Origin: Candidatus Multivorans sp.
Lineage (GTDB): Bacteria; Acidobacteriota; Thermoanaerobaculia; Multivoradales; Multivoraceae
Assembly (NCBI GenBank): GCA_965224025.1
Contig: OZ245033.1
Location: 3,648,001-3,712,000 of the forward strand
Direction of reading: 5' to 3'
DNA length: 64,000 nt
Below the pieces are notes generated by a model. The model was not told the DNA's origin and ran no database searches. It saw nothing but the letters and a program-made list of their open reading frames with translations. Made by a program: the position numbers and the translations under genes. Shown here in pieces: positions 1 through 64,000 of the stretch. Each line of letters starts with the position of its first letter. The first letter of the stretch is position 1.

Positions 1-1561
1 GGAGATTGATCGGAATCGACGGAATGTCCGCCTGCCCGCCGTTCCGGTCGACGACGGCGAAGCGCAGTTCCAGCCTCGCGAGATACTCGCCCTGATACGG
101 CACCACCGGGAAGTAGCCGATCGGAACGTAGACCGTCACCGGCACCAGCATCTTGCGGATACCCGTGGGCTCGGCCTTGCCGACCTCGACGCGCAGCGTC
201 GGTGCGTCGGGCGCTTCAAACTGGTCGGGGAACAGGAGCCGGCCCTGCGTCTCCATGTCCGCTTCGGCTCGCCGCAAGACGTCGGCGTAGCCGCCGCGGG
301 AGCGTACGCGCAGGCCCGGGCCACGCACTTCCACTCGAACGTCGTGGACCCGGTCGTCGCGCCGGTACTCCGGCACGAAGCCCAGCCAGTAGTAGTTCGC
401 CACATCCGCGCTGACCCGCCGCAGGGCGGCCAGGTTGGTGCCAGCCATGTAGGCCCGGCCGCCCGTCTCCCGCGCCATGTGCCTCAGGTTCCCCCACCGC
501 GTCATGTTCGGACCCGTCTGCTGGTCCACCGGATAGACGGTGTAACCAAGCACGTTCGCCGTGTCGATCAGATCGTCCAGGATCTCCCGGTCCGTGCGTA
601 CGCCGATGCTCTGTCCGGCGGGCCGGAACATCCCCGTCGGCCAGCCGCCGGCCAGGAGCAGCAGCACCTTGCGACCGTTCGGCACGTCGAGGGTTCGCAT
701 CGCCGAGCTGACCGCGATGACCGAGAACTCGAGATCACGCGCCAGCGCCGACGCCTTCACCTCCGACGCGAGTTCAGGCAGGCGCATCGTCGGAAACGGC
801 AGATCGCCGGCCGCCGACAGCAGGTCCTCGTCGACGCGGGGCCCGATCTGCCCGGCCACCAGGCCACCACTCAGCTCCTCCGCAACGCTCGAGTCCTCCA
901 GAACGCCGGCCTGGGCGCCGAGCCACGTCTCCGTCCGGTCTCCGACCGGCGCCTCCCCGGCGATGAACCGCGGTGCCCGCAGCACGCCGCCGTAGCGTCG
1001 CCCCTGTTCGAGTGCCCGCAGGGCACGGCGCGTCTCCTCGCGCTCCGTCGTGAAGGGACTCAGCAGTTCCAGCCGCCGGCCGCTCTGGACGACAATCGCC
1101 ACCTGGTCGGCCAAACCAAGGCTCGCCAACTGATCGGCGAAGCCGCGAAGAACCGGACGCCGGAACGTCACGTGCGTGTGATCGTCGTCGACGAAGAGCA
1201 AGTAGTTCGTCGGCACGAGCTCTCCTTCGCCGATCGCCGGCGGCGCCTCGTGATCCTGCGACTCGACGGCACGGTTCTCCAGGATCTCCGTGAAGTACTC
1301 GACGTCGACCTCCGCACCATCCACGAAGATGCGGAAGTCGTCGGCAGTCAGACCGGGAACGCGGTTTCCCGCCCGGTCCTCGACGACGACCTCCAGGTTG
1401 ACCACCCGGACGTCGATCTCCTCGCCGAAGAACAAGTCGACGGGCGGGGTCGAGTCGGGCCCTGGAGCCGCCCGCTGAGCCCCGGCCGGCAGCGACCAGC
1501 CCAGACTTGCGACCGCCGTGAAGGCAAGCAGTTTCCCATGCACGGTTCCCACACTCCACAT
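1..1561 (-). CDS. VWA domain-containing secreted protein (Acidobacterial VWFA-related), 3' end outside the window
   Basis: Not in the ORF track (no stop in window); translated by hand: signal-like HGKLLAFTAVASLGWSLPAGAQ, then FGEEIDVRVVNLEVVVEDRAGNRVPGL, and at the window edge VPVTVYVPIGYFP...LELRFAVVD; colinear with the 2223-4043 paralog. Start is ATG 1561 or GTG 1543. Confidence 0.85.
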   Translation of the reverse strand, partial: MWSVGTVHGKLLAFTAVASLGWSLPAGAQRAAPGPDSTPPVDLFFGEEIDVRVVNLEVVVEDRAGNRVPGLTADDFRIFVDGAEVDVEYFTEILENRAVESQDHEAPPAIGEGELVPTNYLLFVDDDHTHVTFRRPVLRGFADQLASLGLADQVAIVVQSGRRLELLSPFTTEREETRRALRALEQGRRYGGVLRAPRFIAGEAPVGDRTETWLGAQAGVLEDSSVAEELSGGLVAGQIGPRVDEDLLSAAGDLPFPTMRLPELASEVKASALARDLEFSVIAVSSAMRTLDVPNGRKVLLLLAGGWPTGMFRPAGQSIGVRTDREILDDLIDTANVLGYTVYPVDQQTGPNMTRWGNLRHMARETGGRAYMAGTNLAALRRVSADVANYYWLGFVPEYRRDDRVHDVRVEVRGPGLRVRSRGGYADVLRRAEADMETQGRLLFPDQFEAPDAPTLRVEVGKAEPTGIRKMLVPVTVYVPIGYFPVVPYQGEYLARLELRFAVVDRNGGQADIPSIPINL

Positions 1562-1920
1562 CACGGCTGCACCTCAACCCGAGCAGCGGCAGTCAGCCGG
1601 GACGCCGGATCATGCACCGTGATGACCAGCGTATGGGGCAAGCGCCGCAGCGTCACATCCGCGCTGTACCGAAGCCGAGCCTCCGGTAGCGGCGGCGAAT
1701 CCGTCCGCAGTTCGAGCGGAAACGCGAGTTGATTTGCCCGACGACCCTCGCCGTCGATCGCCGCGAACCGCACCTCCAATTGCTGCAGATACTGGTCCGC
1801 GTACGGCCAAGACGCGAAAGCCCCAAAGGGTTCCTTGCCGTCCACCAGGAGACGGAAGCTGTCCACACCCAGGCCGTGTACGCGCTGGCCATCCGCGTCT
1901 CCGCACGATCCGATCCCCCT
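1561..1920 (-). pseudogene. Internally deleted VWA paralog remnant
   Basis: N-terminal motif DADGQRVHGLGVDSFRLLVDGKE joined directly to C-terminal motif QLEVRFAAID...TLVITVHDPASRLTAAARVEVQP; VWA core absent; in-frame stop just upstream. Confidence 0.7.
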
Positions 1921-1940
1921 TCACACTTCCACTGCCATTC

Positions 1941-2204
1941 TCAAGGCGTTACCCGCATGCGCGCGCTGGCCGTCGATCGTGACAGCGGTTCATGGACGGT
2001 GACGACCAGGTCGTGGGGCAGCCGGCCGAACTGACTGGACCCATGATGCCGGCACCGCGACCGGGCCATCGCGCCGGCAAGCCCCAGGAGCCGGCGCCAA
2101 GGTGGGTTGCCGTCATAACGGACCGTCCGACATCGGTGGCGCCACGAACGGTTCCGGGGGACACGACTCTGCCGTCTGACCATCATGGGACCTCTACGGT
2201 TCAA
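1941..2204 (-). pseudogene. Second VWA paralog remnant (C-terminal tail only)
   Basis: Ends RLPHDLVVTVHEPLSRSTASARMRVTP, matching RRHELVVTVHDPLSRSTARARVSVVP of the intact paralog. Confidence 0.6.
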
Positions 2205-2222
2205 CTTCTCCCTCCAGCGCAG

Positions 2223-4043
2223 CTATGGCACCACCGACACGCGGGCCCTGGCGGTCGATCGGGACAGAGGGTCATGCACCGTGACCACGAGCTCGTGGCG
2301 ACGCCGGCGCATCTCCAGCAACTCCGAATAGGGCACGGTCTCGTCGGGGGCGGGCTTGAAGCCGCCCCCGAGAGACAGGGAAATCGCCGGGATCTCCGCA
2401 CGCCGACCGTAACGGTCCACAGTGGCAAACCGCACTTCCAGTTCCTGCCGGAACCGACCGTCGTGAGGTAGTGCGGGGAACCTGCCGACTGGCACGTAGA
2501 CCGTCACTGGCACGCGCATCGCTCTGCGTGTGCCGTCCGCCACTTCCCCGACCTCGACCAGCAGAAAACCCGCGTCGGGTTCCTCGTGGGACGGAAAAAG
2601 AAGCGCGCGCAAAGCCTCCATGTCAGCTTCGGCCTGACGAGAAAGGTCAAGGTAGCCACGACGCGAGCGTACGCGAAGTCGGCGCTGCGACACCTCGACA
2701 CGGATGTCGTGCGCCTGGTTGTCGCGACGGTACCGGGGCACGAAGCCCAGCCAGTAGTAGTTCGCGGTGTCGAACCTCACCTTGTCGAGCGCCTTGACGT
2801 TGCTTCCGGCCATGAACGCCCGGCCGCCCGTGTCGCGAGCCACGTAGCGCAGATTCCCCCACAACGCCATGTTGGCCCCGCCCTGCTGGTCCATTGGATA
2901 CACCGTCCAGCCCAGGAGGTTGGCTGTGTCAACCAGGGCGTCCAGCAGTTCAAAGTCCCTCGCCTTGCCGACGCCTCGGCACTCCGACATCCAGCGGACC
3001 TGCGCATAGCTGCAGTTCGGCCAGCTTCCCGTAAGAAGAAGCAGGACCTTGCGACCCTGTGGTGCTTCGAGCGCCCTCAGGGCCGTCACCACCGCATCGA
3101 CCGAGAACTGAAGATCCCGCATCTGGCTGGCGGCGGTCGCCATGTCCAGGCCCCATCCAGGTGTCAAGTCCTCGGAGATCCGGTCGAAAGTTCCCGGGCC
3201 GCCTACCGCGCCGAAGGCTCCCGGGCTGCCCATACCGTCGTCCCCTGCCGAGAAGCCACCAGGCGGGGCCGGGCCGTCAGCCTCCCTCGCACTCACGGGC
3301 GGGGTCGCATCAATCCGTGGTTGGGTACCACGCGGTTGAGTGCCACGAGGCGCAACGTCCTCACGCGAGGACAGCGAGTCTCCCGTCGCGGTCAAGTCCA
3401 GTCTTCTCATCCGCTTGTGCCAGCCCCACCAACTGAAGAACCCCCCGTACCGGCCTCCGGTGTCGAGCTCGGCAAGAGCGGCGCGGGTCACGTCCCGATC
3501 GGCCGTGAAGCGGCTCAGGATCTCCAGGCGATAGCGGCTCCGGACCACGACAGCCACCTGATCGTGCGGCCCGAGTCCACCCAACCGGGAGCCGAAGCCC
3601 AGCAGCACCGGCCGGCGTGAGGTCACATGGGTGTGGGCGTCGTCGACGAACAGCAGGTAGTTCGTTGCCACCGCCTGCCCTTCGGCAACCGCCGGCGGCG
3701 TCTCGCCACCGTCGCCGGTGACCGCTCGCCCGCCGGCCACCTCGCTGAAGTACTGCACGTCGACCTCCTGGCCGTCGACGAGGATTCGGAAGTCTTCGCG
3801 GCTCAGACCCCGCACGCGAGCACCGGAACGGTCCTCGACCACCACCTCCAGGTTGACCACACGGACATCGATCTCCTCGCCGAAGACCAATTCGGATGGA
3901 GACCGAGACTCGACTGCTTGACCCGACAATGGGGCGCAGAACGTCACGACCGCGAGCGGAATACGGAGTAGCGACCGGCAACGAAGTAGGACGAGCACAG
4001 GGTCGCGACGCACGATCTCACTGTTGTCTCGTCCAACCAGCAC
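2223..4043 (-). CDS. VWA domain-containing secreted protein (Acidobacterial VWFA-related)
   Basis: EEIDVRVVNLEVVVEDRSG, GLSREDFRILVDG, GRKVLLLLTG, ARDTGG, YYWLGF, VRSRRGY motifs; start codon uncertain. Confidence 0.85.
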   Translation of the reverse strand: MLVGRDNSEIVRRDPVLVLLRCRSLLRIPLAVVTFCAPLSGQAVESRSPSELVFGEEIDVRVVNLEVVVEDRSGARVRGLSREDFRILVDGQEVDVQYFSEVAGGRAVTGDGGETPPAVAEGQAVATNYLLFVDDAHTHVTSRRPVLLGFGSRLGGLGPHDQVAVVVRSRYRLEILSRFTADRDVTRAALAELDTGGRYGGFFSWWGWHKRMRRLDLTATGDSLSSREDVAPRGTQPRGTQPRIDATPPVSAREADGPAPPGGFSAGDDGMGSPGAFGAVGGPGTFDRISEDLTPGWGLDMATAASQMRDLQFSVDAVVTALRALEAPQGRKVLLLLTGSWPNCSYAQVRWMSECRGVGKARDFELLDALVDTANLLGWTVYPMDQQGGANMALWGNLRYVARDTGGRAFMAGSNVKALDKVRFDTANYYWLGFVPRYRRDNQAHDIRVEVSQRRLRVRSRRGYLDLSRQAEADMEALRALLFPSHEEPDAGFLLVEVGEVADGTRRAMRVPVTVYVPVGRFPALPHDGRFRQELEVRFATVDRYGRRAEIPAISLSLGGGFKPAPDETVPYSELLEMRRRRHELVVTVHDPLSRSTARARVSVVP

Positions 4044-4145
4044 TCAGGCTCCAGTTCGTGTGATTGTCAGTTTGCGGGTTCGACTTCCATCTGGTCAGGC
4101 AAGCAGAGTGCCACAGCGATCACTGCCGGTGCTACCCTGCGCCCG

Positions 4146-5633
4146 ATGAGCGACGATTCAAACCTCTCGGCCGCCACTCTCGAACCCGCGGACGACGCCC
4201 CCTGCTGGTCGACTGTGCAGGCGGCCTCAGCGATTCGCAGCGGCAGGATCTCCTCCCGCGACTACCTCGAACTCCTCCTCGACCGCGTCGATCGTCTGAA
4301 CCCGCCGCTCAACGCCGTTGTCACGCTCGACGTCCAACGGGCCCGCCGGGAGGCGGACGCCGCGGACCGGGCATTGGCCGACGGCCGGAACCTGGGCCCG
4401 CTCCACGGCGTCGCGATGACGATCAAGGACTCCTTTCAGACCGTCGGGATGCGCACGACCTCCGGCGCACCCGAACTGAGCGGCCACATTCCTGAGGTCG
4501 ACGCCGTGCCGGTCGCCCGGCTGCGCGCGGCCGGCGCCGTCATCTTCGGCAAGACGAACCTGCCGATCTACGCAGGCGACACGCAGAGCTACAACGACGT
4601 GTTCGGCCAGACGAACAACCCATGGAACCTGGAACGGACGCCGGGCGGCTCGTCCGGAGGTTCCGCGGCCGCTCTCGCCGCCGGCTTCACGCCGCTCGAG
4701 CTCGGCAGCGACATCGGCGGTTCGATCCGGGGTCCGGCTTCCACCTGCGGCGTCTTCGGCCACAAGCCGAGCTATGGCATCGTGCCGGCGCTCGGCCAGA
4801 TTCCCGGACCGCCAGGCACCCTGACCCAGGCGGACATCGCCGTTGCCGGACCGATGGCGCGGAACGTCGAGGACCTGGAACTCGGCCTCGACATCCTCGC
4901 CGGCCCGGACGAATGGCACGCTCCCGGCTACCGGCTGGCACTGCCTCCGGCCCGGCACGAGACCCTCGCGGACTATCGGGTCGCCGTGTGGTTCGAAGAG
5001 CCCTCCAGCCCGATCGACGACCGGGTACTGGAGCGGCTGGAAAGAGCGGCGGACGCCCTGGAAGCAGCAGGCGCCAAGGTCGACCGCGAGGCCCGGCCGG
5101 ACTTCACCTTCGACTATGCGACCCGCGTTTTCGGGCAGTTGCTCGGCGCCGCCATGTGCGGAGGTTTCAGCCACGACGAGATCGAGGAGCTCGCAGTTCG
5201 CGGGATCGGGGAGGACGAGGAAGGGGCGCTGGCGGCACGCTGGGCCTACCAACGGCACCGCGTCTGGCTGTCGGCGAACGAGCGCCGGCTGCAGATGCGG
5301 CGCAAGTGGCACGACTTCTTCAAGAGCTGGGACGCCGTGCTCCTGCCCTGCCTGCCGACGACGGCGATCCCCCACGATCACAGCGAGCCGATGGGCGCGC
5401 GCCGGATCACCGTCAACGGCGAGCAGCGACCCTACGGAGAGCAGACCCTCTGGGTCGGCCTCACCGGCGTCGCCTACCTTCCCGCGACCGTGATCCCAGC
5501 CGGTACGGCCAGCGATGGCCTCCCCGTAGGCCTCCAGATCGCCGGACCGTTCCTGGAAGACCGGACAACTCTCGACCTGGCCCGCCGCCTGAGCGAAGGG
5601 ATCGGCGGTTTCGAGCGCCCGCCGGACTACTGA
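4146..5633 (+). CDS. Amidase signature family protein
   Basis: GPLHGVAMTIKD, GKTNLP, PGGSSGGSAAALAAG, GSDIGGSIR (Ser-cisSer-Lys triad motifs), GLPVGLQ. Confidence 0.93.
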   Translation: MSDDSNLSAATLEPADDAPCWSTVQAASAIRSGRISSRDYLELLLDRVDRLNPPLNAVVTLDVQRARREADAADRALADGRNLGPLHGVAMTIKDSFQTVGMRTTSGAPELSGHIPEVDAVPVARLRAAGAVIFGKTNLPIYAGDTQSYNDVFGQTNNPWNLERTPGGSSGGSAAALAAGFTPLELGSDIGGSIRGPASTCGVFGHKPSYGIVPALGQIPGPPGTLTQADIAVAGPMARNVEDLELGLDILAGPDEWHAPGYRLALPPARHETLADYRVAVWFEEPSSPIDDRVLERLERAADALEAAGAKVDREARPDFTFDYATRVFGQLLGAAMCGGFSHDEIEELAVRGIGEDEEGALAARWAYQRHRVWLSANERRLQMRRKWHDFFKSWDAVLLPCLPTTAIPHDHSEPMGARRITVNGEQRPYGEQTLWVGLTGVAYLPATVIPAGTASDGLPVGLQIAGPFLEDRTTLDLARRLSEGIGGFERPPDY

Positions 5634-6565
5634 CGTCCCGCCTCCAGAAAGGACCGCAGGTCCTCCCGGCTGACCGCCGGTTCGCCCGGGGCCACGTTGT
5701 CCAGCCGCCCGTCGCCCAGCCAGCGCTCCAGGCGGCGCACTTCGTGCTCCAGGTGATCAAAGCCGTCGACGACGAACAAGAGGGGCTGCACGGAGTCGAT
5801 CTCAAAGCTCTGGTTCACGACCCAGTCGAGCTGGAAGGGCACCCGCTGCACTTTGGCCGCTTCGAGCGCGTGCACGATCTCGCCGGCCGAACTCAGAAGA
5901 CCGCTGCCGTAGGCGCAGAGACCGTCCCCTCCCGGCCGCCGCATCAGACCGAACTCGATCGTGAACCAGAAGAACCGCGCGAGCGCCTTGAGCGCACTCT
6001 CGACGCGGCGGCAGTCGCCCTCCCGAGCGCGCAGCGCCGCCGTGCGCGCCGCCTCGCCGAAGCGGACCAGGACGTCCGCGAACGCCGGGTCCGTGTGCAT
6101 GGGGACGTGGCCCGCCAGGTCGTGGAAAATGTCGGGCTCGGGCAGGTAATTCAGCCTCTCGCCGTCGCGGACGGTGATCGTGGTCGGAAACGCCCGCCGC
6201 CTCAGACAGTCGAAGAACAGGTAGGCCGGCACGTAGCCGCTGACCGCCCGCGCCTTGAAGCCGCTCAGGGGTTCCAGGAACCGGTTGATGTCGGCGAGGC
6301 GTGGGATGCGGTCCGGGTCAAGCGCCAGACGCGTCACGCCGTCGAGGAAGCGCGGATGGGCGTGCTTCTCCCAGCGTCCGGCCAGCGCCCGGTAGAGGCG
6401 CTTCCAGGTCCGCTGGTTCGACTCGCTGTAGAGCGCGTACGGCTGTTCGATGAACAACTCGCCTCGGGTTTGGGCCCGCTCGATGAAGTCGGCCCGGCCG
6501 GTCGTCAGGTCCCGGCCCGTGGCCGGCGCCATGACCGCCGGGTCAACCGCTCCAACTGTAGGCAT
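5627..6565 (-). CDS. phhA: Phenylalanine 4-monooxygenase (pterin-dependent aromatic amino acid hydroxylase)
   Basis: YLPEPDIFHDLAGHVPM iron-binding motif, FFWFTIEFGL, YGSGLLSSAGE; operonic with hppD and hmgA. Confidence 0.9.
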   Translation of the reverse strand: MPTVGAVDPAVMAPATGRDLTTGRADFIERAQTRGELFIEQPYALYSESNQRTWKRLYRALAGRWEKHAHPRFLDGVTRLALDPDRIPRLADINRFLEPLSGFKARAVSGYVPAYLFFDCLRRRAFPTTITVRDGERLNYLPEPDIFHDLAGHVPMHTDPAFADVLVRFGEAARTAALRAREGDCRRVESALKALARFFWFTIEFGLMRRPGGDGLCAYGSGLLSSAGEIVHALEAAKVQRVPFQLDWVVNQSFEIDSVQPLLFVVDGFDHLEHEVRRLERWLGDGRLDNVAPGEPAVSREDLRSFLEAGRQ

Positions 6566-7700
6566 AGCTCTCGTCCTCCAGGTCGGCCGCGGCAGCCGTC
6601 GTCTGCAGCGGCCGGAAGGTGTCCACCATGACCGCGAGTTCGTCGGTGCGCTCCTTGCCGATCGATCCCTCGTAGGCGCCCGGATGGGGCCCGTGCGGAA
6701 TGCCGTTCGGATGCACGGTCAGAGCCCCGCGCTCCACTCCGCGCCGCGACATGAAGTCGCCCTCGACGTAGTAGATGACCTCGTCCGAATCGACGTTCGA
6801 GTGGTTGTAGGGAGCGGGAATCGCCTGCGGGTGGTAGTCGAACAGCCGCGGCACGAAGGAGCAGACGACGAACCCGGGGCCGTCGAAGGTCTGGTGTACC
6901 GGCGGCGGCTGGTGGACGCGACCGGTGATCGGCTCGAAGTCCTCGATGTTGAAGGCGTACGGCCACAGGTGGCCGTCCCAGCCGACGACGTCCATCGGGT
7001 GGCGGCGGTAGAGGTAGCGGGTGACGCCGCCGCGGGCCTTGACCCGGACCTCGAACTCGCCCTCCTCGTCGTGCGCATCGACCCACTCCGGCTGTCGGAT
7101 GTCGCGCTCGCAGTACGGCGAGTTCTCGAGGAACTGGCCGTACCGGTTGACGTAGCGGCGCGGCGGCTCGATGTGGCCCGCCGCCTCGACACACAGCATC
7201 CTCTGCGGCTCGTCCGCTCGCGGCAGGAGTCGCCAGACGACGCCGGTGGGCAGCACGAGATAGTCCCCCGGGCGGTACTCCAGCAGGCCGAACTGCGTCT
7301 CCAGCATGCCGTGACCCTCGTGCACGAAGAGCAGCTCGTCACCGTGCGCGTAGCGGTACCAGTAGGCCATCGGCGCCCGGAAACGGGCCACGGACAGCAC
7401 CAGATCGCGGTTCGTCAACAGGGGCATCCGGCCGCTGACCGCGTCTCCCTGCTCGGGCGCCCGGCCGGCCCGGATCAGACGGTGTCGCAGCGGACCCGCG
7501 TAGTCCAGTTTCAGACCGTTGGCGGTCCTTTCCTCGATGCGCTCGATTGCGGTCGGAGGGTGCAGGTGGTAGAGAATCGACTGGACCCCTGAAAAGCCAT
7601 GGATCCCCATGACCTCCTCGTGGTGAAGCGATCCGTCGGGCTTGCGGAACTGGGTATGACGCTTGTGCGGAATCTCGCCCGCGCGCAGGTAGTAACTCAC
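6543..7700 (-). CDS. hmgA: Homogentisate 1,2-dioxygenase
   Basis: GEIPHKRHTQFR, HQPPPVHQTF, VCSFVPR, PYNHSNVDSDEV, HPNGIPHGPHPG; GTG 7700 overlaps the hppD stop (GTGA). Confidence 0.93.
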   Translation of the reverse strand: MSYYLRAGEIPHKRHTQFRKPDGSLHHEEVMGIHGFSGVQSILYHLHPPTAIERIEERTANGLKLDYAGPLRHRLIRAGRAPEQGDAVSGRMPLLTNRDLVLSVARFRAPMAYWYRYAHGDELLFVHEGHGMLETQFGLLEYRPGDYLVLPTGVVWRLLPRADEPQRMLCVEAAGHIEPPRRYVNRYGQFLENSPYCERDIRQPEWVDAHDEEGEFEVRVKARGGVTRYLYRRHPMDVVGWDGHLWPYAFNIEDFEPITGRVHQPPPVHQTFDGPGFVVCSFVPRLFDYHPQAIPAPYNHSNVDSDEVIYYVEGDFMSRRGVERGALTVHPNGIPHGPHPGAYEGSIGKERTDELAVMVDTFRPLQTTAAAADLEDESYAYSWSG

Positions 7701-8857
7701 AGGTTCCCCCTCGCCGCCTGTTCGCGCTCCAGAGCCACGAAGAGACTCTTGAAGTTTCCCTCCCCGAATCCCCTCGCCCCGTGGCGCTCGATGATCTCGT
7801 AGAACAGCGTCGGCCGGTCTTCCACCGGCTTGGTGAAGATCTGCAGCAGGTAGCCGTCCTCGTCGCGGTCGGCGAGGATGCCGAGTTCGGCCAGGCGATC
7901 GATCGGTTCGTCGATCTTCCCTACCCGCTGCTCGAGGTCCTGGTAGTAGGCCCCCGGTACGTGAAGGAACTCGACCCCGTTCTCGCGCAGCCGCGACACC
8001 GTGCCGAGGATGTCGTCGGTGCGACAGGCGATGTGCTGCACGCCGGGACCCTCGTGGAACTCGAGGTACTCCTCGATCTGCGACTTCCTGCGACCCTCGG
8101 CGGGCTCGTTGATCGGGAACTTGATGACCCCCGAGCCATCCTGCATCACCTTGGACATGAGCGCCGAGTACTCGGTCGAGATCGCCGCGTCGTCGAAGTG
8201 GACAAGCTGGTTGAAGCCCAGGACGCGCGAAAAGAACCGGGCCCACTCGTTCATCCGCCCCAACTCGACGTTGGCCACGACGTGGTCGACCGCGAGCAGG
8301 CCGCAGCTCCGGGGCCCGTCGGCGCCGGGGACCTCCGGCGCCGGTTCGAAACCGGGGCCGAAGACGCCGCCGTAGTCCCGGCGCTCCATGAACTGCAACA
8401 CGCAATCGCCGTAGAGATGGATCGAGGCGTGGCGCAGTTCGCCTTGCTTGTCTCGGACGGTTGCCGGCGACGCCGCGGCCTCCGCGCCTCGCGACACCGC
8501 TGCGGAGAACGCCTTGTCCGCGCTCGGTACCGAGAGCGCGATCACCGCTACCGAATCGCCGTGCCGCCGAACCGACCGCGCCGCATCGTGCGAGGAATGC
8601 AGCGCACTGGTCAGCACGAGCCGGATATCGCCCTGCTCCACCAGGTACGACGCGCGCGCCCGCTCGCCGGTCTCGAGCCCCCGCACCGCGGTGCACTCGA
8701 AACCGAACGCATGGCAGTAATAGGCGGCCGACTGCTTCGCGTTGCCGACGTACAGCTCCAGATGGTCGAAGCCGAGAATCGGACAGAAGTCCTCCCCGGT
8801 CGCGGCGCTTCGACCAACGAACCCCGGCTGTGTCTGTTCAGTAGCCCCTAAACTCAT
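7697..8857 (-). CDS. hppD: 4-hydroxyphenylpyruvate dioxygenase
   Basis: DHVVANV, KFPINEP, KSQIEEYL, GPGVQHIA, YLLQIFTKP, GFGEGNFKSLF; GAGGAGG SD before ATG 8857. Confidence 0.96.
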   Translation of the reverse strand: MSLGATEQTQPGFVGRSAATGEDFCPILGFDHLELYVGNAKQSAAYYCHAFGFECTAVRGLETGERARASYLVEQGDIRLVLTSALHSSHDAARSVRRHGDSVAVIALSVPSADKAFSAAVSRGAEAAASPATVRDKQGELRHASIHLYGDCVLQFMERRDYGGVFGPGFEPAPEVPGADGPRSCGLLAVDHVVANVELGRMNEWARFFSRVLGFNQLVHFDDAAISTEYSALMSKVMQDGSGVIKFPINEPAEGRRKSQIEEYLEFHEGPGVQHIACRTDDILGTVSRLRENGVEFLHVPGAYYQDLEQRVGKIDEPIDRLAELGILADRDEDGYLLQIFTKPVEDRPTLFYEIIERHGARGFGEGNFKSLFVALEREQAARGNL

Positions 8858-8898
8858 TCCTTCCCTCCTCGTCTTCGTTGTTCGGCCCGGCAGGGACC

Positions 8899-10152
8899 TC
8901 AAATGCAGGCGGCGAAGTTCGCCACCGCCTCGCGCAGAGCCGCCGGTTCCAGGCGCGAGAAACTCAAGCGGGCAGCGTTCGTGGGCACGGCGCGGTCCGC
9001 CCCGTCCGCGAACGCAACCGCGGGAACGAAGGCGATCTTCCGCTCGGCCAGGGTCCGCTGGAGCAATTGCTCCCCGTCCGTCCCCTCGGGCAGTTGCACC
9101 CACACGAACATGCCGCCCCCGGGCTGAGTGAAAGCGCAGCCCGCCGGGAGATGAGCGGCAAGTGCCTCGAGCATCGCGTTCCGACGGCCCCGGTAGGTCG
9201 CTCGCAGCAGTTCGAGGTGGCGGTCGAAGTCCAGATCTCCCAGCAGGCGGGCCACGGCAAGCACGCTGAGCCTGGAGCACTCGAGGTCCCCGATCTCCTT
9301 GACGGCGCCGAATGTCTCGATCAGCGATGCCGGCAGTCGCAGCCAGCCGAGGCGCAGCGCCGGGGCCAGGATCTTGGAGAAGGTGCCCGCGTAGACGACC
9401 CGCTCCGAGTCGATGGCCGCGAGCGGGGGCTCGAACTCGCCGTCGCAGCACAGCAGACCGTAGGGATCGTCCTCCAGGATCACGAAGTCGTAGTCGTGCG
9501 CCAGGACCACCAACCGTTCCCTGACCTCGCGCGCCAGGCTTACGCCGAGCGGGTTGTGCGCATCCGGGATCACGTACACCAGCCGCGGCCGGGCGCCGGC
9601 GACCAGGCGGCGCTCCAGCGCCTCGACATCGAGCCCGTCGTCCAGGCTGCTCGGCAGAGTGACGAGTCGCGGCCGGAGCGGCGCCAGAACCTCCCTGAAG
9701 CCCGCATACGCATAACGCTCGACGGCGACACTCTCACCCACACTCACGAGTGCACGAACAACGACATCGAGGGCCTGCTGCGCGCCCGTCGTGATCAGGA
9801 TCTCCTCCACTCTGCAATCGACGCCACGGCGTCGCATGACCTCCACGACGCGTTCCTTCAGTTCCCCGCATGACGGGACGTACTGCATGGACTGCGGATC
9901 GGCCAGCAGTTGGCGCACCACTTCGCCGTAGGCCCGCGACGGAAACAGCTCCACGGCCGGCAGCCCGCCGGCGAGCGACACCACGCCGGGCCGCGCGACC
10001 TGGTCGACCAGCCGACGCAGCAGCGAGCGCTCGCGACCCTGTAGCCACGGCGCGATACGCGGCGTCTTCGACGGCTGCCGCTCCCCCGTCCGGGCTGCCA
10101 ACGGAGGCTCCATTGCGGCCGTTGCGGTGGTGGAAATCGCTTGCATGGCCAC
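8899..10152 (-). CDS. PLP-dependent class I aminotransferase (ARO8/MocR-like), probably aromatic amino acid transaminase
   Basis: SLAGGLP, ITTGAQQALD, HNPLG, EDDPYG, GTFSKILAPALRLGW (PLP lysine), ARLSFS; first gene of the hppD operon; GTG 10152 or ATG 10146. Confidence 0.88.
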   Translation of the reverse strand: MAMQAISTTATAAMEPPLAARTGERQPSKTPRIAPWLQGRERSLLRRLVDQVARPGVVSLAGGLPAVELFPSRAYGEVVRQLLADPQSMQYVPSCGELKERVVEVMRRRGVDCRVEEILITTGAQQALDVVVRALVSVGESVAVERYAYAGFREVLAPLRPRLVTLPSSLDDGLDVEALERRLVAGARPRLVYVIPDAHNPLGVSLAREVRERLVVLAHDYDFVILEDDPYGLLCCDGEFEPPLAAIDSERVVYAGTFSKILAPALRLGWLRLPASLIETFGAVKEIGDLECSRLSVLAVARLLGDLDFDRHLELLRATYRGRRNAMLEALAAHLPAGCAFTQPGGGMFVWVQLPEGTDGEQLLQRTLAERKIAFVPAVAFADGADRAVPTNAARLSFSRLEPAALREAVANFAACI

Positions 10153-10236
10153 GCTTGGAACGATAACAGAGCCAGCACCGGGAGACAAGCGTTGATTCCA
10201 CACCCAGCGGAACCTGTACGTGTAGACTCCGCTTCC

Positions 10237-10779
10237 ATGGACAAGACAGACGATCGGCGGGCAGCGGAGTCAAGCCGCTCCCCGAGCCGGCCCCTTGACG
10301 CCACCGACTACGCCATCCTCGCGCTCCTGCAGGAGGATTCGAATCGAACCGACGTGGACCTCGCGCGCCAGGTGCGCCTGTCCGCCTCGGGCCTGAAGAA
10401 GCGCCTGCGCAAGCTGGAACAGCGCGGCGTGATCCAGCAGCGAGTCACCCTGCTGGACCGCAACGCCGTCGATCTCGGCCTGCTGTGCTTCGTGCAGGTC
10501 TTCCTCACTCACCACCAGGCCGACGCCCGACGGCACTTCAGTGATGCCGTCCGGAAGCTGCCGGAAGTACTCGAGTGTCACTTCCTGACCGGCGAGCACG
10601 ACTACATGCTGAAGATTGTGGCCAGGGACTATCGCCACCTGGAACACATCCTCGCTGACCAGCTCGCCTGCATACCGGGAGTCGACCGTCTGCTGACGAG
10701 CATCGTGCTGAACGAGATCAAGCGCACGACCGCTCTGCCGCTCGGGGCCCCGGCGGAGGCCGGCACAGGAGATTTGTAG
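10237..10779 (+). CDS. Lrp/AsnC family transcriptional regulator (copy 1)
   Basis: LDATDYAILALLQED HTH, EVLECHFLTGEHDYMLKI effector domain; divergent from the aminotransferase operon. Confidence 0.93.
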   Translation: MDKTDDRRAAESSRSPSRPLDATDYAILALLQEDSNRTDVDLARQVRLSASGLKKRLRKLEQRGVIQQRVTLLDRNAVDLGLLCFVQVFLTHHQADARRHFSDAVRKLPEVLECHFLTGEHDYMLKIVARDYRHLEHILADQLACIPGVDRLLTSIVLNEIKRTTALPLGAPAEAGTGDL

Positions 10780-10847
10780 GGGTCTCCAAGCATCCGCGCC
10801 GTCCGGCCTCCAGGGTTTCCGCCGGCTCTTGCTACCCTCCCGCTCCA

Positions 10848-12404
10848 ATGAACGGCGCCCAAGCCATGATCCGGACCGCCGCCAATGCCGGCGTCGAGGT
10901 CTGCTTCGCCAATCCCGGCACGTCCGAGATCCACCTCGTCGCGGCTCTCGACGAGATCCCGGGCGTGCGCGGCGTGCTGGCTCAGTTCGAGGGCGTCGCC
11001 ACCGGCGCCGCGGACGGCTACGGCCGCATGGCCGGCAAGCCGGCGTTGACCCTGGTCCATCTCGGCCCCGGCTTCGCGAACGGCATCGCCAACCTGCACA
11101 ACGCGCGGCGCGGCCACACGCCGCTCGTCAACGTCATCGGCCACCATCCCACCTGGCACCGCAACTACGACCCGCCGCTCAACACCAGGGTCGAGAGCCT
11201 GGTAGAGGGAGTCTCCGACTGGCAACGAACAGTCGCCTCGGCCAATCACATCTCGCGCGACATGGCCGCCGCCATCTCGGCTTCCCTGCACCACCCGGGG
11301 CGGATCGCCACCTTGATCGTGCCCACCGACTGCCAGTGGAGCGAAGCCGGAGGAAGGGTCGTCGAGCCGGCCTCTCCGCTCGGCGCCCGCGTCGCCCCGG
11401 ATGCGGTCGAGCGCGCCCGGGCCGCCGTAGGCCGAGGCGCGCGCACGATGCTCATGCTGGGCAGTTCCGGAAATACGGCCGCAGCCCAGCGAGAAGCCGC
11501 GAAGGTACAGCGGGCGACCGGATGCCGACTCGTCGCCGAGACGTTCTCGGGGCGCATGGAGCGCGGTCCGTCTCTGCCGACGCTGCCCAGGTTGCCCTAC
11601 TTTCCCGAGCAGGCTGCCGAGTTCATGAGCGGGATCGACACGCTCGTCCTGGGCGGAGCGCTCGATCCCGTCGCCTTCTTCGGCTACGAGGGCGGCCCAA
11701 GCCGCTTGACTCCGGAGTCGGTGGAAGTCGTCATCCTGAGCCATCCCACCGAAGACAGCGGCCACGCACTCACCGAGCTGGCCCTGGCTCTCGACGCCAA
11801 GGAAGAGCCGCCGGCCCGCGCCGTCGAGCGGCCGCCGGCGCCAAGCGGCCCGATCGGAACCCGGGTCGCGGCCCAGGCTATCGCCGCCACGCTGCCCGAG
11901 AACGCGATCGTCATGGATGAGGGAATCACCGCCGGTTCCGCCTTCTATCCCGCCACGATGAACGGCCCCGCTCACACCTACCTGCAGGAGAACGGCGGCG
12001 CCATCGGCCTGGGCCTGCCGGCGTCGCTCGGCGCAGCGATCGCGTGCCCGGACCGCAAGGTGCTGACGCTCGAGGGCGACGGCAGCGGCCTGTACACGGT
12101 GCAGGCGCTCTGGAGCCAGGTCCGCGAGGGGGTCGACGTCGTCAATCTGGTGTTCGCCAACGACATCTACCGCATCCTTCAGGTCGAGCTGCAAAGAGCC
12201 GGGGTCGAGGAGTTCGGGCCGCAGAGCCTGAACCTGACGGAGTTCCGCGAGCCGCGGGTGGAGTGGCTCGACCTTGCCCGAGGTTTCGGCATGCCCGCCG
12301 TGCAGGTGCGCACCGGCGAAGAGCTGACCGCGGCGCTCGAGCGCGGTTTCGCCGAACCTGGCCCCTGCCTGATCGAAGCGCTGGTCAGCGACTCCACCTT
12401 CTAG
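10848..12404 (+). CDS. Thiamine diphosphate-dependent enzyme (acetolactate synthase large subunit / benzoylformate decarboxylase-like)
   Basis: FANPGTSE, ADGYGRM, HLGPGFANG, GDGSGLY...N TPP-binding motif. Confidence 0.88.
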   Translation: MNGAQAMIRTAANAGVEVCFANPGTSEIHLVAALDEIPGVRGVLAQFEGVATGAADGYGRMAGKPALTLVHLGPGFANGIANLHNARRGHTPLVNVIGHHPTWHRNYDPPLNTRVESLVEGVSDWQRTVASANHISRDMAAAISASLHHPGRIATLIVPTDCQWSEAGGRVVEPASPLGARVAPDAVERARAAVGRGARTMLMLGSSGNTAAAQREAAKVQRATGCRLVAETFSGRMERGPSLPTLPRLPYFPEQAAEFMSGIDTLVLGGALDPVAFFGYEGGPSRLTPESVEVVILSHPTEDSGHALTELALALDAKEEPPARAVERPPAPSGPIGTRVAAQAIAATLPENAIVMDEGITAGSAFYPATMNGPAHTYLQENGGAIGLGLPASLGAAIACPDRKVLTLEGDGSGLYTVQALWSQVREGVDVVNLVFANDIYRILQVELQRAGVEEFGPQSLNLTEFREPRVEWLDLARGFGMPAVQVRTGEELTAALERGFAEPGPCLIEALVSDSTF

Positions 12405-12423
12405 AGACGCGAATCGGGCCCGG

Positions 12424-13461
12424 TTGAAGTACGCGGTCACACTCCTGCCAGGGGACGACATCGGTCCCGAAGTCAGCAAGGCGATGGTGCGCGCGGTCGA
12501 CTTCGTCACCGTCAGCCGGATCGAGTGGGAGCCGGTCGTGGCCGGCAGCACGGCCGTCGACCAGGGACTCTCACCGCTCCCGGACGAGGCGATCGAGTCG
12601 ATCCGGCGCAACCGGATCGCCATCAAGGGTCCTCTGCAGACCCCGGTGGCCGGCGGCTGGCGCAGCGTCAACGTCCTGTTGCGGCAGTCGCTGGAGCTGT
12701 TCGCGTGCGTGCGGCCGGTGCGGTCGATGCCCGGCAACACCCGCGCCCGCTACGACGGCGTCGACCTGATCATCGTGCGGGAGAACACGGAGGGCCTCTA
12801 CAGCGGCCGCGAGCACGAGGTCGTCGACGGCGTGGTCGAGGCTCTCAAGATCGTCACCCGGGCCGCCTCGCGGCGGATCATGCAGTTCGCCTTCGAGTAC
12901 GCGCGCAGCCACGGCCGCAAGAAGCTGACGATCGTCCACAAGGCGTCGATCACGCCGCTGTCGGACAACCTGTTCCTGGACTGCGCCCGCGAGTGCGAAC
13001 GGAACTACCCCTTCTTCCAGGTCGACTACCTGCCGCTCGACAACCTCGCGCTGGAACTGGCCAAGGATCCGACCCGGTTCGACATGTTGGTGATGGGCAA
13101 CCTGGACGGAGACCTGATGAGCGACCTCTGCGCCGGCCTGGTCGGCGGGCTGGGCCTCGTTCCGGGAGCGAACTACGGCAACGGCTGCGCGGTGTTCGAA
13201 GCGGTACACGGCACGGCGCCCGATATTGCCGGCCGCGATTTGGCCAATCCGATCGCCCTGATCCTGTCCGCCGAGTTGATGCTGCGCTACGTCGGCGAGG
13301 CGGAGGCGGCGGCGCACCTGCGCGCCGGCGTCGAACGCCTCCTGATTGGTGGCAAGGCGCTCACCCGTGACCTTGGAGGCACGGCAAACACGTCCGAATT
13401 CACCGACGCCCTGCTGGCCGAACTCGAGGCCGTGGCCATGGAGCGCGAGGCCGCACGATGA
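12424..13461 (+). CDS. Isocitrate/isopropylmalate dehydrogenase family protein, paralog A (catalytic-like)
   Basis: PGDDIGPE, KGPLQTP, SVNVLLR, RENTEGLY, GDLMSDLCAGLVGGLG, EAVHGTAPDIAG, ANP, TRDLGG. Confidence 0.9.
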   Translation: MKYAVTLLPGDDIGPEVSKAMVRAVDFVTVSRIEWEPVVAGSTAVDQGLSPLPDEAIESIRRNRIAIKGPLQTPVAGGWRSVNVLLRQSLELFACVRPVRSMPGNTRARYDGVDLIIVRENTEGLYSGREHEVVDGVVEALKIVTRAASRRIMQFAFEYARSHGRKKLTIVHKASITPLSDNLFLDCARECERNYPFFQVDYLPLDNLALELAKDPTRFDMLVMGNLDGDLMSDLCAGLVGGLGLVPGANYGNGCAVFEAVHGTAPDIAGRDLANPIALILSAELMLRYVGEAEAAAHLRAGVERLLIGGKALTRDLGGTANTSEFTDALLAELEAVAMEREAAR

Positions 13462-14503
13462 CCGGCGACGGCGAGCAGAACGGCGGTCCGCCGCGTGTCG
13501 CGCTGATCGTCGGCGCCAGCGGCATCGGCACCGAAACCGCGCCACCGGTGCTCGCGATCCTGGAGGCGGTGGGCGCCGACTTCGACTTCGTCCGGGTCGA
13601 CGTGCCGACGGCGGTGCGCCGGAACACGGAAACGGTGCTCAGCGAGGCGGCCGAGACGATCCGCGACTGCCGGGTGGCGCTCAAGACCCGGCTGATCGGG
13701 CCTGGTCCGGACGCCGTGCGCGTCGGACCGGGTCCTCAGAACGCCAACGTCGCGCTCAGGCAAATGCTGGGCCTGTGGGCGAGCGTTCGACCGATGCGCT
13801 CCATACCCGGACTGCCGACGCGCTACCCGGACCTCGACGTCCTACTGATCCGTGAGATCACCGAGGGCGTGTACCGGGGCATCGAGCACGAGATCGTGGA
13901 CGGGGTGGTCGAGAGCATGAAAGTCGTGAGCCGCGCCGCCTGCCAGAGAATCGCGGACTACGCCTTCCGCATCGCCCAGCGGCATCAGCGCAAGAAGATC
14001 ACGGCCATCCACAAGGCCAACATCATGAAGCAGAGCGACGGTCTCTTCCTGGACACCGTACGCTCCGTCGCCACCGGCTATCCCGACATCGAAGTCGACG
14101 ACTGCATCGTCGATGCCGCGTGCATGCGTCTGGTGCTCGATCCGTACTCGTTCGACGTACTGCTGACGGAGAATCTCTACGGCGACATCATCAGCAACCT
14201 CGGCACCGGACTCGCGGGCGGCATCTCCGCCGGCCACGCGATCAACGTCGGCGACGACTGCCACGTCTTCGAGGCCGTTCACGGCGACGCGCCGCACCTG
14301 ATCGGCACCGGCCAGGCGAATCTCCTGCCGCTGCTGACGCCGGCCACCGCGCTCCTCAGACACTTCGAACTCTACGACGAGGCCGACCGGATCGACCAGG
14401 CGGTGACCACCGTTCTCGAGGAAGCCGAAGTCTGACGCCCGACCTGGGCGGCCGGTCGTCGACCTGGCAGATGGCACGGAGCATCGTTGCGGCGCTGACG
14501 TAG
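13458..14503 (+). CDS. Isocitrate/isopropylmalate dehydrogenase family protein, paralog B (regulatory-like; frameshift near 14430)
   Basis: ATGA overlap with paralog A; REITEGVY, HKANIMKQSDGLF, NLYGDIISN, EAVHGDAP. Frame stops at 14435 but the conserved LTPDLGG tail continues in another frame to 14503. Confidence 0.85.
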
Positions 14504-14789
14504 GTCGAGGTAGCAAGAAGTCCTCCACCGGGCGCAGGGCCAGACGGGAGAACCGGCGGGCAATCGTTCGGAATCGCGCCGGGTTCGGCCTCGGTGAACT
14601 CGCCGCACGCCCGGCACCGCGAGCAACTCGAAGCTGTGAAGCCGTCCCCAGGGTCTCGCTTCTTCCGTGGGCGGCGAAGCCAATGGCTCATCTGCGCTTA
14701 TGGCGGTCATTTGCTCAGTCTTGTCTCATTGTTGCCCTCTTTCGGCCTTTCCAAGCCCACGCCATACGAGGAAAATAACAAGACTAGGC

Positions 14790-17700
14790 ATGATTCATCA
14801 GCCCCCGGCGCGGGAGAATAAGTCGGCCCGCCAGCGCCTCCTGACCGGCTGCGGCCAGCCGTGGCGGCGACTCCTCGCCTTTAGGTATGCGGCATCCGCC
14901 GCCGCCGGGTCCCGCGCGTCCGTCTGTCGCGCGCCGCCGGCTCGTCCGCTCCGCGCGCTGGCCCCCGCGGTGCTACTCGCCCTCTCCGGCGCGCTCGCGC
15001 TGCCCGCCACGGCCCAGACCGTCGTGCTGGTCAGCAGTTTCGGAAACGACCAGGCAACGGCGAACCTAAAGGTCGGCACATCTAGCTGGGCGAAGTGCTT
15101 CAGCACGGGCACGAACAGCGGGGGGTACGACCTGACCAGCCTCGAGCTCGACGTCAAAGTCGTGCCGGCTTCGACGGCCGAGCTCAGGGTGGCGATCTAC
15201 TCATCGACCTTGGCGTCGGGCGAGGTGGTGCCGGACTCCGAAGTGGTTGCATTGGATATTCCGACGCTGGCCGTGGGAACGAGCACCTTCACGGTGCCGG
15301 CGAACACGGTGCTGGCGGCCAGCACGGTCGCTGCCACTGCGAGCTATTGCGTCGTGGTCGGAGACTCGGCGTTTGGCGGGACTACTCTGGAGCTGGGGAG
15401 GGCCACCACTGGTTCAGCGGACAGCACAGGGCTGACGGGTTGGGCTCTTGGGAGCGGGTACCAGAAACCGCTGTTGTCGCTTTGGGGCCTTGACGACGGT
15501 CCCGACAAGATGCGGGTTCGCCTGAACGGCAGCGCGGTGTCGACGGACGCGACGCTGAGCGCGCTGTCCCTGGGCACGGGCGTGACGCTGAGCCGGCCCT
15601 TCGCCTCGGGCGCCACCACCTACACGGCGTCGGTGGCGAACAGCGTCGACGAGGTGACGGTGACGCCGACGACGAACCATGCCCAAGCGACGTACGTATA
15701 CCTGGACGCGTCCGACAAAGCGCTCGCCGACGCGGACATCAACACGGCCGGCCACCAGGTGGCGCTGACGGTGGGCGACACCGTCTTCAAGGTGAAGGTG
15801 ACGGCCGAGGACGCCACCACGACGCAGACCTACAGCGTGACCGTGACGCGGGCGGCGCCCCCCCGGCTGAGGCCGGCGCTGAGCATCGCGGACGCTGCGG
15901 CATCCGAGGGCGACCCCATGTCTTTCGGGTTGACGCTGTCGGCAGCGGCTTCAGAGGACCTGAGGGTGATCTGGGTATTGTCGATCGAGAGCGGCGACAC
16001 GGCGGCCACTACGGACCTCGGGCTCTCTGACGGGATTGTGACCATCACGGCGGGCCAGATGACGGGAGCGATCACCTACGCGTCGGCGGAGGACGAGATC
16101 GACGAGCCGGACGAGACCTTCACGATCACGCTGATGGAGGTGCTTCCGTCGCGTCTCGCGCTGTTGGCGGCGGACCCGACGGCCAAGGGCACGATCAGGG
16201 ACGACGACCCGGAACCGACGCTGAGCGTGGGCAGTACTGTGGGGAACGAAAACGACGGCTTTCTGACGTTCCCGGTCGAGCTGTCGGCCGCGAGCGGCAA
16301 GACGGTGACGGTGGACTGGGAGACATCTACGGAGTCGGGCGACACGGCGACCTATGACACGGACTTCAAGGCGGATTCGGAGACGCTGACCTTCATTCCG
16401 GGCGACGTGGCGGGGAACTTCACGGTGGAGGTGATCCCCGACGCGGACGTCGAAAACGACGAGACCTTCACGGTGACGCTGTTCAACGCGACCAACGCGG
16501 GGATTTCGGACGCGACGGCGCGGGGCACGATCATCGACGCGGGCTGCAGGCTGAACACCGGCGACCTGTGGTGCGGTGTTTTGACGGTGGGGCCGATCAG
16601 CACTACCCAGGACGGCTTCTTCGGCGCGACGGGCGGCCTGTCGGACGCGACGTTCTCGGTGGGGACCGCCAGTTACGCGATCGACCAGGTGAGTGTCGCC
16701 AACTCCACCTCGACGAACCCGGGGCGACTTCTCTTCAGCCTGACCGGCGGCCTCACCACCGTCCAGAAGGCCAAGCTGGTGCTGCATGTGGACAGCGAGC
16801 AGTTCGCGTTCAGCGCGGCACTGTACTTGGGCGGCAACCACAGCTACCGATGGACCGGCACGAGCCTGGACTGGTCGTCCACCTCCACGGTGACGCTGCG
16901 CCTGCGGGCGGCCAACAGCGCCCCGGTGTTCGCCGACGCCAGCGTGGCGCGGGAGGTGGAGGAGAACAGCGTTGCGGGGACCGATGTCGGCGCCGTGGTG
17001 CCGGCGACCGACGCGGACAGCGGCGACACGCTGGAGTACAGCCTGGAGGGGCCGGGCGCGGCGGCGTTCGACATCGACGACTCCTTGGGCCAGATCCGGA
17101 CCGTGTCGGGCCAGGACTACAACCACGAGGCGAGGAACTCCTACTTGATGTCGGTGAAGGCCTCGGACGGCATCGCCAGCGACACGATCGCCGTGACGAT
17201 CAACGTCACGGACGTCAACGAGAAGTCGGCCAAGCCGGACAAGCCGACGCTGGCGGCGGTCGCGGGCTCGTCGCAGCGCCTGGACTCAAGCTGGACGAAG
17301 CCGGACCTGAACGGCGGGCCGGATATCACCGGCTACGCCCTGCAGTACCGCGAGGTCGCGACGGGCAGTTGGGAGGACTTCGCGCACACCGGCGCCGGCG
17401 TCACGGCGACGATCACCGGGCTGACGGCGAACACCGACTATCAGATCCAGGTGCTGGCGAAGAACGGGGAGACCGACAGCGACTGGTCGGACTCCTCCGA
17501 CGTGGCGAGCACGAATCCGGCGAAGCCGCCGGACCTCACCGAAGTCTACGCCGGCGAGGCTGGCTTGACCATCCTTTGGGCGCCCGTGCGGGACGATCAC
17601 CCCGCCGCGACCTACGACTTGCGCTACATCGACTTGACGCCCACATCGGGAGAGTCACCGGACGCGGGCGATCCCGACGCCTGGACCGTAGTCGAGAATG

Positions 17701-20700
17701 TCTGGCGCCGGCCCGCCGCCGGCGCCCCCCTCTACGTCCTGCAGGGCCTGGAGAACTTCCATGACTACCTGGTCGCGGTGCGCGCGGTTCAGCCCGGAGG
17801 CAATCAAGGCCCGTGGTCCGAACAGGGCGCGTCGGTGTCGCCTGCACCCCACCCGGACAACGCCTCCCAGGAAGATCCCGATGCCAGGAAGGCCACGGAG
17901 CTGCCGTTCGACAGACCTGTGTCCGGCTTCCTCCAGGACCCTGCCCCCGGCCAAGCCGGTATTGGTGACTCCGACTACTTCAGGTTCGTACTCGACCGTA
18001 GGAACTCGGCGATTGTGTGTTACACCACAGGCGACGTCGACACTGCCGCCCGGATCGTCGTGGATGGCGATGTCGACAATGTCACACGAGTCGTTGCGGG
18101 CGGCCGGCCCAAGGACGGCCGGAACAACTTCCGCTTCGCAATGAACGAATCCGACTTCTCCGGCGCCTTCTCGCTGCGGGTCCACACGCGTCTTGACGAG
18201 TCTCGTGACGAGTTCGGCATACCAATCCCCGACTCCGGCACGCCAATGCCTGGCGGTGCGTATGCACTGGAATGCAAGTTCGCACCCGAAACGAGCTCCA
18301 TAATAGACGCGCAGAACATCCGTTTCTATGCCGAGACCGCGGTGTCCTTCGAAGCGCCCGGGGACCGCGAGTACCTGGCCTTCGATGTCGACGGCTCGAG
18401 CGATATCCTCCTCTACAGTCGCGGCGCCGCTGACACCCAAGCCCGAGTGCTTGACGAACGCGGCAACGTCGTCGCCTTCAGCGACGACAGAGTGCTCCAC
18501 CAACAACAACCGAAGAACTTCGCTATTCTCCTGGAAACGGAGGATCTGCCCAATGGCCGGTACGTTCTGGAGGTAGAACGATGGCCGAGAATAAACCCGT
18601 TCACGCGCGACACGGAAACGGAAATCGCGTATGTCGTCGTGTATCCGTCCGTGGCGCCCGAGAGCGGCGCGGTTGAGGACGCTTTGCCGGTGGAGCTGGG
18701 CTTCTTCGGCGGTGAGCTTGGCGACCCGAGGGCCGGGACCCTTGACTCGCCAGGGGACGGTGCGATCTTCCAGTTTGATCTGGACGAGCCGAACCATGTC
18801 TTCATCCGTGCGTTGGCTCAGTTGGAACGAAGGTGGGACCCATCCTCTACCCGGCTCCGCATGGACCTCCTCACTGAAAGGGGAGATACGGTCGACATGC
18901 ATCAGCGTCACGAGCCCTTCCCTCACGACAGCAATAAGCTTCAGGAATCCCTGACCTCCACGACCTTCCTTGACGCGGGCCGGTACTATCTTCGACTCCG
19001 TTACCATAAGGACGACCAGGTTCCTTTCATCGTCCTGGCCGGCAACCCGTATCCACTTCCGTATTTCCTTCTCGCTCTGACGGACCCCTCGCAGATCGAG
19101 ATCTTCGAGGAATGCTCCTCGCTTGGCGCGTCATCCAGCGACCCCCTGCGACCATGCCAGTGGCATCTCGATGCCGTCAGGGTCCAACCGGCCTGGGATG
19201 CAGGCTATAGGGGCGCAGGCATTGAGGTGCTGGTCTCTGATGATGGAATCGACGACCTCCACGAGGACCTGAAACCGAACCTGCACCCGAGTCGCGTGTA
19301 CGACTTTGGCCATGGCGGTTCCGATGCTTTTCACGGCTACGATGCTCACGGCAGCGCCGTAGCCGGCATAGTTGCCGCGCGGGACAACGATCTCGGGGGG
19401 CGAGGCGTGGCGCCGCGTGCGAACCTGCGTGTGCACAAGCTCTTCCCGTCTACGACGATCGGGTTCATCACCCAGTCCCTTACCCGTGACATGGCCACTG
19501 TCGCGATCATGAACAACAGCTGGGGCCAGGTAGGTCCACAGCCACACCTTCCGCAGGAGCCGCTTTCAGAAGCCCTGGCCCTCGCCATCGAAGAAGGCAT
19601 CACCCGCGGCTACGGCGGCCGGGGCGTGCTCTACGTGCATGCGGGTGGCAACAACGCCGCGAATGCAGGCGATGCGAACTACGGCCCCTTGCAGACCCAC
19701 TACGGCATTGTGGTGGTCGCTGCAACCAGTGAAGATGGCGACCCTCAGCCCTACTCGGACATAGGCTCCAATCTCTGGGTCTCCGGGCCGTCCGGTAATC
19801 TTCCCCCCGCCATATACACGACCGACAACTACAACCGCTACACGGATGCGTTCAGTGGAACATCAGCCGCGGCGCCGGTCGTGAGCGGCGTCGCCGCGTT
19901 GGTAAGAGAGGCCAACCCATCTCTTACCTGGCGAGACGTCAAGTTGATCCTGGCCTCCACCGCGCGGAAGGTGAACCCGGACAGCTCCTATTATAATTGG
20001 AGGCAGGCCGGCCGGAAGTACGACAACCACTCCGAACACTACTACCACAGCAATTTTTTTGGTTTCGGATTAGTCGACGCCGCGGCGGCCGTCGAGCTCG
20101 CAACTCGCTGGACCAATCTTCCACCGTTCGTCGAAACTGCCGGCGAGTCGGCGGAGGAAGTACACCTGGGCAGTTCAAAGGTGAGCGAAAGCAAGCTCAC
20201 CGTCTTGGCTGGGGACGTGGACTTCACGGAGTGGGTCTCCGTGGAATTCACGATCGACATCGATCGCTTCCGATCGTACGCAATCGAACTTGTGTCGCCA
20301 TCGGGAGTTCGTACATATCTGAGCTTCGGGTCAAGTGTTGTGGGTATTGTTCTCCCCGGAGCTGGAGAGCAACTTCCGTCGGAGTTCGCAAAACTGTTCG
20401 ACTTTCATCCGGGCGGGATTACGGGCACCGTGGGGTTTGGTTCCGCGGCGTTTCTGGGACTGAATCCGGTTGGCCAGTGGACTCTGCGCTGGGAACGGGT
20501 ACTGAAGGAGGGACAACCGAGTGACCATGAAGACGACGTCCTGAAGTCCTGGTCCCTGACGGCTCACGGACATGGGCGGAGCGGCTCAGCAGGAGGGTCT
20601 CCTGGGCCGCCCACTCCTCCCGAGCCGCCCCCGGCTCCTGAACCGCCCGCTCCGCCCGAGCCGCCCGCTCCTCCCGAACCGCCCCCGGCTCCTGAACCGC

Positions 20701-21482
20701 CCGCTCCTCCCGAGCCGCCCCCGGCTCCTGAGCCGCCCCCGGGACCGCTGGAGGCGCGCCTTGGGTCCGATGCGGACTGCACTGAAGAGTTGTGCCGCGC
20801 CCACGCGGGCGTACCGGTACTGTTCAACGACGTAAGTTCGGGGATCGTAAGGTCCCGAACGTGGGACTTCGGCGACGCCACGACGTCGAGCAGTCCCCGG
20901 GTCCCCCATTCGTGGGCGGCGCCGGGCTTCTACACGGTCACGTTGACGGTAAGTGACGGCGCGGACCGATCGACGGTGTCCCGAGTCTTCCTGGTCGAAT
21001 CGAGCGAACCCGCAGGGTTCTGCGAAGCGGGCGCCTACACGCAGTGCCTGCGCGACTCGCGATACCACGTCCGCGTCAACTGGTGGAATGACGGCGGCCA
21101 AACCGGTGCCGCCCGCGTGGTCCACGCGGGCACGAACGACTCAGGAGCGTTCTGGTTCTTCGACCAGGACAACTGGGAAGTGCTCATCAAGGTGCTCGAC
21201 GGCTGTGCACGGAATGGACACATCTGGGTCTTCGGCAGCTCAACGACCGATCGTGGATACCGCATCGTCGTCACCGACACGGTGACCGGCACGTTCCGCG
21301 AGTACACGAATGAGCCGGGACACCCGGCCCCGGCCATCACGGATGTCGTCGCGTTCGATTCCGAATGCCGCGGCGCCGGCGCCACCGATGCGCCGCAGGG
21401 CGCGCAGGCCCCGCCCTGGAGAGAGCTACACAACCTGCCCGAGACACCTCGCGAAGAAAGAGAGCGTGAACCATGGAAATGA
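14790..21482 (+). CDS. Giant secreted multidomain S8 (kexin/furin-like) serine protease with cadherin-like, Calx-beta, cadherin, FN3, P-domain and PKD modules
   Basis: Signal ending ALALPATAQ; DATLSALSL..VTVTPTT; two Calx-beta (DEIDEPDETFTITL, DVENDETFTVTL); cadherin NSAPVF..ATDADSGD; FN3; S8 motifs DDGID, HGSAVAG, NNSWG, AGGN, SGTSAAAP; YGFG-like FFGFG; P-domain; PKD WDFGD..PGFYTVTLTV. ORF open from 14667. Confidence 0.88.
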   Translation: MIHQPPARENKSARQRLLTGCGQPWRRLLAFRYAASAAAGSRASVCRAPPARPLRALAPAVLLALSGALALPATAQTVVLVSSFGNDQATANLKVGTSSWAKCFSTGTNSGGYDLTSLELDVKVVPASTAELRVAIYSSTLASGEVVPDSEVVALDIPTLAVGTSTFTVPANTVLAASTVAATASYCVVVGDSAFGGTTLELGRATTGSADSTGLTGWALGSGYQKPLLSLWGLDDGPDKMRVRLNGSAVSTDATLSALSLGTGVTLSRPFASGATTYTASVANSVDEVTVTPTTNHAQATYVYLDASDKALADADINTAGHQVALTVGDTVFKVKVTAEDATTTQTYSVTVTRAAPPRLRPALSIADAAASEGDPMSFGLTLSAAASEDLRVIWVLSIESGDTAATTDLGLSDGIVTITAGQMTGAITYASAEDEIDEPDETFTITLMEVLPSRLALLAADPTAKGTIRDDDPEPTLSVGSTVGNENDGFLTFPVELSAASGKTVTVDWETSTESGDTATYDTDFKADSETLTFIPGDVAGNFTVEVIPDADVENDETFTVTLFNATNAGISDATARGTIIDAGCRLNTGDLWCGVLTVGPISTTQDGFFGATGGLSDATFSVGTASYAIDQVSVANSTSTNPGRLLFSLTGGLTTVQKAKLVLHVDSEQFAFSAALYLGGNHSYRWTGTSLDWSSTSTVTLRLRAANSAPVFADASVAREVEENSVAGTDVGAVVPATDADSGDTLEYSLEGPGAAAFDIDDSLGQIRTVSGQDYNHEARNSYLMSVKASDGIASDTIAVTINVTDVNEKSAKPDKPTLAAVAGSSQRLDSSWTKPDLNGGPDITGYALQYREVATGSWEDFAHTGAGVTATITGLTANTDYQIQVLAKNGETDSDWSDSSDVASTNPAKPPDLTEVYAGEAGLTILWAPVRDDHPAATYDLRYIDLTPTSGESPDAGDPDAWTVVENVWRRPAAGAPLYVLQGLENFHDYLVAVRAVQPGGNQGPWSEQGASVSPAPHPDNASQEDPDARKATELPFDRPVSGFLQDPAPGQAGIGDSDYFRFVLDRRNSAIVCYTTGDVDTAARIVVDGDVDNVTRVVAGGRPKDGRNNFRFAMNESDFSGAFSLRVHTRLDESRDEFGIPIPDSGTPMPGGAYALECKFAPETSSIIDAQNIRFYAETAVSFEAPGDREYLAFDVDGSSDILLYSRGAADTQARVLDERGNVVAFSDDRVLHQQQPKNFAILLETEDLPNGRYVLEVERWPRINPFTRDTETEIAYVVVYPSVAPESGAVEDALPVELGFFGGELGDPRAGTLDSPGDGAIFQFDLDEPNHVFIRALAQLERRWDPSSTRLRMDLLTERGDTVDMHQRHEPFPHDSNKLQESLTSTTFLDAGRYYLRLRYHKDDQVPFIVLAGNPYPLPYFLLALTDPSQIEIFEECSSLGASSSDPLRPCQWHLDAVRVQPAWDAGYRGAGIEVLVSDDGIDDLHEDLKPNLHPSRVYDFGHGGSDAFHGYDAHGSAVAGIVAARDNDLGGRGVAPRANLRVHKLFPSTTIGFITQSLTRDMATVAIMNNSWGQVGPQPHLPQEPLSEALALAIEEGITRGYGGRGVLYVHAGGNNAANAGDANYGPLQTHYGIVVVAATSEDGDPQPYSDIGSNLWVSGPSGNLPPAIYTTDNYNRYTDAFSGTSAAAPVVSGVAALVREANPSLTWRDVKLILASTARKVNPDSSYYNWRQAGRKYDNHSEHYYHSNFFGFGLVDAAAAVELATRWTNLPPFVETAGESAEEVHLGSSKVSESKLTVLAGDVDFTEWVSVEFTIDIDRFRSYAIELVSPSGVRTYLSFGSSVVGIVLPGAGEQLPSEFAKLFDFHPGGITGTVGFGSAAFLGLNPVGQWTLRWERVLKEGQPSDHEDDVLKSWSLTAHGHGRSGSAGGSPGPPTPPEPPPAPEPPAPPEPPAPPEPPPAPEPPAPPEPPPAPEPPPGPLEARLGSDADCTEELCRAHAGVPVLFNDVSSGIVRSRTWDFGDATTSSSPRVPHSWAAPGFYTVTLTVSDGADRSTVSRVFLVESSEPAGFCEAGAYTQCLRDSRYHVRVNWWNDGGQTGAARVVHAGTNDSGAFWFFDQDNWEVLIKVLDGCARNGHIWVFGSSTTDRGYRIVVTDTVTGTFREYTNEPGHPAPAITDVVAFDSECRGAGATDAPQGAQAPPWRELHNLPETPREEREREPWK
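20607..20742 (+). repeat. Tandem ~18-bp repeats encoding a Pro/Glu/Ala linker
   Basis: PPTPPEPPPAPEPPAPPEPPAPPEPPPAPEPPAPPEPPPAPEPPP between the P-domain and the PKD domain. Confidence 0.9.
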
Positions 21483-22120
21483 CGGCTGGAGCGGGACTAC
21501 CGATTGCGGCTGCCGTAGCGGCGCTTGCCGTGACGCTCCTTGACACGGGTTCCATAGCCCAGGCCCAGGTGTACATCACGGGAAGATCGCAGCAGGTGCC
21601 GGCAGAACCGCCGCGGTACAGCGAACGAATCCGATCCAGGCCGCTCACGAGCCGTGACACCTCCGGGAGTCGGCCTTACGTCTGGCAGGACGGAGGCCGA
21701 ACCAGGACCGCACTTCTCTTGCCGAATCTCGTGCTCCGCAAGGTGAACCCGGCAGCGCCTCGGCAACAAGACGAAGAGGTGGTCCAAAAAAGGGGGAACG
21801 CCCTGATCATCCGCCGCGGAACCAGTGAATCGGCGGACCCGGGAGAACCCGTCTTCCTCTCGCGGGCGGGGACTCTTCTGACCCTTCCCGGCGGTGTTCT
21901 TCTCGTGTTCCACCAACACCTGAGTGGAGCGGCAATAGAAGCTCTCGTGGCCGAGCATGGGATCGCCCCGGAGCGTCTCTCGCCACTCGGCATCACCAAC
22001 GGTTTCCTGCTAGCCACGGATCCGGGGCTGCCATCGCTGGAAACGGCCAACGCTCTGGCGGGCGAGGAGGGTGTGCGGCTGGCAAGCCCGAACTGGTCTT
22101 ACTCCATAACGAATCAGTGA
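21473..22120 (+). CDS. Secreted hypothetical protein; candidate external chaperone/propeptide for the upstream S8 protease
   Basis: Overlaps protease stop; signal-like AAVAALAVTLL..AQA; C-terminal half LPGGVLLVF...ANALAGEEGVRLASPNW resembles subtilase prodomains. Confidence 0.6.
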   Translation: MEMTAGAGLPIAAAVAALAVTLLDTGSIAQAQVYITGRSQQVPAEPPRYSERIRSRPLTSRDTSGSRPYVWQDGGRTRTALLLPNLVLRKVNPAAPRQQDEEVVQKRGNALIIRRGTSESADPGEPVFLSRAGTLLTLPGGVLLVFHQHLSGAAIEALVAEHGIAPERLSPLGITNGFLLATDPGLPSLETANALAGEEGVRLASPNWSYSITNQ

Positions 22121-22617
22121 AATGCGGACGTGTCGCGCCCAAGCAGTTGCCGGCGGCACTCCTTTCGATACTGCGTCGGGCTTCTGCCCATGTGCCTTCT
22201 GAACGCTCTGTGGAACGTCCGGACGGATCCGAAGCCCACTTCCTCACTGATTTCGTTCGAAGACATGTTTCTTGAAGTGAGTTTCTTGCATGCAACTTCA
22301 ATGCGATGCGCAACCAGCCACTGACGGTAGGTCATCCCAACTCGTTCCCTGAAGTACCGCCTGAAGCTGGATGGGGCCATACAGGCAACGCGCGCCATTT
22401 TCTCGAGGCTGAGCGCTTCTTGAAGATGATCGTCAGCGTGACGCCGCACGCGGCGCAGACGGTCGAAGTACTCAAAGGGATCTGCCCTCCCCCAGCGGCT
22501 GACACCGCTCGCGGCGCAAATCCGCAAAGGCCGCCCCAAGACCGACGTCGTAGTTGCCTCCTGGAGCGGGACGGACGAATCCTCGTTGAATTGCGATGTG
22601 TAGGTCCAGTTGGACAT
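22114..22617 (-). CDS. AraC family transcriptional regulator (essentially HTH domain only)
   Basis: LSLEKMARVACMAPSSFRRYFRE...ISEEVGFGSVRTFHRAFRRHMGRSPTQYR. Confidence 0.8.
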   Translation of the reverse strand: MSNWTYTSQFNEDSSVPLQEATTTSVLGRPLRICAASGVSRWGRADPFEYFDRLRRVRRHADDHLQEALSLEKMARVACMAPSSFRRYFRERVGMTYRQWLVAHRIEVACKKLTSRNMSSNEISEEVGFGSVRTFHRAFRRHMGRSPTQYRKECRRQLLGRDTSAFH

Positions 22618-22989
22618 CGACTATGAGGTCGTGGAAGTCTAGACGGCTACAGGCGTTCAAGCGAAGCCCGCCTCAGTGGCAACGAGGAAGGTGTGGGCAG
22701 ACCGCCGTAGTCAGGATTCGCCACCGACACTTCTCGCCGAGGACCTGGGCTCCCGGACAAACACGCCCCAGAATGGCCCTAGAGGCCCCAAGAACACCGT
22801 ATACCGGGTACCATAACACACCATGGACCCACTAACAGTGTGACTTGGCCCGTCCGGCGCCATGCCTGTGTCTCTTGTGGAGGGATCGCTCGGAGACTGA
22901 GCCGCTCATCGCTGGAAGAGTGATCCACCCTCGGCCCTTTGCCGATAGCTTGGTCTTGTACATGAGACCAACGCGATCGGAGGAAGGAC

Positions 22990-23782
22990 TTGCTGAGGAT
23001 GGATCAGGTTCATGTTATTCGGCGCCAGGTGCTGAGGGAGGGTCGGAGCCAGCGCTCGGTGGCCCGCGAGCACGGTGTGAGCCGCAACACGGTGCGCAAG
23101 TACCTGGATCAGAGCGAGCCGAGGCGGGTGGAGAGCAAGCCCCGGCGTCGCTGGGTGACACAGTGATCGCGCCCGGTGGGAGGAGGACCAGGAGGCACTG
23201 CGAGAGTTGCCGGCGGCCGGCTTTGAGCCAAGGAAGCTCAAGATCGTGCGGGCGTCGCGGCGGGCGACGGTGCAGTTGGGCGGCGCCACCTACTCGGTTC
23301 CCTCGCGCTGGAAGAGCCTCGAGATCCACGCCCTCGTCGGCGCCAGCGACATCGTCTTCTCCTGTCGCGACGCGGAGTACCGCTGCGACCTTGTGCGGCC
23401 GGGACAGCGCCTGGTGCGTTACGCGCACTACTTCGAGGAGCTGTCTCGGAAACCTCAAGCGGTGCGCCAAGTCGCTCCGGAGCTGCTCGCAGAGCTCGGT
23501 CCGGCGTACCGCAAGCTATGGAGAATGCTGGAGTTGCGGCACGGGGCGCTGGAGACGGCGAGGCTCTTCGCCAAGCTGCTGAGCGTGGTTGTGGACCACG
23601 GCAGCGAGGAGGTCGCCTCCGCTCTCGAGGAAGCCCTGGCCGCCGGCCGCTTCGACCTGCTGGGACTTGTCGAGCGAAGCTCCGCGCCCCGGATGGAGGT
23701 GCCCGAGCCGCTCCGGGGCCACGAGGTCGAGAGCGCCCGAGCCGTCGACTTCGACGTGCTGCTTCAGGAGGCGGCGTCGTGA
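22990..23782 (+). pseudogene. istA: IS21 transposase IstA lacking the DDE core
   Basis: N-terminal HTH MLRMDQVHVIRRQV..GVSRNTVRKYL stops at ~23166; C-terminal part (VQLGGATYSVP, HYFEELSRKPQAV) follows in another frame; about 800 bp in total. Confidence 0.82.
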
Positions 23783-24531
23783 GCCGGGCCGCGCGCAGAG
23801 CCGTCATCGCCGAGGGCCTCAAGACGCTCAAGATGCCTTCCGTGCTGCGCGACTACGAGCAGCGGGCGCGTCAGGCCCAGGACGCGCAGTGGGACTACGA
23901 GGACTACCTCTGGCAACTGCTCGAGGCCGAGATCCGGGATCGGGAGGCCCGCGCCGTCGAGCGCCGGCCGCGGGCGGCCCGCTTCCCCGACCGCAAGACG
24001 CTCGAGCAGATCGACTTCGAGGCGCTGCAAGGAGTGTCCAAGCCGAAACTGCGCGAGCTGGCGGCCTGCGACTACATCGACCGCGGCGACGATGTCGTCC
24101 TGGTCGGACCCATCGGCACCGGCAAGACGCATCTCGCGATCGCGCTGGGCATCGAGGCCGCGAAGCGCCGCCGCCGGGTCTGGTTCCGCAAGGCCTCCGA
24201 CCTCGTCCGCGACCTGATCGAAGCCCGCGACCAGCGGGAGCTGGGCCGCCTCCAGCAGCGGCTTCAGCGGATCGACCTCCTGATCTGCGACGAGCTCGGC
24301 TTCGTGCCCTTCGACCGCGCCGGCGGCGAGCTGCTCTTCAACGTCTTCGCCGACCGCTACGAGCGCCGCTCGACCATCGTCACCTCCAACCTCGCCTTCT
24401 CCGAATGGGTCCGCGTATTCGGCGACGAGAAGCTCACCACGGCCCTGCTCGACCGCCTCTCCCACCACGCCCACATCCTTGCCACAAAGGGCTCCTCCTA
24501 TCGGACACGGCCGCGGAGAAGCCCCTCGTGA
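23779..24531 (+). CDS. istB: IS21 helper ATPase IstB
   Basis: GPIGTGKTHLA Walker A, LLICDELG Walker B, STIVTSNL, ALLDRLSHH, GSSYR. Confidence 0.93.
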   Translation: MSRAARRAVIAEGLKTLKMPSVLRDYEQRARQAQDAQWDYEDYLWQLLEAEIRDREARAVERRPRAARFPDRKTLEQIDFEALQGVSKPKLRELAACDYIDRGDDVVLVGPIGTGKTHLAIALGIEAAKRRRRVWFRKASDLVRDLIEARDQRELGRLQQRLQRIDLLICDELGFVPFDRAGGELLFNVFADRYERRSTIVTSNLAFSEWVRVFGDEKLTTALLDRLSHHAHILATKGSSYRTRPRRSPS

Positions 24532-24865
24532 ATCCGGACCCCACGACGCGCAACCGGACCGCCGCGGCGCCGCCGCCGAGAGCACCGCACCGGCGGCCGG
24601 CTGCGGAAGCTGCCGGCGCCGCGGAAAACGGCGGACCGTTTCCCGCACCGCCTTGGAAAACCGGCAGACCGGTTTCCCACAGCTACCGCGGCCACTACTG
24701 CTACTGACTCAAGGGGGACCGACGAGAGAAGACTCGCGTACACTCAACACGGCCGAGGTGGCTCACCTTTCCGAGCGTTGCCAACACTCTTGGGCCCGGA
24801 CCACTTCGCATAGCTCGTTGTTGGAGAAAGAACACAGCCTCGGCAACCGTCGCAGGAGGTGCCTC

Positions 24866-25360
24866 ATTCGCCGTCTCGACAGCAAGGACTACGACATCCT
24901 GAAACTCCTTCAGGAGGATGGCGCTCGGTCCGACGCCGAGTTGGCGCGGCGAGTCAATCTCTCAACGTCGGGTCTGAAGAAGCGACGCCTCAAGCTCGAA
25001 CGCGAGGGGATCATCGAGAAGAAGGTGATCCTCGTGGACCGGAACGCTCTCGGCCTCGGTCTTCAGTGCTTCGTGCATGTGTCCCTGGCTCACCAACGGG
25101 AAGACGCCGACCGGCAGTTCCGGGACGCGATCGAGCGCATGCCCGAAGTCATGGAGTGCCACTTCTTGACGGGCCAACACGACTACCTGCTGAAGGTCGT
25201 CGTGCGGAACTACGCGGATCTTGAGCGGCTCCTGAGCGATCTGACGCGTCCGCCGGTAGAACGCCTTCTGACCAGCATCGTGCTCACTGAGGTCAAGCGA
25301 ACCACCTCGATGCCCCTGGACCTCGCGCAAGGCGAGACTGCTGCGGACACGAACGTCTGA
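24866..25360 (+). CDS. Lrp/AsnC family transcriptional regulator (copy 2)
   Basis: LDSKDYDILKLLQED, EVMECHFLTGQHDYLLKV; SD AGGAGG precedes in-frame ATT 24866; alternative TTG 24818. Confidence 0.85.
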   Translation: MRRLDSKDYDILKLLQEDGARSDAELARRVNLSTSGLKKRRLKLEREGIIEKKVILVDRNALGLGLQCFVHVSLAHQREDADRQFRDAIERMPEVMECHFLTGQHDYLLKVVVRNYADLERLLSDLTRPPVERLLTSIVLTEVKRTTSMPLDLAQGETAADTNV

Positions 25361-25579
25361 CCGAGCGGCGCACCAAGGCGCCGGGCCGCCCAACCGAAGC
25401 GCGGCTTGACCGTCCACCATGCTGCCGACGCGGCGACGGTGGAGGAGGCCGCACGCCGCGCTGACGTCTCGCCGGTCCGGCCGGTCACCATGTCCCTGGC
25501 CCACCTTCGCGCCCCCGCGACCGTGGCCGGCGTCTTTGCTGCGAACATGGTCGGTCTTGTCCGGTTCTTGCGCTCTCCT

Positions 25580-25692
25580 GACCTTGACTTGGTTTCGCGG
25601 ACACCAGATCCTTTGAAGTAGGAAGGATCGACGAGTGCGGGAATCAAGCCCCCGTACCCCGCTGAGTTCCGGCGCGAGATGGTGGAGCTGTA
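25580..25692 (+). mobile_element. Possible IS3-family left-end remnant
   Basis: End-like TTTCGCGGACACC followed by PPYPAEFRREMVEL, resembling the start of IS3 OrfA; no continuation. Confidence 0.45.
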
Positions 25693-25979
25693 CAAGCCCC
25701 CGCATTCGTCAGCTTCTGGTGGGGCTGTGCGGCGCCGCCTGACGCCTCCCCAGGCAGAAAGTCCCACGAGCCCGGCGCAACTCGCCTTGAGACCAAGGGA
25801 AACTTTCCTTGAGGCCAAGGGAAAGCGACTTGTGGCCCCGAAATTTCCTCGTATGGCGTCAAATGGCTCCCATTTGCTACGGTATAGGAACATACGGAGA
25901 CATACACATCCCCGAGGCATCCTCAAACCGTCCGACTTGCACACGTGAACCGGCAGCCAACCGAGAAGGACTGACGAAG

Positions 25980-26276
25980 ATGGAAGTGACCGAACGTGAC
26001 CGGGAGACCTCTGGTCTCACCCCTCTCTGCTTCGTTCGCGTCTCCCTGAGGCACCACCAGCGAGATGCCGACGAGCACTTCCGGGCAACGGTCCGAGACC
26101 AGGCGGAAGTTATCGAGTGCCACTTCCTGACGGGCGAGGAGGACTATCTGCTGAAGGTGGCGGTACGCGACTACCAGGATCTCGAACCGATCCTGATCGC
26201 GCTCGCCACATGTCCAGGAGTCGATCGGCTCATAACCAGCATCGTGCTGCGCGAATTGAAGCGAGCGACTCCCTAG
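25980..26276 (+). pseudogene. Lrp/AsnC paralog (copy 3), effector domain only
   Basis: LCFVRVSLRHHQRDAD..EVIECHFLTGEEDYLLKV..GVDRLITSIVL; HTH missing or decayed. Confidence 0.75.
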
Positions 26277-26335
26277 TCTCAGCCCCACAACCATTCGGGA
26301 ACTGCCGGCGCCTAGGTGCGCGCGCCGGCCACGGA

Positions 26336-27496
26336 CTAGTCGAGTTCCGCAGTCGTGAAGCGAACCGCGGCAACCCACGGCTCCTCCCCCGGCGTGAAGT
26401 GACCATACGTGGTGGTCACGAAGGTGCCGTCGGGCAGCAACTCCAGACCCGGATAGCCGGTGTCCGCGGCGTACGTGTTGTCCATCAGCCGCACGCGCAC
26501 CTCGCCGGCCCAGGGCTGTCGTTTGCCGCGGTGCAGATCCTCGTAGCGGCCGAGCCAGCCCACCCAGTCGCCCCGCCACGGGCTGGACGGCGCCTGGTCG
26601 CGGAAGGTCACGAACAGCCGGCCGTCCGGCGTGTAGCGGCCCACGTGCCGGTCGCCGGTGAGCGACGACGGCAGCTCCACCGGCCGGCTCCAGGTGCGGC
26701 CCTCGTCGCGCGAGAAGATGACGAAGGAGTTGAACTGGCGGCTGTTCTCGCGCAGCAGCACCGCGATCTCGCGGCCGTCGGGCGACCGGATGAGTCCCGG
26801 CTCGCACAGGTGCGCCTCGGGGTGCGCCGCGATGACCTCCGGCTCCGACCAGGTCAATCCATCGTCGAGCGAGATCGTCTTGTAGACCTTGAAGTCCGGT
26901 TCGAAACCGGGGATCCGCTCGTAGCGCGAAGTCGCCCGGCGCAGGAAGCGGCCGTCGTCGTGGAACAGGGCCATCAACTCGCCGTCCACACTCCGGAGCC
27001 GCTCGACGGACGACATCGCGACAACGCCCCCGAAGTGGCCGATCGGCTCGAGTTCGGTCCATGTCCGGCCCTCGTCTTCCGACCGAGCCATCCGTATCGG
27101 GTAGAGCCCGGAAAACATGATCAACCGACGGCGTCCGTCCGGCAGGTCGACGGGAAAAACCGTCGGCGTCTCCATCGACGTAGCCCAGCTTGCCGGCGTC
27201 GGCAGACGCTCGCTCCAGGTGAGCCCGCCGTCGGTGCTGCGCTTCATCACGATCGCACCGGCGCCGTGGCCCTTGGGGTAGACCGTCAGGATCGAGCGTT
27301 GATCCGAGAGCAACACCGTCGTCGGATGACCCAGGTACTGCCCCGGCTCCCGGTCGACCACGACTTGGCGATGGGTCTCGTGCGCCCAGTCGACCCAGCG
27401 GAGCTGCGCGTCACCGGCGCCACGGCAGCCGACAACCGAGGTCAGAACGAGCGCCACGAGCGCGAGAGACTCCCACAGCCCGCGCGCCGCCTTCAT
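26336..27496 (-). CDS. BNR/Asp-box repeat sialidase-family protein (putative lipoprotein)
   Basis: Four Asp-boxes (STDGGLTW, SEDEGRTW, SLDDGLTW, SRDEGRTW), YLGHPT, LCEP, DTGYP; lipobox-like VVGC; alternative starts 27517/27532. Confidence 0.85.
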   Translation of the reverse strand: MKAARGLWESLALVALVLTSVVGCRGAGDAQLRWVDWAHETHRQVVVDREPGQYLGHPTTVLLSDQRSILTVYPKGHGAGAIVMKRSTDGGLTWSERLPTPASWATSMETPTVFPVDLPDGRRRLIMFSGLYPIRMARSEDEGRTWTELEPIGHFGGVVAMSSVERLRSVDGELMALFHDDGRFLRRATSRYERIPGFEPDFKVYKTISLDDGLTWSEPEVIAAHPEAHLCEPGLIRSPDGREIAVLLRENSRQFNSFVIFSRDEGRTWSRPVELPSSLTGDRHVGRYTPDGRLFVTFRDQAPSSPWRGDWVGWLGRYEDLHRGKRQPWAGEVRVRLMDNTYAADTGYPGLELLPDGTFVTTTYGHFTPGEEPWVAAVRFTTAELD

Positions 27497-27516
27497 GACC
27501 CGCGTCCCAAGTGTCA

Positions 27517-27583
27517 TCCCCGCGCCCGTCATCGGACGCGGGGACTGTGTCGCGCGTGGCGCGCATGCGCGCCACGCAGGTTC
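27517..27583 (-). repeat. Double-hairpin repeat, copy 1
   Basis: Reverse complement GAACCTGCGTGGCGCGCATGCGCGCCACGCGCGACACAGTCCCCGCGTCCGATGACGGGCGCGGGGA aligns with 36371-36437. Confidence 0.7.
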
Positions 27584-28293
27584 TTCAGCGCTTCCCGGCG
27601 GCTCAACGGACTCAAGCGACCCTCGTGCGCGCGGACGAACCGGCGCACCTCGTCGGGGTCGTGCCACGCCAGGTCGCGCAGCGCCCAGCCGATCGCCTTG
27701 CGGATGAAGAACTCGCCGCCGAAGCGCGACCCGAGCAGGTTTTCGCCGATCGTCGCGTACAGGAGTTCCAGATCCGTGTCGCCCTTGCGGCCGAGCTGGC
27801 AGATCATCGAGGAGCGGCGCTTCCAGAGGTCGCCGCAGCGGCTCCAGATCCGCATCCGCCGCGCCATCGTCTTCGGATAACGCTCGACCAGTTCCCGCAA
27901 CCTGTGACTCGCGACGGCGTCGACGAAGTCCCACCAGGCGCCGGAGACGATCATCTCCTCGAAGACGGGCAGCGCCTTCATGGTGCGAAGGGGCTGGTAT
28001 GCCCGGTAGCCGCTGAGATCGATCGCGGCGTGCCGCTCTTCGCGGCGGCCGGCCGTGCGCCACAGAGTGAGGACAGTCGACCGCCACTCCTCGAAGCCGT
28101 CCAGCGAGTACCTTCGGAACAGCGCCCGGCCGATCTTCCGCAGCTCCGGCGTCTTCACGCCCCAGAACGGCATGGCGGACTTCATGTACGCCTGCTGCCC
28201 CTGCGCGCGGACGGGGTCGCCGGCCGCCGCCAGCTCGCGCCGAAGTTCCAGAATCAGCTTCCGACCCGCCGGCGGGGGCCCCAGTTCCTCCAT
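27529..28293 (-). CDS. DNA alkylation repair protein (AlkD-like)
   Basis: [54 protein letters not shown]. Confidence 0.9.
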
Positions 28294-28335
28294 CCCGGCG
28301 AATCTAGCAGCGAGCGCGGCGCTATCCTTGGCGCC

Positions 28336-30792
28336 GTGCCGAACGCCGCCTGGATCGCAGGGGGCCTCACCCTCGCGTTGCTGATCGTGCCGAACGCCCC
28401 TGCTTCCGCTCTCCAGCCGCCTGGAGCAGGTGCGCGTGCACCCGAGCTCCAAGCCAGCCTGGAAGCCGCACTGGCCGCGATGCCGCCCGACTACCAGCCG
28501 CGTACCGAGCACCTGGACGCCGAGGGCGGGCCGCTGTTCCTGAACCGTCTGATCCTCGAGACGTCTCCGTATCTGCGCCAGCACGCCCACAATCCGGTCG
28601 ACTGGTTCCCCTGGGGCGAAGACGCGTTCGAACGCGCCGAGGCAGAGGACAAGCCGGTCTTCCTGTCGATCGGCTACTCCACCTGCCACTGGTGCCACGT
28701 CATGGAGCGCGAGAGCTTCGACAACGTCGAGGTCGCGCGGCTGATGAACGAGAAGTTCATCTGCATCAAGGTCGACCGGGAACAGCGGCCCGACATCGAC
28801 GACATCTACATGACCGCGGTCCAGGTCACGCAGCAGCGCGGCGGTTGGCCGATGTCCAGCTTCCTGCTGCCTGACCGCAGGCCTTTCTTCGGCGCCACCT
28901 ACTTTCCGCCGCAGCAGTTCGTCAACCTGATGCAGCAGGTCGACGCGGCCTGGCGGGAGCGGCGGGACGCTCTGGAGACCAGCGCCGCCCAGATCACGGA
29001 CCTCGTGCAGAGGATCACTTCCGCGCGCGGGACGGCGAAGAACCTGGGGCGCACAGTCATCACGCAGGCTACGGAAGGGCTGATCGCCAGCACGGACCGG
29101 GCCTACGGCGGTTTCGGGGGCGCTCCGAAGTTCCCCAACGAGACGAACCTCCTGCTGCTGCTCGAGGAGGCGCTCCGCACCGGGGATCGAAGACCGCTGG
29201 ACGCCGCGTTGATCACCCTGCGTGCCATGGCCCGAGGCGGCATCTACGACCAGGTCGGCGGCGGCTTCCACCGGTACTCGGTCGACGGCCGGTGGCTGGT
29301 TCCCCACTTCGAGAAGATGCTCTACAACCAGGCCCACCTGCTCCGGGCCTACGCCCTGGCCTACCGCCTGACCGGCGATCCGCTGCTGGGGCGCGTGGCG
29401 CATGAAACGGCCGACTACGTGCTGCGCGACATGACCTCGCCGGACGGGGCTTTCTACTCCGCCACCGACGCGGACAGCGAGGCGGCCGACGGCGAGTCGG
29501 TCGAAGGCGAGTTCTTCGTGTGGACGAAGGACCAGCTACGGGACGCGCTCGAGCCCGCGGACGCGGACCTCACGATCCGCCTGTTCGGGGTCACGGACGA
29601 AGGGAACTTCGAGCACCGCAACATCCTGTTTCTCGACCGGCCGCTCGACGAGAGCGGCGCCGACCTGGGACTGTCGCTCGATGATCTGCTTGGCAGGCTC
29701 GACCGCATCCGCGAGCGCCTCTATCAGGTCCGCGAAAAGCGTCCGCACACCCTGCGCGACGACAAGATCCTGACCTCCTGGAACGGCATGATGATCCGGG
29801 CGCTGGCCGAGGCCGCCGACGCTCTGGGCGAGCCGGCCTATGCCGAGGCCTCCGCCCGGGCCGCGGAGTTCCTCTGGAAACACTGCCGGCGCGAGGACGG
29901 CGGACTGTGGCGGGTCTGGCTCGACGGCAAGGCATCCACGCCGGGCCTGGTTCAGGACTACGCCCATCTGGCGCATGCGATGGTCTCCCTTTACGACGTG
30001 ACGGGCGACGGTGAATGGCTCGATCGCGCGACGTCGGTGGCCGGCCAGATGATGGACCGTTTCTGGGATCCTGGATCGGCCGATTCAGCGACTGCGGAGG
30101 GCCTGGGCAGCGGTTTCTTCATTGCCGAGCGAAAAGCCGCCAACCTGCTGATCGCCCAGCCGAAGAGCCCCACTGACGGCGCCGTCCCCTCAGGCAACTC
30201 GGTGGCCGCACGCGCCCTGGCCGAACTCGGCCGCCGCAACGGCGACGAGCAAGCGATCGACCGGTCCTTCGCCACGGTAGCCGCTTTCGCCGAGAGCGTC
30301 GAACGAGCGCCTGCCGCCTACACCTACATGCTCACTGGACTGGCCGTCGCCCTCGACGGCGATGCCGGCCCGCGAGGAACCGCCGGCAACGGCGCCGTGA
30401 CCGCCGCCGCCCGCCTGCGTCCCGGCCCCGCTTCAGGCGAGTACGAAGTCGACCTCGACCTCGTGATCAAGGACGGCTGGCACCTGAACGGCCCCGAACC
30501 GCTCCAGAAGGACCTGATCGGCACCCAGGTCCTCGGTGCCGGCAACGGCTTCGAGGTGACCGACCTCCGCTATCCCGAACCTCGACGGACGCAGGTCAGC
30601 ATCCAGTCCGGGGATGTCCTGATCTATGAAGGCCGGAAGAGGGTCAGCTTCGTGCTCCGCCCTCGCTCAGACTCCGCCCTTGAGGAATCCCCCGTCTCGG
30701 TCCCCATCTCTGTCCGCCTCCAAGCCTGCGACGACCAAGTGTGCCTCCTACCGGAAACGGTCGTGCTCGAACTGCCACTCGCCGACTCGTAG
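28336..30792 (+). CDS. DUF255/YyaL (SSP411-like) thioredoxin-domain protein with C-terminal DsbD-N-like domain
   Basis: [59 protein letters not shown]; C-terminal [17 protein letters not shown]; N-terminal signal-like segment. Confidence 0.9.
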
Positions 30793-30871
30793 CCAGTACG
30801 ACCGTACCCACCGGGAACACTCGTGGCTCGGCCAGATCCCTCGGCAACGACCCCACCTTCGCTGCAGCCGG

Positions 30872-32185
30872 CTACGGCGCCGCGATGCAGTACAGGTTGC
30901 GGCGGCCGCGCAGGTAGATCTCGTCGCCGACGATCGCGGGCGAAGCGTCGAAGCGGTCGTCCAGCTCACTCTCGGCGAGGACCTCGAACTTCGGCCCCGC
31001 CTTGGCGACCAGGAACTCTCCGTCGCGGCTGGCGAAGTAGACGCGGTCCCCTACCGCCACCGGCGAAGCGTAGATGTTGCGCACCACGCCCAGACGCTGG
31101 TTCGCATACAGCGCCTCGCCGGTCGCAGCGTCGTAGGCCGACAGAATCCCGCGGTTCGACTTGGTGAAGTAGATGACGCCGTCGTGCAGCAGCGGCGAGG
31201 GCACGTAGGGAGTATCGCGATCCACGCTCCAGACCACGTGATCCGTGCCGGTGATGTCACCCGCCGCGCCGTCGAGGCGCACGGCCATCAGCTTGCTGCC
31301 GCGAAACCCGCTGGTCAGGTAGACGACGCCGTCGGCGTACACCGGTGAGGGAATCGCGTTCAGGGTCATGCCGGTGGTGGTCCAGATCGGCTCGCCCGTG
31401 TCGGCGTCGTAGGCGCGGACGCGGTTCGTCGCGCTCGTGACGACCTGCGTCCGGCCGCCGTGCTCGACGACGAGGGGCGTGGTCCACGCCGACATCTCGT
31501 CGCGAGGCCTACGCCAGATCTCCTCGCCCGAGTTCTTGTCGAGCGCAACGATGAAGGAGTCGTCCTCGTGGTCCCAGATCACGAACACCCGCTCACCGTG
31601 GAGCGCCGGCGAACTCCCCTCGCCGAAGCCGAGTCGTGTCCTCATGTCGCCGAAGTCGCGGCGCCAGAGTTCCCGGCCGTCGAGATCGAACGCGAACAGA
31701 CCGCGAGAGCCGAAGAAGGCGATCAACACCTCGCCGTCCGTGACGGGAGAGCCGGACGCCCAGGTGCCGTCCGGATGGTGCCCCTCGTGCGGCGCCTCCG
31801 TGAGGACCGATCGCCTCCAGACGGTGGAACCGTCGCGGCGGTCAAGGGCATGGACCTCGTAGCTCAGCACCTGGTCGGGAACCACGCCATCGCCCCGAAC
31901 CGGCGCCGGCGAATTCTCGACACGCTCGCCGGTGGGCACCGCCGTCGTCAGGAAGAGGCGGTCGCCCCAGACGATCGGCGACGACAGCCCGAGGCCCGGC
32001 ATCGCCCTCTTCCAGCGGACGTTCTTGTCTTCGGACCACTCGATCGGCGGGTTTCCAGCCGGCGCCGAACCGGTGCGGTTCGGGCCGCGCCAGGCTGGCC
32101 AGCCGCCCTCGACATCCGAAGCGCGATCCGAAGCCGGAGGGGCCGCTGCCAGGACGGCGGCGAGCAGCAGAGCAAAGCCTTGCAT
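30872..32185 (-). CDS. PQQ-binding-like beta-propeller repeat protein
   Basis: WPAWRGP, SSPIVWGDRLF, repeated SP..G..W units, YASPV, ASPAI; signal peptide. Confidence 0.88.
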   Translation of the reverse strand: MQGFALLLAAVLAAAPPASDRASDVEGGWPAWRGPNRTGSAPAGNPPIEWSEDKNVRWKRAMPGLGLSSPIVWGDRLFLTTAVPTGERVENSPAPVRGDGVVPDQVLSYEVHALDRRDGSTVWRRSVLTEAPHEGHHPDGTWASGSPVTDGEVLIAFFGSRGLFAFDLDGRELWRRDFGDMRTRLGFGEGSSPALHGERVFVIWDHEDDSFIVALDKNSGEEIWRRPRDEMSAWTTPLVVEHGGRTQVVTSATNRVRAYDADTGEPIWTTTGMTLNAIPSPVYADGVVYLTSGFRGSKLMAVRLDGAAGDITGTDHVVWSVDRDTPYVPSPLLHDGVIYFTKSNRGILSAYDAATGEALYANQRLGVVRNIYASPVAVGDRVYFASRDGEFLVAKAGPKFEVLAESELDDRFDASPAIVGDEIYLRGRRNLYCIAAP

Positions 32186-32195
32186 GGCGCTCCCC

Positions 32196-33098
32196 TTAGA
32201 GGCTCTCGAAAATGAAACCGATGAACACCGACTCGTTGATGAAGCCGGAACCCCAACCGTCCCACTCGTCCGAGAGCCCTGCGGCCTGAATCTCCTCTAC
32301 CGACTTGCCGGCGTCCTTGGCCGCCTTCACCGTGGCGACGGACTCGTCGAGCATCCGGTGGTACGTCTTCAGATCATCGACCGTCGATAGCGGACCGTGG
32401 CCCGGGATCACCTTCGCATCGGCCGGCAGGTGCTCCAGCACCTCCCCAATGCTGTCCCTGAGGCCCACGGCGTTGCCACCGTTCCCGACATCGACGAAGG
32501 GAAAGCGGCCGGCGAAGAACTGGTCGCCGAGGTGGACGACGTTCGAGTCGGTGAAGTAGATGAAGCTGTCTCCATCCGTGTGCCCGCCGGTCAGGTGACC
32601 GACCATGATCTCCTCGCCGTTGAAGTGGATAGACAGTCCGTCGTCGTAGGTCACCACCGGGAGAGCTTCCTTGGGCGCCGGCTCGGCCGGGTTGCCCCGA
32701 ACCCCGGCGCCCTCGGCGAGACGCTTGCGGACGTTCGTGTGCGCCACGATCAGAGCCTCCTTGCCGAACACGACGTTGCCGCCGGTGTGGTCGAAGTGAA
32801 AGTGGGTGTTCAGAACGAACTCCAGGTCGCCGGGCGAGATGCCCTTGAGCGCGGCGCGGATCTTGTCGGCCAAAGCCTCGAACTGATCGTCGACGATCAG
32901 GATGCCGTCGTCGCCGGCCGACACGCCGATGTTGCCGCCGGCGCCGGTCAGCATGTGGACCGGACCGGCTACGTGCTGGGCCGTGACCTCGACGGCCGAG
33001 AAGTCCTGCTGTGCCGCGGCCGGCGCGGCGAGGAGCGCTGCCGCGGCCACGGTTGCGACAAGCGGCAGAGAACGGGAACGAATCGTCAGGCGGGTCAT
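32196..33098 (-). CDS. MBL-fold metallo-hydrolase (secreted)
   Basis: NTHFHFDHTGGN, GHTDGD, HLGD, IPGHG; GAGGAG SD and signal peptide. Confidence 0.9.
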   Translation of the reverse strand: MTRLTIRSRSLPLVATVAAAALLAAPAAAQQDFSAVEVTAQHVAGPVHMLTGAGGNIGVSAGDDGILIVDDQFEALADKIRAALKGISPGDLEFVLNTHFHFDHTGGNVVFGKEALIVAHTNVRKRLAEGAGVRGNPAEPAPKEALPVVTYDDGLSIHFNGEEIMVGHLTGGHTDGDSFIYFTDSNVVHLGDQFFAGRFPFVDVGNGGNAVGLRDSIGEVLEHLPADAKVIPGHGPLSTVDDLKTYHRMLDESVATVKAAKDAGKSVEEIQAAGLSDEWDGWGSGFINESVFIGFIFESL

Positions 33099-33199
33099 AT
33101 GTCTCTCCTCGTTGTGGAGTGGCGAACTCGTGCCGGCAGACAGCCGGCGGAAGCGGACCCTAGCAGCCCGACGTTGTCCGTCCGGGAAGTCCTCGACCC

Positions 33200-34042
33200 T
33201 CAATGCGCCAGCGCGTACAGCACCAGGTTGACGCCGAACGGGTACGACTTGGTCAGTGAGAAGCGCTCGAAGAACTCGCGCGACTCACCCTCGCGCTCCC
33301 AACCGTCGGCGATGTCCGTGTTGTGGGTCATCGCAACCAGGAGCCGTCCCGTCTCGTCGAAGATGCCGCGGAAGTGCGGCTCGGCGGAGTTCATTCCACG
33401 CTCCGAAGTCTCCGAACCGCCGGTCATGTTCCAGTATTGGATCGACGGAATCTGTGGAACTTCATCGACGGTGAAGAAGGTCCTGAAAATCGGGTGTGTC
33501 GGCGGGATGTCGACGATCGGGAAGTCGCTCGGCGGCAACACGCGACCGATCTGACCGGACCAGTGGTCCCAGGCCCGCGGCCCCCAGAAGTCATCGACGT
33601 AGAGGAAGCCGCCCGCCAGAAGGTAACGCCTCAGGTTCTCCGCCTCGACTTCGTTGATGCCGATCGTGCCGACGTCCGACATGAAGAGAAACGGAAACTC
33701 GAACAGCCGCGGGTCGTCCAGCGTCAGAACCAGGTGCTCCGGATCCCCGTATGCCGTTCGCTGGATCTCGACCGTCGTCAACTGGGACAGCCGGGTCATG
33801 AAGTTGTATTCGGAATCCGGGTAGTCGGTGAACCAGCCCTGTCCCAACCACTCGTCGATGACCTGCCGGTACTGGCCGCGGCAGAACACGAAGCCCTCCA
33901 GGTACTGGCGCCCCTCCTCGGGGTAGCGCGCCGGCACCCGGCGCCACCACTGGGCGGGCAGCAGGGAGGCCAGAAGCAGCGTCGCAGCGGCCAGAATCGC
34001 CGGCAGCCGCCACCTCGACCCGTGTTCCACATTGGACTCCAC
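33200..34042 (-). CDS. DUF4159 domain protein
   Basis: WFTDYPDSE, LRRYLLAGGFLYVDDFWG, HPIF, HNTDIADGWE, GVNLVLYALAH. Confidence 0.82.
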   Translation of the reverse strand: MESNVEHGSRWRLPAILAAATLLLASLLPAQWWRRVPARYPEEGRQYLEGFVFCRGQYRQVIDEWLGQGWFTDYPDSEYNFMTRLSQLTTVEIQRTAYGDPEHLVLTLDDPRLFEFPFLFMSDVGTIGINEVEAENLRRYLLAGGFLYVDDFWGPRAWDHWSGQIGRVLPPSDFPIVDIPPTHPIFRTFFTVDEVPQIPSIQYWNMTGGSETSERGMNSAEPHFRGIFDETGRLLVAMTHNTDIADGWEREGESREFFERFSLTKSYPFGVNLVLYALAH

Positions 34043-34128
34043 GGCCCGATCGTAGCGCGTGCCGGCCGGGCGCTAAGATGACCGCCTCCCTCTCGAGAGT
34101 CAGCCAACGCCCACCGGAGGACTTATCC

Positions 34129-34995
34129 GTGAACGCCGAACCTCTGTCCCGCCGCACCCTGATCGCCGGCGCCGCTTCCGTCGCCGCGGCCGCCGCCGCC
34201 CCCGCGGCCCTCACCGCTCAGCAGGAACGGGTGATCAAGAACGGACGAATCCGTCAGTCCGTGTGCAAGTGGTGCTACGGCCGCATGCCCCTCGACGAAC
34301 TCGCGGCGGCCTCTAAGGCCATGGGCCTCGAGTCCGTCGAGATCCTCGACGTATCGGACTTCCCCACCATCCAGAAACATGGCCTGAGTTGCGCAATGAC
34401 GAACAGCCACGGCATCCCCAAGGGCCTGAACGACCCGGCCAACCACGAGGCCTGCCTGGAAGCGATCAGCTCCAGCATCGACGCCGCCGCCGAAGCCGGC
34501 TTCCCCAACGTGATCACCTTCTCGGGCAACCGCGACGGCATGGCCGACGGCGAGGGTCTCGAGAACTGCGTCAATGCCCTCAAGCAGATCGTCGGCCACG
34601 CCGAGCAGAAGGGCGTCACCATCTGCATGGAGCTGCTCAACTCCAAGGTCAACCACGCCGACTACATGGCCGACAACATGCCCTGGCTGGTCGAGCTCGT
34701 GGACCGGGTCGGCTCCGACCGCTTCAGGATCCTCTACGACATCTACCACGCGCAGGTCATGGAGGGCGACGTCATCCGCACGATCCGCGACCACCACCAG
34801 CACATCGGCCACTACCACACCGCCGGCAACCCTGGCCGTAACGAACTCGACGACGACCAGGAGCTCTACTACCCGGCGATCATGCGCGCCATCCTCGAGA
34901 CCGGCTACACCGGGATCGTGGGCCAGGAGTTTATCCCCAAGGGCGAGGACAAGCTCGCCGCCCTCGCGCACGGTGTGCGCGTCTGTGACGTCTAA
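34129..34995 (+). CDS. Hydroxypyruvate isomerase-like TIM-barrel protein, Tat-exported
   Basis: SRRTLI twin-arginine signal, QSVCKWC, MELLNSKVNHADY, LYDIYHAQVMEG, HYHTAGNPGRNE, GQEF. Confidence 0.87.
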   Translation: MNAEPLSRRTLIAGAASVAAAAAAPAALTAQQERVIKNGRIRQSVCKWCYGRMPLDELAAASKAMGLESVEILDVSDFPTIQKHGLSCAMTNSHGIPKGLNDPANHEACLEAISSSIDAAAEAGFPNVITFSGNRDGMADGEGLENCVNALKQIVGHAEQKGVTICMELLNSKVNHADYMADNMPWLVELVDRVGSDRFRILYDIYHAQVMEGDVIRTIRDHHQHIGHYHTAGNPGRNELDDDQELYYPAIMRAILETGYTGIVGQEFIPKGEDKLAALAHGVRVCDV

Positions 34996-36341
34996 CTGGG
35001 TGCGCCGGCGTCCCCGCCGGCTGCCGCCGCAGGCGGCCTGAAAGACGCGCCGGCCAACGGCCGGTTCCAACTCCCCTCAGCCTGCGTCTCGTCCCGAAAC
35101 AGGGCCACGAATCCAACCATCGTCAGCACCGCTAGCGCCGACAGCGAGTACCACAACGCCGAGTAGTCGAGCACGCCCGCCTCGTTGGTGAAGAGCGTCG
35201 ACAGCACCTGTAGTACCGGCGCGGCCAGCACCGGGCCAAGGCCAAGGATCACGATGCCGAACACGGTCTGCGCCGAGTGGCGGACATCCGCCGCCGCGAT
35301 GCGGTCCACGTAGATGAAGGCGGCGGCGAAGAAACACGCATAGCACAGGCCATGCAGTGCCTGGCTGGCGACGATCACCGGTACCGGCAGGAACACGCTG
35401 CCGAAGATCGCGTAGCGGGCTGCGTAGGCGAGCACGCCGATCGTGATCACGCCGCGGAAACCCAACCGGGCCAGCAGCCAGCCCGTGGCCACCATGACCG
35501 CGATCTCGGCGAACTGGCCGATGCTCATCGCAGGACCGATGCGGCTGTCCGCAAGACCGAGCACCTCGCTCATGAACGGCGCCGTCTGCATGAAGTAGAT
35601 CTGGTGGATCACGGCGATCGGCAAACTCGCCGCCACCAGGATCACGAACGATCGCTGCCGGAAGAGCCCGAACGCCTTGGCGAAGGCGAGCTTCTCCTTC
35701 GCGTCCCGGCGGGGCGGCGTCGGCGGCAGGAAGAGGCAGAAGAGCGCGTAACCGAAGGCGAGAACACCGCTCCAGACCAGCGAGTCGACGAGCCTGGCCG
35801 TCGCGTCCGGGGCCTCGACACCGACGTAGAACGGCGGCAGCCACGACAGGCGCACGTCGGACAGAAGCCAGAACAGCGGGAAGGCCCAACTGGCCGCGAT
35901 CCAGCCGATCGTGCCCCACACCCGGACCTTCGGGAACTCCCGGTCCCCGTCGTCCATGTGGGCGAAGGCAAGCGAGTTGGAGAGCGCCAGGGTAGGCGTG
36001 TAGAGCACCGAATAGAGCACTGACAGCCACAGCCAGGCGCCGAAACTGGTCTGGTAGGCGGTGACGATCTTGACCACGCCGCCCGCCACCAGGAGCACCG
36101 CCAACACCCGCTGGGTCGAGAACGACCGGTCGGCGAGCTGACCGGCGACGAAGGGCGCCGTGACGGCCCCGATCGAACTCGCAAGCCCCAGGATCCAGCC
36201 GATCTGGCCCGGCGTGAAGCCGAGACCGCCCTCCGAAGGCTCCGCCTGGAGGTAGCGGGCGAGCACCGGCAGCCAGACGCCCCAAACGCCGTACTGCAGG
36301 AGCATCATGACGGAGAGCCGAAGGTAGGTCTGTCGCTTCAC
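34992..36341 (-). CDS. MFS nucleoside:H+ symporter family transporter (NupG/YegT-like)
   Basis: LSVMMLLQYGVWGVW, GQLADR, FPKVRVWGTIGWI, MSIGQFAE, LHGLCY, RHSAQ. Confidence 0.88.
   Translation of the reverse strand: MKRQTYLRLSVMMLLQYGVWGVWLPVLARYLQAEPSEGGLGFTPGQIGWILGLASSIGAVTAPFVAGQLADRSFSTQRVLAVLLVAGGVVKIVTAYQTSFGAWLWLSVLYSVLYTPTLALSNSLAFAHMDDGDREFPKVRVWGTIGWIAASWAFPLFWLLSDVRLSWLPPFYVGVEAPDATARLVDSLVWSGVLAFGYALFCLFLPPTPPRRDAKEKLAFAKAFGLFRQRSFVILVAASLPIAVIHQIYFMQTAPFMSEVLGLADSRIGPAMSIGQFAEIAVMVATGWLLARLGFRGVITIGVLAYAARYAIFGSVFLPVPVIVASQALHGLCYACFFAAAFIYVDRIAAADVRHSAQTVFGIVILGLGPVLAAPVLQVLSTLFTNEAGVLDYSALWYSLSALAVLTMVGFVALFRDETQAEGSWNRPLAGASFRPPAAAAGGDAGAPS
34998..35021 (+). repeat. REP-like GC hairpin at a convergent gene junction
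   Basis: GGGTGCGCCGGCGTCCCCGCCGGC; same architecture as the hairpins at 36439 and 46832. Confidence 0.45.
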
Positions 36342-36370
36342 GCGGGCATCCTACGTCCACATCGATCCTG

Positions 36371-36463
36371 GGAACCCAGGTGGCGCGATTCGCGCCACCT
36401 GCGAACCGCTCCGCGCGCCCGTCATCGGGCGCGGGGACGGAACGCGGGCGTCTCGCCCGCATC
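36371..36463 (+). repeat. Double-hairpin repeat, copy 2, plus REP-like 25-mer
   Basis: CAGGTGGCGCG-ATT-CGCGCCACCTG and CGCGCCCG-TCAT-CGGGCGCG, then GGAACGCGGGCGTCTCGCCCGCATC (identical at 46832-46856). Confidence 0.75.
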
Positions 36464-36480
36464 CGGCCGGCGCCGCTCCA

Positions 36481-38811
36481 CTACTCGATCGTCTCCAACT
36501 CCCCCACGCCCTCCACGACCCGATACAACCGGTCCATCCGGACCTCCGTGAAGATCTGCGCCAGATCGGTCGTCGGCCAGTAGACCTCGATCTTCTCGAC
36601 GGCCTCCGGCCGTCCAAGCCCGATCGTCTGCCGCAGCGGATTGCCGCCGAAGCTGCCGCCACCGTTGACCCGCCGGTGCACGCTCCGGCGCTCGCCGTCG
36701 GCATCCGCCAAGTCGACCCGGACCCGAACCCCGATCGCCGAGCGGTTGCTCTCGGTACCGACCAGCCGCAAGCCGAGCCAGCGATTGCCGAAGCCTGGAT
36801 TCTCAAACAGGGCGTCGCCGAAGCCGTCGCCAGGGAAGGCGCCGCCCATCTGTTCGAAGACATCCAGGTCGCCGTCCGAGTCCACGTCGGCGAACACCAC
36901 CGCGTGTCCCTTCTGCAGGTGGCCGAAGCCGGCGGCGAGACTCACGTCGACGAATCGCTCTCCGCCCAGGCTGCGGTAGAGGACGTTGGGCATCACCGCC
37001 TCGTAGTCCGGGTAGCCGGTGCCGAGGTAGAAGTCGAGGAAGCCGTCCGCGTCCAGATCGCCGAAGTTGGATCCCATGGGCAGATGGAGCCGGCTCAGAC
37101 CGACGCGGGCCGCGACATCCTCGAAGCGGCCGCCGTCGCCCGTGCCCCGGTAGAGACGCGCCAGCTCCCAGGGCCCGGGGAACCCCTGGTAGCTCGCGGC
37201 CACGAAGCCCAGCCCGCCCCGGTCACCGGTGTAACTGGACACGAACAGATCGAGGTTGCCGTCATTGTCGAAGTCCCAGAACCACGCCGGGAAGCTCTGG
37301 CGAGGTCCCGTGACGCCGAGCTCCGCGGCAACGTCCTCGAAGGTGCCATCCCCGCGGTTGCGGTACAGGCGGTTCGCGCCGCCCAGCACCGAGACGTACA
37401 GGTCCGGGAACCGATCGTTGTCGACGTCGCCCCAGACCGCCGCCTTGACGAAGGCCCGCACTTCGACGCCCGCCGCGGCAGCGACATCGCGGAACCGCAC
37501 CACGCCGTCCGGCCCCGCGCCCTCGTTGCGGAAGAGCTGCGACGGCGCCGCCTGCCCGGCGCTGTGCTCGTTGCCGACGAACAGGTCCAGGTCGCCGTCG
37601 TTGTCGTAGTCGGACCAGGCGGCGGTCTGGGTCGGGTAATGGGCCTCACCGAGGCCGCTCAGGAAGGTCACGTCGCGGAAGACCGGCGCGCCACCTTTCT
37701 CCGCGTTCTCCCCGCCGGTGGGTTCATTGCGCAGCAGCGAGTTCGGGTGCCGGCCGTGGGGCCCGAACCAGGCGCCACGGAGCACGTAGACGTCGAGGTC
37801 GCCATCGTTGTCGTAGTCCGCGTGGACCACGTTGAGACCGCCGTAGAGCCCCTCGAGACCAGCGACGGACGTCCGGTCCTCGAACCCGCCGGCTCCGTCA
37901 CCCACGAAGAACCGCGGTTCGCCCGCGGGGTCGAAGGTCGTGCTGAAGAGGTCGAGGTCGGTATCCCCGTCGAAGTCGTCGACCACGGCGCCGCCCGACA
38001 GGTTGAACGAGTCGACGCCCAGCACGGGCGCCACATTCCGGAAGCGCGGGAAGTCGGCGCCGCTGCCGAACGCCTCCAGCGGTAGCCGGTACTCGGGCTC
38101 GACCCCGCCGGGATGGTCGCCCAACGTCATGTGGACGAGGTTCAGCAGCCACTTCCCCTGAACCTGCTGGACCGAGTTCTCGGGCGCCGCCTCCAGGTAC
38201 TCCCGCAGATAGCGCGCGGCCTGCTCGGAGCCCTCCCGTTCGCGGTGAACCGCACTGCCCCGGATCGGCAGGATGCAGGCCTCGGCACTGTGAGTCGCGG
38301 CACAGTTCCGGCTCTCGCCGTAGCGGAGCCAGGCCACGGCGATACGGAACAGGGTCGCCGTCTTCTCCCCTTCCGTCAGGCCGTCGGTCGCCGGCAACAG
38401 TTCGTAGGCCTCGCCGAACCGGCGCAGCGCCTCGGTCTCATTCCCGAGCCGCAGTTCCTCCTCCGCAACGTCCATCAGGAGCCGGAAGCGGCGATCCGCA
38501 GGGGTACCGCCGGATGCCGCCAGTGCGGCCCGCGCCGCACGGGCCGAAGCCTCACCAAACCAGGGGTTGTCCTCGACGCTGGCGAGCCGGATCTCCTCCA
38601 GCAGTTCCAGCATCCGCCGATGGCCGTCGCCCAGCTTCCCGTCGCCGGCACGTTCCGGAACCGCCTGCGGCTGCCCCTGAGCGGCCCGCGGCGCGAAACC
38701 TGCCACTGCCGCGACCAGCCAGACGGCAGCGGCGAGTGCCCCGAATCGCGTGACACGGCAACGCCCGGAACGCCCGCCCGTGGACGACCTCGACGGCGGG
38801 CCGCCGGTCAC
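36481..38811 (-). CDS. CRTAC1-like FG-GAP/ASPIC-UnbV protein with helical N-terminal region
   Basis: Multiple DxDxDGxxD motifs, C-terminal SNRSAIGVRV..GGSFGG..IGLG..VYWP ASPIC domain; GTG 38811 overlaps the upstream stop. Confidence 0.85.
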   Translation of the reverse strand: MTGGPPSRSSTGGRSGRCRVTRFGALAAAVWLVAAVAGFAPRAAQGQPQAVPERAGDGKLGDGHRRMLELLEEIRLASVEDNPWFGEASARAARAALAASGGTPADRRFRLLMDVAEEELRLGNETEALRRFGEAYELLPATDGLTEGEKTATLFRIAVAWLRYGESRNCAATHSAEACILPIRGSAVHREREGSEQAARYLREYLEAAPENSVQQVQGKWLLNLVHMTLGDHPGGVEPEYRLPLEAFGSGADFPRFRNVAPVLGVDSFNLSGGAVVDDFDGDTDLDLFSTTFDPAGEPRFFVGDGAGGFEDRTSVAGLEGLYGGLNVVHADYDNDGDLDVYVLRGAWFGPHGRHPNSLLRNEPTGGENAEKGGAPVFRDVTFLSGLGEAHYPTQTAAWSDYDNDGDLDLFVGNEHSAGQAAPSQLFRNEGAGPDGVVRFRDVAAAAGVEVRAFVKAAVWGDVDNDRFPDLYVSVLGGANRLYRNRGDGTFEDVAAELGVTGPRQSFPAWFWDFDNDGNLDLFVSSYTGDRGGLGFVAASYQGFPGPWELARLYRGTGDGGRFEDVAARVGLSRLHLPMGSNFGDLDADGFLDFYLGTGYPDYEAVMPNVLYRSLGGERFVDVSLAAGFGHLQKGHAVVFADVDSDGDLDVFEQMGGAFPGDGFGDALFENPGFGNRWLGLRLVGTESNRSAIGVRVRVDLADADGERRSVHRRVNGGGSFGGNPLRQTIGLGRPEAVEKIEVYWPTTDLAQIFTEVRMDRLYRVVEGVGELETIE

Positions 38812-39056
38812 GGGAACACGCGGAGTTCGAAGTCCGGTTCGTTGATGATGCTGGCGCTGCCGCCGGTGGCCCGAATGACGAAGAGCCCCCGCCGCTCTGC
38901 GTGCCTGGTCACCGAACTGTCGCTCCTCAGGTAGGCCACCGCGCCGTAGACCGGCCGTCCCCGGTATGGCGTGAACCACTCGGAAAACCACGACAGCTTG
39001 TCCAGAAACCAGGCGACGGCGCCGGGGCTCCCTTCGTGTGGATTGTTGCTCGTCAT
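38808..39056 (-). CDS. Small hypothetical protein, probably a C-terminal remnant of a PD-(D/E)XK-like protein
   Basis: GAGG SD and ATG; VYGAVAYL..AERRGLFVIRATGGSASIINEPDF resembles the C-terminus of such proteins; catalytic part not seen. Confidence 0.5.
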   Translation of the reverse strand: MTSNNPHEGSPGAVAWFLDKLSWFSEWFTPYRGRPVYGAVAYLRSDSSVTRHAERRGLFVIRATGGSASIINEPDFELRVFP

Positions 39057-39233
39057 AGGTTCCTCTTATCTCCCGGCGCCGACCTCACCGCATCGGTTCT
39101 CGTGTTTGGCGCAGGCGAGATCGGCGGCGCCCTCCGCTCCGCAGCCAATCCGCTCACACGGAATCGTATCGCGGCCCGCGGCGTCGCCCGACCTCCACCG
39201 GCTGTGACGGACGCCTCGATTGACCCCGCCGGT

Positions 39234-41078
39234 CTACGGTCTTGCCGGTGCAATGAGCGGTTGGCGGGCTCGGTACAGATCCAGACGCTGGCGCCGCTCC
39301 CCCGAGTTGACGCCGGTCGATCGGCGTTCGAGCTCCAGAGCCTCTTCCTGCCGGGACACCGCCTCGTCGAACCGGCCAGCCGCCGCCAGGGCCATCGCCA
39401 GCGTCTCCAGGTGATCCAGTGCCGGCTGCTCGGAAACGACCGCCCGCGCCAACTCCACGGCCCGCGCGCCGTCCAACGCCGCGGGAACCGGACTCGTCGC
39501 GAGCAGCCGCGCCAGCAGATGCCGCACCGCGACGTCGGCCGGGAAACGCTCCAGGGCAACCTCGAGCGTTAGCAGGCAATCGACGTACAGGCCGGCCTGG
39601 AACTGCATCAGGCCGAGATTGAAGCGCGCGGCGAGGTCGTCGGGGGTGAGCGCGACCAGCGCCTCCAGGTGAACGGCCGCCGGCACCGGCGCCCCCGCAT
39701 CGACCAGCAGCGCCGCCAATTCTCGCCGCGCTTCGATCAGGCCTGGATCGAGGTCGACGATGTCTTCGAGTTCCGCGATCGCGCCGGCGGTGTTGCCGGC
39801 GTCGGCCCGCGCCCGCGCCCGCGCCAAGCGCCAGGGCAGGTTCTCCGGATCGATGTCGGCAGCCCGCTCCAGGTGCGCGGCGGCCCCGACGTCGCGGCCC
39901 GCGCGGCCCAGGAGAAGCGCCAGGTTGAAGTGTGCGGCGCCGTGGTCGGGCCGCACCTCCAAGGCTCGCCGCAGGTGGGTCGCCGCGCGGGTGTGTTCGG
40001 CGGTCTCGATCAGCGCCCGCGCCAGGTTGAAGTGAACGTCGGCGTCACGGTCGTTCGCGGCCAGCAGTTGTTCGTAGAGGGCGATCGCCTTGATGTGGTC
40101 GCCTGAGCGCGCGGCGCGCACGGCCCGGTCGAAGACCGCCTCTTCCTTGACCCCAAGAAGCTGGAGCCGCTCGCGCAGAGGGTCGGCCATGGCGACCGGC
40201 ACCCGCCGGTTCCGGCCCAGCTCAGCCCGCGCGCGCTCCGGATCGCCGGCCGCGCGCAGGGCCATGCCGAGGTGATGACGGACGATGCTGCCCTCGGGCT
40301 GAGTGGCCGCCACCGCCTCGAGGATCTGGACGGCCCGAGCGGCATCGCCGCGCTCGAGAGCCACCCGCCCGAGGCCGAGGCGTGCAGCCGCGCTCTCCGG
40401 CCGCCCTGAGGCTGCCCTGCCGTAGGCCGCTTCGGCCGCGTCGAACTCGCCTTCGGCCAGCAGCAGATCGCCGGCCCGAATCAGGGTCGGCACATCGCTC
40501 GGTCGCAGATCGAGTGCGGCGCCGGCACTCGCGCGCGCTGCCTCCAGGTCTCCGGTCGCGTCGTGCAGGAACAACTCGTAGTAGGCCCACTGGAAATCGC
40601 CCGGGGCGAGCGTTCGGAGCTGTTCCAGACACACCGAGGCAGCCCCGTAGAGTTCGTAGTGCAGGTAGCGCAAGCAGAGATCGGCAAAGGTGTTCGCCGC
40701 CCCTTGCGCCTGCGCCTCGTCGGCGGCGCCGGCAAGAGCCGCGCCGACCGCGGAACGGTCCTTCTCGAACTGCTGGCTGACATCCGGGGCCAAGTGGCCG
40801 AGGCCCGGTTCCGGTACGGCGTCGATCACGAGCGACGCGCGAACGCGGCTCAGGCCGCCTTCCGCGGCCGGCTCCTGGCCGAGAGCCGGGGCGGCGCCGA
40901 AGGCGGCGAGGGCGAGGGCGAGGGCGAGGGCGAGGAAGCGTGGCCCGCCAACTGCGTAGGGCGATCCGATGCTCCGACGCCCTGTCTCTATCTCTGGGTA
41001 CGCCGGTTCGGCGCGACGCTGTACTGCAAACACCGCATACTGCCGCCCGGCGGACCTCCAGCCCGTCGACCGGCTCAC
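39234..41078 (-). CDS. Tetratricopeptide repeat protein (secreted)
   Basis: Repeated A...A...P..A..FNL/LG helical units; GTGA overlap with the CRTAC1 stop; hydrophobic signal LALALALALAA; start uncertain. Confidence 0.85.
   Translation of the reverse strand: MSRSTGWRSAGRQYAVFAVQRRAEPAYPEIETGRRSIGSPYAVGGPRFLALALALALAAFGAAPALGQEPAAEGGLSRVRASLVIDAVPEPGLGHLAPDVSQQFEKDRSAVGAALAGAADEAQAQGAANTFADLCLRYLHYELYGAASVCLEQLRTLAPGDFQWAYYELFLHDATGDLEAARASAGAALDLRPSDVPTLIRAGDLLLAEGEFDAAEAAYGRAASGRPESAAARLGLGRVALERGDAARAVQILEAVAATQPEGSIVRHHLGMALRAAGDPERARAELGRNRRVPVAMADPLRERLQLLGVKEEAVFDRAVRAARSGDHIKAIALYEQLLAANDRDADVHFNLARALIETAEHTRAATHLRRALEVRPDHGAAHFNLALLLGRAGRDVGAAAHLERAADIDPENLPWRLARARARADAGNTAGAIAELEDIVDLDPGLIEARRELAALLVDAGAPVPAAVHLEALVALTPDDLAARFNLGLMQFQAGLYVDCLLTLEVALERFPADVAVRHLLARLLATSPVPAALDGARAVELARAVVSEQPALDHLETLAMALAAAGRFDEAVSRQEEALELERRSTGVNSGERRQRLDLYRARQPLIAPARP
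40905..40934. repeat. Hexanucleotide microsatellite (GGCGAG)x5
   Basis: Five perfect copies encoding Leu-Ala repeats in the TPR signal peptide. Confidence 0.9.
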
Positions 41079-42829
41079 GGCTTCTCGACGGCTAAGCCGG
41101 CGCCTCGCCGCAACAGGTGATAGCGGCTCGGTTCGAGGCCGCCAAACGCCTCCGCCGACCCGTCCGGCCACACCACCTCGACCATTGCCGTAGCCGGCTC
41201 GCCGGATAGCGTTAGCGGAAACAGGAGCCGCGGATCGCTGGCGGCGGCGTAGCTGCCGTCCGTGTGCGCCCAATGCCAGCCGCTTCGGCCCGCGATCCGG
41301 GCGCGGGCGCCGTAGACGTCGACAATTCTCGACGCAGCCTTTCCATCGGCCGGGGTCGCCGAACCCGCGGCGGCGCCGACGGCTGAGACCAGCCGGACAC
41401 CAAGCCAGGCCCCGCCAGGCGGCTGACGGTTCAACAGAACTCGCGCGCGGCCGCCGTTGTTCGTGATCACGAGGTCCGGGTCGCCGTCGTTGTCCAGATC
41501 GCCGACCGCGAGCCCCCGGCTTACTTCGCTCAGGACCGGACGCTCCCGCTCCACAGCAGGCACTGCCTCGAACCGGCCGCCTCCGAGGCCCCGGAAGAGC
41601 TGGTTCTCCATCCGCAGGGGATGCGGCTCGCCGGCTTCGACCTGCTCCTCGATCCGACGTACCGCGCCGTTGACGACGACCAGGTCGAGCACGCCGTCGC
41701 CGTCGTAGTCGAGCGCCGCGGTGCCGAACCCCGTCATCGGCCAGCTCGGGTCGACCAGGCCGCCCTCACGCGAACGATCGGCGAACAGTCCCTCGCCGTC
41801 GTTCAGGTACAGCGTGTTGTGCTCCCGCACGAGGTGAGACAAGAAGATGTCCGGAGCCCCGTTGCCGTCGAAGTCCGCGACCGCGACGCCCATGCTCGCC
41901 TGGGCCCGCCCGTCGCGGTCAAAGGCGGCGCCGGCGAAGACCGCGTCCTCCACGAAGGTGCCGTCCCCCTGGTTGAGCCAGAGTTGGTTGGCCATCTGGT
42001 CGTTGGCGACGTAGAGGTCGATCCGACCGTCGCCGTTGAAGTCGACCGCCGCGGCGCCCAGGGCGGTGTGCGGGGCGCTGGCCAGCCCCGATCGCTCCGT
42101 CGCGTCGAGGAAAACGCCGTTGCCGAGATTGCGCAGCAGGCGGTCGCCCTCGGCCGGCTGGCTCAGCGGCCCGCAGTAGTCCGGCCGGCCGCTGGTCAGG
42201 AAACACTGCTTCCGGTTGGCGCGGTGGAAGCGGTGGTAGTTGCCGACGTAGAGGTCGAGCCAGCCGTCGGCATCGTAGTCGAAGAAGGTCGCCGGGACGC
42301 TGAAACGCCGGTCGTCCGCGCCGGCGCGCTCGGTGACGTCCTCGAAACCGGCGCCTCCGCTGTTGCGGAGCAGTTGGTTCGACCCCAGGTTGGTCACGTA
42401 CAGATCGATGTAGCCGTCCCGGTCGTAATCGCCGGTGGCGACGCCGATGTTGTAGCCGGAGGAATCGAGGCCCAACTCGGCGGTGACGTCGACGAACCGC
42501 AGTTTCGTCTCGCCGGCCTCCTTCAGGTCGTTGCGGAAGATGCGGTCGCCCGCCGGCCTATCGGCCCAACGAGAGAACACCGGCGCGCGGCCCTCGTCGC
42601 CCTCGAACTCTCGGCCCTGGCCCAGGTAGATGTCCAGGTCTCCGTCGTTGTCGTAGTCGATCAGGGCAACTCCAGGACCGACCACCTCCGCCGTGTAGAG
42701 CTGCCCCGTCATGCCGTTGAAGTGGAGGAAGTCGATCCCGAGTTCCTCAGCGACTTCCTCGAACGCGGGCGTCGCGCCGCCGGCCGCAACCGCCAGACAA
42801 CCGGACACGAAGACGAGCAGCGCGGCCAT
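41075..42829 (-). CDS. CRTAC1 family FG-GAP/ASPIC-UnbV protein
   Basis: DYDNDGDLDIY, DYDRDG, DYDADG, DFNGDG, DYCGP, SRGLAVGDLDNDGD, GSYAAASDPR. Confidence 0.9.
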   Translation of the reverse strand: MAALLVFVSGCLAVAAGGATPAFEEVAEELGIDFLHFNGMTGQLYTAEVVGPGVALIDYDNDGDLDIYLGQGREFEGDEGRAPVFSRWADRPAGDRIFRNDLKEAGETKLRFVDVTAELGLDSSGYNIGVATGDYDRDGYIDLYVTNLGSNQLLRNSGGAGFEDVTERAGADDRRFSVPATFFDYDADGWLDLYVGNYHRFHRANRKQCFLTSGRPDYCGPLSQPAEGDRLLRNLGNGVFLDATERSGLASAPHTALGAAAVDFNGDGRIDLYVANDQMANQLWLNQGDGTFVEDAVFAGAAFDRDGRAQASMGVAVADFDGNGAPDIFLSHLVREHNTLYLNDGEGLFADRSREGGLVDPSWPMTGFGTAALDYDGDGVLDLVVVNGAVRRIEEQVEAGEPHPLRMENQLFRGLGGGRFEAVPAVERERPVLSEVSRGLAVGDLDNDGDPDLVITNNGGRARVLLNRQPPGGAWLGVRLVSAVGAAAGSATPADGKAASRIVDVYGARARIAGRSGWHWAHTDGSYAAASDPRLLFPLTLSGEPATAMVEVVWPDGSAEAFGGLEPSRYHLLRRGAGLAVEKP

Positions 42830-42926
42830 GGGCAGTGGAGACTATCGAGCCCAGCGTCCAGAGCACTGAATCGTGAACCAGTATGTTGGATCCCGGCGCC
42901 CATCCGGACCCCGCCCACGCCCGGAT

Positions 42927-42956
42927 TTGACATGAGCGTCAAGAGTCGGTGAGGAT
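42927..42956 (+). promoter_or_regulatory. Putative sigma70 promoter with a palindrome over the -35 box
   Basis: TTGACA at 42927 inside TTGAC-ATGAGC-GTCAA; weak -10 GAGGAT; divergent CRTAC1/receptor intergenic region. Confidence 0.5.
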
Positions 42957-43010
42957 TCGCTGCTTACTTTCAACCGTTGGCTCATCCAACCGACAAGGAG
43001 AAGGACTGAG

Positions 43011-46000
43011 ATGAAGCGACTGTTCCTGGCCGCGTTGCTGGTTCTGATGCCCGTCTGCGCATTCGCGGACGCGCCGGAAACCGCGACGATCAGCGGCCGA
43101 ATTGTGGATCCCGGCGGCTCCCCGCTGCCCGGCGTGAGCGTCACGCTGAGCGGCGAGCGCGGCGACAAGTTCGGCATCACCGACGAGAACGGCTCCTACC
43201 GGTTCGTCGGCGTGGTGCCGGGCGACTACACCATGACCGCCACGCTGGAGGGCCTGGGCGAAGGCCGGGCCGACGTGCGCGCCGTCGCCGGCGACCGCAA
43301 GTCCCTCGACGTCACGTTGCAGGCCACGATCGAGGGCGAGGTCACCGTCACCGGCGAGACGCCCATGGTCGACAAGTTCAACGTCTCCGCCGGCGCCACC
43401 GTCTCCGGCGAGATCGGCGAACAGATCGGCGGCACGACCCGCACCTACTACGGCATCATCAACGCCCTCCCCGGCGTCACCGCCGACGCGGAGAACGACG
43501 ACATCCAGGGGACGCGGCCGGCCGTCAACGGCGCCCACTTCGCGGACCAGGGCGTGTTCATCGACGGCGTCGACACGACCTTCGCCAAGTTCGGCGGCAG
43601 CCGCGTCCGCGTGCCGACCACGGCGCTGACCGAGGTCTCCATGGAGGCGGGCGGTTCCTCCGCCGAGTACGGCCGCTACGTCGGTTCGGCGACCAACGTG
43701 ATCGTCAAGTCCGGCACCAACCGCTGGCACGCAGACACGCTCTGGAACCACCAGCGGATCGACTGGGGCGCCGACTACAAGGACCAGCCCTCGCTCACCG
43801 AGCGGACCAACAAGCCCTACCCGGCGGACTGGTTCAAGCGCTGTCACGGCGACTCGCGCGACGAGGGTCGCGGACTTATCCCCGGCGGCACCGATGGTTC
43901 CCGCGAACTCGAGCCATGCCGGCCCGGCGGCTCCGAGTGGACCGGCGCCAGCGACGGTTTCGAGGTTTCTCTCGGCGGCCCGATCAAGCGCGACAAGTTC
44001 TGGTTCTACGCCGGCTACAGCGAGTTCGACGACGCCTACGCCGAGCGGCTGATCGGCGGCGACCCCTACGACATCAGCTTGGTCGACGACACGCGGATCC
44101 TGAAGGTGAACCTGCAGTCGAGCGCCGCCCATTCGTTCAACGGCTCGACGATCGACACGCCGACGTTCAGGAACTACTTCAACCAGCAGTCGTTCGACTA
44201 CTGGACCCCGACGCCGCACGAGAACGACAGCGTGCTGGCGACGGTGAACTGGAACTGGGCGGTTTCCTCCAACTGGTTCCTCGAGGCGAAGATCGCCCAG
44301 CAGGAAACGCAGGAGAACAAGTTCCTGGGCTGCCACAACACCTTGGCCCAGGAGAACCCCGATGTCCTCAACGTGGGTGGTACGCCGATCCTCGACTGGC
44401 TCGGGCTGCAGCACCTGCCGGAAGTTCCGGCCGAGATGGTCACCACCTGTCTGCAGGCCAAGGCGCTCGACCGCGGTCCGGAAGCCGGCCATAGCGAGCT
44501 GAACACCTCGGGCGGCGACACGAACTTCGACCTCCGCTTCCCGTTCGATCCGAGCCGGGGATACTTCTGGCCGGGCAACAACTACAACGTGTACGTCGAC
44601 GGTGAAAACCTCGGCGCCTGGCACAACGGCTGGATCCTGTCCGACGGCTTCGGCTTCAATGCCTTCCCGCGCGACCAGGCCAACGTCGGCCTGACCCAGT
44701 TCGTGGGCGCGAACCATGAGCTGAAGTACGGCATCGACTACCAGGACACGAAGTGGGAGGGCGAGAACGCCCGCACGTCATTCATGAACGGCTGGGGCTA
44801 CGACTCCTACAACCCGTTCGGGTATGGCGGCGCCGGCGGTCTGGGTGACGACAGTTGCGGGCTCCAGTGGGCGCGCCCCTTGGACACGTCCCCGGACAAC
44901 CCGTACACGCCAATTCCCGGTGTAGTTCCTCCGCAGACGACCCGCTCCCGCATCTGTACCTATGTTGACTACAACTCGCCGAGGCTGAGTTGCCAGGGTC
45001 CGATCGGCGAGGAACTGACGCCGATCGAAATCACGAGGGTGAACGGTGAGATTCACCGCACGGACTTCGACCAGGGCAGTTGCATCGGCCGCGGCACCGG
45101 CGACGCCGAAATGAAGGACACCGCCTTCTACCTGAGGGATCGCTTCACTATTGGCGACCACTGGACCTTCAACCTCGGCGTACGCGCCGAGATCCAGGAA
45201 GGCTGGAACGACGTGCGCCGCAAGGTGGTCGACTCCACCTACGCCGACCCGCGCGTCAACATCACGTACGATGTGAAGGGAGACGGGCGACTGCTGTTCA
45301 CCGCGAACTGGGGTCAGTACCACGCGATGCTGAACCAGGCCTGGATCTCCGGCGGCGGCGACACGGCCGGCGGCATGCACGACCAGTGGAACGGCTACGA
45401 AGGCTTCGAGGTGTGGCTGTTCTGCGACCCGATCGAGGCAGCCGTGTTCTGTGCCGTCCCGGACCGGACCGACACGCGGGCCAACGGCACCGTCGGCATG
45501 GGCATCCCCGGCTACAACTACGCTTGGAGCACTCTGGTTCCAGGCCTGATGTGGGACGCCGTCCGCCCCTGCCAGGATGGTGAGATGTCCGGCGTCGACT
45601 GCGAAATCTGGGACCACGGCATCGATCCCTACTACCGGGACGATCTGATCATCGGTCTCGAATGGCAGTTCGCTCCGAACTGGGCGCTCGACGTGAAGTA
45701 CATCGACTGGCAGATGCAGGACATGATGTTTTCCAACACCCAGCGCGACCACAAGGCCCGGAACATCTTCATCACCGGCAACTACCACGACCTGGCCGAG
45801 ATCGTCACCAACGCGGCGGATGCGCGTGAGGCGAAGGGCCTTGACAGAAACCTCAACGATGAGGCGCTGGCGCTTGCCGCCCCTGCCAAGAACGGCTATC
45901 GGGGTTTGCAGGTCCAGCTAAACCGGCGGTTCGCCAACGGATGGGCCCTCTACAACAACGTGTCGTGGTCGGAGACGGACACCACAGGCGCCGGCGCTTG

Positions 46001-46637
46001 GTGGAACAACACGAACAGCAGCTACCTCGAGAACCTGAGCGAAGTTGTGACGCAAGAGGTGATCGACAACTGCAACACCGGCCAGACGATCCCGGATCGG
46101 CGCACTGGCCGCACGGAGCTCTTTCCGGTGGACTGCAATCAGGCGCTGGCGGAGTGGATCGGCTACCCGGTGTCGATGATCAACCGCCGCGGCCTGAACC
46201 AGGCCTATGACCGGACCTGGATCTACAACTCCTTCGGCTTCAAGACGTGGCGCCTCGGGAACCAGGAGCTGACCTTGTCCGGCCACCTGAGCTTCCAGAC
46301 TGGAACGCCCTGGGTGCGGAGCGAGGGTGTGACGATCGTAGATATCGATCCGAACGATCAGAAGCCAGGTACGCCGAACGACGGTGTCAGCTTCAACCTG
46401 CATGCTCCGGGCACGCAGGGGCGCTTCACCTCGGACGAGTACACCCTGAACCTGAGCGGCGCTTGGGGCTTCCCGTTGGGCTACCGGGAGGTGCGTGGTG
46501 AACTCCGGGTCGAGGCGCTGAACGTCACCAACCAGCAGCGGCGACGCTCCTGGGGCGGCGACGGCCAGGTCTACCCGGTGCGGCGCTTCTTCCAGCGCCC
46601 GCGCCAGGTGCGCGCCTCGCTGAGGTTCCGCTTCTAG
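43011..46637 (+). CDS. TonB-dependent receptor (Oar-like), copy 1
   Basis: Signal peptide, N-terminal GRIVDPGGSPLPGVSVT domain, plug IDGVD..SAEYGR..VIVKSGTN, LNRRFANGW, C-terminal Phe (LRFRF). Confidence 0.9.
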   Translation: MKRLFLAALLVLMPVCAFADAPETATISGRIVDPGGSPLPGVSVTLSGERGDKFGITDENGSYRFVGVVPGDYTMTATLEGLGEGRADVRAVAGDRKSLDVTLQATIEGEVTVTGETPMVDKFNVSAGATVSGEIGEQIGGTTRTYYGIINALPGVTADAENDDIQGTRPAVNGAHFADQGVFIDGVDTTFAKFGGSRVRVPTTALTEVSMEAGGSSAEYGRYVGSATNVIVKSGTNRWHADTLWNHQRIDWGADYKDQPSLTERTNKPYPADWFKRCHGDSRDEGRGLIPGGTDGSRELEPCRPGGSEWTGASDGFEVSLGGPIKRDKFWFYAGYSEFDDAYAERLIGGDPYDISLVDDTRILKVNLQSSAAHSFNGSTIDTPTFRNYFNQQSFDYWTPTPHENDSVLATVNWNWAVSSNWFLEAKIAQQETQENKFLGCHNTLAQENPDVLNVGGTPILDWLGLQHLPEVPAEMVTTCLQAKALDRGPEAGHSELNTSGGDTNFDLRFPFDPSRGYFWPGNNYNVYVDGENLGAWHNGWILSDGFGFNAFPRDQANVGLTQFVGANHELKYGIDYQDTKWEGENARTSFMNGWGYDSYNPFGYGGAGGLGDDSCGLQWARPLDTSPDNPYTPIPGVVPPQTTRSRICTYVDYNSPRLSCQGPIGEELTPIEITRVNGEIHRTDFDQGSCIGRGTGDAEMKDTAFYLRDRFTIGDHWTFNLGVRAEIQEGWNDVRRKVVDSTYADPRVNITYDVKGDGRLLFTANWGQYHAMLNQAWISGGGDTAGGMHDQWNGYEGFEVWLFCDPIEAAVFCAVPDRTDTRANGTVGMGIPGYNYAWSTLVPGLMWDAVRPCQDGEMSGVDCEIWDHGIDPYYRDDLIIGLEWQFAPNWALDVKYIDWQMQDMMFSNTQRDHKARNIFITGNYHDLAEIVTNAADAREAKGLDRNLNDEALALAAPAKNGYRGLQVQLNRRFANGWALYNNVSWSETDTTGAGAWWNNTNSSYLENLSEVVTQEVIDNCNTGQTIPDRRTGRTELFPVDCNQALAEWIGYPVSMINRRGLNQAYDRTWIYNSFGFKTWRLGNQELTLSGHLSFQTGTPWVRSEGVTIVDIDPNDQKPGTPNDGVSFNLHAPGTQGRFTSDEYTLNLSGAWGFPLGYREVRGELRVEALNVTNQQRRRSWGGDGQVYPVRRFFQRPRQVRASLRFRF

Positions 46638-46691
46638 GCACCGGACGGTACAGATCGCCGGGCTTCGGCTCAGGCGTTCACAGGATCACGT

Positions 46692-46722
46692 AGGGGAGAG
46701 GGCTTCGGCTCTCTCCCCTTTT
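46692..46722 (+). terminator. Rho-independent terminator
   Basis: AGGGGAGAGGGC-TTCG-GCTCTCTCCCCT followed by T run after receptor copy 1. Confidence 0.8.
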
Positions 46723-46745
46723 CCTTTGGGTGCACCGGACTGCCA

Positions 46746-46895
46746 TCCGTGCGCCCGACGACGGGCGCACGGATTGGTTCACGGGTGGCGCGGATCGCGC
46801 CACCCGGGTTCCGGCCGGCATCTGGCCCCTGGGAACGCGGGCGTCTCGCCCGCATCTGGCGCCGGGCAGCACGGGCGCCTCGCCCGCATCTGGCG
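46746..46895 (-). repeat. Double-hairpin repeat, copy 3 (inverted), plus REP-like units
   Basis: Reverse complement of 46746-46812 aligns to 36371-36437; 25-mer at 46832 and a partial copy near 46870 on the + strand. Confidence 0.75.
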
Positions 46896-47007
46896 CGATG
46901 CCGCAACGACGCGGCGTTACGTCCGCACGGCCAACAACGCCGACAAGCACCCGTTCGATCCAGAATCCCGGATCCCCATTGCCCCACAAGCCCAAATCAC
47001 ACCCTCC

Positions 47008-47035
47008 TTGACATCCGGTTAGACCGTCGTATAGT
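47008..47035 (+). promoter_or_regulatory. Near-consensus sigma70 promoter for receptor copy 2
   Basis: TTGACA-16 nt-TATAGT, followed by GAGGAGG SD before ATG 47076. Confidence 0.72.
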
Positions 47036-47075
47036 CCCTGTCACGTTTCTTACAACTTGATCCGAGGAGGAGCTC

Positions 47076-50000
47076 ATGAAGCGACTCGCAGTGGCTCTGC
47101 TGCTGTTCGTTCCGGTCGGCCTTGTTGCCGACGCGCCGGAGACGGCCACCGTCAGTGGCACAATCGTTGATCCCGGGGGCTCACCCCTGCCGGGCGTCAG
47201 CATCACCCTGTCCAGCGATCGCGGCGACAAGTTCTCGATCACGGACGAGAACGGCAACTACCGCTTTGTCGGCCTCGTCCCCGACGACTACAGCCTGAAG
47301 GCGGAATTGCAAGGCCTTGGCGAAGTCCAGGCCGAGTTCCACGCCGCGGCTGGAGACCGAAAGTCGGTCGACCTGACCCTGCAGGCAGCCATCGAAGGCG
47401 AAGAGCTGACGATCACGGCCGACACGCCCATGGTCGACAAGTTCAACGTCACCGCGGGCACCACCGTCACGTCCGAGATCGGCGAACAGACCGCCGGCAC
47501 GACGCGCACCTACTACGGCGTGATCAACGCGATGCCGGGAGTCACCTCCGACGCACGCAACGACGACATCCAGCAGACGCGGCCATCGGTCAACGGAACC
47601 CACTTCGCCGACCAGGGCGTGTACGTGGACGGCGTCGACACTACGTTCGCCAAGTTCGGCGGCAGCCGCGTCTTCCTGCCGACGACGGCGCTGACCGAGG
47701 TCTCGATGGAGGCTGGCGGCTCCTCCGCGGAGTATGGCCGCTACATCGGCTCGTCGACGAACGTGATCGTCAAGTCGGGCACCAACCGGTGGCACACCGA
47801 CGTCCTCTGGCAGCAACAGTCTGTCGACTGGGGCGCAGACTACAAGGATCAGCCGTCCCTGGAGGAACGGCAGAACAAGCCGTACCCCAGAGATTGGTTC
47901 AAACGCTGCCACGGCGACGAGCGGGACGCCGGTCGGGGCGAGATTCCAGGCGGCACCGATGTCTCGGAGGCTTTCAACACGAACAGACAGGCCTGCCTGC
48001 CCGGCTCCGATGAATGGGCTGGCTCCTCTAGCGGCTACGAGCTCTCGGCAGGCGGTCCCCTCAGGCGGGACAAGTTCTGGTTCTTCCTGGGCGTAAGCGA
48101 GTTCGACGATGCCTACTCGGAGCGGCTGCTCGGCGGTGACCCGTACGACGTCAGCCTCTTCAACGACGCGCGCATCTTCAAGCTGAACATGCAGCCGACG
48201 GCGTCGCATTCGTTTGCCGCTTCGGCAATCGACACGCCGGCGTTCCGGAACTACTTCAACGATCAGTCGTCCGACTACTGGACCCCGACTCCGCACGAGA
48301 ACGACAGCGTGCTGTCGACGATCAACTGGAACTACGCGGTTTCGGGCAACTGGTTCCTGGAAGCCAAGGTCGCCCAGCAGGAAACGCAGGAGAACAAGTA
48401 CCTCTCCTGCTACAACAAGCTGGAGCAGGAGAACCCCGAGGTTCTAAACCCGGACGGCGTTCCTCTTCTCGAGTGGCTGGCCCAGGACAACTTCCCCGAT
48501 GCGCCGGCGCGCATGGTGGAGACCTGCCTGCAGGCGAAGTCGCTCGACCGCGGTCCGATCGCCGGGCACAGCGCGACAAACACTTCGGGCGGCGACACTA
48601 GCTACCCGCTGCGCTTCCCATTCGACCCGAGCCAAGGCATCTTCTACCCGGGCAACAACTACAACATCTACCGGGACAACGAGAACCTCTCGGCTTGGCA
48701 CAACGGCTGGATTCTCTCCGACGGTTTCGGCTTCAACGCATTCCCGCGCGAACAGGCGAACCTCGGTTTGACCCAGTTCGTGGGCGCCAATCACGAGCTG
48801 AAGTACGGCATCGACTACCAGGACACGAAGTGGGAAGGAGAGAACGCCCGAGTTCCCCTGATGGACGGTTGGGCGTTCGATGCAACGAACCCGTTCGGTT
48901 TCCTGAACGCGGGGCAGGACGCCCTTGATTCGTGCTCGGTCTTCCGCAGCGCCGGCACGAATCCCGACAACCCGACTGAAGCTTGGGACGGCTTCCGGAC
49001 CAATCGTGGCCGGAGCTGCTACTTTGTCGACTACAACTCCACCCTTCTGACATGCGAAGGGGTGGCCGGCGACGGCATGCCGCATCGGCCGACTCAAATC
49101 ACTCGGGAAGGCGGGGAAATCGTTCGTACACCTGGCACCTGCGTCGGTCGTGGAACCGGCGACACGGAGGTCCGGGATATCGGCTTCTTCCTGCGCGACC
49201 GCTTCACCATCGGCGATCACTGGACCTTCAACGTGGGTCTCCGCACGGAGAATCAGGAAGCATGGAACGACGTTCGCCGCAGGGTGGTTGACGACAACTA
49301 TGTGGATCCCAGGATCAACATCACATACGACGTGAAGGGAGACGGCCAGTTTCTCCTCAACGCGACCTATGGCCACTATCACGCGATGCTGAACCAGGCC
49401 TGGATCTCAGGCGGCGACGTTGCTCGACCGAGCATGCACGACCTGTGGAACGGCTACGAAGGGCGGGAAGTATTCCTCTTCTGCGACCCGGGTGATGTCG
49501 CGTCGGCCAATCTGCTGGGATTCCTCGGCTTCATCAACTGGAGTTGCAATCTTCCGCAACGTCGCGACACCCTCCGCAACGGCACCGTCGGCCAACCCCT
49601 GCCGGGCTACAACGTGTCCTGGGAACTCGCACAGCCAGGCCTGATGTGGGACGCCGTTCAGGCAGATGTCTTCGACTTTGACGTGCAGACCTACTACAAG
49701 CAGGAGATGATCCTTGGCCTTGAGTGGCAGTTCCGACCCGACTGGGCTCTTGACATCAAGTACATCGACTGGAACATCCAGGATCCGATGTTCTCCAACT
49801 TCCAGTTGGACCATCTGGGTCGGAACATCGGAATCACCGAGAACTACCACGACCTCGCGAAGATCGTCACTGCGTTTGACGACGCTCGAGAGGCGGCGTG
49901 GGTCAGCGCCGGCAACGAACCTGGCACGCGTAACCCCGGCAGCGTTCTGAACCGGGAGGCTCTCGCTCAGGCGGACCCGGCGAAGAACGGTTACAGAGGG

Positions 50001-50750
50001 TTGCAGATCCAGTTGAACCGCCGCTTCGCCGACGGCTGGGCCCTCTACAACAACATCGCGTGGTCCGAGACCGACACGACCGGCGCCGGCGTCTGGTGGA
50101 ACAACACCGAGGGCGACTACCTGGAGGGCGTGCACCTGGTACTCGACGAAACGCACATTGAGCAGTGCCAGACCGGCATGGAGACACCGGACCGCCGGAC
50201 CGGGCGGCTGCCTCTCTATCCTGAGGATTGCGCGCAGAGGCTCAACGAGTGGCTCGGCTACCCGGTGTCCATGATCAACAAGCGCGGCGCCAATAACGTC
50301 GCCGATCGCACGTGGATCTACAACTCCTTCGGATTCAAGACCTGGCGCATCGGGAACCACGACCTGACCCTTGGCGGTCACCTCACCTTCCAGACGGGTA
50401 CACCGTGGGCCCGTTCCGGAGGCGCTTCCTACGTCAAGGACCCGACCGACCCCGCCAACGCGAACACCGATACCCGGCCCGGCACAGCGAACGCTGGCGT
50501 CGGCTTCATCTTCCATCCCTACGGTACGGAAGGGCGTCGAACCTCTGACGAGTACACGCTCAATCTCACTGGCGCCTGGGGATTCCCGATGGGCTACCGC
50601 GACGTGCGTGGCGAATTCAGGGTGGAAGTCAACAATCTGACGAACCAGCAACGCCGTCGTCGCTGGGACGGCGGAGGCTATGTGTACCCCGTGCGCCGGT
50701 ACTTCCAGCGCCCGCGGCAGATCCGAGCCAACATCAAGTTCCGGTTCTAG
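47076..50750 (+). CDS. TonB-dependent receptor (Oar-like), copy 2
   Basis: Colinear paralog of 43011-46637 with long identical blocks; ends IKFRF. Confidence 0.9.
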   Translation: MKRLAVALLLFVPVGLVADAPETATVSGTIVDPGGSPLPGVSITLSSDRGDKFSITDENGNYRFVGLVPDDYSLKAELQGLGEVQAEFHAAAGDRKSVDLTLQAAIEGEELTITADTPMVDKFNVTAGTTVTSEIGEQTAGTTRTYYGVINAMPGVTSDARNDDIQQTRPSVNGTHFADQGVYVDGVDTTFAKFGGSRVFLPTTALTEVSMEAGGSSAEYGRYIGSSTNVIVKSGTNRWHTDVLWQQQSVDWGADYKDQPSLEERQNKPYPRDWFKRCHGDERDAGRGEIPGGTDVSEAFNTNRQACLPGSDEWAGSSSGYELSAGGPLRRDKFWFFLGVSEFDDAYSERLLGGDPYDVSLFNDARIFKLNMQPTASHSFAASAIDTPAFRNYFNDQSSDYWTPTPHENDSVLSTINWNYAVSGNWFLEAKVAQQETQENKYLSCYNKLEQENPEVLNPDGVPLLEWLAQDNFPDAPARMVETCLQAKSLDRGPIAGHSATNTSGGDTSYPLRFPFDPSQGIFYPGNNYNIYRDNENLSAWHNGWILSDGFGFNAFPREQANLGLTQFVGANHELKYGIDYQDTKWEGENARVPLMDGWAFDATNPFGFLNAGQDALDSCSVFRSAGTNPDNPTEAWDGFRTNRGRSCYFVDYNSTLLTCEGVAGDGMPHRPTQITREGGEIVRTPGTCVGRGTGDTEVRDIGFFLRDRFTIGDHWTFNVGLRTENQEAWNDVRRRVVDDNYVDPRINITYDVKGDGQFLLNATYGHYHAMLNQAWISGGDVARPSMHDLWNGYEGREVFLFCDPGDVASANLLGFLGFINWSCNLPQRRDTLRNGTVGQPLPGYNVSWELAQPGLMWDAVQADVFDFDVQTYYKQEMILGLEWQFRPDWALDIKYIDWNIQDPMFSNFQLDHLGRNIGITENYHDLAKIVTAFDDAREAAWVSAGNEPGTRNPGSVLNREALAQADPAKNGYRGLQIQLNRRFADGWALYNNIAWSETDTTGAGVWWNNTEGDYLEGVHLVLDETHIEQCQTGMETPDRRTGRLPLYPEDCAQRLNEWLGYPVSMINKRGANNVADRTWIYNSFGFKTWRIGNHDLTLGGHLTFQTGTPWARSGGASYVKDPTDPANANTDTRPGTANAGVGFIFHPYGTEGRRTSDEYTLNLTGAWGFPMGYRDVRGEFRVEVNNLTNQQRRRRWDGGGYVYPVRRYFQRPRQIRANIKFRF

Positions 50751-50849
50751 GCCGGATCAAACGGGGGGCAGCAGGACGTTTCTTACTGGATTCCCCTAAC
50801 AATCCGCACCCCACTTTCCAACGTAACCAAGAGAAGGGATCAGCAACGA

Positions 50850-51275
50850 ATGCCGAAAAAACCACCCACTTCAGTCTGCGTACTTCTGAGCGCACTCTTC
50901 CTCGCGCTTCTCCTCGTGTCGGCCTCCTCGGTTTCCGCCCAAGGGAACGACGCAACAGAATGTGGAAACGAAGCAGACTGTGAGACCGACGCGGCGGGCG
51001 ATTCTTATGGAGACCAGCCTGGTGCCTACGACCCCTACGCCGACCCTTACGACGGGCACACGCTTCCTGGGTCCAGCTTCCCCTCGCCACTAGATGTTGG
51101 TTCTATCGGTCCACAGATACCAAACATTGTTGTCAACGTCGATTCACTGGCTCTCGCCTGCAACTTGCTTGATCTCGGCCTCGCGAACAGCGATGAGGAG
51201 ATTATCGACGTGGCGCTGAACGCCTTGGGAGCCAGTTCTGTTGAGGAGACAATCGAGATCTGCAACGACGTCTAG
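50850..51275 (+). CDS. Small secreted acidic hypothetical protein
   Basis: Strong signal peptide (LLSALFLALLLVSASSVSAQ); four Cys in the mature region; visibly lower GC. Confidence 0.6.
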   Translation: MPKKPPTSVCVLLSALFLALLLVSASSVSAQGNDATECGNEADCETDAAGDSYGDQPGAYDPYADPYDGHTLPGSSFPSPLDVGSIGPQIPNIVVNVDSLALACNLLDLGLANSDEEIIDVALNALGASSVEETIEICNDV

Positions 51276-51735
51276 TTGGAGCCGGGACACCAACAGACTC
51301 TCCGGCTCTCGGTCAGGGAGTTCTACAGTTGGTTGTGCGAGCGACTGCCTACCAGTACTGAGGCTCGGAACAGCGTTCGGCGACCCGCTCCCGTGCCGGT
51401 GGAAGTCCCGTGGTCCTAACGGAAGCAGCTTCCTTCTCCCTCTCGGCTCCGGCGCATAGTCCTGTGCGGGAGCCATTCCATCGAAAGACGTAGCGTCGAA
51501 AGCTAAACGTTGAAGGCGGGCGCAAGGAAACAACGGCCCTCGTTCACCGTCAACCACGGCCAGGTGGCACCTAAACTTGTCGGTGAGGGGTAGTCACTTC
51601 TGCGGCTGGTAATTGAGTTGCGGCCGGCCGCGTCTGAGTCTCCGAACGCGTAACCAGCGCTTCATATTGCCCCCAAATGCCTCGCTTCGAGCATAGGTTA
51701 GCCCCCGCCTGCCCCGACGGCTGCTATTCCTCGGC

Positions 51736-54700
51736 TTGGCCGCGCTCACTGCCGGCCCGCTCTTGACCCAACCTGTACCCGATCGGCCACTCATCGTCAC
51801 GGGCACGCTCGTCGACGAGCGCGGCGTTCCCGTCGCCGGCCTGGATGCCGTGCTCCGGCCCTATCCCAGCAACTACGCGCTCGACCTTGACCTTCTCGGC
51901 CGACCGGACGCGCTGCCGGAGGCCGCAGACGGCGTCCGGACCGGCCCGGACGGCACCTTCTCCCTGTCGGCGCCCGCGATCGGGCCCTACCGCCTCGAAG
52001 TCCGGCCAGGGCCGCTAGCGACCGAACGGGCGCTCAGGATCCCCCTCGTCCACCGCGACATTCTGCCGCTCAGGGTTCCCCTGCACCTCGAACCGATTGA
52101 ACTGCCGGACCACCATCCACTGACGATCAAGGCGCTCGATCCGGACGGACGGGCAATCGAGGGCGCCTTCGTGTTCGTCTATCCCACGGCGCAGCAACCG
52201 GAAGGCCCACCCTACCGGCAGACCCACGAGCAGCCCGAACGGCTCCTTGTGGAGCTTGACGGCGCCTCCACGCGCACGGACGCAGATGGTCTGGCGCGGT
52301 TTCTGATGCCCACGAAAGAAGGACGCGTCACCGTCTCCGCGTCTGGATTTGCGCTCCGCACCGCCACCGCGACAGGCGGCCGGGCCGCCTTCCGGCTCCG
52401 TCCCGCACCGGACTTGGCACTTCGCGTCCGCAACCTGGACGGGCGACCCGCACACCGAGCCGCTATCCGCACAGTTGGCCCACGCCCGGTTCCCCTCGGG
52501 TTGACGAACGAGCAGGGCGAGGCGGTGATCGTCATCGCCGCCGATGGTCGGGCCATGTTCGAGGTGGAAACGGCCAGCGGCGCGTTCGCACGCGCTGGGG
52601 CCCGGAATCACACTTCCCGCGGAGACACGTCCCGGTCGTCGATCGTAGAAATCCAACTCCAACGACCGGCGGCGATTCCCGGGCGGATCGCGGATGCCGA
52701 GACGGGATTCGCCGTCCCCGAGGCCGTGGTCTGGGTTCGCTCCGACCCCGGACGAAGCACGGTCGCCGATGGGGCCGGCGTTTTCGAGCTGGCCGCACCC
52801 ATACGGTCTGGCGGCCTTGATATCGGCGTCGTCGCGGGCGGCTACACATCCGCGACGGCGAAAGTCACGGCAGAGCTGCTCCAGGCCTCACAGGGTGTGT
52901 CGATCGGGCTCGCAGCCGCAGCGCCCCTCGCCGGCTGGGTCGTGGACAGCTTCGAACACCCGGTTGCAGGAGCGAACATCCACATCGAGCCAAGCGGCAA
53001 GGGGCGGTTCTTCGGCACACGCTGGGGGCGGTCCGCACGCGCAACGTCGGGGCCGGATGGTTCGTTCTACATCGACAACGCTCTATACGCTAGCGCGTAC
53101 CGCCTCACCGTTGACGCTCCAGCCTTCGCCTCCGTGCAGCACGAACTGCCGCCCCTCCAGCGGAACTCTCCGGCCGCCCCGATCCGCATCGTCCTGACGA
53201 AAGGCCGACAGCCCTGGGGCACGGTCGTTGACGTGGAGCGAGCACCCGTGGCCGGCGCCCAGGTCCGGCTGCTCTGGCCGCCGGACAACCCCGAAGTTGG
53301 AAACAGCTACGGCAGCCAGGAGGCTGCACAACCGGCCAACTCGAACAACCGAGGCGAGTTCGAGTTTCCACTCGTCGCCCCAGGCCCGTACGATCTCCAC
53401 ATTCTGCACCCGGAGTACCTTGATCTGCAGGCCGAAACGGTTGGCGTGCCGCATGGCGGCGGCTACTTCGACCTCGGCGTCTTCACGCTCACGCCGGGCT
53501 CCGAGATTCGCGGCGTAGTGGTCGGCCCAAACGACAATCCCGTCAGCGGAGCCGAAGTCAGCATGAGGCAACGGACGCAGGGCCTGTCGTGGCAGGAGCG
53601 AGCCGCGACCACCGATGAAGAGGGACGGTTTCGGCTGGGCGGACTAGCGCCGGCCCCGACCGACATCATCGCGATCGCGGACGGCTACGCCCCCACGGTC
53701 GTCGAATCGGTCCGGCCCGCAACCGGCGAGCCGATCATGATCGAGATGGCCAAAGGTGCATCGGTGGCTGGATGGGTTCTGGAACCCGATGGAACAGGCG
53801 CCGCCGGAATCGAGGTTACGCTGACCCTGCCGGCGCGCGAAGTGCCCAGGGTGGCCCGGAGACTGCTTGGACAGGATCTGTTCCGCCACGGCCGGACCGA
53901 CGGCGATGGCCGCTTTCGCTTCGACAACGTGGTTCCCGCGAAGTGGACCGCCGAGGCCCGCAACGAGACCTCCGTGGCAACGCAGGAAGGAATCCAACTC
54001 ACGCACGGAGATCTGCGCGAGATCGAACTTCGGCTGAACGCTCCGGACCGGCTGACGGTCTTTGTCACGAACCACCTCGCCGAACCGGTGACAAACGCCG
54101 ATATACGAGCGAGTCCGAAAGACCGCTCTCGCAAACCGGTCTTCGGCGATACCGACGCCGGTGGCCGCGCCATCCTGTGGGTATCCCCGGGCCCCTTAAC
54201 GGTCGTGGTCGAGCATCCCGAACTACTCAGCCGTTCTCGCGAAGTCGTGATCGAACCGGGCGCCAACGAACTCAACCTACAGCTCGACACCGGCTGGGAG
54301 ATCAGCGGTACCGTCCGTTCCGGCGACGGCGCACCCATCCCCGGGGTCGCCGTCGAAGCAAGCAAACAACTAGCCGGCGAAGACGGAGACAACGAAGTGC
54401 CCGTCGTGCTGCGCAGGTTCCGCCGCATACTCGAGCCGCCGGCACGGGCCCTCTCCGACATCGCCGGCGGCTTTCGGTTGGCCGGTCTCGAACGCGGCCG
54501 CTACCGCCTCGTCGCCCGATTGGCCGGATTCACGGAAGGTGAGTTGCCGAACACGATCGAGATCAACGGCCAATCCATCGCCGACGTCACACTCGTACTT
54601 AAGCCCGGCGCCTCGGTTCAAGGCTTCGTGACCGGGCTCGACAGCGTCGCCTTGGCATCCGCGGAAGTCCAAGCGTGGCAGGGTGTACTGTTTCGGAGGG

Positions 54701-55122
54701 CCAAGCCGGGTAGCGATGGCAGCTTCGAACTCAGAGCCCTCGGTGTCGGAACTTGGCAGATGGCGGCCACGACCGGCGAACGGCAATCCCCAACGCAAGA
54801 AGTGCCCCTGGAACCCGGCGAGCAGCGCGCCTTAGTCGAACTTCGGTTCGAGATGGGGTTCCGGCTGTCCGGTCAGGTGTCGGTCACTGGGCAACCAGCC
54901 AGGGGCGGTTTCGTCAGCGCTCTTCTAAGTGGCGGACAACACCCTCGTCGAACTAGAACTGACCACCAGGGCCGGTTCGAGATGGAAGGGCTAGAGGCAG
55001 GCCCCTACGACCTGGAGTTCCGGCACGTCCTCGGCTTCAAACAGGTGCGGCAGATCGACCTTCAAGGCGACTACCACAACGTGCTGGTCAACCTGCAGCC
55101 ACGCCAGGAACCGCCGAACTAG
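51736..55122 (+). CDS. Carboxypeptidase regulatory-like (Cna-B type) repeat protein
   Basis: About 8-10 repeats of G.V.D..G.PV.GA.V...T..DG.F....PG.Y; possible true start ATG 51677 through a frameshift in a C5 run. Confidence 0.82.
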   Translation: MAALTAGPLLTQPVPDRPLIVTGTLVDERGVPVAGLDAVLRPYPSNYALDLDLLGRPDALPEAADGVRTGPDGTFSLSAPAIGPYRLEVRPGPLATERALRIPLVHRDILPLRVPLHLEPIELPDHHPLTIKALDPDGRAIEGAFVFVYPTAQQPEGPPYRQTHEQPERLLVELDGASTRTDADGLARFLMPTKEGRVTVSASGFALRTATATGGRAAFRLRPAPDLALRVRNLDGRPAHRAAIRTVGPRPVPLGLTNEQGEAVIVIAADGRAMFEVETASGAFARAGARNHTSRGDTSRSSIVEIQLQRPAAIPGRIADAETGFAVPEAVVWVRSDPGRSTVADGAGVFELAAPIRSGGLDIGVVAGGYTSATAKVTAELLQASQGVSIGLAAAAPLAGWVVDSFEHPVAGANIHIEPSGKGRFFGTRWGRSARATSGPDGSFYIDNALYASAYRLTVDAPAFASVQHELPPLQRNSPAAPIRIVLTKGRQPWGTVVDVERAPVAGAQVRLLWPPDNPEVGNSYGSQEAAQPANSNNRGEFEFPLVAPGPYDLHILHPEYLDLQAETVGVPHGGGYFDLGVFTLTPGSEIRGVVVGPNDNPVSGAEVSMRQRTQGLSWQERAATTDEEGRFRLGGLAPAPTDIIAIADGYAPTVVESVRPATGEPIMIEMAKGASVAGWVLEPDGTGAAGIEVTLTLPAREVPRVARRLLGQDLFRHGRTDGDGRFRFDNVVPAKWTAEARNETSVATQEGIQLTHGDLREIELRLNAPDRLTVFVTNHLAEPVTNADIRASPKDRSRKPVFGDTDAGGRAILWVSPGPLTVVVEHPELLSRSREVVIEPGANELNLQLDTGWEISGTVRSGDGAPIPGVAVEASKQLAGEDGDNEVPVVLRRFRRILEPPARALSDIAGGFRLAGLERGRYRLVARLAGFTEGELPNTIEINGQSIADVTLVLKPGASVQGFVTGLDSVALASAEVQAWQGVLFRRAKPGSDGSFELRALGVGTWQMAATTGERQSPTQEVPLEPGEQRALVELRFEMGFRLSGQVSVTGQPARGGFVSALLSGGQHPRRTRTDHQGRFEMEGLEAGPYDLEFRHVLGFKQVRQIDLQGDYHNVLVNLQPRQEPPN

Positions 55123-55325
55123 CATCGGCCGGTTCAGCAGTTCGCGGGCGCTACTGCCAGAAGCTTCGGAACCGGCAACGCGAAGGCGCCGCCTCTGCTC
55201 AAGATACTGGAGACAAGTGCTCGTGCCTTCCTGGACTGACCGCCATTGCCCGCCTGTTGAGCGTTCGTAGCTCACCCAATCCACGCGGGACCACCTCCTA
55301 AACTGGCCGCACCAGTCCTTTGCGC

Positions 55326-55861
55326 CCGGCACCACGATCAACCAGCGGGGCGCGAACCACGTCTACGACCGCATGTGGATCTACAACTCCTTCGGGTTCA
55401 AGACCTGGCGGATCGGCAACCAGGATCTGACGGTTGGAGGTCACATCACGTTCCAGACCGGCACCCCCTGGGCTCGGTCCGAGGGTGCGGGCATCAGTGC
55501 TCAAAAGACCTGCGCTCCCGGTGCCAGGCCCGCGGGACTCCGTACCTGCCCGCCGATCACGCCCTCCGACCCGACCACCGACGCACGGCCGGGCACGGCG
55601 AACGGCGGCGTTGGCGTGCGCCTGCACCCCTTCGGGGCGGAAGGACGCCGGACCTCGGACGAGTACACGATCAACCTGAGCGGCGCCTGGGGCTTCCCAT
55701 GGGCTATCGGGAAGTGCGTGGCGAACTCCGGGTCGAGGTGCTCAACGCGACCAACCAGCAGCGCCGCCGGCGCTGGGACGGTCAGGGCGAGGTCTTACCC
55801 CGTGCGCAGGTACTACCAGCGCCCGAGGCAGATGCGAGCCTCGATCAAGTTCCGGTTCTAG
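55326..55861 (+). pseudogene. 3' fragment of a third TonB-dependent receptor paralog
   Basis: INQRGANHVYDRMWIYNSFGFKTWRIGNQDLT..FQTGTPW..RTSDEYT..QRPRQMRASIKFRF; offsetting indels near 55698 and 55796; no 5' part. Confidence 0.85.
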
Positions 55862-55910
55862 GACCGGATCGACAGAACCTGAGGCTTAGGCCTCCGGTTC
55901 AGAGGAACCA

Positions 55911-55941
55911 AGGGGGAGAGGGCTTCGGCTCTCTCCCTCTT
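55911..55941 (+). terminator. Terminator hairpin nearly identical to 46692-46722
   Basis: GGGGGAGAGGGC-TTCG-GCTCTCTCCCTC. Confidence 0.7.
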
Positions 55942-56106
55942 CGTCGTTCATCGTCGCCGCATCCTGCCTGTCTGCGGGCCTGCAAACCCAGGTCCGCGCC
56001 CCGGAATCCGTCCAGGTCTCTGACGGCCTTCTCGCGCGCCGCTCGAAATCGGCGGGGCGCACAGAGACGGTTCACGACGGCAGACCAACGACAGGAGGAT
56101 CGGGCA

Positions 56107-56588
56107 ATGCAAGGCTATGCGGTAGAGTCGGGCGTCCAGGAAACGAGGCGCCGGCTCAAGAAGGCTGGCTTCAAGGAAGACGACCTGGAGGCAATGACCG
56201 AGGTGATCGCCGGCATGGAAGAGAGACTCGCGACGAAGGAGGATCTGGCTAGGGCGGAAGGCGTCCTGAAGCAGGACATCGCCGACGTCCGGGAAGACCT
56301 GAACCAGCTCGCGACCACCGTGGCAACGCATACGACCCGGATCGAGGGCCTGGAAAGGCAATGGAGGCTCTACGTCAGGAGGTCAGGGATCGCTTCGAGA
56401 GCTTCCGACAGGAGATTGCCGCTCAGATGGACGGCCTCCGAGGCCAGATGCACGGCCTGCGGGGAGAGATCAACGGCCTGCGGGGCGAAATGCGGACGAT
56501 CAAGTGGATCGGCGGCGCACTCTTCGCCCTGATGGTCCCGATGGTCGGAGGCATCATCGGTATCGGCCTGCGCCTGGGCCAAGGCTAG
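56107..56588 (+). pseudogene. Coiled-coil protein with C-terminal TM (CCDC90/DUF1640-like), copy 1, frameshifted near 56357
   Basis: AGGAGG SD; LKKAGF..LATKEDL; CTGGAAAGGCAATG versus CTGGAACGGGCAATG in the intact copy. Confidence 0.75.
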
Positions 56589-56715
56589 GCTTCCCGTCCA
56601 GGTCTGTCGACCGAGCGCGGCTTGCGGAGCTCGGAGAGATACGAGAGGCCGACCTGATTCGTGGCGCGCTCAACTGCCGGAGCGAGGCGGAGTTCCTGGA
56701 GTTCTGCGCGGCGCT

Positions 56716-57027
56716 TTGCCCGGGTACGGGTGGCTTGCCACTGTAGTTCTGCAGACTCTCTCCCCTCTTTGGCATGGCGGCGGCGACAACGAGCTACAGG
56801 CTCTTGTGACGAGCGAGCCGGTTCTGGTCTTCGGCGCCATGTCCAAGCTGCTCGCAGGAATCCTGCAAAGGAACAAAGACGATGTTCTGCTCACCCACTA
56901 CCACTCGGGCTCGAGGGACGACGACTACGGCCTTGACCCCGACCATCGCGAGGACGGTATGTGCGACTTTGAAGTGAAGAGCGACCGAGTCGCGCTGACG
57001 CTACGATTGCGCGTCGCAGAACCGTAG
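56716..57027 (+). CDS. Hypothetical protein or fragment
   Basis: Globular-looking composition, ends 15 nt before the M15 gene; no recognisable motif or SD. Confidence 0.3.
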   Translation: MPGYGWLATVVLQTLSPLWHGGGDNELQALVTSEPVLVFGAMSKLLAGILQRNKDDVLLTHYHSGSRDDDYGLDPDHREDGMCDFEVKSDRVALTLRLRVAEP

Positions 57028-57042
57028 AACGACCCGGCGACC

Positions 57043-57486
57043 ATGCCTGAGTTCAGCGAGACCAGCGAGCAACGGCTCGCTAGTTGCCACCCCGACTTGC
57101 AGCGAGTGCTCCGGGCCGCCATCAGGGGCGGGCCCGACTTCACCGTGCTCTGCGGCCACCGATGCCAGGAAGACCAGGACAGAGCCGTCCGTGAAGGCCG
57201 CAGCCAGGTGCGGTGGCCACAGTCGAAGCACAACCAGGACCCGGCCCTCGCGGTCGACATTGCGCCGTGGCCAATCGACTGGGACGACGCCAACCGGTTC
57301 CGCGTACTGGCCGGCTACGTTCTCGGCGTGGCGGACACACTGGGCGTAGAGCTGAGATGGGGCGGCGACTGGGACCGGGACTACTCCGAGGCCGACGAAC
57401 GGTTCCGCGACCTGCCTCACTTCGAGTTGGTCGGGGATCAGCGAGCCGAACACCGTCCTTCACTGGAGGTATCGCCCGGAAACTGA
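57043..57486 (+). CDS. M15 family peptidoglycan endopeptidase (L-Ala-D-Glu type, endolysin-like)
   Basis: RLASCHPDL, GHRCQEDQ, SKHN..AVD, LRWGGDW, DLPHFEL zinc-peptidase motifs. Confidence 0.87.
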   Translation: MPEFSETSEQRLASCHPDLQRVLRAAIRGGPDFTVLCGHRCQEDQDRAVREGRSQVRWPQSKHNQDPALAVDIAPWPIDWDDANRFRVLAGYVLGVADTLGVELRWGGDWDRDYSEADERFRDLPHFELVGDQRAEHRPSLEVSPGN

Positions 57487-57522
57487 GCCGCCCAAAGCGC
57501 AGAAGGTGAGCCACCCTCGGCT
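57464..57522 (+). mobile_element. Orphan IS21-type left end
   Basis: TGGAGGTATCGCCCGGAAACTGAGCCGCCC..GGTGAGCCACCCTCGGC closely matches 22878-22936. Confidence 0.7.
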
Positions 57523-57798
57523 CGCGAGGTCGCCGAGCTCACTGCCGGCGCACGGCTGAATCCGTGCGGCGGTTCCGTCGCCGTTCGCCACCCAGGCGAT
57601 CACGCCGGCGCGGGCGGAAGCGCTGATGACGGCGACACGGAATCCGTCTTTGTCAGTGGCGGCCTTCTACGCGGATCAGGCGGTCGGCGAGCGGAAGGTG
57701 CGCCGGTCGCGATCCGTCGATCGTCGCCGTTCGAGTTGGCGACGGAAGGCATGCACCAGATGTTCACGACGGCTGCACAGTGGCAGGAGGATCAGGAA

Positions 57799-58260
57799 AT
57801 GGGAAGCTATCCAGTACACTCAGGAGTGCGGGAGACAAGGCGTCGGCTTGAGGACGCTGGTTTCAAGGGACTCCAGATGGAGGCACTGGTCGAGATGATG
57901 GCCGGCATGGAAGAAAGGCTCGCGACGAAGGAGGATGTCGCCCATGCCCAAGGCGTTCTGAAGCAGGACATCGCAGAGGTCCGGGAAGACCTGAACCAGC
58001 TCGCGACCACCGTGGCGAAAAACACGACGCGGATCGAGGGCCTGGAACGGGCAATGGAAGCTCTACGTCAGGAGGTCAGGGATCGCTTTGAGGGCTTCCG
58101 GCAGGAGATTGCCGCCAAGATGGACGGCCTGCGGGGAGAGATCAACGGCCTGCGGGGCGAAATGCGGACGATCAAGTGGATCGGCGGCGCAATCTTCGCC
58201 CTGATGGTCCCGATGGTCGGAGGCATCATCGGTATCGCCCTGCGCCTGGGCCAAGGCTAG
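57799..58260 (+). CDS. Coiled-coil protein with C-terminal TM (CCDC90/DUF1640-like), copy 2
   Basis: AGGAGG SD; LEDAGF..LATKED, heptad repeats, TM WIGGAIFALMVPMVGGIIGIAL. Confidence 0.78.
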   Translation: MGSYPVHSGVRETRRRLEDAGFKGLQMEALVEMMAGMEERLATKEDVAHAQGVLKQDIAEVREDLNQLATTVAKNTTRIEGLERAMEALRQEVRDRFEGFRQEIAAKMDGLRGEINGLRGEMRTIKWIGGAIFALMVPMVGGIIGIALRLGQG

Positions 58261-58353
58261 GCAGAACGCGGTTCAGGCCGGCGTTTTCGACTTCGACCTG
58301 CACGGGCCCTCGGCGCCTCTAGCGAGCCTGGTGTCTGAGCGGCGTCGCTACGT

Positions 58354-58806
58354 TCAGCGACCGCGGGCGGCGGCGGGCCGCAACGGATGTAGCCAGCGCA
58401 GGTCTGGGAACCGATCGAAATCGGCATCTGTCGAGACGAGCGTGCAGCCATGCTCGATGGCTACCGCCGCATGCTGGGCATCCGCCACCAGCTTCCCAGT
58501 GGCGGCGGACTCTCGGCAGACCCGCTCGAGAACGGCAAGGTGATCGGGACCGGGACCGACAACCCGCGCGTTCGGACGCTCCGTCAGCTCCGCCAGAAAG
58601 GCGAAGGCCTGATCGAGCGTGGACGGCGGTCCGAAGATGCGGGCATTGGTCACGATCCGGACGAAGCCCACCAGAACAAGAACCGAGAGCGCAAAGGGCT
58701 CGGGACCTGTCGCCAGCCGGGTCAACCACTCGGCGTACCGCGGATGGTCCAGACTCGAGTCCTCCCGGTGCGCGTAGATCAACACGTTGACGTCAGGGAG
58801 GAGCAC
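58354..58806 (-). CDS. vapC: PIN-domain toxin (VapC family)
   Basis: LLPDVNVLIYAHR, GFVRIVTN, VADAQHAAVAIEHG, STDADFDRFP. Confidence 0.9.
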   Translation of the reverse strand: MLLPDVNVLIYAHREDSSLDHPRYAEWLTRLATGPEPFALSVLVLVGFVRIVTNARIFGPPSTLDQAFAFLAELTERPNARVVGPGPDHLAVLERVCRESAATGKLVADAQHAAVAIEHGCTLVSTDADFDRFPDLRWLHPLRPAAARGR

Positions 58807-58821
58807 GTCAGAGGCTCGCGA

Positions 58822-59079
58822 TCAACCTTTCGGTCTCCCGAGGCGGACCTCGTCCTCGGCCACTTCAAGCGCGCGGGGCCGGTCGAGGTCAACCCCCGAG
58901 CGCGGACCACCGCCGCCGACCGTCAGCAGCCGGAACGGACGCGACGCCGCGGGTTCAGGCCGTTTGATCGCATCGTCCAGGGTCTTGGCAATGAAGCGGC
59001 TCACGCTGAGTCCCCGAGCCGCAGCTTCGTGCCGTACCTGCATGGCTAGCCTGTCTTCAAGCGAGATCGTCGTCCTCAT
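58822..59079 (-). CDS. vapB: RHH antitoxin (VapB family)
   Basis: MRTTISLEDRL..AAARGLSVSRFI..GVDLD, directly upstream of vapC. Confidence 0.85.
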   Translation of the reverse strand: MRTTISLEDRLAMQVRHEAAARGLSVSRFIAKTLDDAIKRPEPAASRPFRLLTVGGGGPRSGVDLDRPRALEVAEDEVRLGRPKG

Positions 59080-59130
59080 GGTGTGAAGAGCATAACGCTG
59101 CCGCACCAATGCAGCAACACTCTGTGTGGC

Positions 59131-59280
59131 TCAGTAGTGGCTCAGTACGATGCCTGCCTGAATCTCGCCGATCGTGACGGCGGACACGTGGAGCCGTTCA
59201 GCCGGTACACCCCGAAACCAGCGCGGGACCGCTTGGTGCGGTCGCGGGCGGCGCAATTCGGAAACGACGTTCGTGTCGAG
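59131..59280 (-). pseudogene. Relic N-terminus of a second PIN/VapC (FitB-like)
   Basis: Hand translation LDTNVVSELRRPRPHQAVPRWF..LHVSAVTIGEIQAGI, bounded by stops on both sides. Confidence 0.72.
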
Positions 59281-59315
59281 TCACTGTCTTCAATCATCAT
59301 GATAGTTTGAACTAC

Positions 59316-60476
59316 ATGTTCAAGCGGCGCCTGACCCTGCCAGAGTCCGGCACGGAGACTTTCTTCCTGTGGGGCCCGCGCCAAACGGGCAAGAGCACCC
59401 TTCTACGCCAAACCTACCCCCGGGGCCACTGGGTCGACCTTCTGAAGGCCGATGAGTTTCGCCGCTATCTGAGTCGGCCCGAGTTCCTGCGGCAGGAGTT
59501 GGAGGCCACAGGCGCCGACCCCGGCCGCCAGATCGTGATCGACGAGATCCAGAGAGTGCCGGCCCTGCTCGACGAGGTCCACTGGCTGATCGAGAACCGC
59601 GGGCTGCGGTTCGCGCTCTGTGGATCGAGCGCGCGCAAGGTGCGTCGCGGCGCGGCCAACCTGCTCGGCGGCCGCGCGATCCGGTACCGGCTGCACGGCC
59701 TGACGGCCCGGGAACTCGGCCGCGAGTTCGACCTCGATCGCATGGTCAACCACGGCTACTTGCCGCCTATCTACCAGGCCGAACGTCCACGACGTCTGCT
59801 TGACGCCTACGTGGGGGACTACCTGAGGGAGGAGATCGCCGCTGAAGGCGCCGTGCGGAATCTGCCGACCTTCTCCGATTTCCTCGACGCCGCCGCACTC
59901 AGCGATGGCGGGATCGTGAACTTCTCGAACATCGCACGCGACTGCGCCATCTCAAGTCCGACCGTTCGCGCCTACTTCGGCATCCTGGAAGACACACTCC
60001 TCGGGCGATGGCTGCCTGCGTATCGAAAGCAACCGAAGCGCCGCACCATTCAGGCGCCGAAGTTCTACTTCGCGGATGTCGGCGTGGTGAATCGGCTGGC
60101 GCGCCGCGGCCGGCTCGAACGCGGCGCCGAACTCTACGGCAAGGCATTCGAGAACTGGGTCCATCACGAGCTGTCGGCGTTCCTCAGCTACCGGGAGTTC
60201 GACGGCCACCTCTCCTACTGGCGGCTCACCGGCGGTTCCGAAGTCGACTTCATCGTCGGCGACATGCAACTCGCTGTAGAGGCCAAGGCCAGCCCCCGCA
60301 TCAGCCGCCAGCATCTCAAGGGGATCCGGAACCTTGCGCGGGACCACCCGGACGTCGGTCGTCGGCTCGTGGTCTGCCTCGAACCGAGGGCCCGGCTCAC
60401 CGACGACGGGATCGAGGTGATCCCCGCGGAGCAGTTCATTCACCGCTTGTGGCAAGGGGAACTCTTCCAGCCATGA
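59316..60476 (+). CDS. AAA_14 ATPase with DUF4143 (PD-(D/E)XK-like) C-terminus
   Basis: GPRQTGKS Walker A, IDEIQ Walker B, GSS, GYLP, KFYFADVG, FENWV, EVDF..AVEAK. Confidence 0.9.
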   Translation: MFKRRLTLPESGTETFFLWGPRQTGKSTLLRQTYPRGHWVDLLKADEFRRYLSRPEFLRQELEATGADPGRQIVIDEIQRVPALLDEVHWLIENRGLRFALCGSSARKVRRGAANLLGGRAIRYRLHGLTARELGREFDLDRMVNHGYLPPIYQAERPRRLLDAYVGDYLREEIAAEGAVRNLPTFSDFLDAAALSDGGIVNFSNIARDCAISSPTVRAYFGILEDTLLGRWLPAYRKQPKRRTIQAPKFYFADVGVVNRLARRGRLERGAELYGKAFENWVHHELSAFLSYREFDGHLSYWRLTGGSEVDFIVGDMQLAVEAKASPRISRQHLKGIRNLARDHPDVGRRLVVCLEPRARLTDDGIEVIPAEQFIHRLWQGELFQP

Positions 60477-62230
60477 TCGTCGCCCGCATTGCACTGCTTG
60501 CGCTCGTTGTCGCGAACTGCGCGGAACGCCCCGGGGTGGCGCCGAGCCGTGAACCGTCGACGGCAGAACGGCCGGCCACGCCTGCTGCCTTCGAAGAGCG
60601 CGCCGCGGAGGTGGGTCTCCTTTTTGACCACGTGAATGGCGGCGCCGGCCGATACCTGCTGCCCGAGATCATGGGCTCGGGCGCCGCCCTCTTCGACTTC
60701 GATGGCGACAGCGACCTGGACGCGTTCCTGGTGCAGGGGTCCAGCCTGGAGCCGGGCGCGGGCAACGGCGCCTCGGACTCCCCCGCGCGCGATCGACTGT
60801 TCCGGAACGAACTCGCGGAGAGCGGCGATCTCCGCTTCGTCGACGTGACCGCTGACTCGGGCATCGACTCCGCCGGCTACGGCATGGGCGTCGCCGCGGC
60901 GGACTACGACGGCGACGGCCAGACTGACCTCTACGTGACGAACTTTGGGCCGAACCGGCTCTGGCGCAACCTCGGCGGCGGCCACTTCGAGGACGCGACG
61001 CAGGCCGCCGGCGCCGACGATCCCAGGTGGAGCGTACCGGCTGCCTTCTTCGACTACGACGGCGACGGCGCCCTGGACCTGTTCGTCGGCAACTACGTGG
61101 ACTTCAATCTCGGCAGCCACACGCTGTGCACCTTCGGCAGCGGCGAGCCAGACTACTGCAGCCCGAAGACGTATCGAGCGGAGCCGGACCGTCTGCTCAG
61201 GAATCTCGACAACGGGAGCTTCCAAGACATCACGGACCGGGCTGGCATCGCACCCGAGTTCGGCAACGGGCTCGGCGCCGTGCCGGCCGACTTCGATCTC
61301 GACGGCCGGCTCGACCTCTACGTCGCCAACGACGGCACGCCGAACCAGATGTGGATGAACCGTGGCGGCGGCCGCTTCGAGAACCGGGCCCTGTTCGCCG
61401 GTTCGGCGGTCAACGGCCGCGGCCAAGCCGAAGCCGGGATGGGCGTCGATGCCGGCGACCTGGACGGCGACGGCGACGAGGACCTCTACGTGACCCACAT
61501 CACCGGCGAGACGAGCACCCTCTACCTGAACGACGGCGGCGGTCTGTTCTCGGACGCCGGCATGGTCGCCGGACTCGACACGCCCAGCCTGACGATGACC
61601 GGCTTCGGCGCCGGCTGGTTCGACTTCGACAACGACGGCGACCTGGACCTGCTGGCCGTCAACGGCGCCGTGCGCCGCCTCGACCGCGCCCGCACCGGCG
61701 CTGAGGCCGCCGCGCGGGCGGCCGCGGCAACCGACCACGAACGCCGCTTCGGACAGCCGGACCAGCTCTTCCGCAACCTCGGGGACGGCCGCTTCGAGGA
61801 CGCATCAGCGCTTGGAGGCGTTTCCTTCACCGCCTACGAAGTGTCCCGCGGCGCCGCCTTCGGCGACGTGGACAACGATGGCGATACGGACGTCCTGATC
61901 TCGAACAACAACGGACCGGTCCGGCTGCTGGTGAACGTCGCCGGCCAGGACAGTGCATGGATCGGCCTGCGGCTCGTGACCGCGGACGGCAAGCGGGACG
62001 CTCTGGGCAGCCTGGTCCGCGTCGCATTGGATGGCGGCCGGACGATCACCCGCCGCGTCCGCGCACAGGGGAGCTACGCCTCCTCAAGCGATCCGAGAGT
62101 CCTGGTCGGACTCGGCGATGCCGGCATCGAGGATGTTCGGGTGACTTGGCTCGGCGGCGGCGAGGAGGCGTTCGGCCCACTCTCGCCCAGGACCTACCAC
62201 GAACTGCGCGAGGGACAGGGCGGGCAGTGA
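60473..62230 (+). CDS. CRTAC1 family FG-GAP/ASPIC-UnbV protein (putative lipoprotein)
   Basis: ATGA overlap with the ATPase; LALVVANC lipobox-like; many DxDGDG repeats, DYCSP, SRGAAFGDVDNDGD, GSYASSSDPR. Confidence 0.9.
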   Translation: MIVARIALLALVVANCAERPGVAPSREPSTAERPATPAAFEERAAEVGLLFDHVNGGAGRYLLPEIMGSGAALFDFDGDSDLDAFLVQGSSLEPGAGNGASDSPARDRLFRNELAESGDLRFVDVTADSGIDSAGYGMGVAAADYDGDGQTDLYVTNFGPNRLWRNLGGGHFEDATQAAGADDPRWSVPAAFFDYDGDGALDLFVGNYVDFNLGSHTLCTFGSGEPDYCSPKTYRAEPDRLLRNLDNGSFQDITDRAGIAPEFGNGLGAVPADFDLDGRLDLYVANDGTPNQMWMNRGGGRFENRALFAGSAVNGRGQAEAGMGVDAGDLDGDGDEDLYVTHITGETSTLYLNDGGGLFSDAGMVAGLDTPSLTMTGFGAGWFDFDNDGDLDLLAVNGAVRRLDRARTGAEAAARAAAATDHERRFGQPDQLFRNLGDGRFEDASALGGVSFTAYEVSRGAAFGDVDNDGDTDVLISNNNGPVRLLVNVAGQDSAWIGLRLVTADGKRDALGSLVRVALDGGRTITRRVRAQGSYASSSDPRVLVGLGDAGIEDVRVTWLGGGEEAFGPLSPRTYHELREGQGGQ

Positions 62231-63990
62231 CTGCCGCACGGACCCGGTATCGGGCGCCACGAGGCTCACTCGCCACGCTCGCCGCGGCCCTGCTGGCCTG
62301 CACAGGCGGCGAGCGGCTTCCGCTACCCTCCAGCTACGAACCGCACGACCCGACGGTCCGTTCACAGATCGCAAGCCTCGAGCAGCGCGTCCGCACCCTC
62401 GAAGCGGACGAAGCAACCGGCGCCGAACTGGCAATCGCGGTCGGCGAACTCGGCAAGCTCTACCACGGCCTGCAACTACTGGACACCCATGCATTCATCG
62501 CGCTCCAGGCCGCCGAAGACTGCTACCGGGAAGCGAGCCGGCTGGACCCGACCGATCATCGCTGGCCGTACCTGACCGCCTTCGCCAGCCAGACAGCCGG
62601 CGATCTCGAAGCGGCAGCCACCGCCTATCGTGCGGCGATCGCGATCGAGCCCGACCTGCTCCCGGCCCTGCATCGCCTTGCCGAAGCCGAGGCCGCGCGC
62701 GGCCGAGCCGAAGCAGCCACCGAGCTCTGGAACCGCGCCCTCGAGGTCCAGCCCGGGTTCGCTCCCGCGCTCTACGGCCTCGGCGCCCTGGCGCTCGACC
62801 GCGGCGACGCCGAGAGCGCAATCGGCTACTTCGCGCGAGCGCTCGCCGCCGAACCCGGCGCGGGCCGCGGTCACTACTCGCTCGGCATGGCGTACCGCCG
62901 CCTGGGCGACGAGGAGCGAGCGGCCACCCACCTGGCCCAGGCGAGCCACATGGACTTCACTCTGGACGATCCCCTTGTCCGCGAACTCGCCTACCTGCCC
63001 ACCGGCAGCACCGCCCTGGTCCAGCAGGGCCTGATCGCGGTCAACGCGGGCGAGTTCGCCGCCGCGGCAACGCTCTTCGGCCGCGCCGTCGAAGCCGATC
63101 CCACGAACCTGGAGGCGCGCCAACACCTGGCTCTGGCCCATGTCGACGCCGGCCAGTTCGACCAGGCCCAGACAGCCTACGAAGAGCTCCTGGCGCTCGA
63201 TCCCGACTCCGCTTCGGCCCACTTCGAACTGGCCCAACTCCACGCCGGCCTCGGTCGTCCGCTGGAAGCGATCCGCCACCTGACCGCGGCAACCGATCTG
63301 GCACCCGACTACAAGCAGGCCCACTACCAGCTCGCGCTGCTCCTCGAACGCACCGGCCGACCCCGCGAAGCGCTGGAGCGGTATGAGCGGGTGCTGTTGC
63401 TCGACTCGAGCTACGCCGGGGCGCCGACACGGCGAGCCGGCGCCCTCGCCGCCGCCGGCCGCCCCGCCGATGCTCTGGAGATCCTGGAGGCACGGATCGC
63501 CGAGGCGTCCTCGGACGGCGCCGCCCTGCACGCCCTGAGCGTCGTCCTGCGGCAGCAGAACCGGCTGCAGGAGGCCCGGGCTGCGCTGGAGCGCGGTCTC
63601 GCGTCCGGCCGGTTCGCCGCCCCCGACGAGGCGCGGCTGCGGACCGAACTCGGCGGCATCTTCGCCATCCAAGGCCAACTCCGACCAGCCCTGACCCACC
63701 TCCAGGCCGCGGGGCGCCTCGACCCGGCCCAGGCCGAGACCAGCTTCCTCCTCGGCATGGTCCAGGCCGACCTGGGCCGCACCGAGGAAGCCGCCCGGGC
63801 CTTGGCAACCGCACTCGCGATCCGTCCAGATCTCACTGCGGCCCGGGTTCGCCTCTCGTTCGTCATGGCCCAGAGCGACCGCTGTGAAGAGGCCTTGGCA
63901 CTCCTCGAAGACGGCCGGCGCTTTGCCGCAGGCGACCCCTCGTTTGCCCAGGCGCTGCAACAACTTCGGACAGTCTGCGCGCGACGGTAG
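62227..63990 (+). CDS. Tetratricopeptide repeat lipoprotein
   Basis: GTGA overlap with the CRTAC1 stop; LLAC lipobox; many TPR units; similar layout to 39234-41078. Confidence 0.87.
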   Translation: MTAARTRYRAPRGSLATLAAALLACTGGERLPLPSSYEPHDPTVRSQIASLEQRVRTLEADEATGAELAIAVGELGKLYHGLQLLDTHAFIALQAAEDCYREASRLDPTDHRWPYLTAFASQTAGDLEAAATAYRAAIAIEPDLLPALHRLAEAEAARGRAEAATELWNRALEVQPGFAPALYGLGALALDRGDAESAIGYFARALAAEPGAGRGHYSLGMAYRRLGDEERAATHLAQASHMDFTLDDPLVRELAYLPTGSTALVQQGLIAVNAGEFAAAATLFGRAVEADPTNLEARQHLALAHVDAGQFDQAQTAYEELLALDPDSASAHFELAQLHAGLGRPLEAIRHLTAATDLAPDYKQAHYQLALLLERTGRPREALERYERVLLLDSSYAGAPTRRAGALAAAGRPADALEILEARIAEASSDGAALHALSVVLRQQNRLQEARAALERGLASGRFAAPDEARLRTELGGIFAIQGQLRPALTHLQAAGRLDPAQAETSFLLGMVQADLGRTEEAARALATALAIRPDLTAARVRLSFVMAQSDRCEEALALLEDGRRFAAGDPSFAQALQQLRTVCARR

Positions 63991-64000
63991 TTCCGAGGCT

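What the first reader, a model, noticed from the sequence alone, without database searches (positions are those of the whole stretch)
12424..14503. Tandem IDH/IPMDH paralogs with complementary active-site decay: candidate bacterial heteromeric (IDH3-like) dehydrogenase
Seen: two translationally coupled paralogs. A keeps the metal ligands (DLMSD), the SVN..R substrate loop and the nucleotide loop (HGTAPDIAG, ANP), but its HKANIMK segment has drifted to HKASITP. B keeps HKANIMK and the VD Asp, but has DIISN, HGDAPHLIG and ANL. Known: active sites in this family lie between subunits, with the Lys and one Asp donated in trans; eukaryotic NAD-IDH (yeast Idh1/Idh2, mammalian IDH3) uses regulatory subunits that lost metal-binding Asp. 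Inference: an obligate A/B heteromer with one catalytic site (A cis + B trans) and a second site freed for allostery. Substrate is not established.
Basis: partly seen in the sequence, partly recalled or inferred. Interest (0 to 1): 0.75.

Follow-up and report, generated by a model that had tools for sequence, protein, structure and literature searches.

The report
Bacterial two-subunit isocitrate dehydrogenase pair
Two overlapping genes encode sister enzymes of the isocitrate dehydrogenase family whose changes fit together so that only a mixed pair has one complete active site, a design so far described only for mitochondria.

Summary
A (12424-13461) and B (13458-14435) overlap by ATGA and are 45% identical. 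One thing was missed: B's frame stops at 14435. The family's usual C-terminus, up to 14503, lies in another frame because one base is missing that 10 of 10 close relatives have.

B is not a decaying copy. 97 of its best 120 homologues share its changes, and dN/dS is 0.08-0.15. In all 28 related loci with upstream sequence (Acidobacteriota, Acidimicrobiia), an A-type gene sits directly before the B-type gene.

The divergence is complementary. A is canonical in its own-site residues and changed in the parts it donates to its partner. B is the reverse. Only an A/B dimer therefore has one fully canonical site.

Two natural proteins fuse an A-clade domain to a B-clade domain. A fold model of A+B scores 0.90 against 0.00 for controls, though similar complexes are already solved.

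A careful tree rejects common descent with the eukaryotic regulatory subunits, so this looks like a convergent analogue of IDH3. Not tested: substrate, allostery, physical binding.

The parts
12424..13461 (+). Gene A: the catalytic-type subunit (345 aa). It has a full set of own-site substrate, metal and NAD-loop residues. The Asn of the HKAN segment is replaced by Ser, and the interface helices are remodelled.
   Evidence: ORF. Pfam Iso_dh 308 bits. Best solved relative is human IDH3 alpha, 333 bits. Signature TSNRRRY / K173 / D206, D230, D234 / HGTAPDIAG / ANP. The A clade has 100/99 support.
13458..14435 (+). Gene B as encoded: the partner subunit (325 aa ORF). It keeps the donated Lys, Asn and Asp. 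Its own-site Ser is replaced by Asn, the second metal Asp by Asn, and its nucleotide loops are altered.
   Evidence: ORF. Pfam Iso_dh 222 bits. Signature as shown. Close orthologues are 347-355 aa. dN/dS is 0.08-0.15.
13458..13461 (+). ATGA junction: B's start codon overlaps A's stop codon.
   Evidence: Sequence. An NTGA overlap is possible in 27 of 28 related loci; L030 has a 13-base spacer.
14421..14423 (+). Approximate site of a one-base gap relative to relatives. It shifts B's frame about 26 codons before the natural end.
   Evidence: DNA alignment of the window with 10 close loci; all 10 have one more base here and keep the frame.
14432..14503 (+). The displaced 3' end of gene B. Read in the shifted frame it encodes the conserved family C-terminus (23 codons plus TAG).
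   Evidence: Translation. It matches the C-termini of the 348-aa orthologues and the nearly invariant T, D, L, G, G columns of alignment A1.
10848..12404 (+). Upstream thiamine-diphosphate enzyme (518 aa), 20 bases before A. It may be co-transcribed. It is not part of the conserved pair.
   Evidence: Pfam TPP_enzyme_N and TPP_enzyme_C. NCBIfam NF005760, 679 bits against a cut-off of 363. Nearest solved structure is benzoylformate decarboxylase, about 108 bits. It lies upstream of A in 21 of 28 loci.
10240..10779 (+). Lrp/AsnC-type regulator upstream of the TPP-A-B run (context only).
   Evidence: Pfam AsnC_trans_reg and HTH_24. It is conserved in 20 related loci and sits directly before A in L030.

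Best explanation
A and B are the two subunits of a heterodimeric (possibly higher-order) dehydrogenase of the NAD-isocitrate-dehydrogenase subfamily. They are made in equal amounts from overlapping genes.

In this family each active site combines one subunit's own residues with a Lys, an Asn and an Asp donated by the partner.
- Site 1 is A's own residues plus B's donated residues. Every position is canonical, so it is the catalytic site, most likely for isocitrate with NAD.
- Site 2 is B's own residues plus A's donated residues. It carries all the family-specific changes: Ser to Asn, a metal-binding Asp to Asn or Ser, altered nucleotide loops, and the donated Asn to Ser. These replacements are themselves conserved. 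Site 2 is therefore probably non-catalytic but still selected, as a ligand-binding (regulatory) or structural site.

Shown: the conservation, the pairing of the genes, the complementary pattern and the natural fusions. Inferred: physical binding, the substrate, the cofactor and any regulation. The frameshift in B in this window is probably an assembly error or a very recent mutation.
For: 1. Gene pairing. The scan returned 80 loci, of which 29 carry a B-type gene. In all 28 with upstream sequence, an A-type gene lies directly upstream on the same strand. The 29th, L018, starts inside B. The other 51 loci have a single canonical gene and no paralogue in the flanks. The loci are titled Acidobacteriota or Thermoanaerobaculia and, for L023-25, L027 and L028, Acidimicrobiia. 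Stop and start can overlap in 27 of 28.

2. Residue conservation.
- A-type: 146 of 146 keep T, S, N, R, R, R, Y, D230 and D234; 145 of 146 keep K173 and D206; Asn175 is Ser in 136.
- B-type: 126 of 126 keep R119, Y126, K173, N175 and D206; D234 is Asn in 70 and Ser in 56; S82 is Asn in 118.

3. Segregation of changes. The positions changed only in A are 67, 140, 175, 178, 198, 204, 205, 207-209, 228, 231 and 280, and B is canonical there. The 26 positions changed only in B lie in own-site elements, and A is canonical there.

4. Published structures of the human enzyme (passages read). Lys173 and Asn175 of alpha reach into the gamma subunit's site and bind citrate or isocitrate. The metal is held by Asp230 and Asp234 of alpha plus an Asp of the partner (PMC5241874; PMC6827300).

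5. Selection. dN/dS against 12 close loci is 0.05-0.12 for A and 0.08-0.15 for B.

6. Fusions. P0390 (712 aa, with a second full-length member P0491) and P0391 (709 aa) join two Iso_dh domains. Their N halves fall in the A clade (99*) and their C halves in the B clade with its sisters (96*).

7. Fold model of A+B. Score 0.90; best of 3 controls 0.00. That mark was reached by 116 of 157 solved complexes and 2 of 215 mismatched pairs. The runs agree in at least 94% of contacts, and the partner's pLDDT is at least 85. Like complexes are solved, so the pass may come from memory. A209 and A210 touch B247 and B248.

8. Substrate. A's substrate residues are identical to those of IDH3 alpha.
Against: - No experiment was done. 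Binding, substrate, cofactor and regulation are all inferred.
- A alone lacks only the donated Asn (Ser instead), so an A homodimer could be active.
- B keeps most catalytic residues (Tyr, Lys, two of the three Asp, and three Arg in 104 of 126), so activity at site 2 is not excluded.
- Neither protein reaches the curated cut-offs of the NAD-IDH equivalog models. A scores 375 against 510 and 362 against 432; B scores 275 and 298.
- The fused relatives' C halves keep all three Asp, so loss of the metal ligand is not needed for the partnership.
- In this window B is frameshifted. If that is real, this strain lacks an intact B.
- The operon partner is a benzoylformate-decarboxylase-like enzyme, next to aromatic amino acid catabolism genes. 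That does not point to the citric acid cycle.
- I could not check whether these genomes hold another isocitrate dehydrogenase.
Confidence: 0.7

Rival explanations
1. A/B is a heteromer in which B is only a scaffold. Site 2 binds nothing of consequence, and B's role is to supply the donated Lys, Asn and Asp and to stabilise A.
For: One metal ligand is lost in 126 of 126 B-type sequences. The second Arg is lost in 22 of 126 (21 replaced, 1 gap). All nucleotide-binding elements are changed. The human alpha-beta dimer has a non-functional pseudo-allosteric site (PMC6827300, passages).
Against: B-specific replacements are themselves highly conserved: Leu61 0.99, Ser257 1.00, Pro291 1.00, Asn95 0.94. 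So is A's Ser175, in 136 of 146. This points to new constraints, not drift.
Confidence: 0.2
2. A/B is a heteromer with two different working active sites. Site 2 would use Asn or Ser as a weaker metal ligand, and possibly another nucleotide or substrate.
For: B keeps Tyr, Lys (from A), Asp206 (from A), Asp230 and the Arg triad in most members. A conserved His replaces the Asp of the nucleotide loop in 88 of 126. The nearest sister sequences and the fused forms keep all three Asp.
Against: The same Asp is lost in the eukaryotic regulatory subunits (pattern D-N-N in the representatives). Five separate nucleotide-contact segments are altered at once.
Confidence: 0.12
3. A and B do not associate. 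They are two separate homo-oligomeric enzymes of one pathway that happen to be neighbours.
For: All characterised bacterial members of this subfamily are described as homo-oligomers (PMC4360740 and PMC3521221, passages). Gene adjacency alone does not show binding.
Against: A B homodimer would lack a metal ligand in both sites. The changes are complementary. Fusions exist in the same A-to-B order. Stop and start overlap across two phyla.
Confidence: 0.07
4. In this particular genome B is a fresh pseudogene. The frameshift is real, and A works alone.
For: One base is missing relative to 10 of 10 relatives, removing the last 26 or so residues including the conserved TPDLGG motif.
Against: There is no other damage. 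dN/dS of the remaining 321 codons is 0.08-0.15. The gap lies in a short G run, a common site of assembly error. The neighbouring genes are intact.
Confidence: 0.12

Closest known systems
Eukaryotic mitochondrial NAD-isocitrate dehydrogenase (human IDH3 alpha/beta/gamma; yeast Idh2/Idh1)
   Same: It belongs to the same subfamily: the best solved matches are IDH3 alpha for both A and B. It has a catalytic subunit with all its own-site residues, plus a paralogous partner that lacks a metal-binding Asp but donates Lys, Asn and Asp. Some B-type members also lose the same Arg as the eukaryotic regulatory subunits.
   Different: The eukaryotic catalytic and regulatory subunits form their own clade (98/88*). 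B with its sisters is split from everything else (99/95*). A clade of B with the eukaryotic regulatory subunits is rejected (p-AU 0.0008). B keeps Asp230 and a recognisable nucleotide loop, whereas the eukaryotic regulatory loops are far more changed. In the bacterial pair the catalytic subunit also changes (Asn175 to Ser, interface helices). The genes overlap in an operon. Regulation is unknown.
Single-gene bacterial NAD-isocitrate dehydrogenases of the same subfamily (for example solved chains 6ltf/6m3s, and the 51 canonical loci found here)
   Same: Length, fold family and substrate, metal and NAD residues are identical to A's. They are 50-57% identical to A and 43-53% to B.
   Different: They stand alone with no paralogue in the flanks (51 of 51 loci). 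They keep the canonical donated segment and interface residues that A has changed.
Natural tandem fusions P0390 and P0391 (unnamed metagenomic or genomic proteins)
   Same: An A-clade domain is followed by a B-clade domain, in the same order as the gene pair.
   Different: They are a single polypeptide with a low-complexity linker of about 45 residues. The C-terminal domain keeps all three Asp.

Membership tests
Isocitrate/isopropylmalate dehydrogenase superfamily (Pfam PF00180) | Full-length match to the Iso_dh profile above the gathering score | tested here: met
   A scores 308 bits and B 222 bits, against a cut-off of 27. B's match stops at profile position 325 of 348 because of the frameshift.
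NAD-isocitrate dehydrogenase equivalogs (NCBIfam TIGR00175 mito_nad_idh; NF006529) | Score above the curated equivalog cut-off | tested here: not met
   A scores 361.6 against 432.4 and 375 against 510. B scores 298.1 against 432.4 and 275 against 510. These are still the best-scoring families for both.
NAD-isocitrate dehydrogenase (function) | Isocitrate-binding Thr, Ser, Asn, three Arg and Tyr; three metal Asp; an NAD-type Asp in the nucleotide loop | tested here: met
   Met for A alone, and for the composite site of A's own residues plus B's donated residues. Not met for B's own site. Residue roles are taken from passages of PMC5241874 and PMC6827300. Enzyme activity is not testable here.
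Heteromeric catalytic/regulatory NAD-IDH (IDH3 type), as an architecture | Two paralogous subunits that always occur together | tested here: met
   28 of 28 B-type loci with upstream sequence have A directly upstream. Many A and B hits share contig lengths in the two protein searches.
Heteromeric catalytic/regulatory NAD-IDH (IDH3 type), as an architecture | The partner subunit lacks a metal-binding Asp but supplies the donated Lys and Asp | tested here: met
   In B-type sequences D234 is Asn or Ser in 126 of 126 (this column defined the group). K173, N175 and D206 are kept in 126 of 126.
Heteromeric catalytic/regulatory NAD-IDH (IDH3 type), as an architecture | Physical heteromer | not testable with these tools
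   Indirect evidence only: the fusions, and a fold model scoring 0.90 against a best control of 0.00, a pass that may come from likeness to solved complexes.
Heteromeric catalytic/regulatory NAD-IDH (IDH3 type), as an architecture | Allosteric activation through the partner's site (citrate, ADP or AMP) | not testable with these tools
   There is only conservation of the remodelled site.
Eukaryotic IDH3 regulatory-subunit clade (descent) | B groups with the eukaryotic regulatory subunits in a tree | tested here: not met
   Careful tree of 66 rows: eukaryotic alpha plus regulatory subunits form one clade (98/88*), and B with its sisters is split from the rest (99/95*). The AU test gives dlnL 80.2, p 0.00084. 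An earlier quick LG+G4 analysis of 117 rows did not reject the clade (dlnL 1.67, p 0.479).

The most novel reading that the evidence does not exclude
Bacteria evolved, independently of eukaryotes, a two-subunit NAD-isocitrate dehydrogenase in which a paralogue gave up catalysis and became a ligand-sensing partner. The system is old and widespread: Acidobacteriota, Acidimicrobiia, and by protein names also Gemmatimonadales and Gemmataceae. It exists both as overlapping genes and as single fused polypeptides. The catalytic subunit has co-adapted its donated residues (Asn to Ser) and its interface (Tyr228 to Asp) in a way that favours the mixed dimer over the homodimer. It would be a convergent counterpart of mitochondrial IDH3, and a tractable model for how regulatory pseudoenzyme subunits arise.
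Probability: 0.35. Interest if true: 0.75.

Novelty: new variant of a known kind. Interest (0 to 1): 0.66.

Why it matters
Papers in the searched library treat hetero-oligomeric NAD-isocitrate dehydrogenase as a eukaryotic, mitochondrial feature, and its bacterial relatives as homo-oligomers (passages of PMC8333347, PMC4360740 and PMC3521221).

A conserved bacterial pair with the same division of labour, of separate descent, would show that this architecture evolved at least twice. It would also offer:
- a simple two-gene (or single fused gene) system for studying how a duplicated enzyme subunit becomes a non-catalytic partner;
- a correction to the annotation of hundreds of genes now named simply 'isocitrate dehydrogenase (NAD+)' (names).

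It could also bear on how central carbon flux is controlled in abundant but poorly studied Acidobacteriota and Acidimicrobiia.

Tried and rejected
- **2-oxoglutarate decarboxylase idea.** I considered that the upstream TPP enzyme might be a 2-oxoglutarate decarboxylase forming a cycle bypass with A/B. No succinic semialdehyde dehydrogenase is in the window. The nearest solved relative is benzoylformate decarboxylase. The TPP gene is absent from 7 of 28 pair loci. I dropped it as a defining part.
- **Promoter and terminator scan, 10100-14800.** It found 0 promoter-like sites and 1 terminator-like site on the minus strand, below the shuffle mean. This says nothing about the operon's limits.
- **Quick tree (117 rows, LG+G4).** It did not reject a clade of B with the eukaryotic regulatory subunits (dlnL 1.67, p 0.479). 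Its free tree came from a short search. I rely on the careful mixture-model analysis of 66 rows, but the conflict is real. The 66 rows were chosen by me from the 117.
- **Long representatives.** Among the 32 proteins of 430 aa or more in the representative search, none was an A-B tandem. The fusions came only from the 'longer' word-index search.
- **Literature.** Five searches found no report of a bacterial heteromeric isocitrate or isopropylmalate dehydrogenase. 'Candidatus Multivorans' gave 0 papers. PMC11976288 has nothing specific on the IDH3 donor (passages). I opened no supplements.
- **Not checked.** I did not model A/A or B/B dimers, because only one complex job was allowed.
Full report
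**What is in the window**

On the plus strand, ORF A runs 12424..13461 (345 aa) and ORF B runs 13458..14435 (325 aa). B's ATG overlaps A's TGA as ATGA. Both match Pfam Iso_dh, at 308 and 222 bits, and they are 45% identical to each other.

Their best curated families are the NAD-isocitrate dehydrogenase models, but neither reaches the equivalog cut-offs. The best solved relative of both is human IDH3 alpha: 333 bits for A and 229 for B. B scores lower against the regulatory subunits, with gamma at 196, beta at 185 and yeast Idh1 at 201.

B's frame ends at 14435. The conserved family C-terminus is encoded from 14432 to 14503 in another frame. Close orthologues are 347-355 aa and run through this region in one frame.

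A DNA alignment with 10 close loci shows that the window lacks one base at about 14421-14423, in a short G run. All 10 relatives have that base. The rest of B shows dN/dS of 0.08-0.15 against 12 relatives, compared with 0.05-0.12 for A. So the break is either an assembly error or very recent. I cannot tell which.

**B is not a decaying copy**

Of the best 120 homologues of B, 97 share its signature. That signature is Asn in place of the own-site Ser, Asn or Ser in place of the second metal Asp, and a nucleotide loop of the HGDAPHL type. The hits reach down to about 50% identity.

Of the best 120 homologues of A, all keep the complete substrate, metal and NAD set. In 117 of them the Asn of the HKAN segment is replaced, mostly by Ser.

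**The pair is a conserved unit**

A scan of one genome per species, using a B-type alignment, returned 80 loci.
- 29 loci carry a B-type gene. In all 28 that have upstream sequence, an A-type gene lies directly upstream on the same strand. The 29th, L018, begins inside B and comes from the same isolate as L034.
- The other 51 loci carry one canonical gene and no paralogue in the flanks.

The pair occurs in records titled Acidobacteriota, Thermoanaerobaculia, Holophagales or 'Candidatus Multivorans', and in five titled Acidimicrobiia. A's stop can overlap a start codon of B in 27 of 28 loci; L030 has a 13-base spacer.

The neighbours are not constant:
- The TPP enzyme lies upstream of A in 21 of 28 loci.
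- The HPPD, aminotransferase and Lrp genes are present in 20.
- Four of the five Acidimicrobiia loci (L023, L025, L027, L028) instead have an AhpC-like gene or a small unknown ORF (or both) upstream, and three of them (L023, L025, L027) a gamma-glutamyltranspeptidase downstream; L024's neighbours differ.

**The divergence is complementary**

I compared 146 A-type, 126 B-type and 74 canonical sequences. These sets are partly redundant, and three columns were used to define the groups.

A departs from the canonical residues at positions 67, 140, 175, 178, 198, 204, 205, 207-209, 228, 231 and 280. Ten of these 13 lie in residues 173-231, which is the donated Lys/Asn segment and the two interface helices. 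B is canonical at every one of them.

B departs at 26 other positions: the N-terminal glycine-rich loop, the substrate loop, the second metal Asp and three nucleotide-loop segments. A is canonical at those. Only 1 of these 26 falls in 173-231 (Fisher p 4.5e-6). The replacement residues are themselves conserved, for example A Ser175 in 136 of 146, A Asp228 in 131 of 146, and B Ser257 and Pro291 at 1.00.

Passages of two structural papers on the human enzyme explain why this matters. Lys173 and Asn175 of alpha reach into the partner's site and bind citrate or isocitrate. The catalytic metal is held by Asp230 and Asp234 of alpha plus an Asp of the partner (PMC5241874; PMC6827300).

Mapped onto A and B, every change falls in one composite site (B's own residues plus A's donated residues). 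The other site (A's own residues plus B's donated residues) is fully canonical. An A homodimer would carry Ser at both donated positions. A B homodimer would lack a metal ligand in both sites.

**Fusions**

A search for longer relatives found P0390 (712 aa, with a second full-length member P0491 from another source) and P0391 (709 aa). Each has two Iso_dh domains joined by a low-complexity linker of about 45 residues.

In a tree of 70 rows, the N halves fall inside the A clade (13 rows, 99*). The C halves fall inside the clade of B and its sister sequences (23 rows, 96*). The C halves share B-type hallmarks but keep all three Asp.

So the partnership seems older and wider than the loss of the metal ligand. 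Names attached to sister clusters mention Gemmataceae and Gemmatimonadales.

**Fold model**

A+B, each given as an alignment, scored 0.90, and the best of 3 controls scored 0.00. That mark was reached by 116 of 157 solved complexes and by 2 of 215 mismatched pairs. The runs agree in at least 94% of contacts, and the partner's pLDDT is at least 85.

Similar complexes are already solved, so the pass may reflect that likeness and not show that these copies bind. In the model, 7 of the 13 positions changed only in A are interface residues, and A209 and A210 touch B247 and B248. That places A's remodelled helix against B's changed metal position.

**Relation to eukaryotic IDH3**

Representatives from an exhaustive search include eukaryote-type proteins with N-terminal extensions. 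P0241 matches human alpha at 531 bits and P0303 matches human gamma at 606 bits.

In a careful mixture-model tree of 66 rows:
- the eukaryotic alpha and regulatory proteins form one clade (98/88*);
- A forms a clade (100/99*);
- B with eight sister representatives is split from all the rest (99/95*).

Forcing B to group with the eukaryotic regulatory subunits costs 80.2 log-likelihood units (p-AU 0.00084). An earlier quick analysis of 117 rows did not reject that grouping (p 0.479). The tree is unrooted.

I read this as convergence: the Asp-to-Asn change, and in 21 of 126 B-type proteins the loss of the same Arg, arose separately from the eukaryotic regulatory subunits.

**Is it known?**

Five full-text searches found no bacterial heteromeric member of this family. 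Passages of three papers describe the hetero-oligomeric form as eukaryotic and the bacterial relatives as homo-oligomers. Source names for these proteins are generic. The library lacks most subscription journals, and I read no supplements.

**Verdict**

The heteromer reading is well supported by comparative evidence, but not proven. The substrate (probably isocitrate with NAD), the role of the second site and the meaning of the TPP neighbour remain open.

Noticed in passing
window 5630-10203, minus strand: A run of aromatic amino acid catabolism genes lies divergent from the Lrp-TPP-A-B run: a biopterin-dependent hydroxylase (5630-6565), a weak homogentisate-dioxygenase-like ORF (6546-7700), 4-hydroxyphenylpyruvate dioxygenase (7700-8800) and an aminotransferase or MocR-like protein (8899-10203). 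The arrangement is kept in 20 related loci.
   Followed up: partly
window 10848-12404 +: The TPP enzyme passes the NCBIfam model named 'acetolactate synthase large subunit' (NF005760). However, it has no detected central domain, and its nearest solved relative is benzoylformate decarboxylase at only about 108 bits. Its real substrate is unknown.
   Followed up: partly
window 14667-21482 +: A giant ORF of 2271 aa has cadherin-like, Calx-beta, fibronectin III, subtilase S8 and PKD domains and a proline-rich repeat stretch near the C-terminus. It is probably a secreted or surface protease.
   Followed up: no
window 23518-24531 +: An IstB-like IS21 helper ATPase sits inside a stretch of lower G+C (about 0.62-0.65 between 18 and 26 kb). 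This suggests an insertion element just downstream of the giant ORF.
   Followed up: no
window 43011-46637 and 47076-50750, +: Two paralogous ORFs of about 1200 aa have an N-terminal carboxypeptidase-regulatory-like domain, and one also shows an outer-membrane beta-barrel match. They are TonB-dependent-receptor-like proteins.
   Followed up: no
proteins P0089, P0258, P0288, P0294, P0313, P0348, P0350, P0372 (no window coordinates): A sister group of the B-type proteins keeps all three metal Asp but has varied nucleotide loops. The outer A-clade members P0228, P0234 and P0240 carry Ser, Gly or Thr in place of the donated Asn. These may form further, earlier-diverging pairs; I could not see their gene neighbourhoods.
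   Followed up: partly
L018 and L034: These are two contigs of one isolate that break inside the B gene: L034 ends in B and L018 starts in B. So one genome was counted twice among the 80 loci.
   Followed up: yes
L023:955-1566, L025:1319-1924, L028:8337-8945: In Acidimicrobiia loci a conserved ORF of about 203 aa with no Pfam match lies directly upstream of the A gene, preceded in L023 and L028 by an AhpC-like gene.
   Followed up: no
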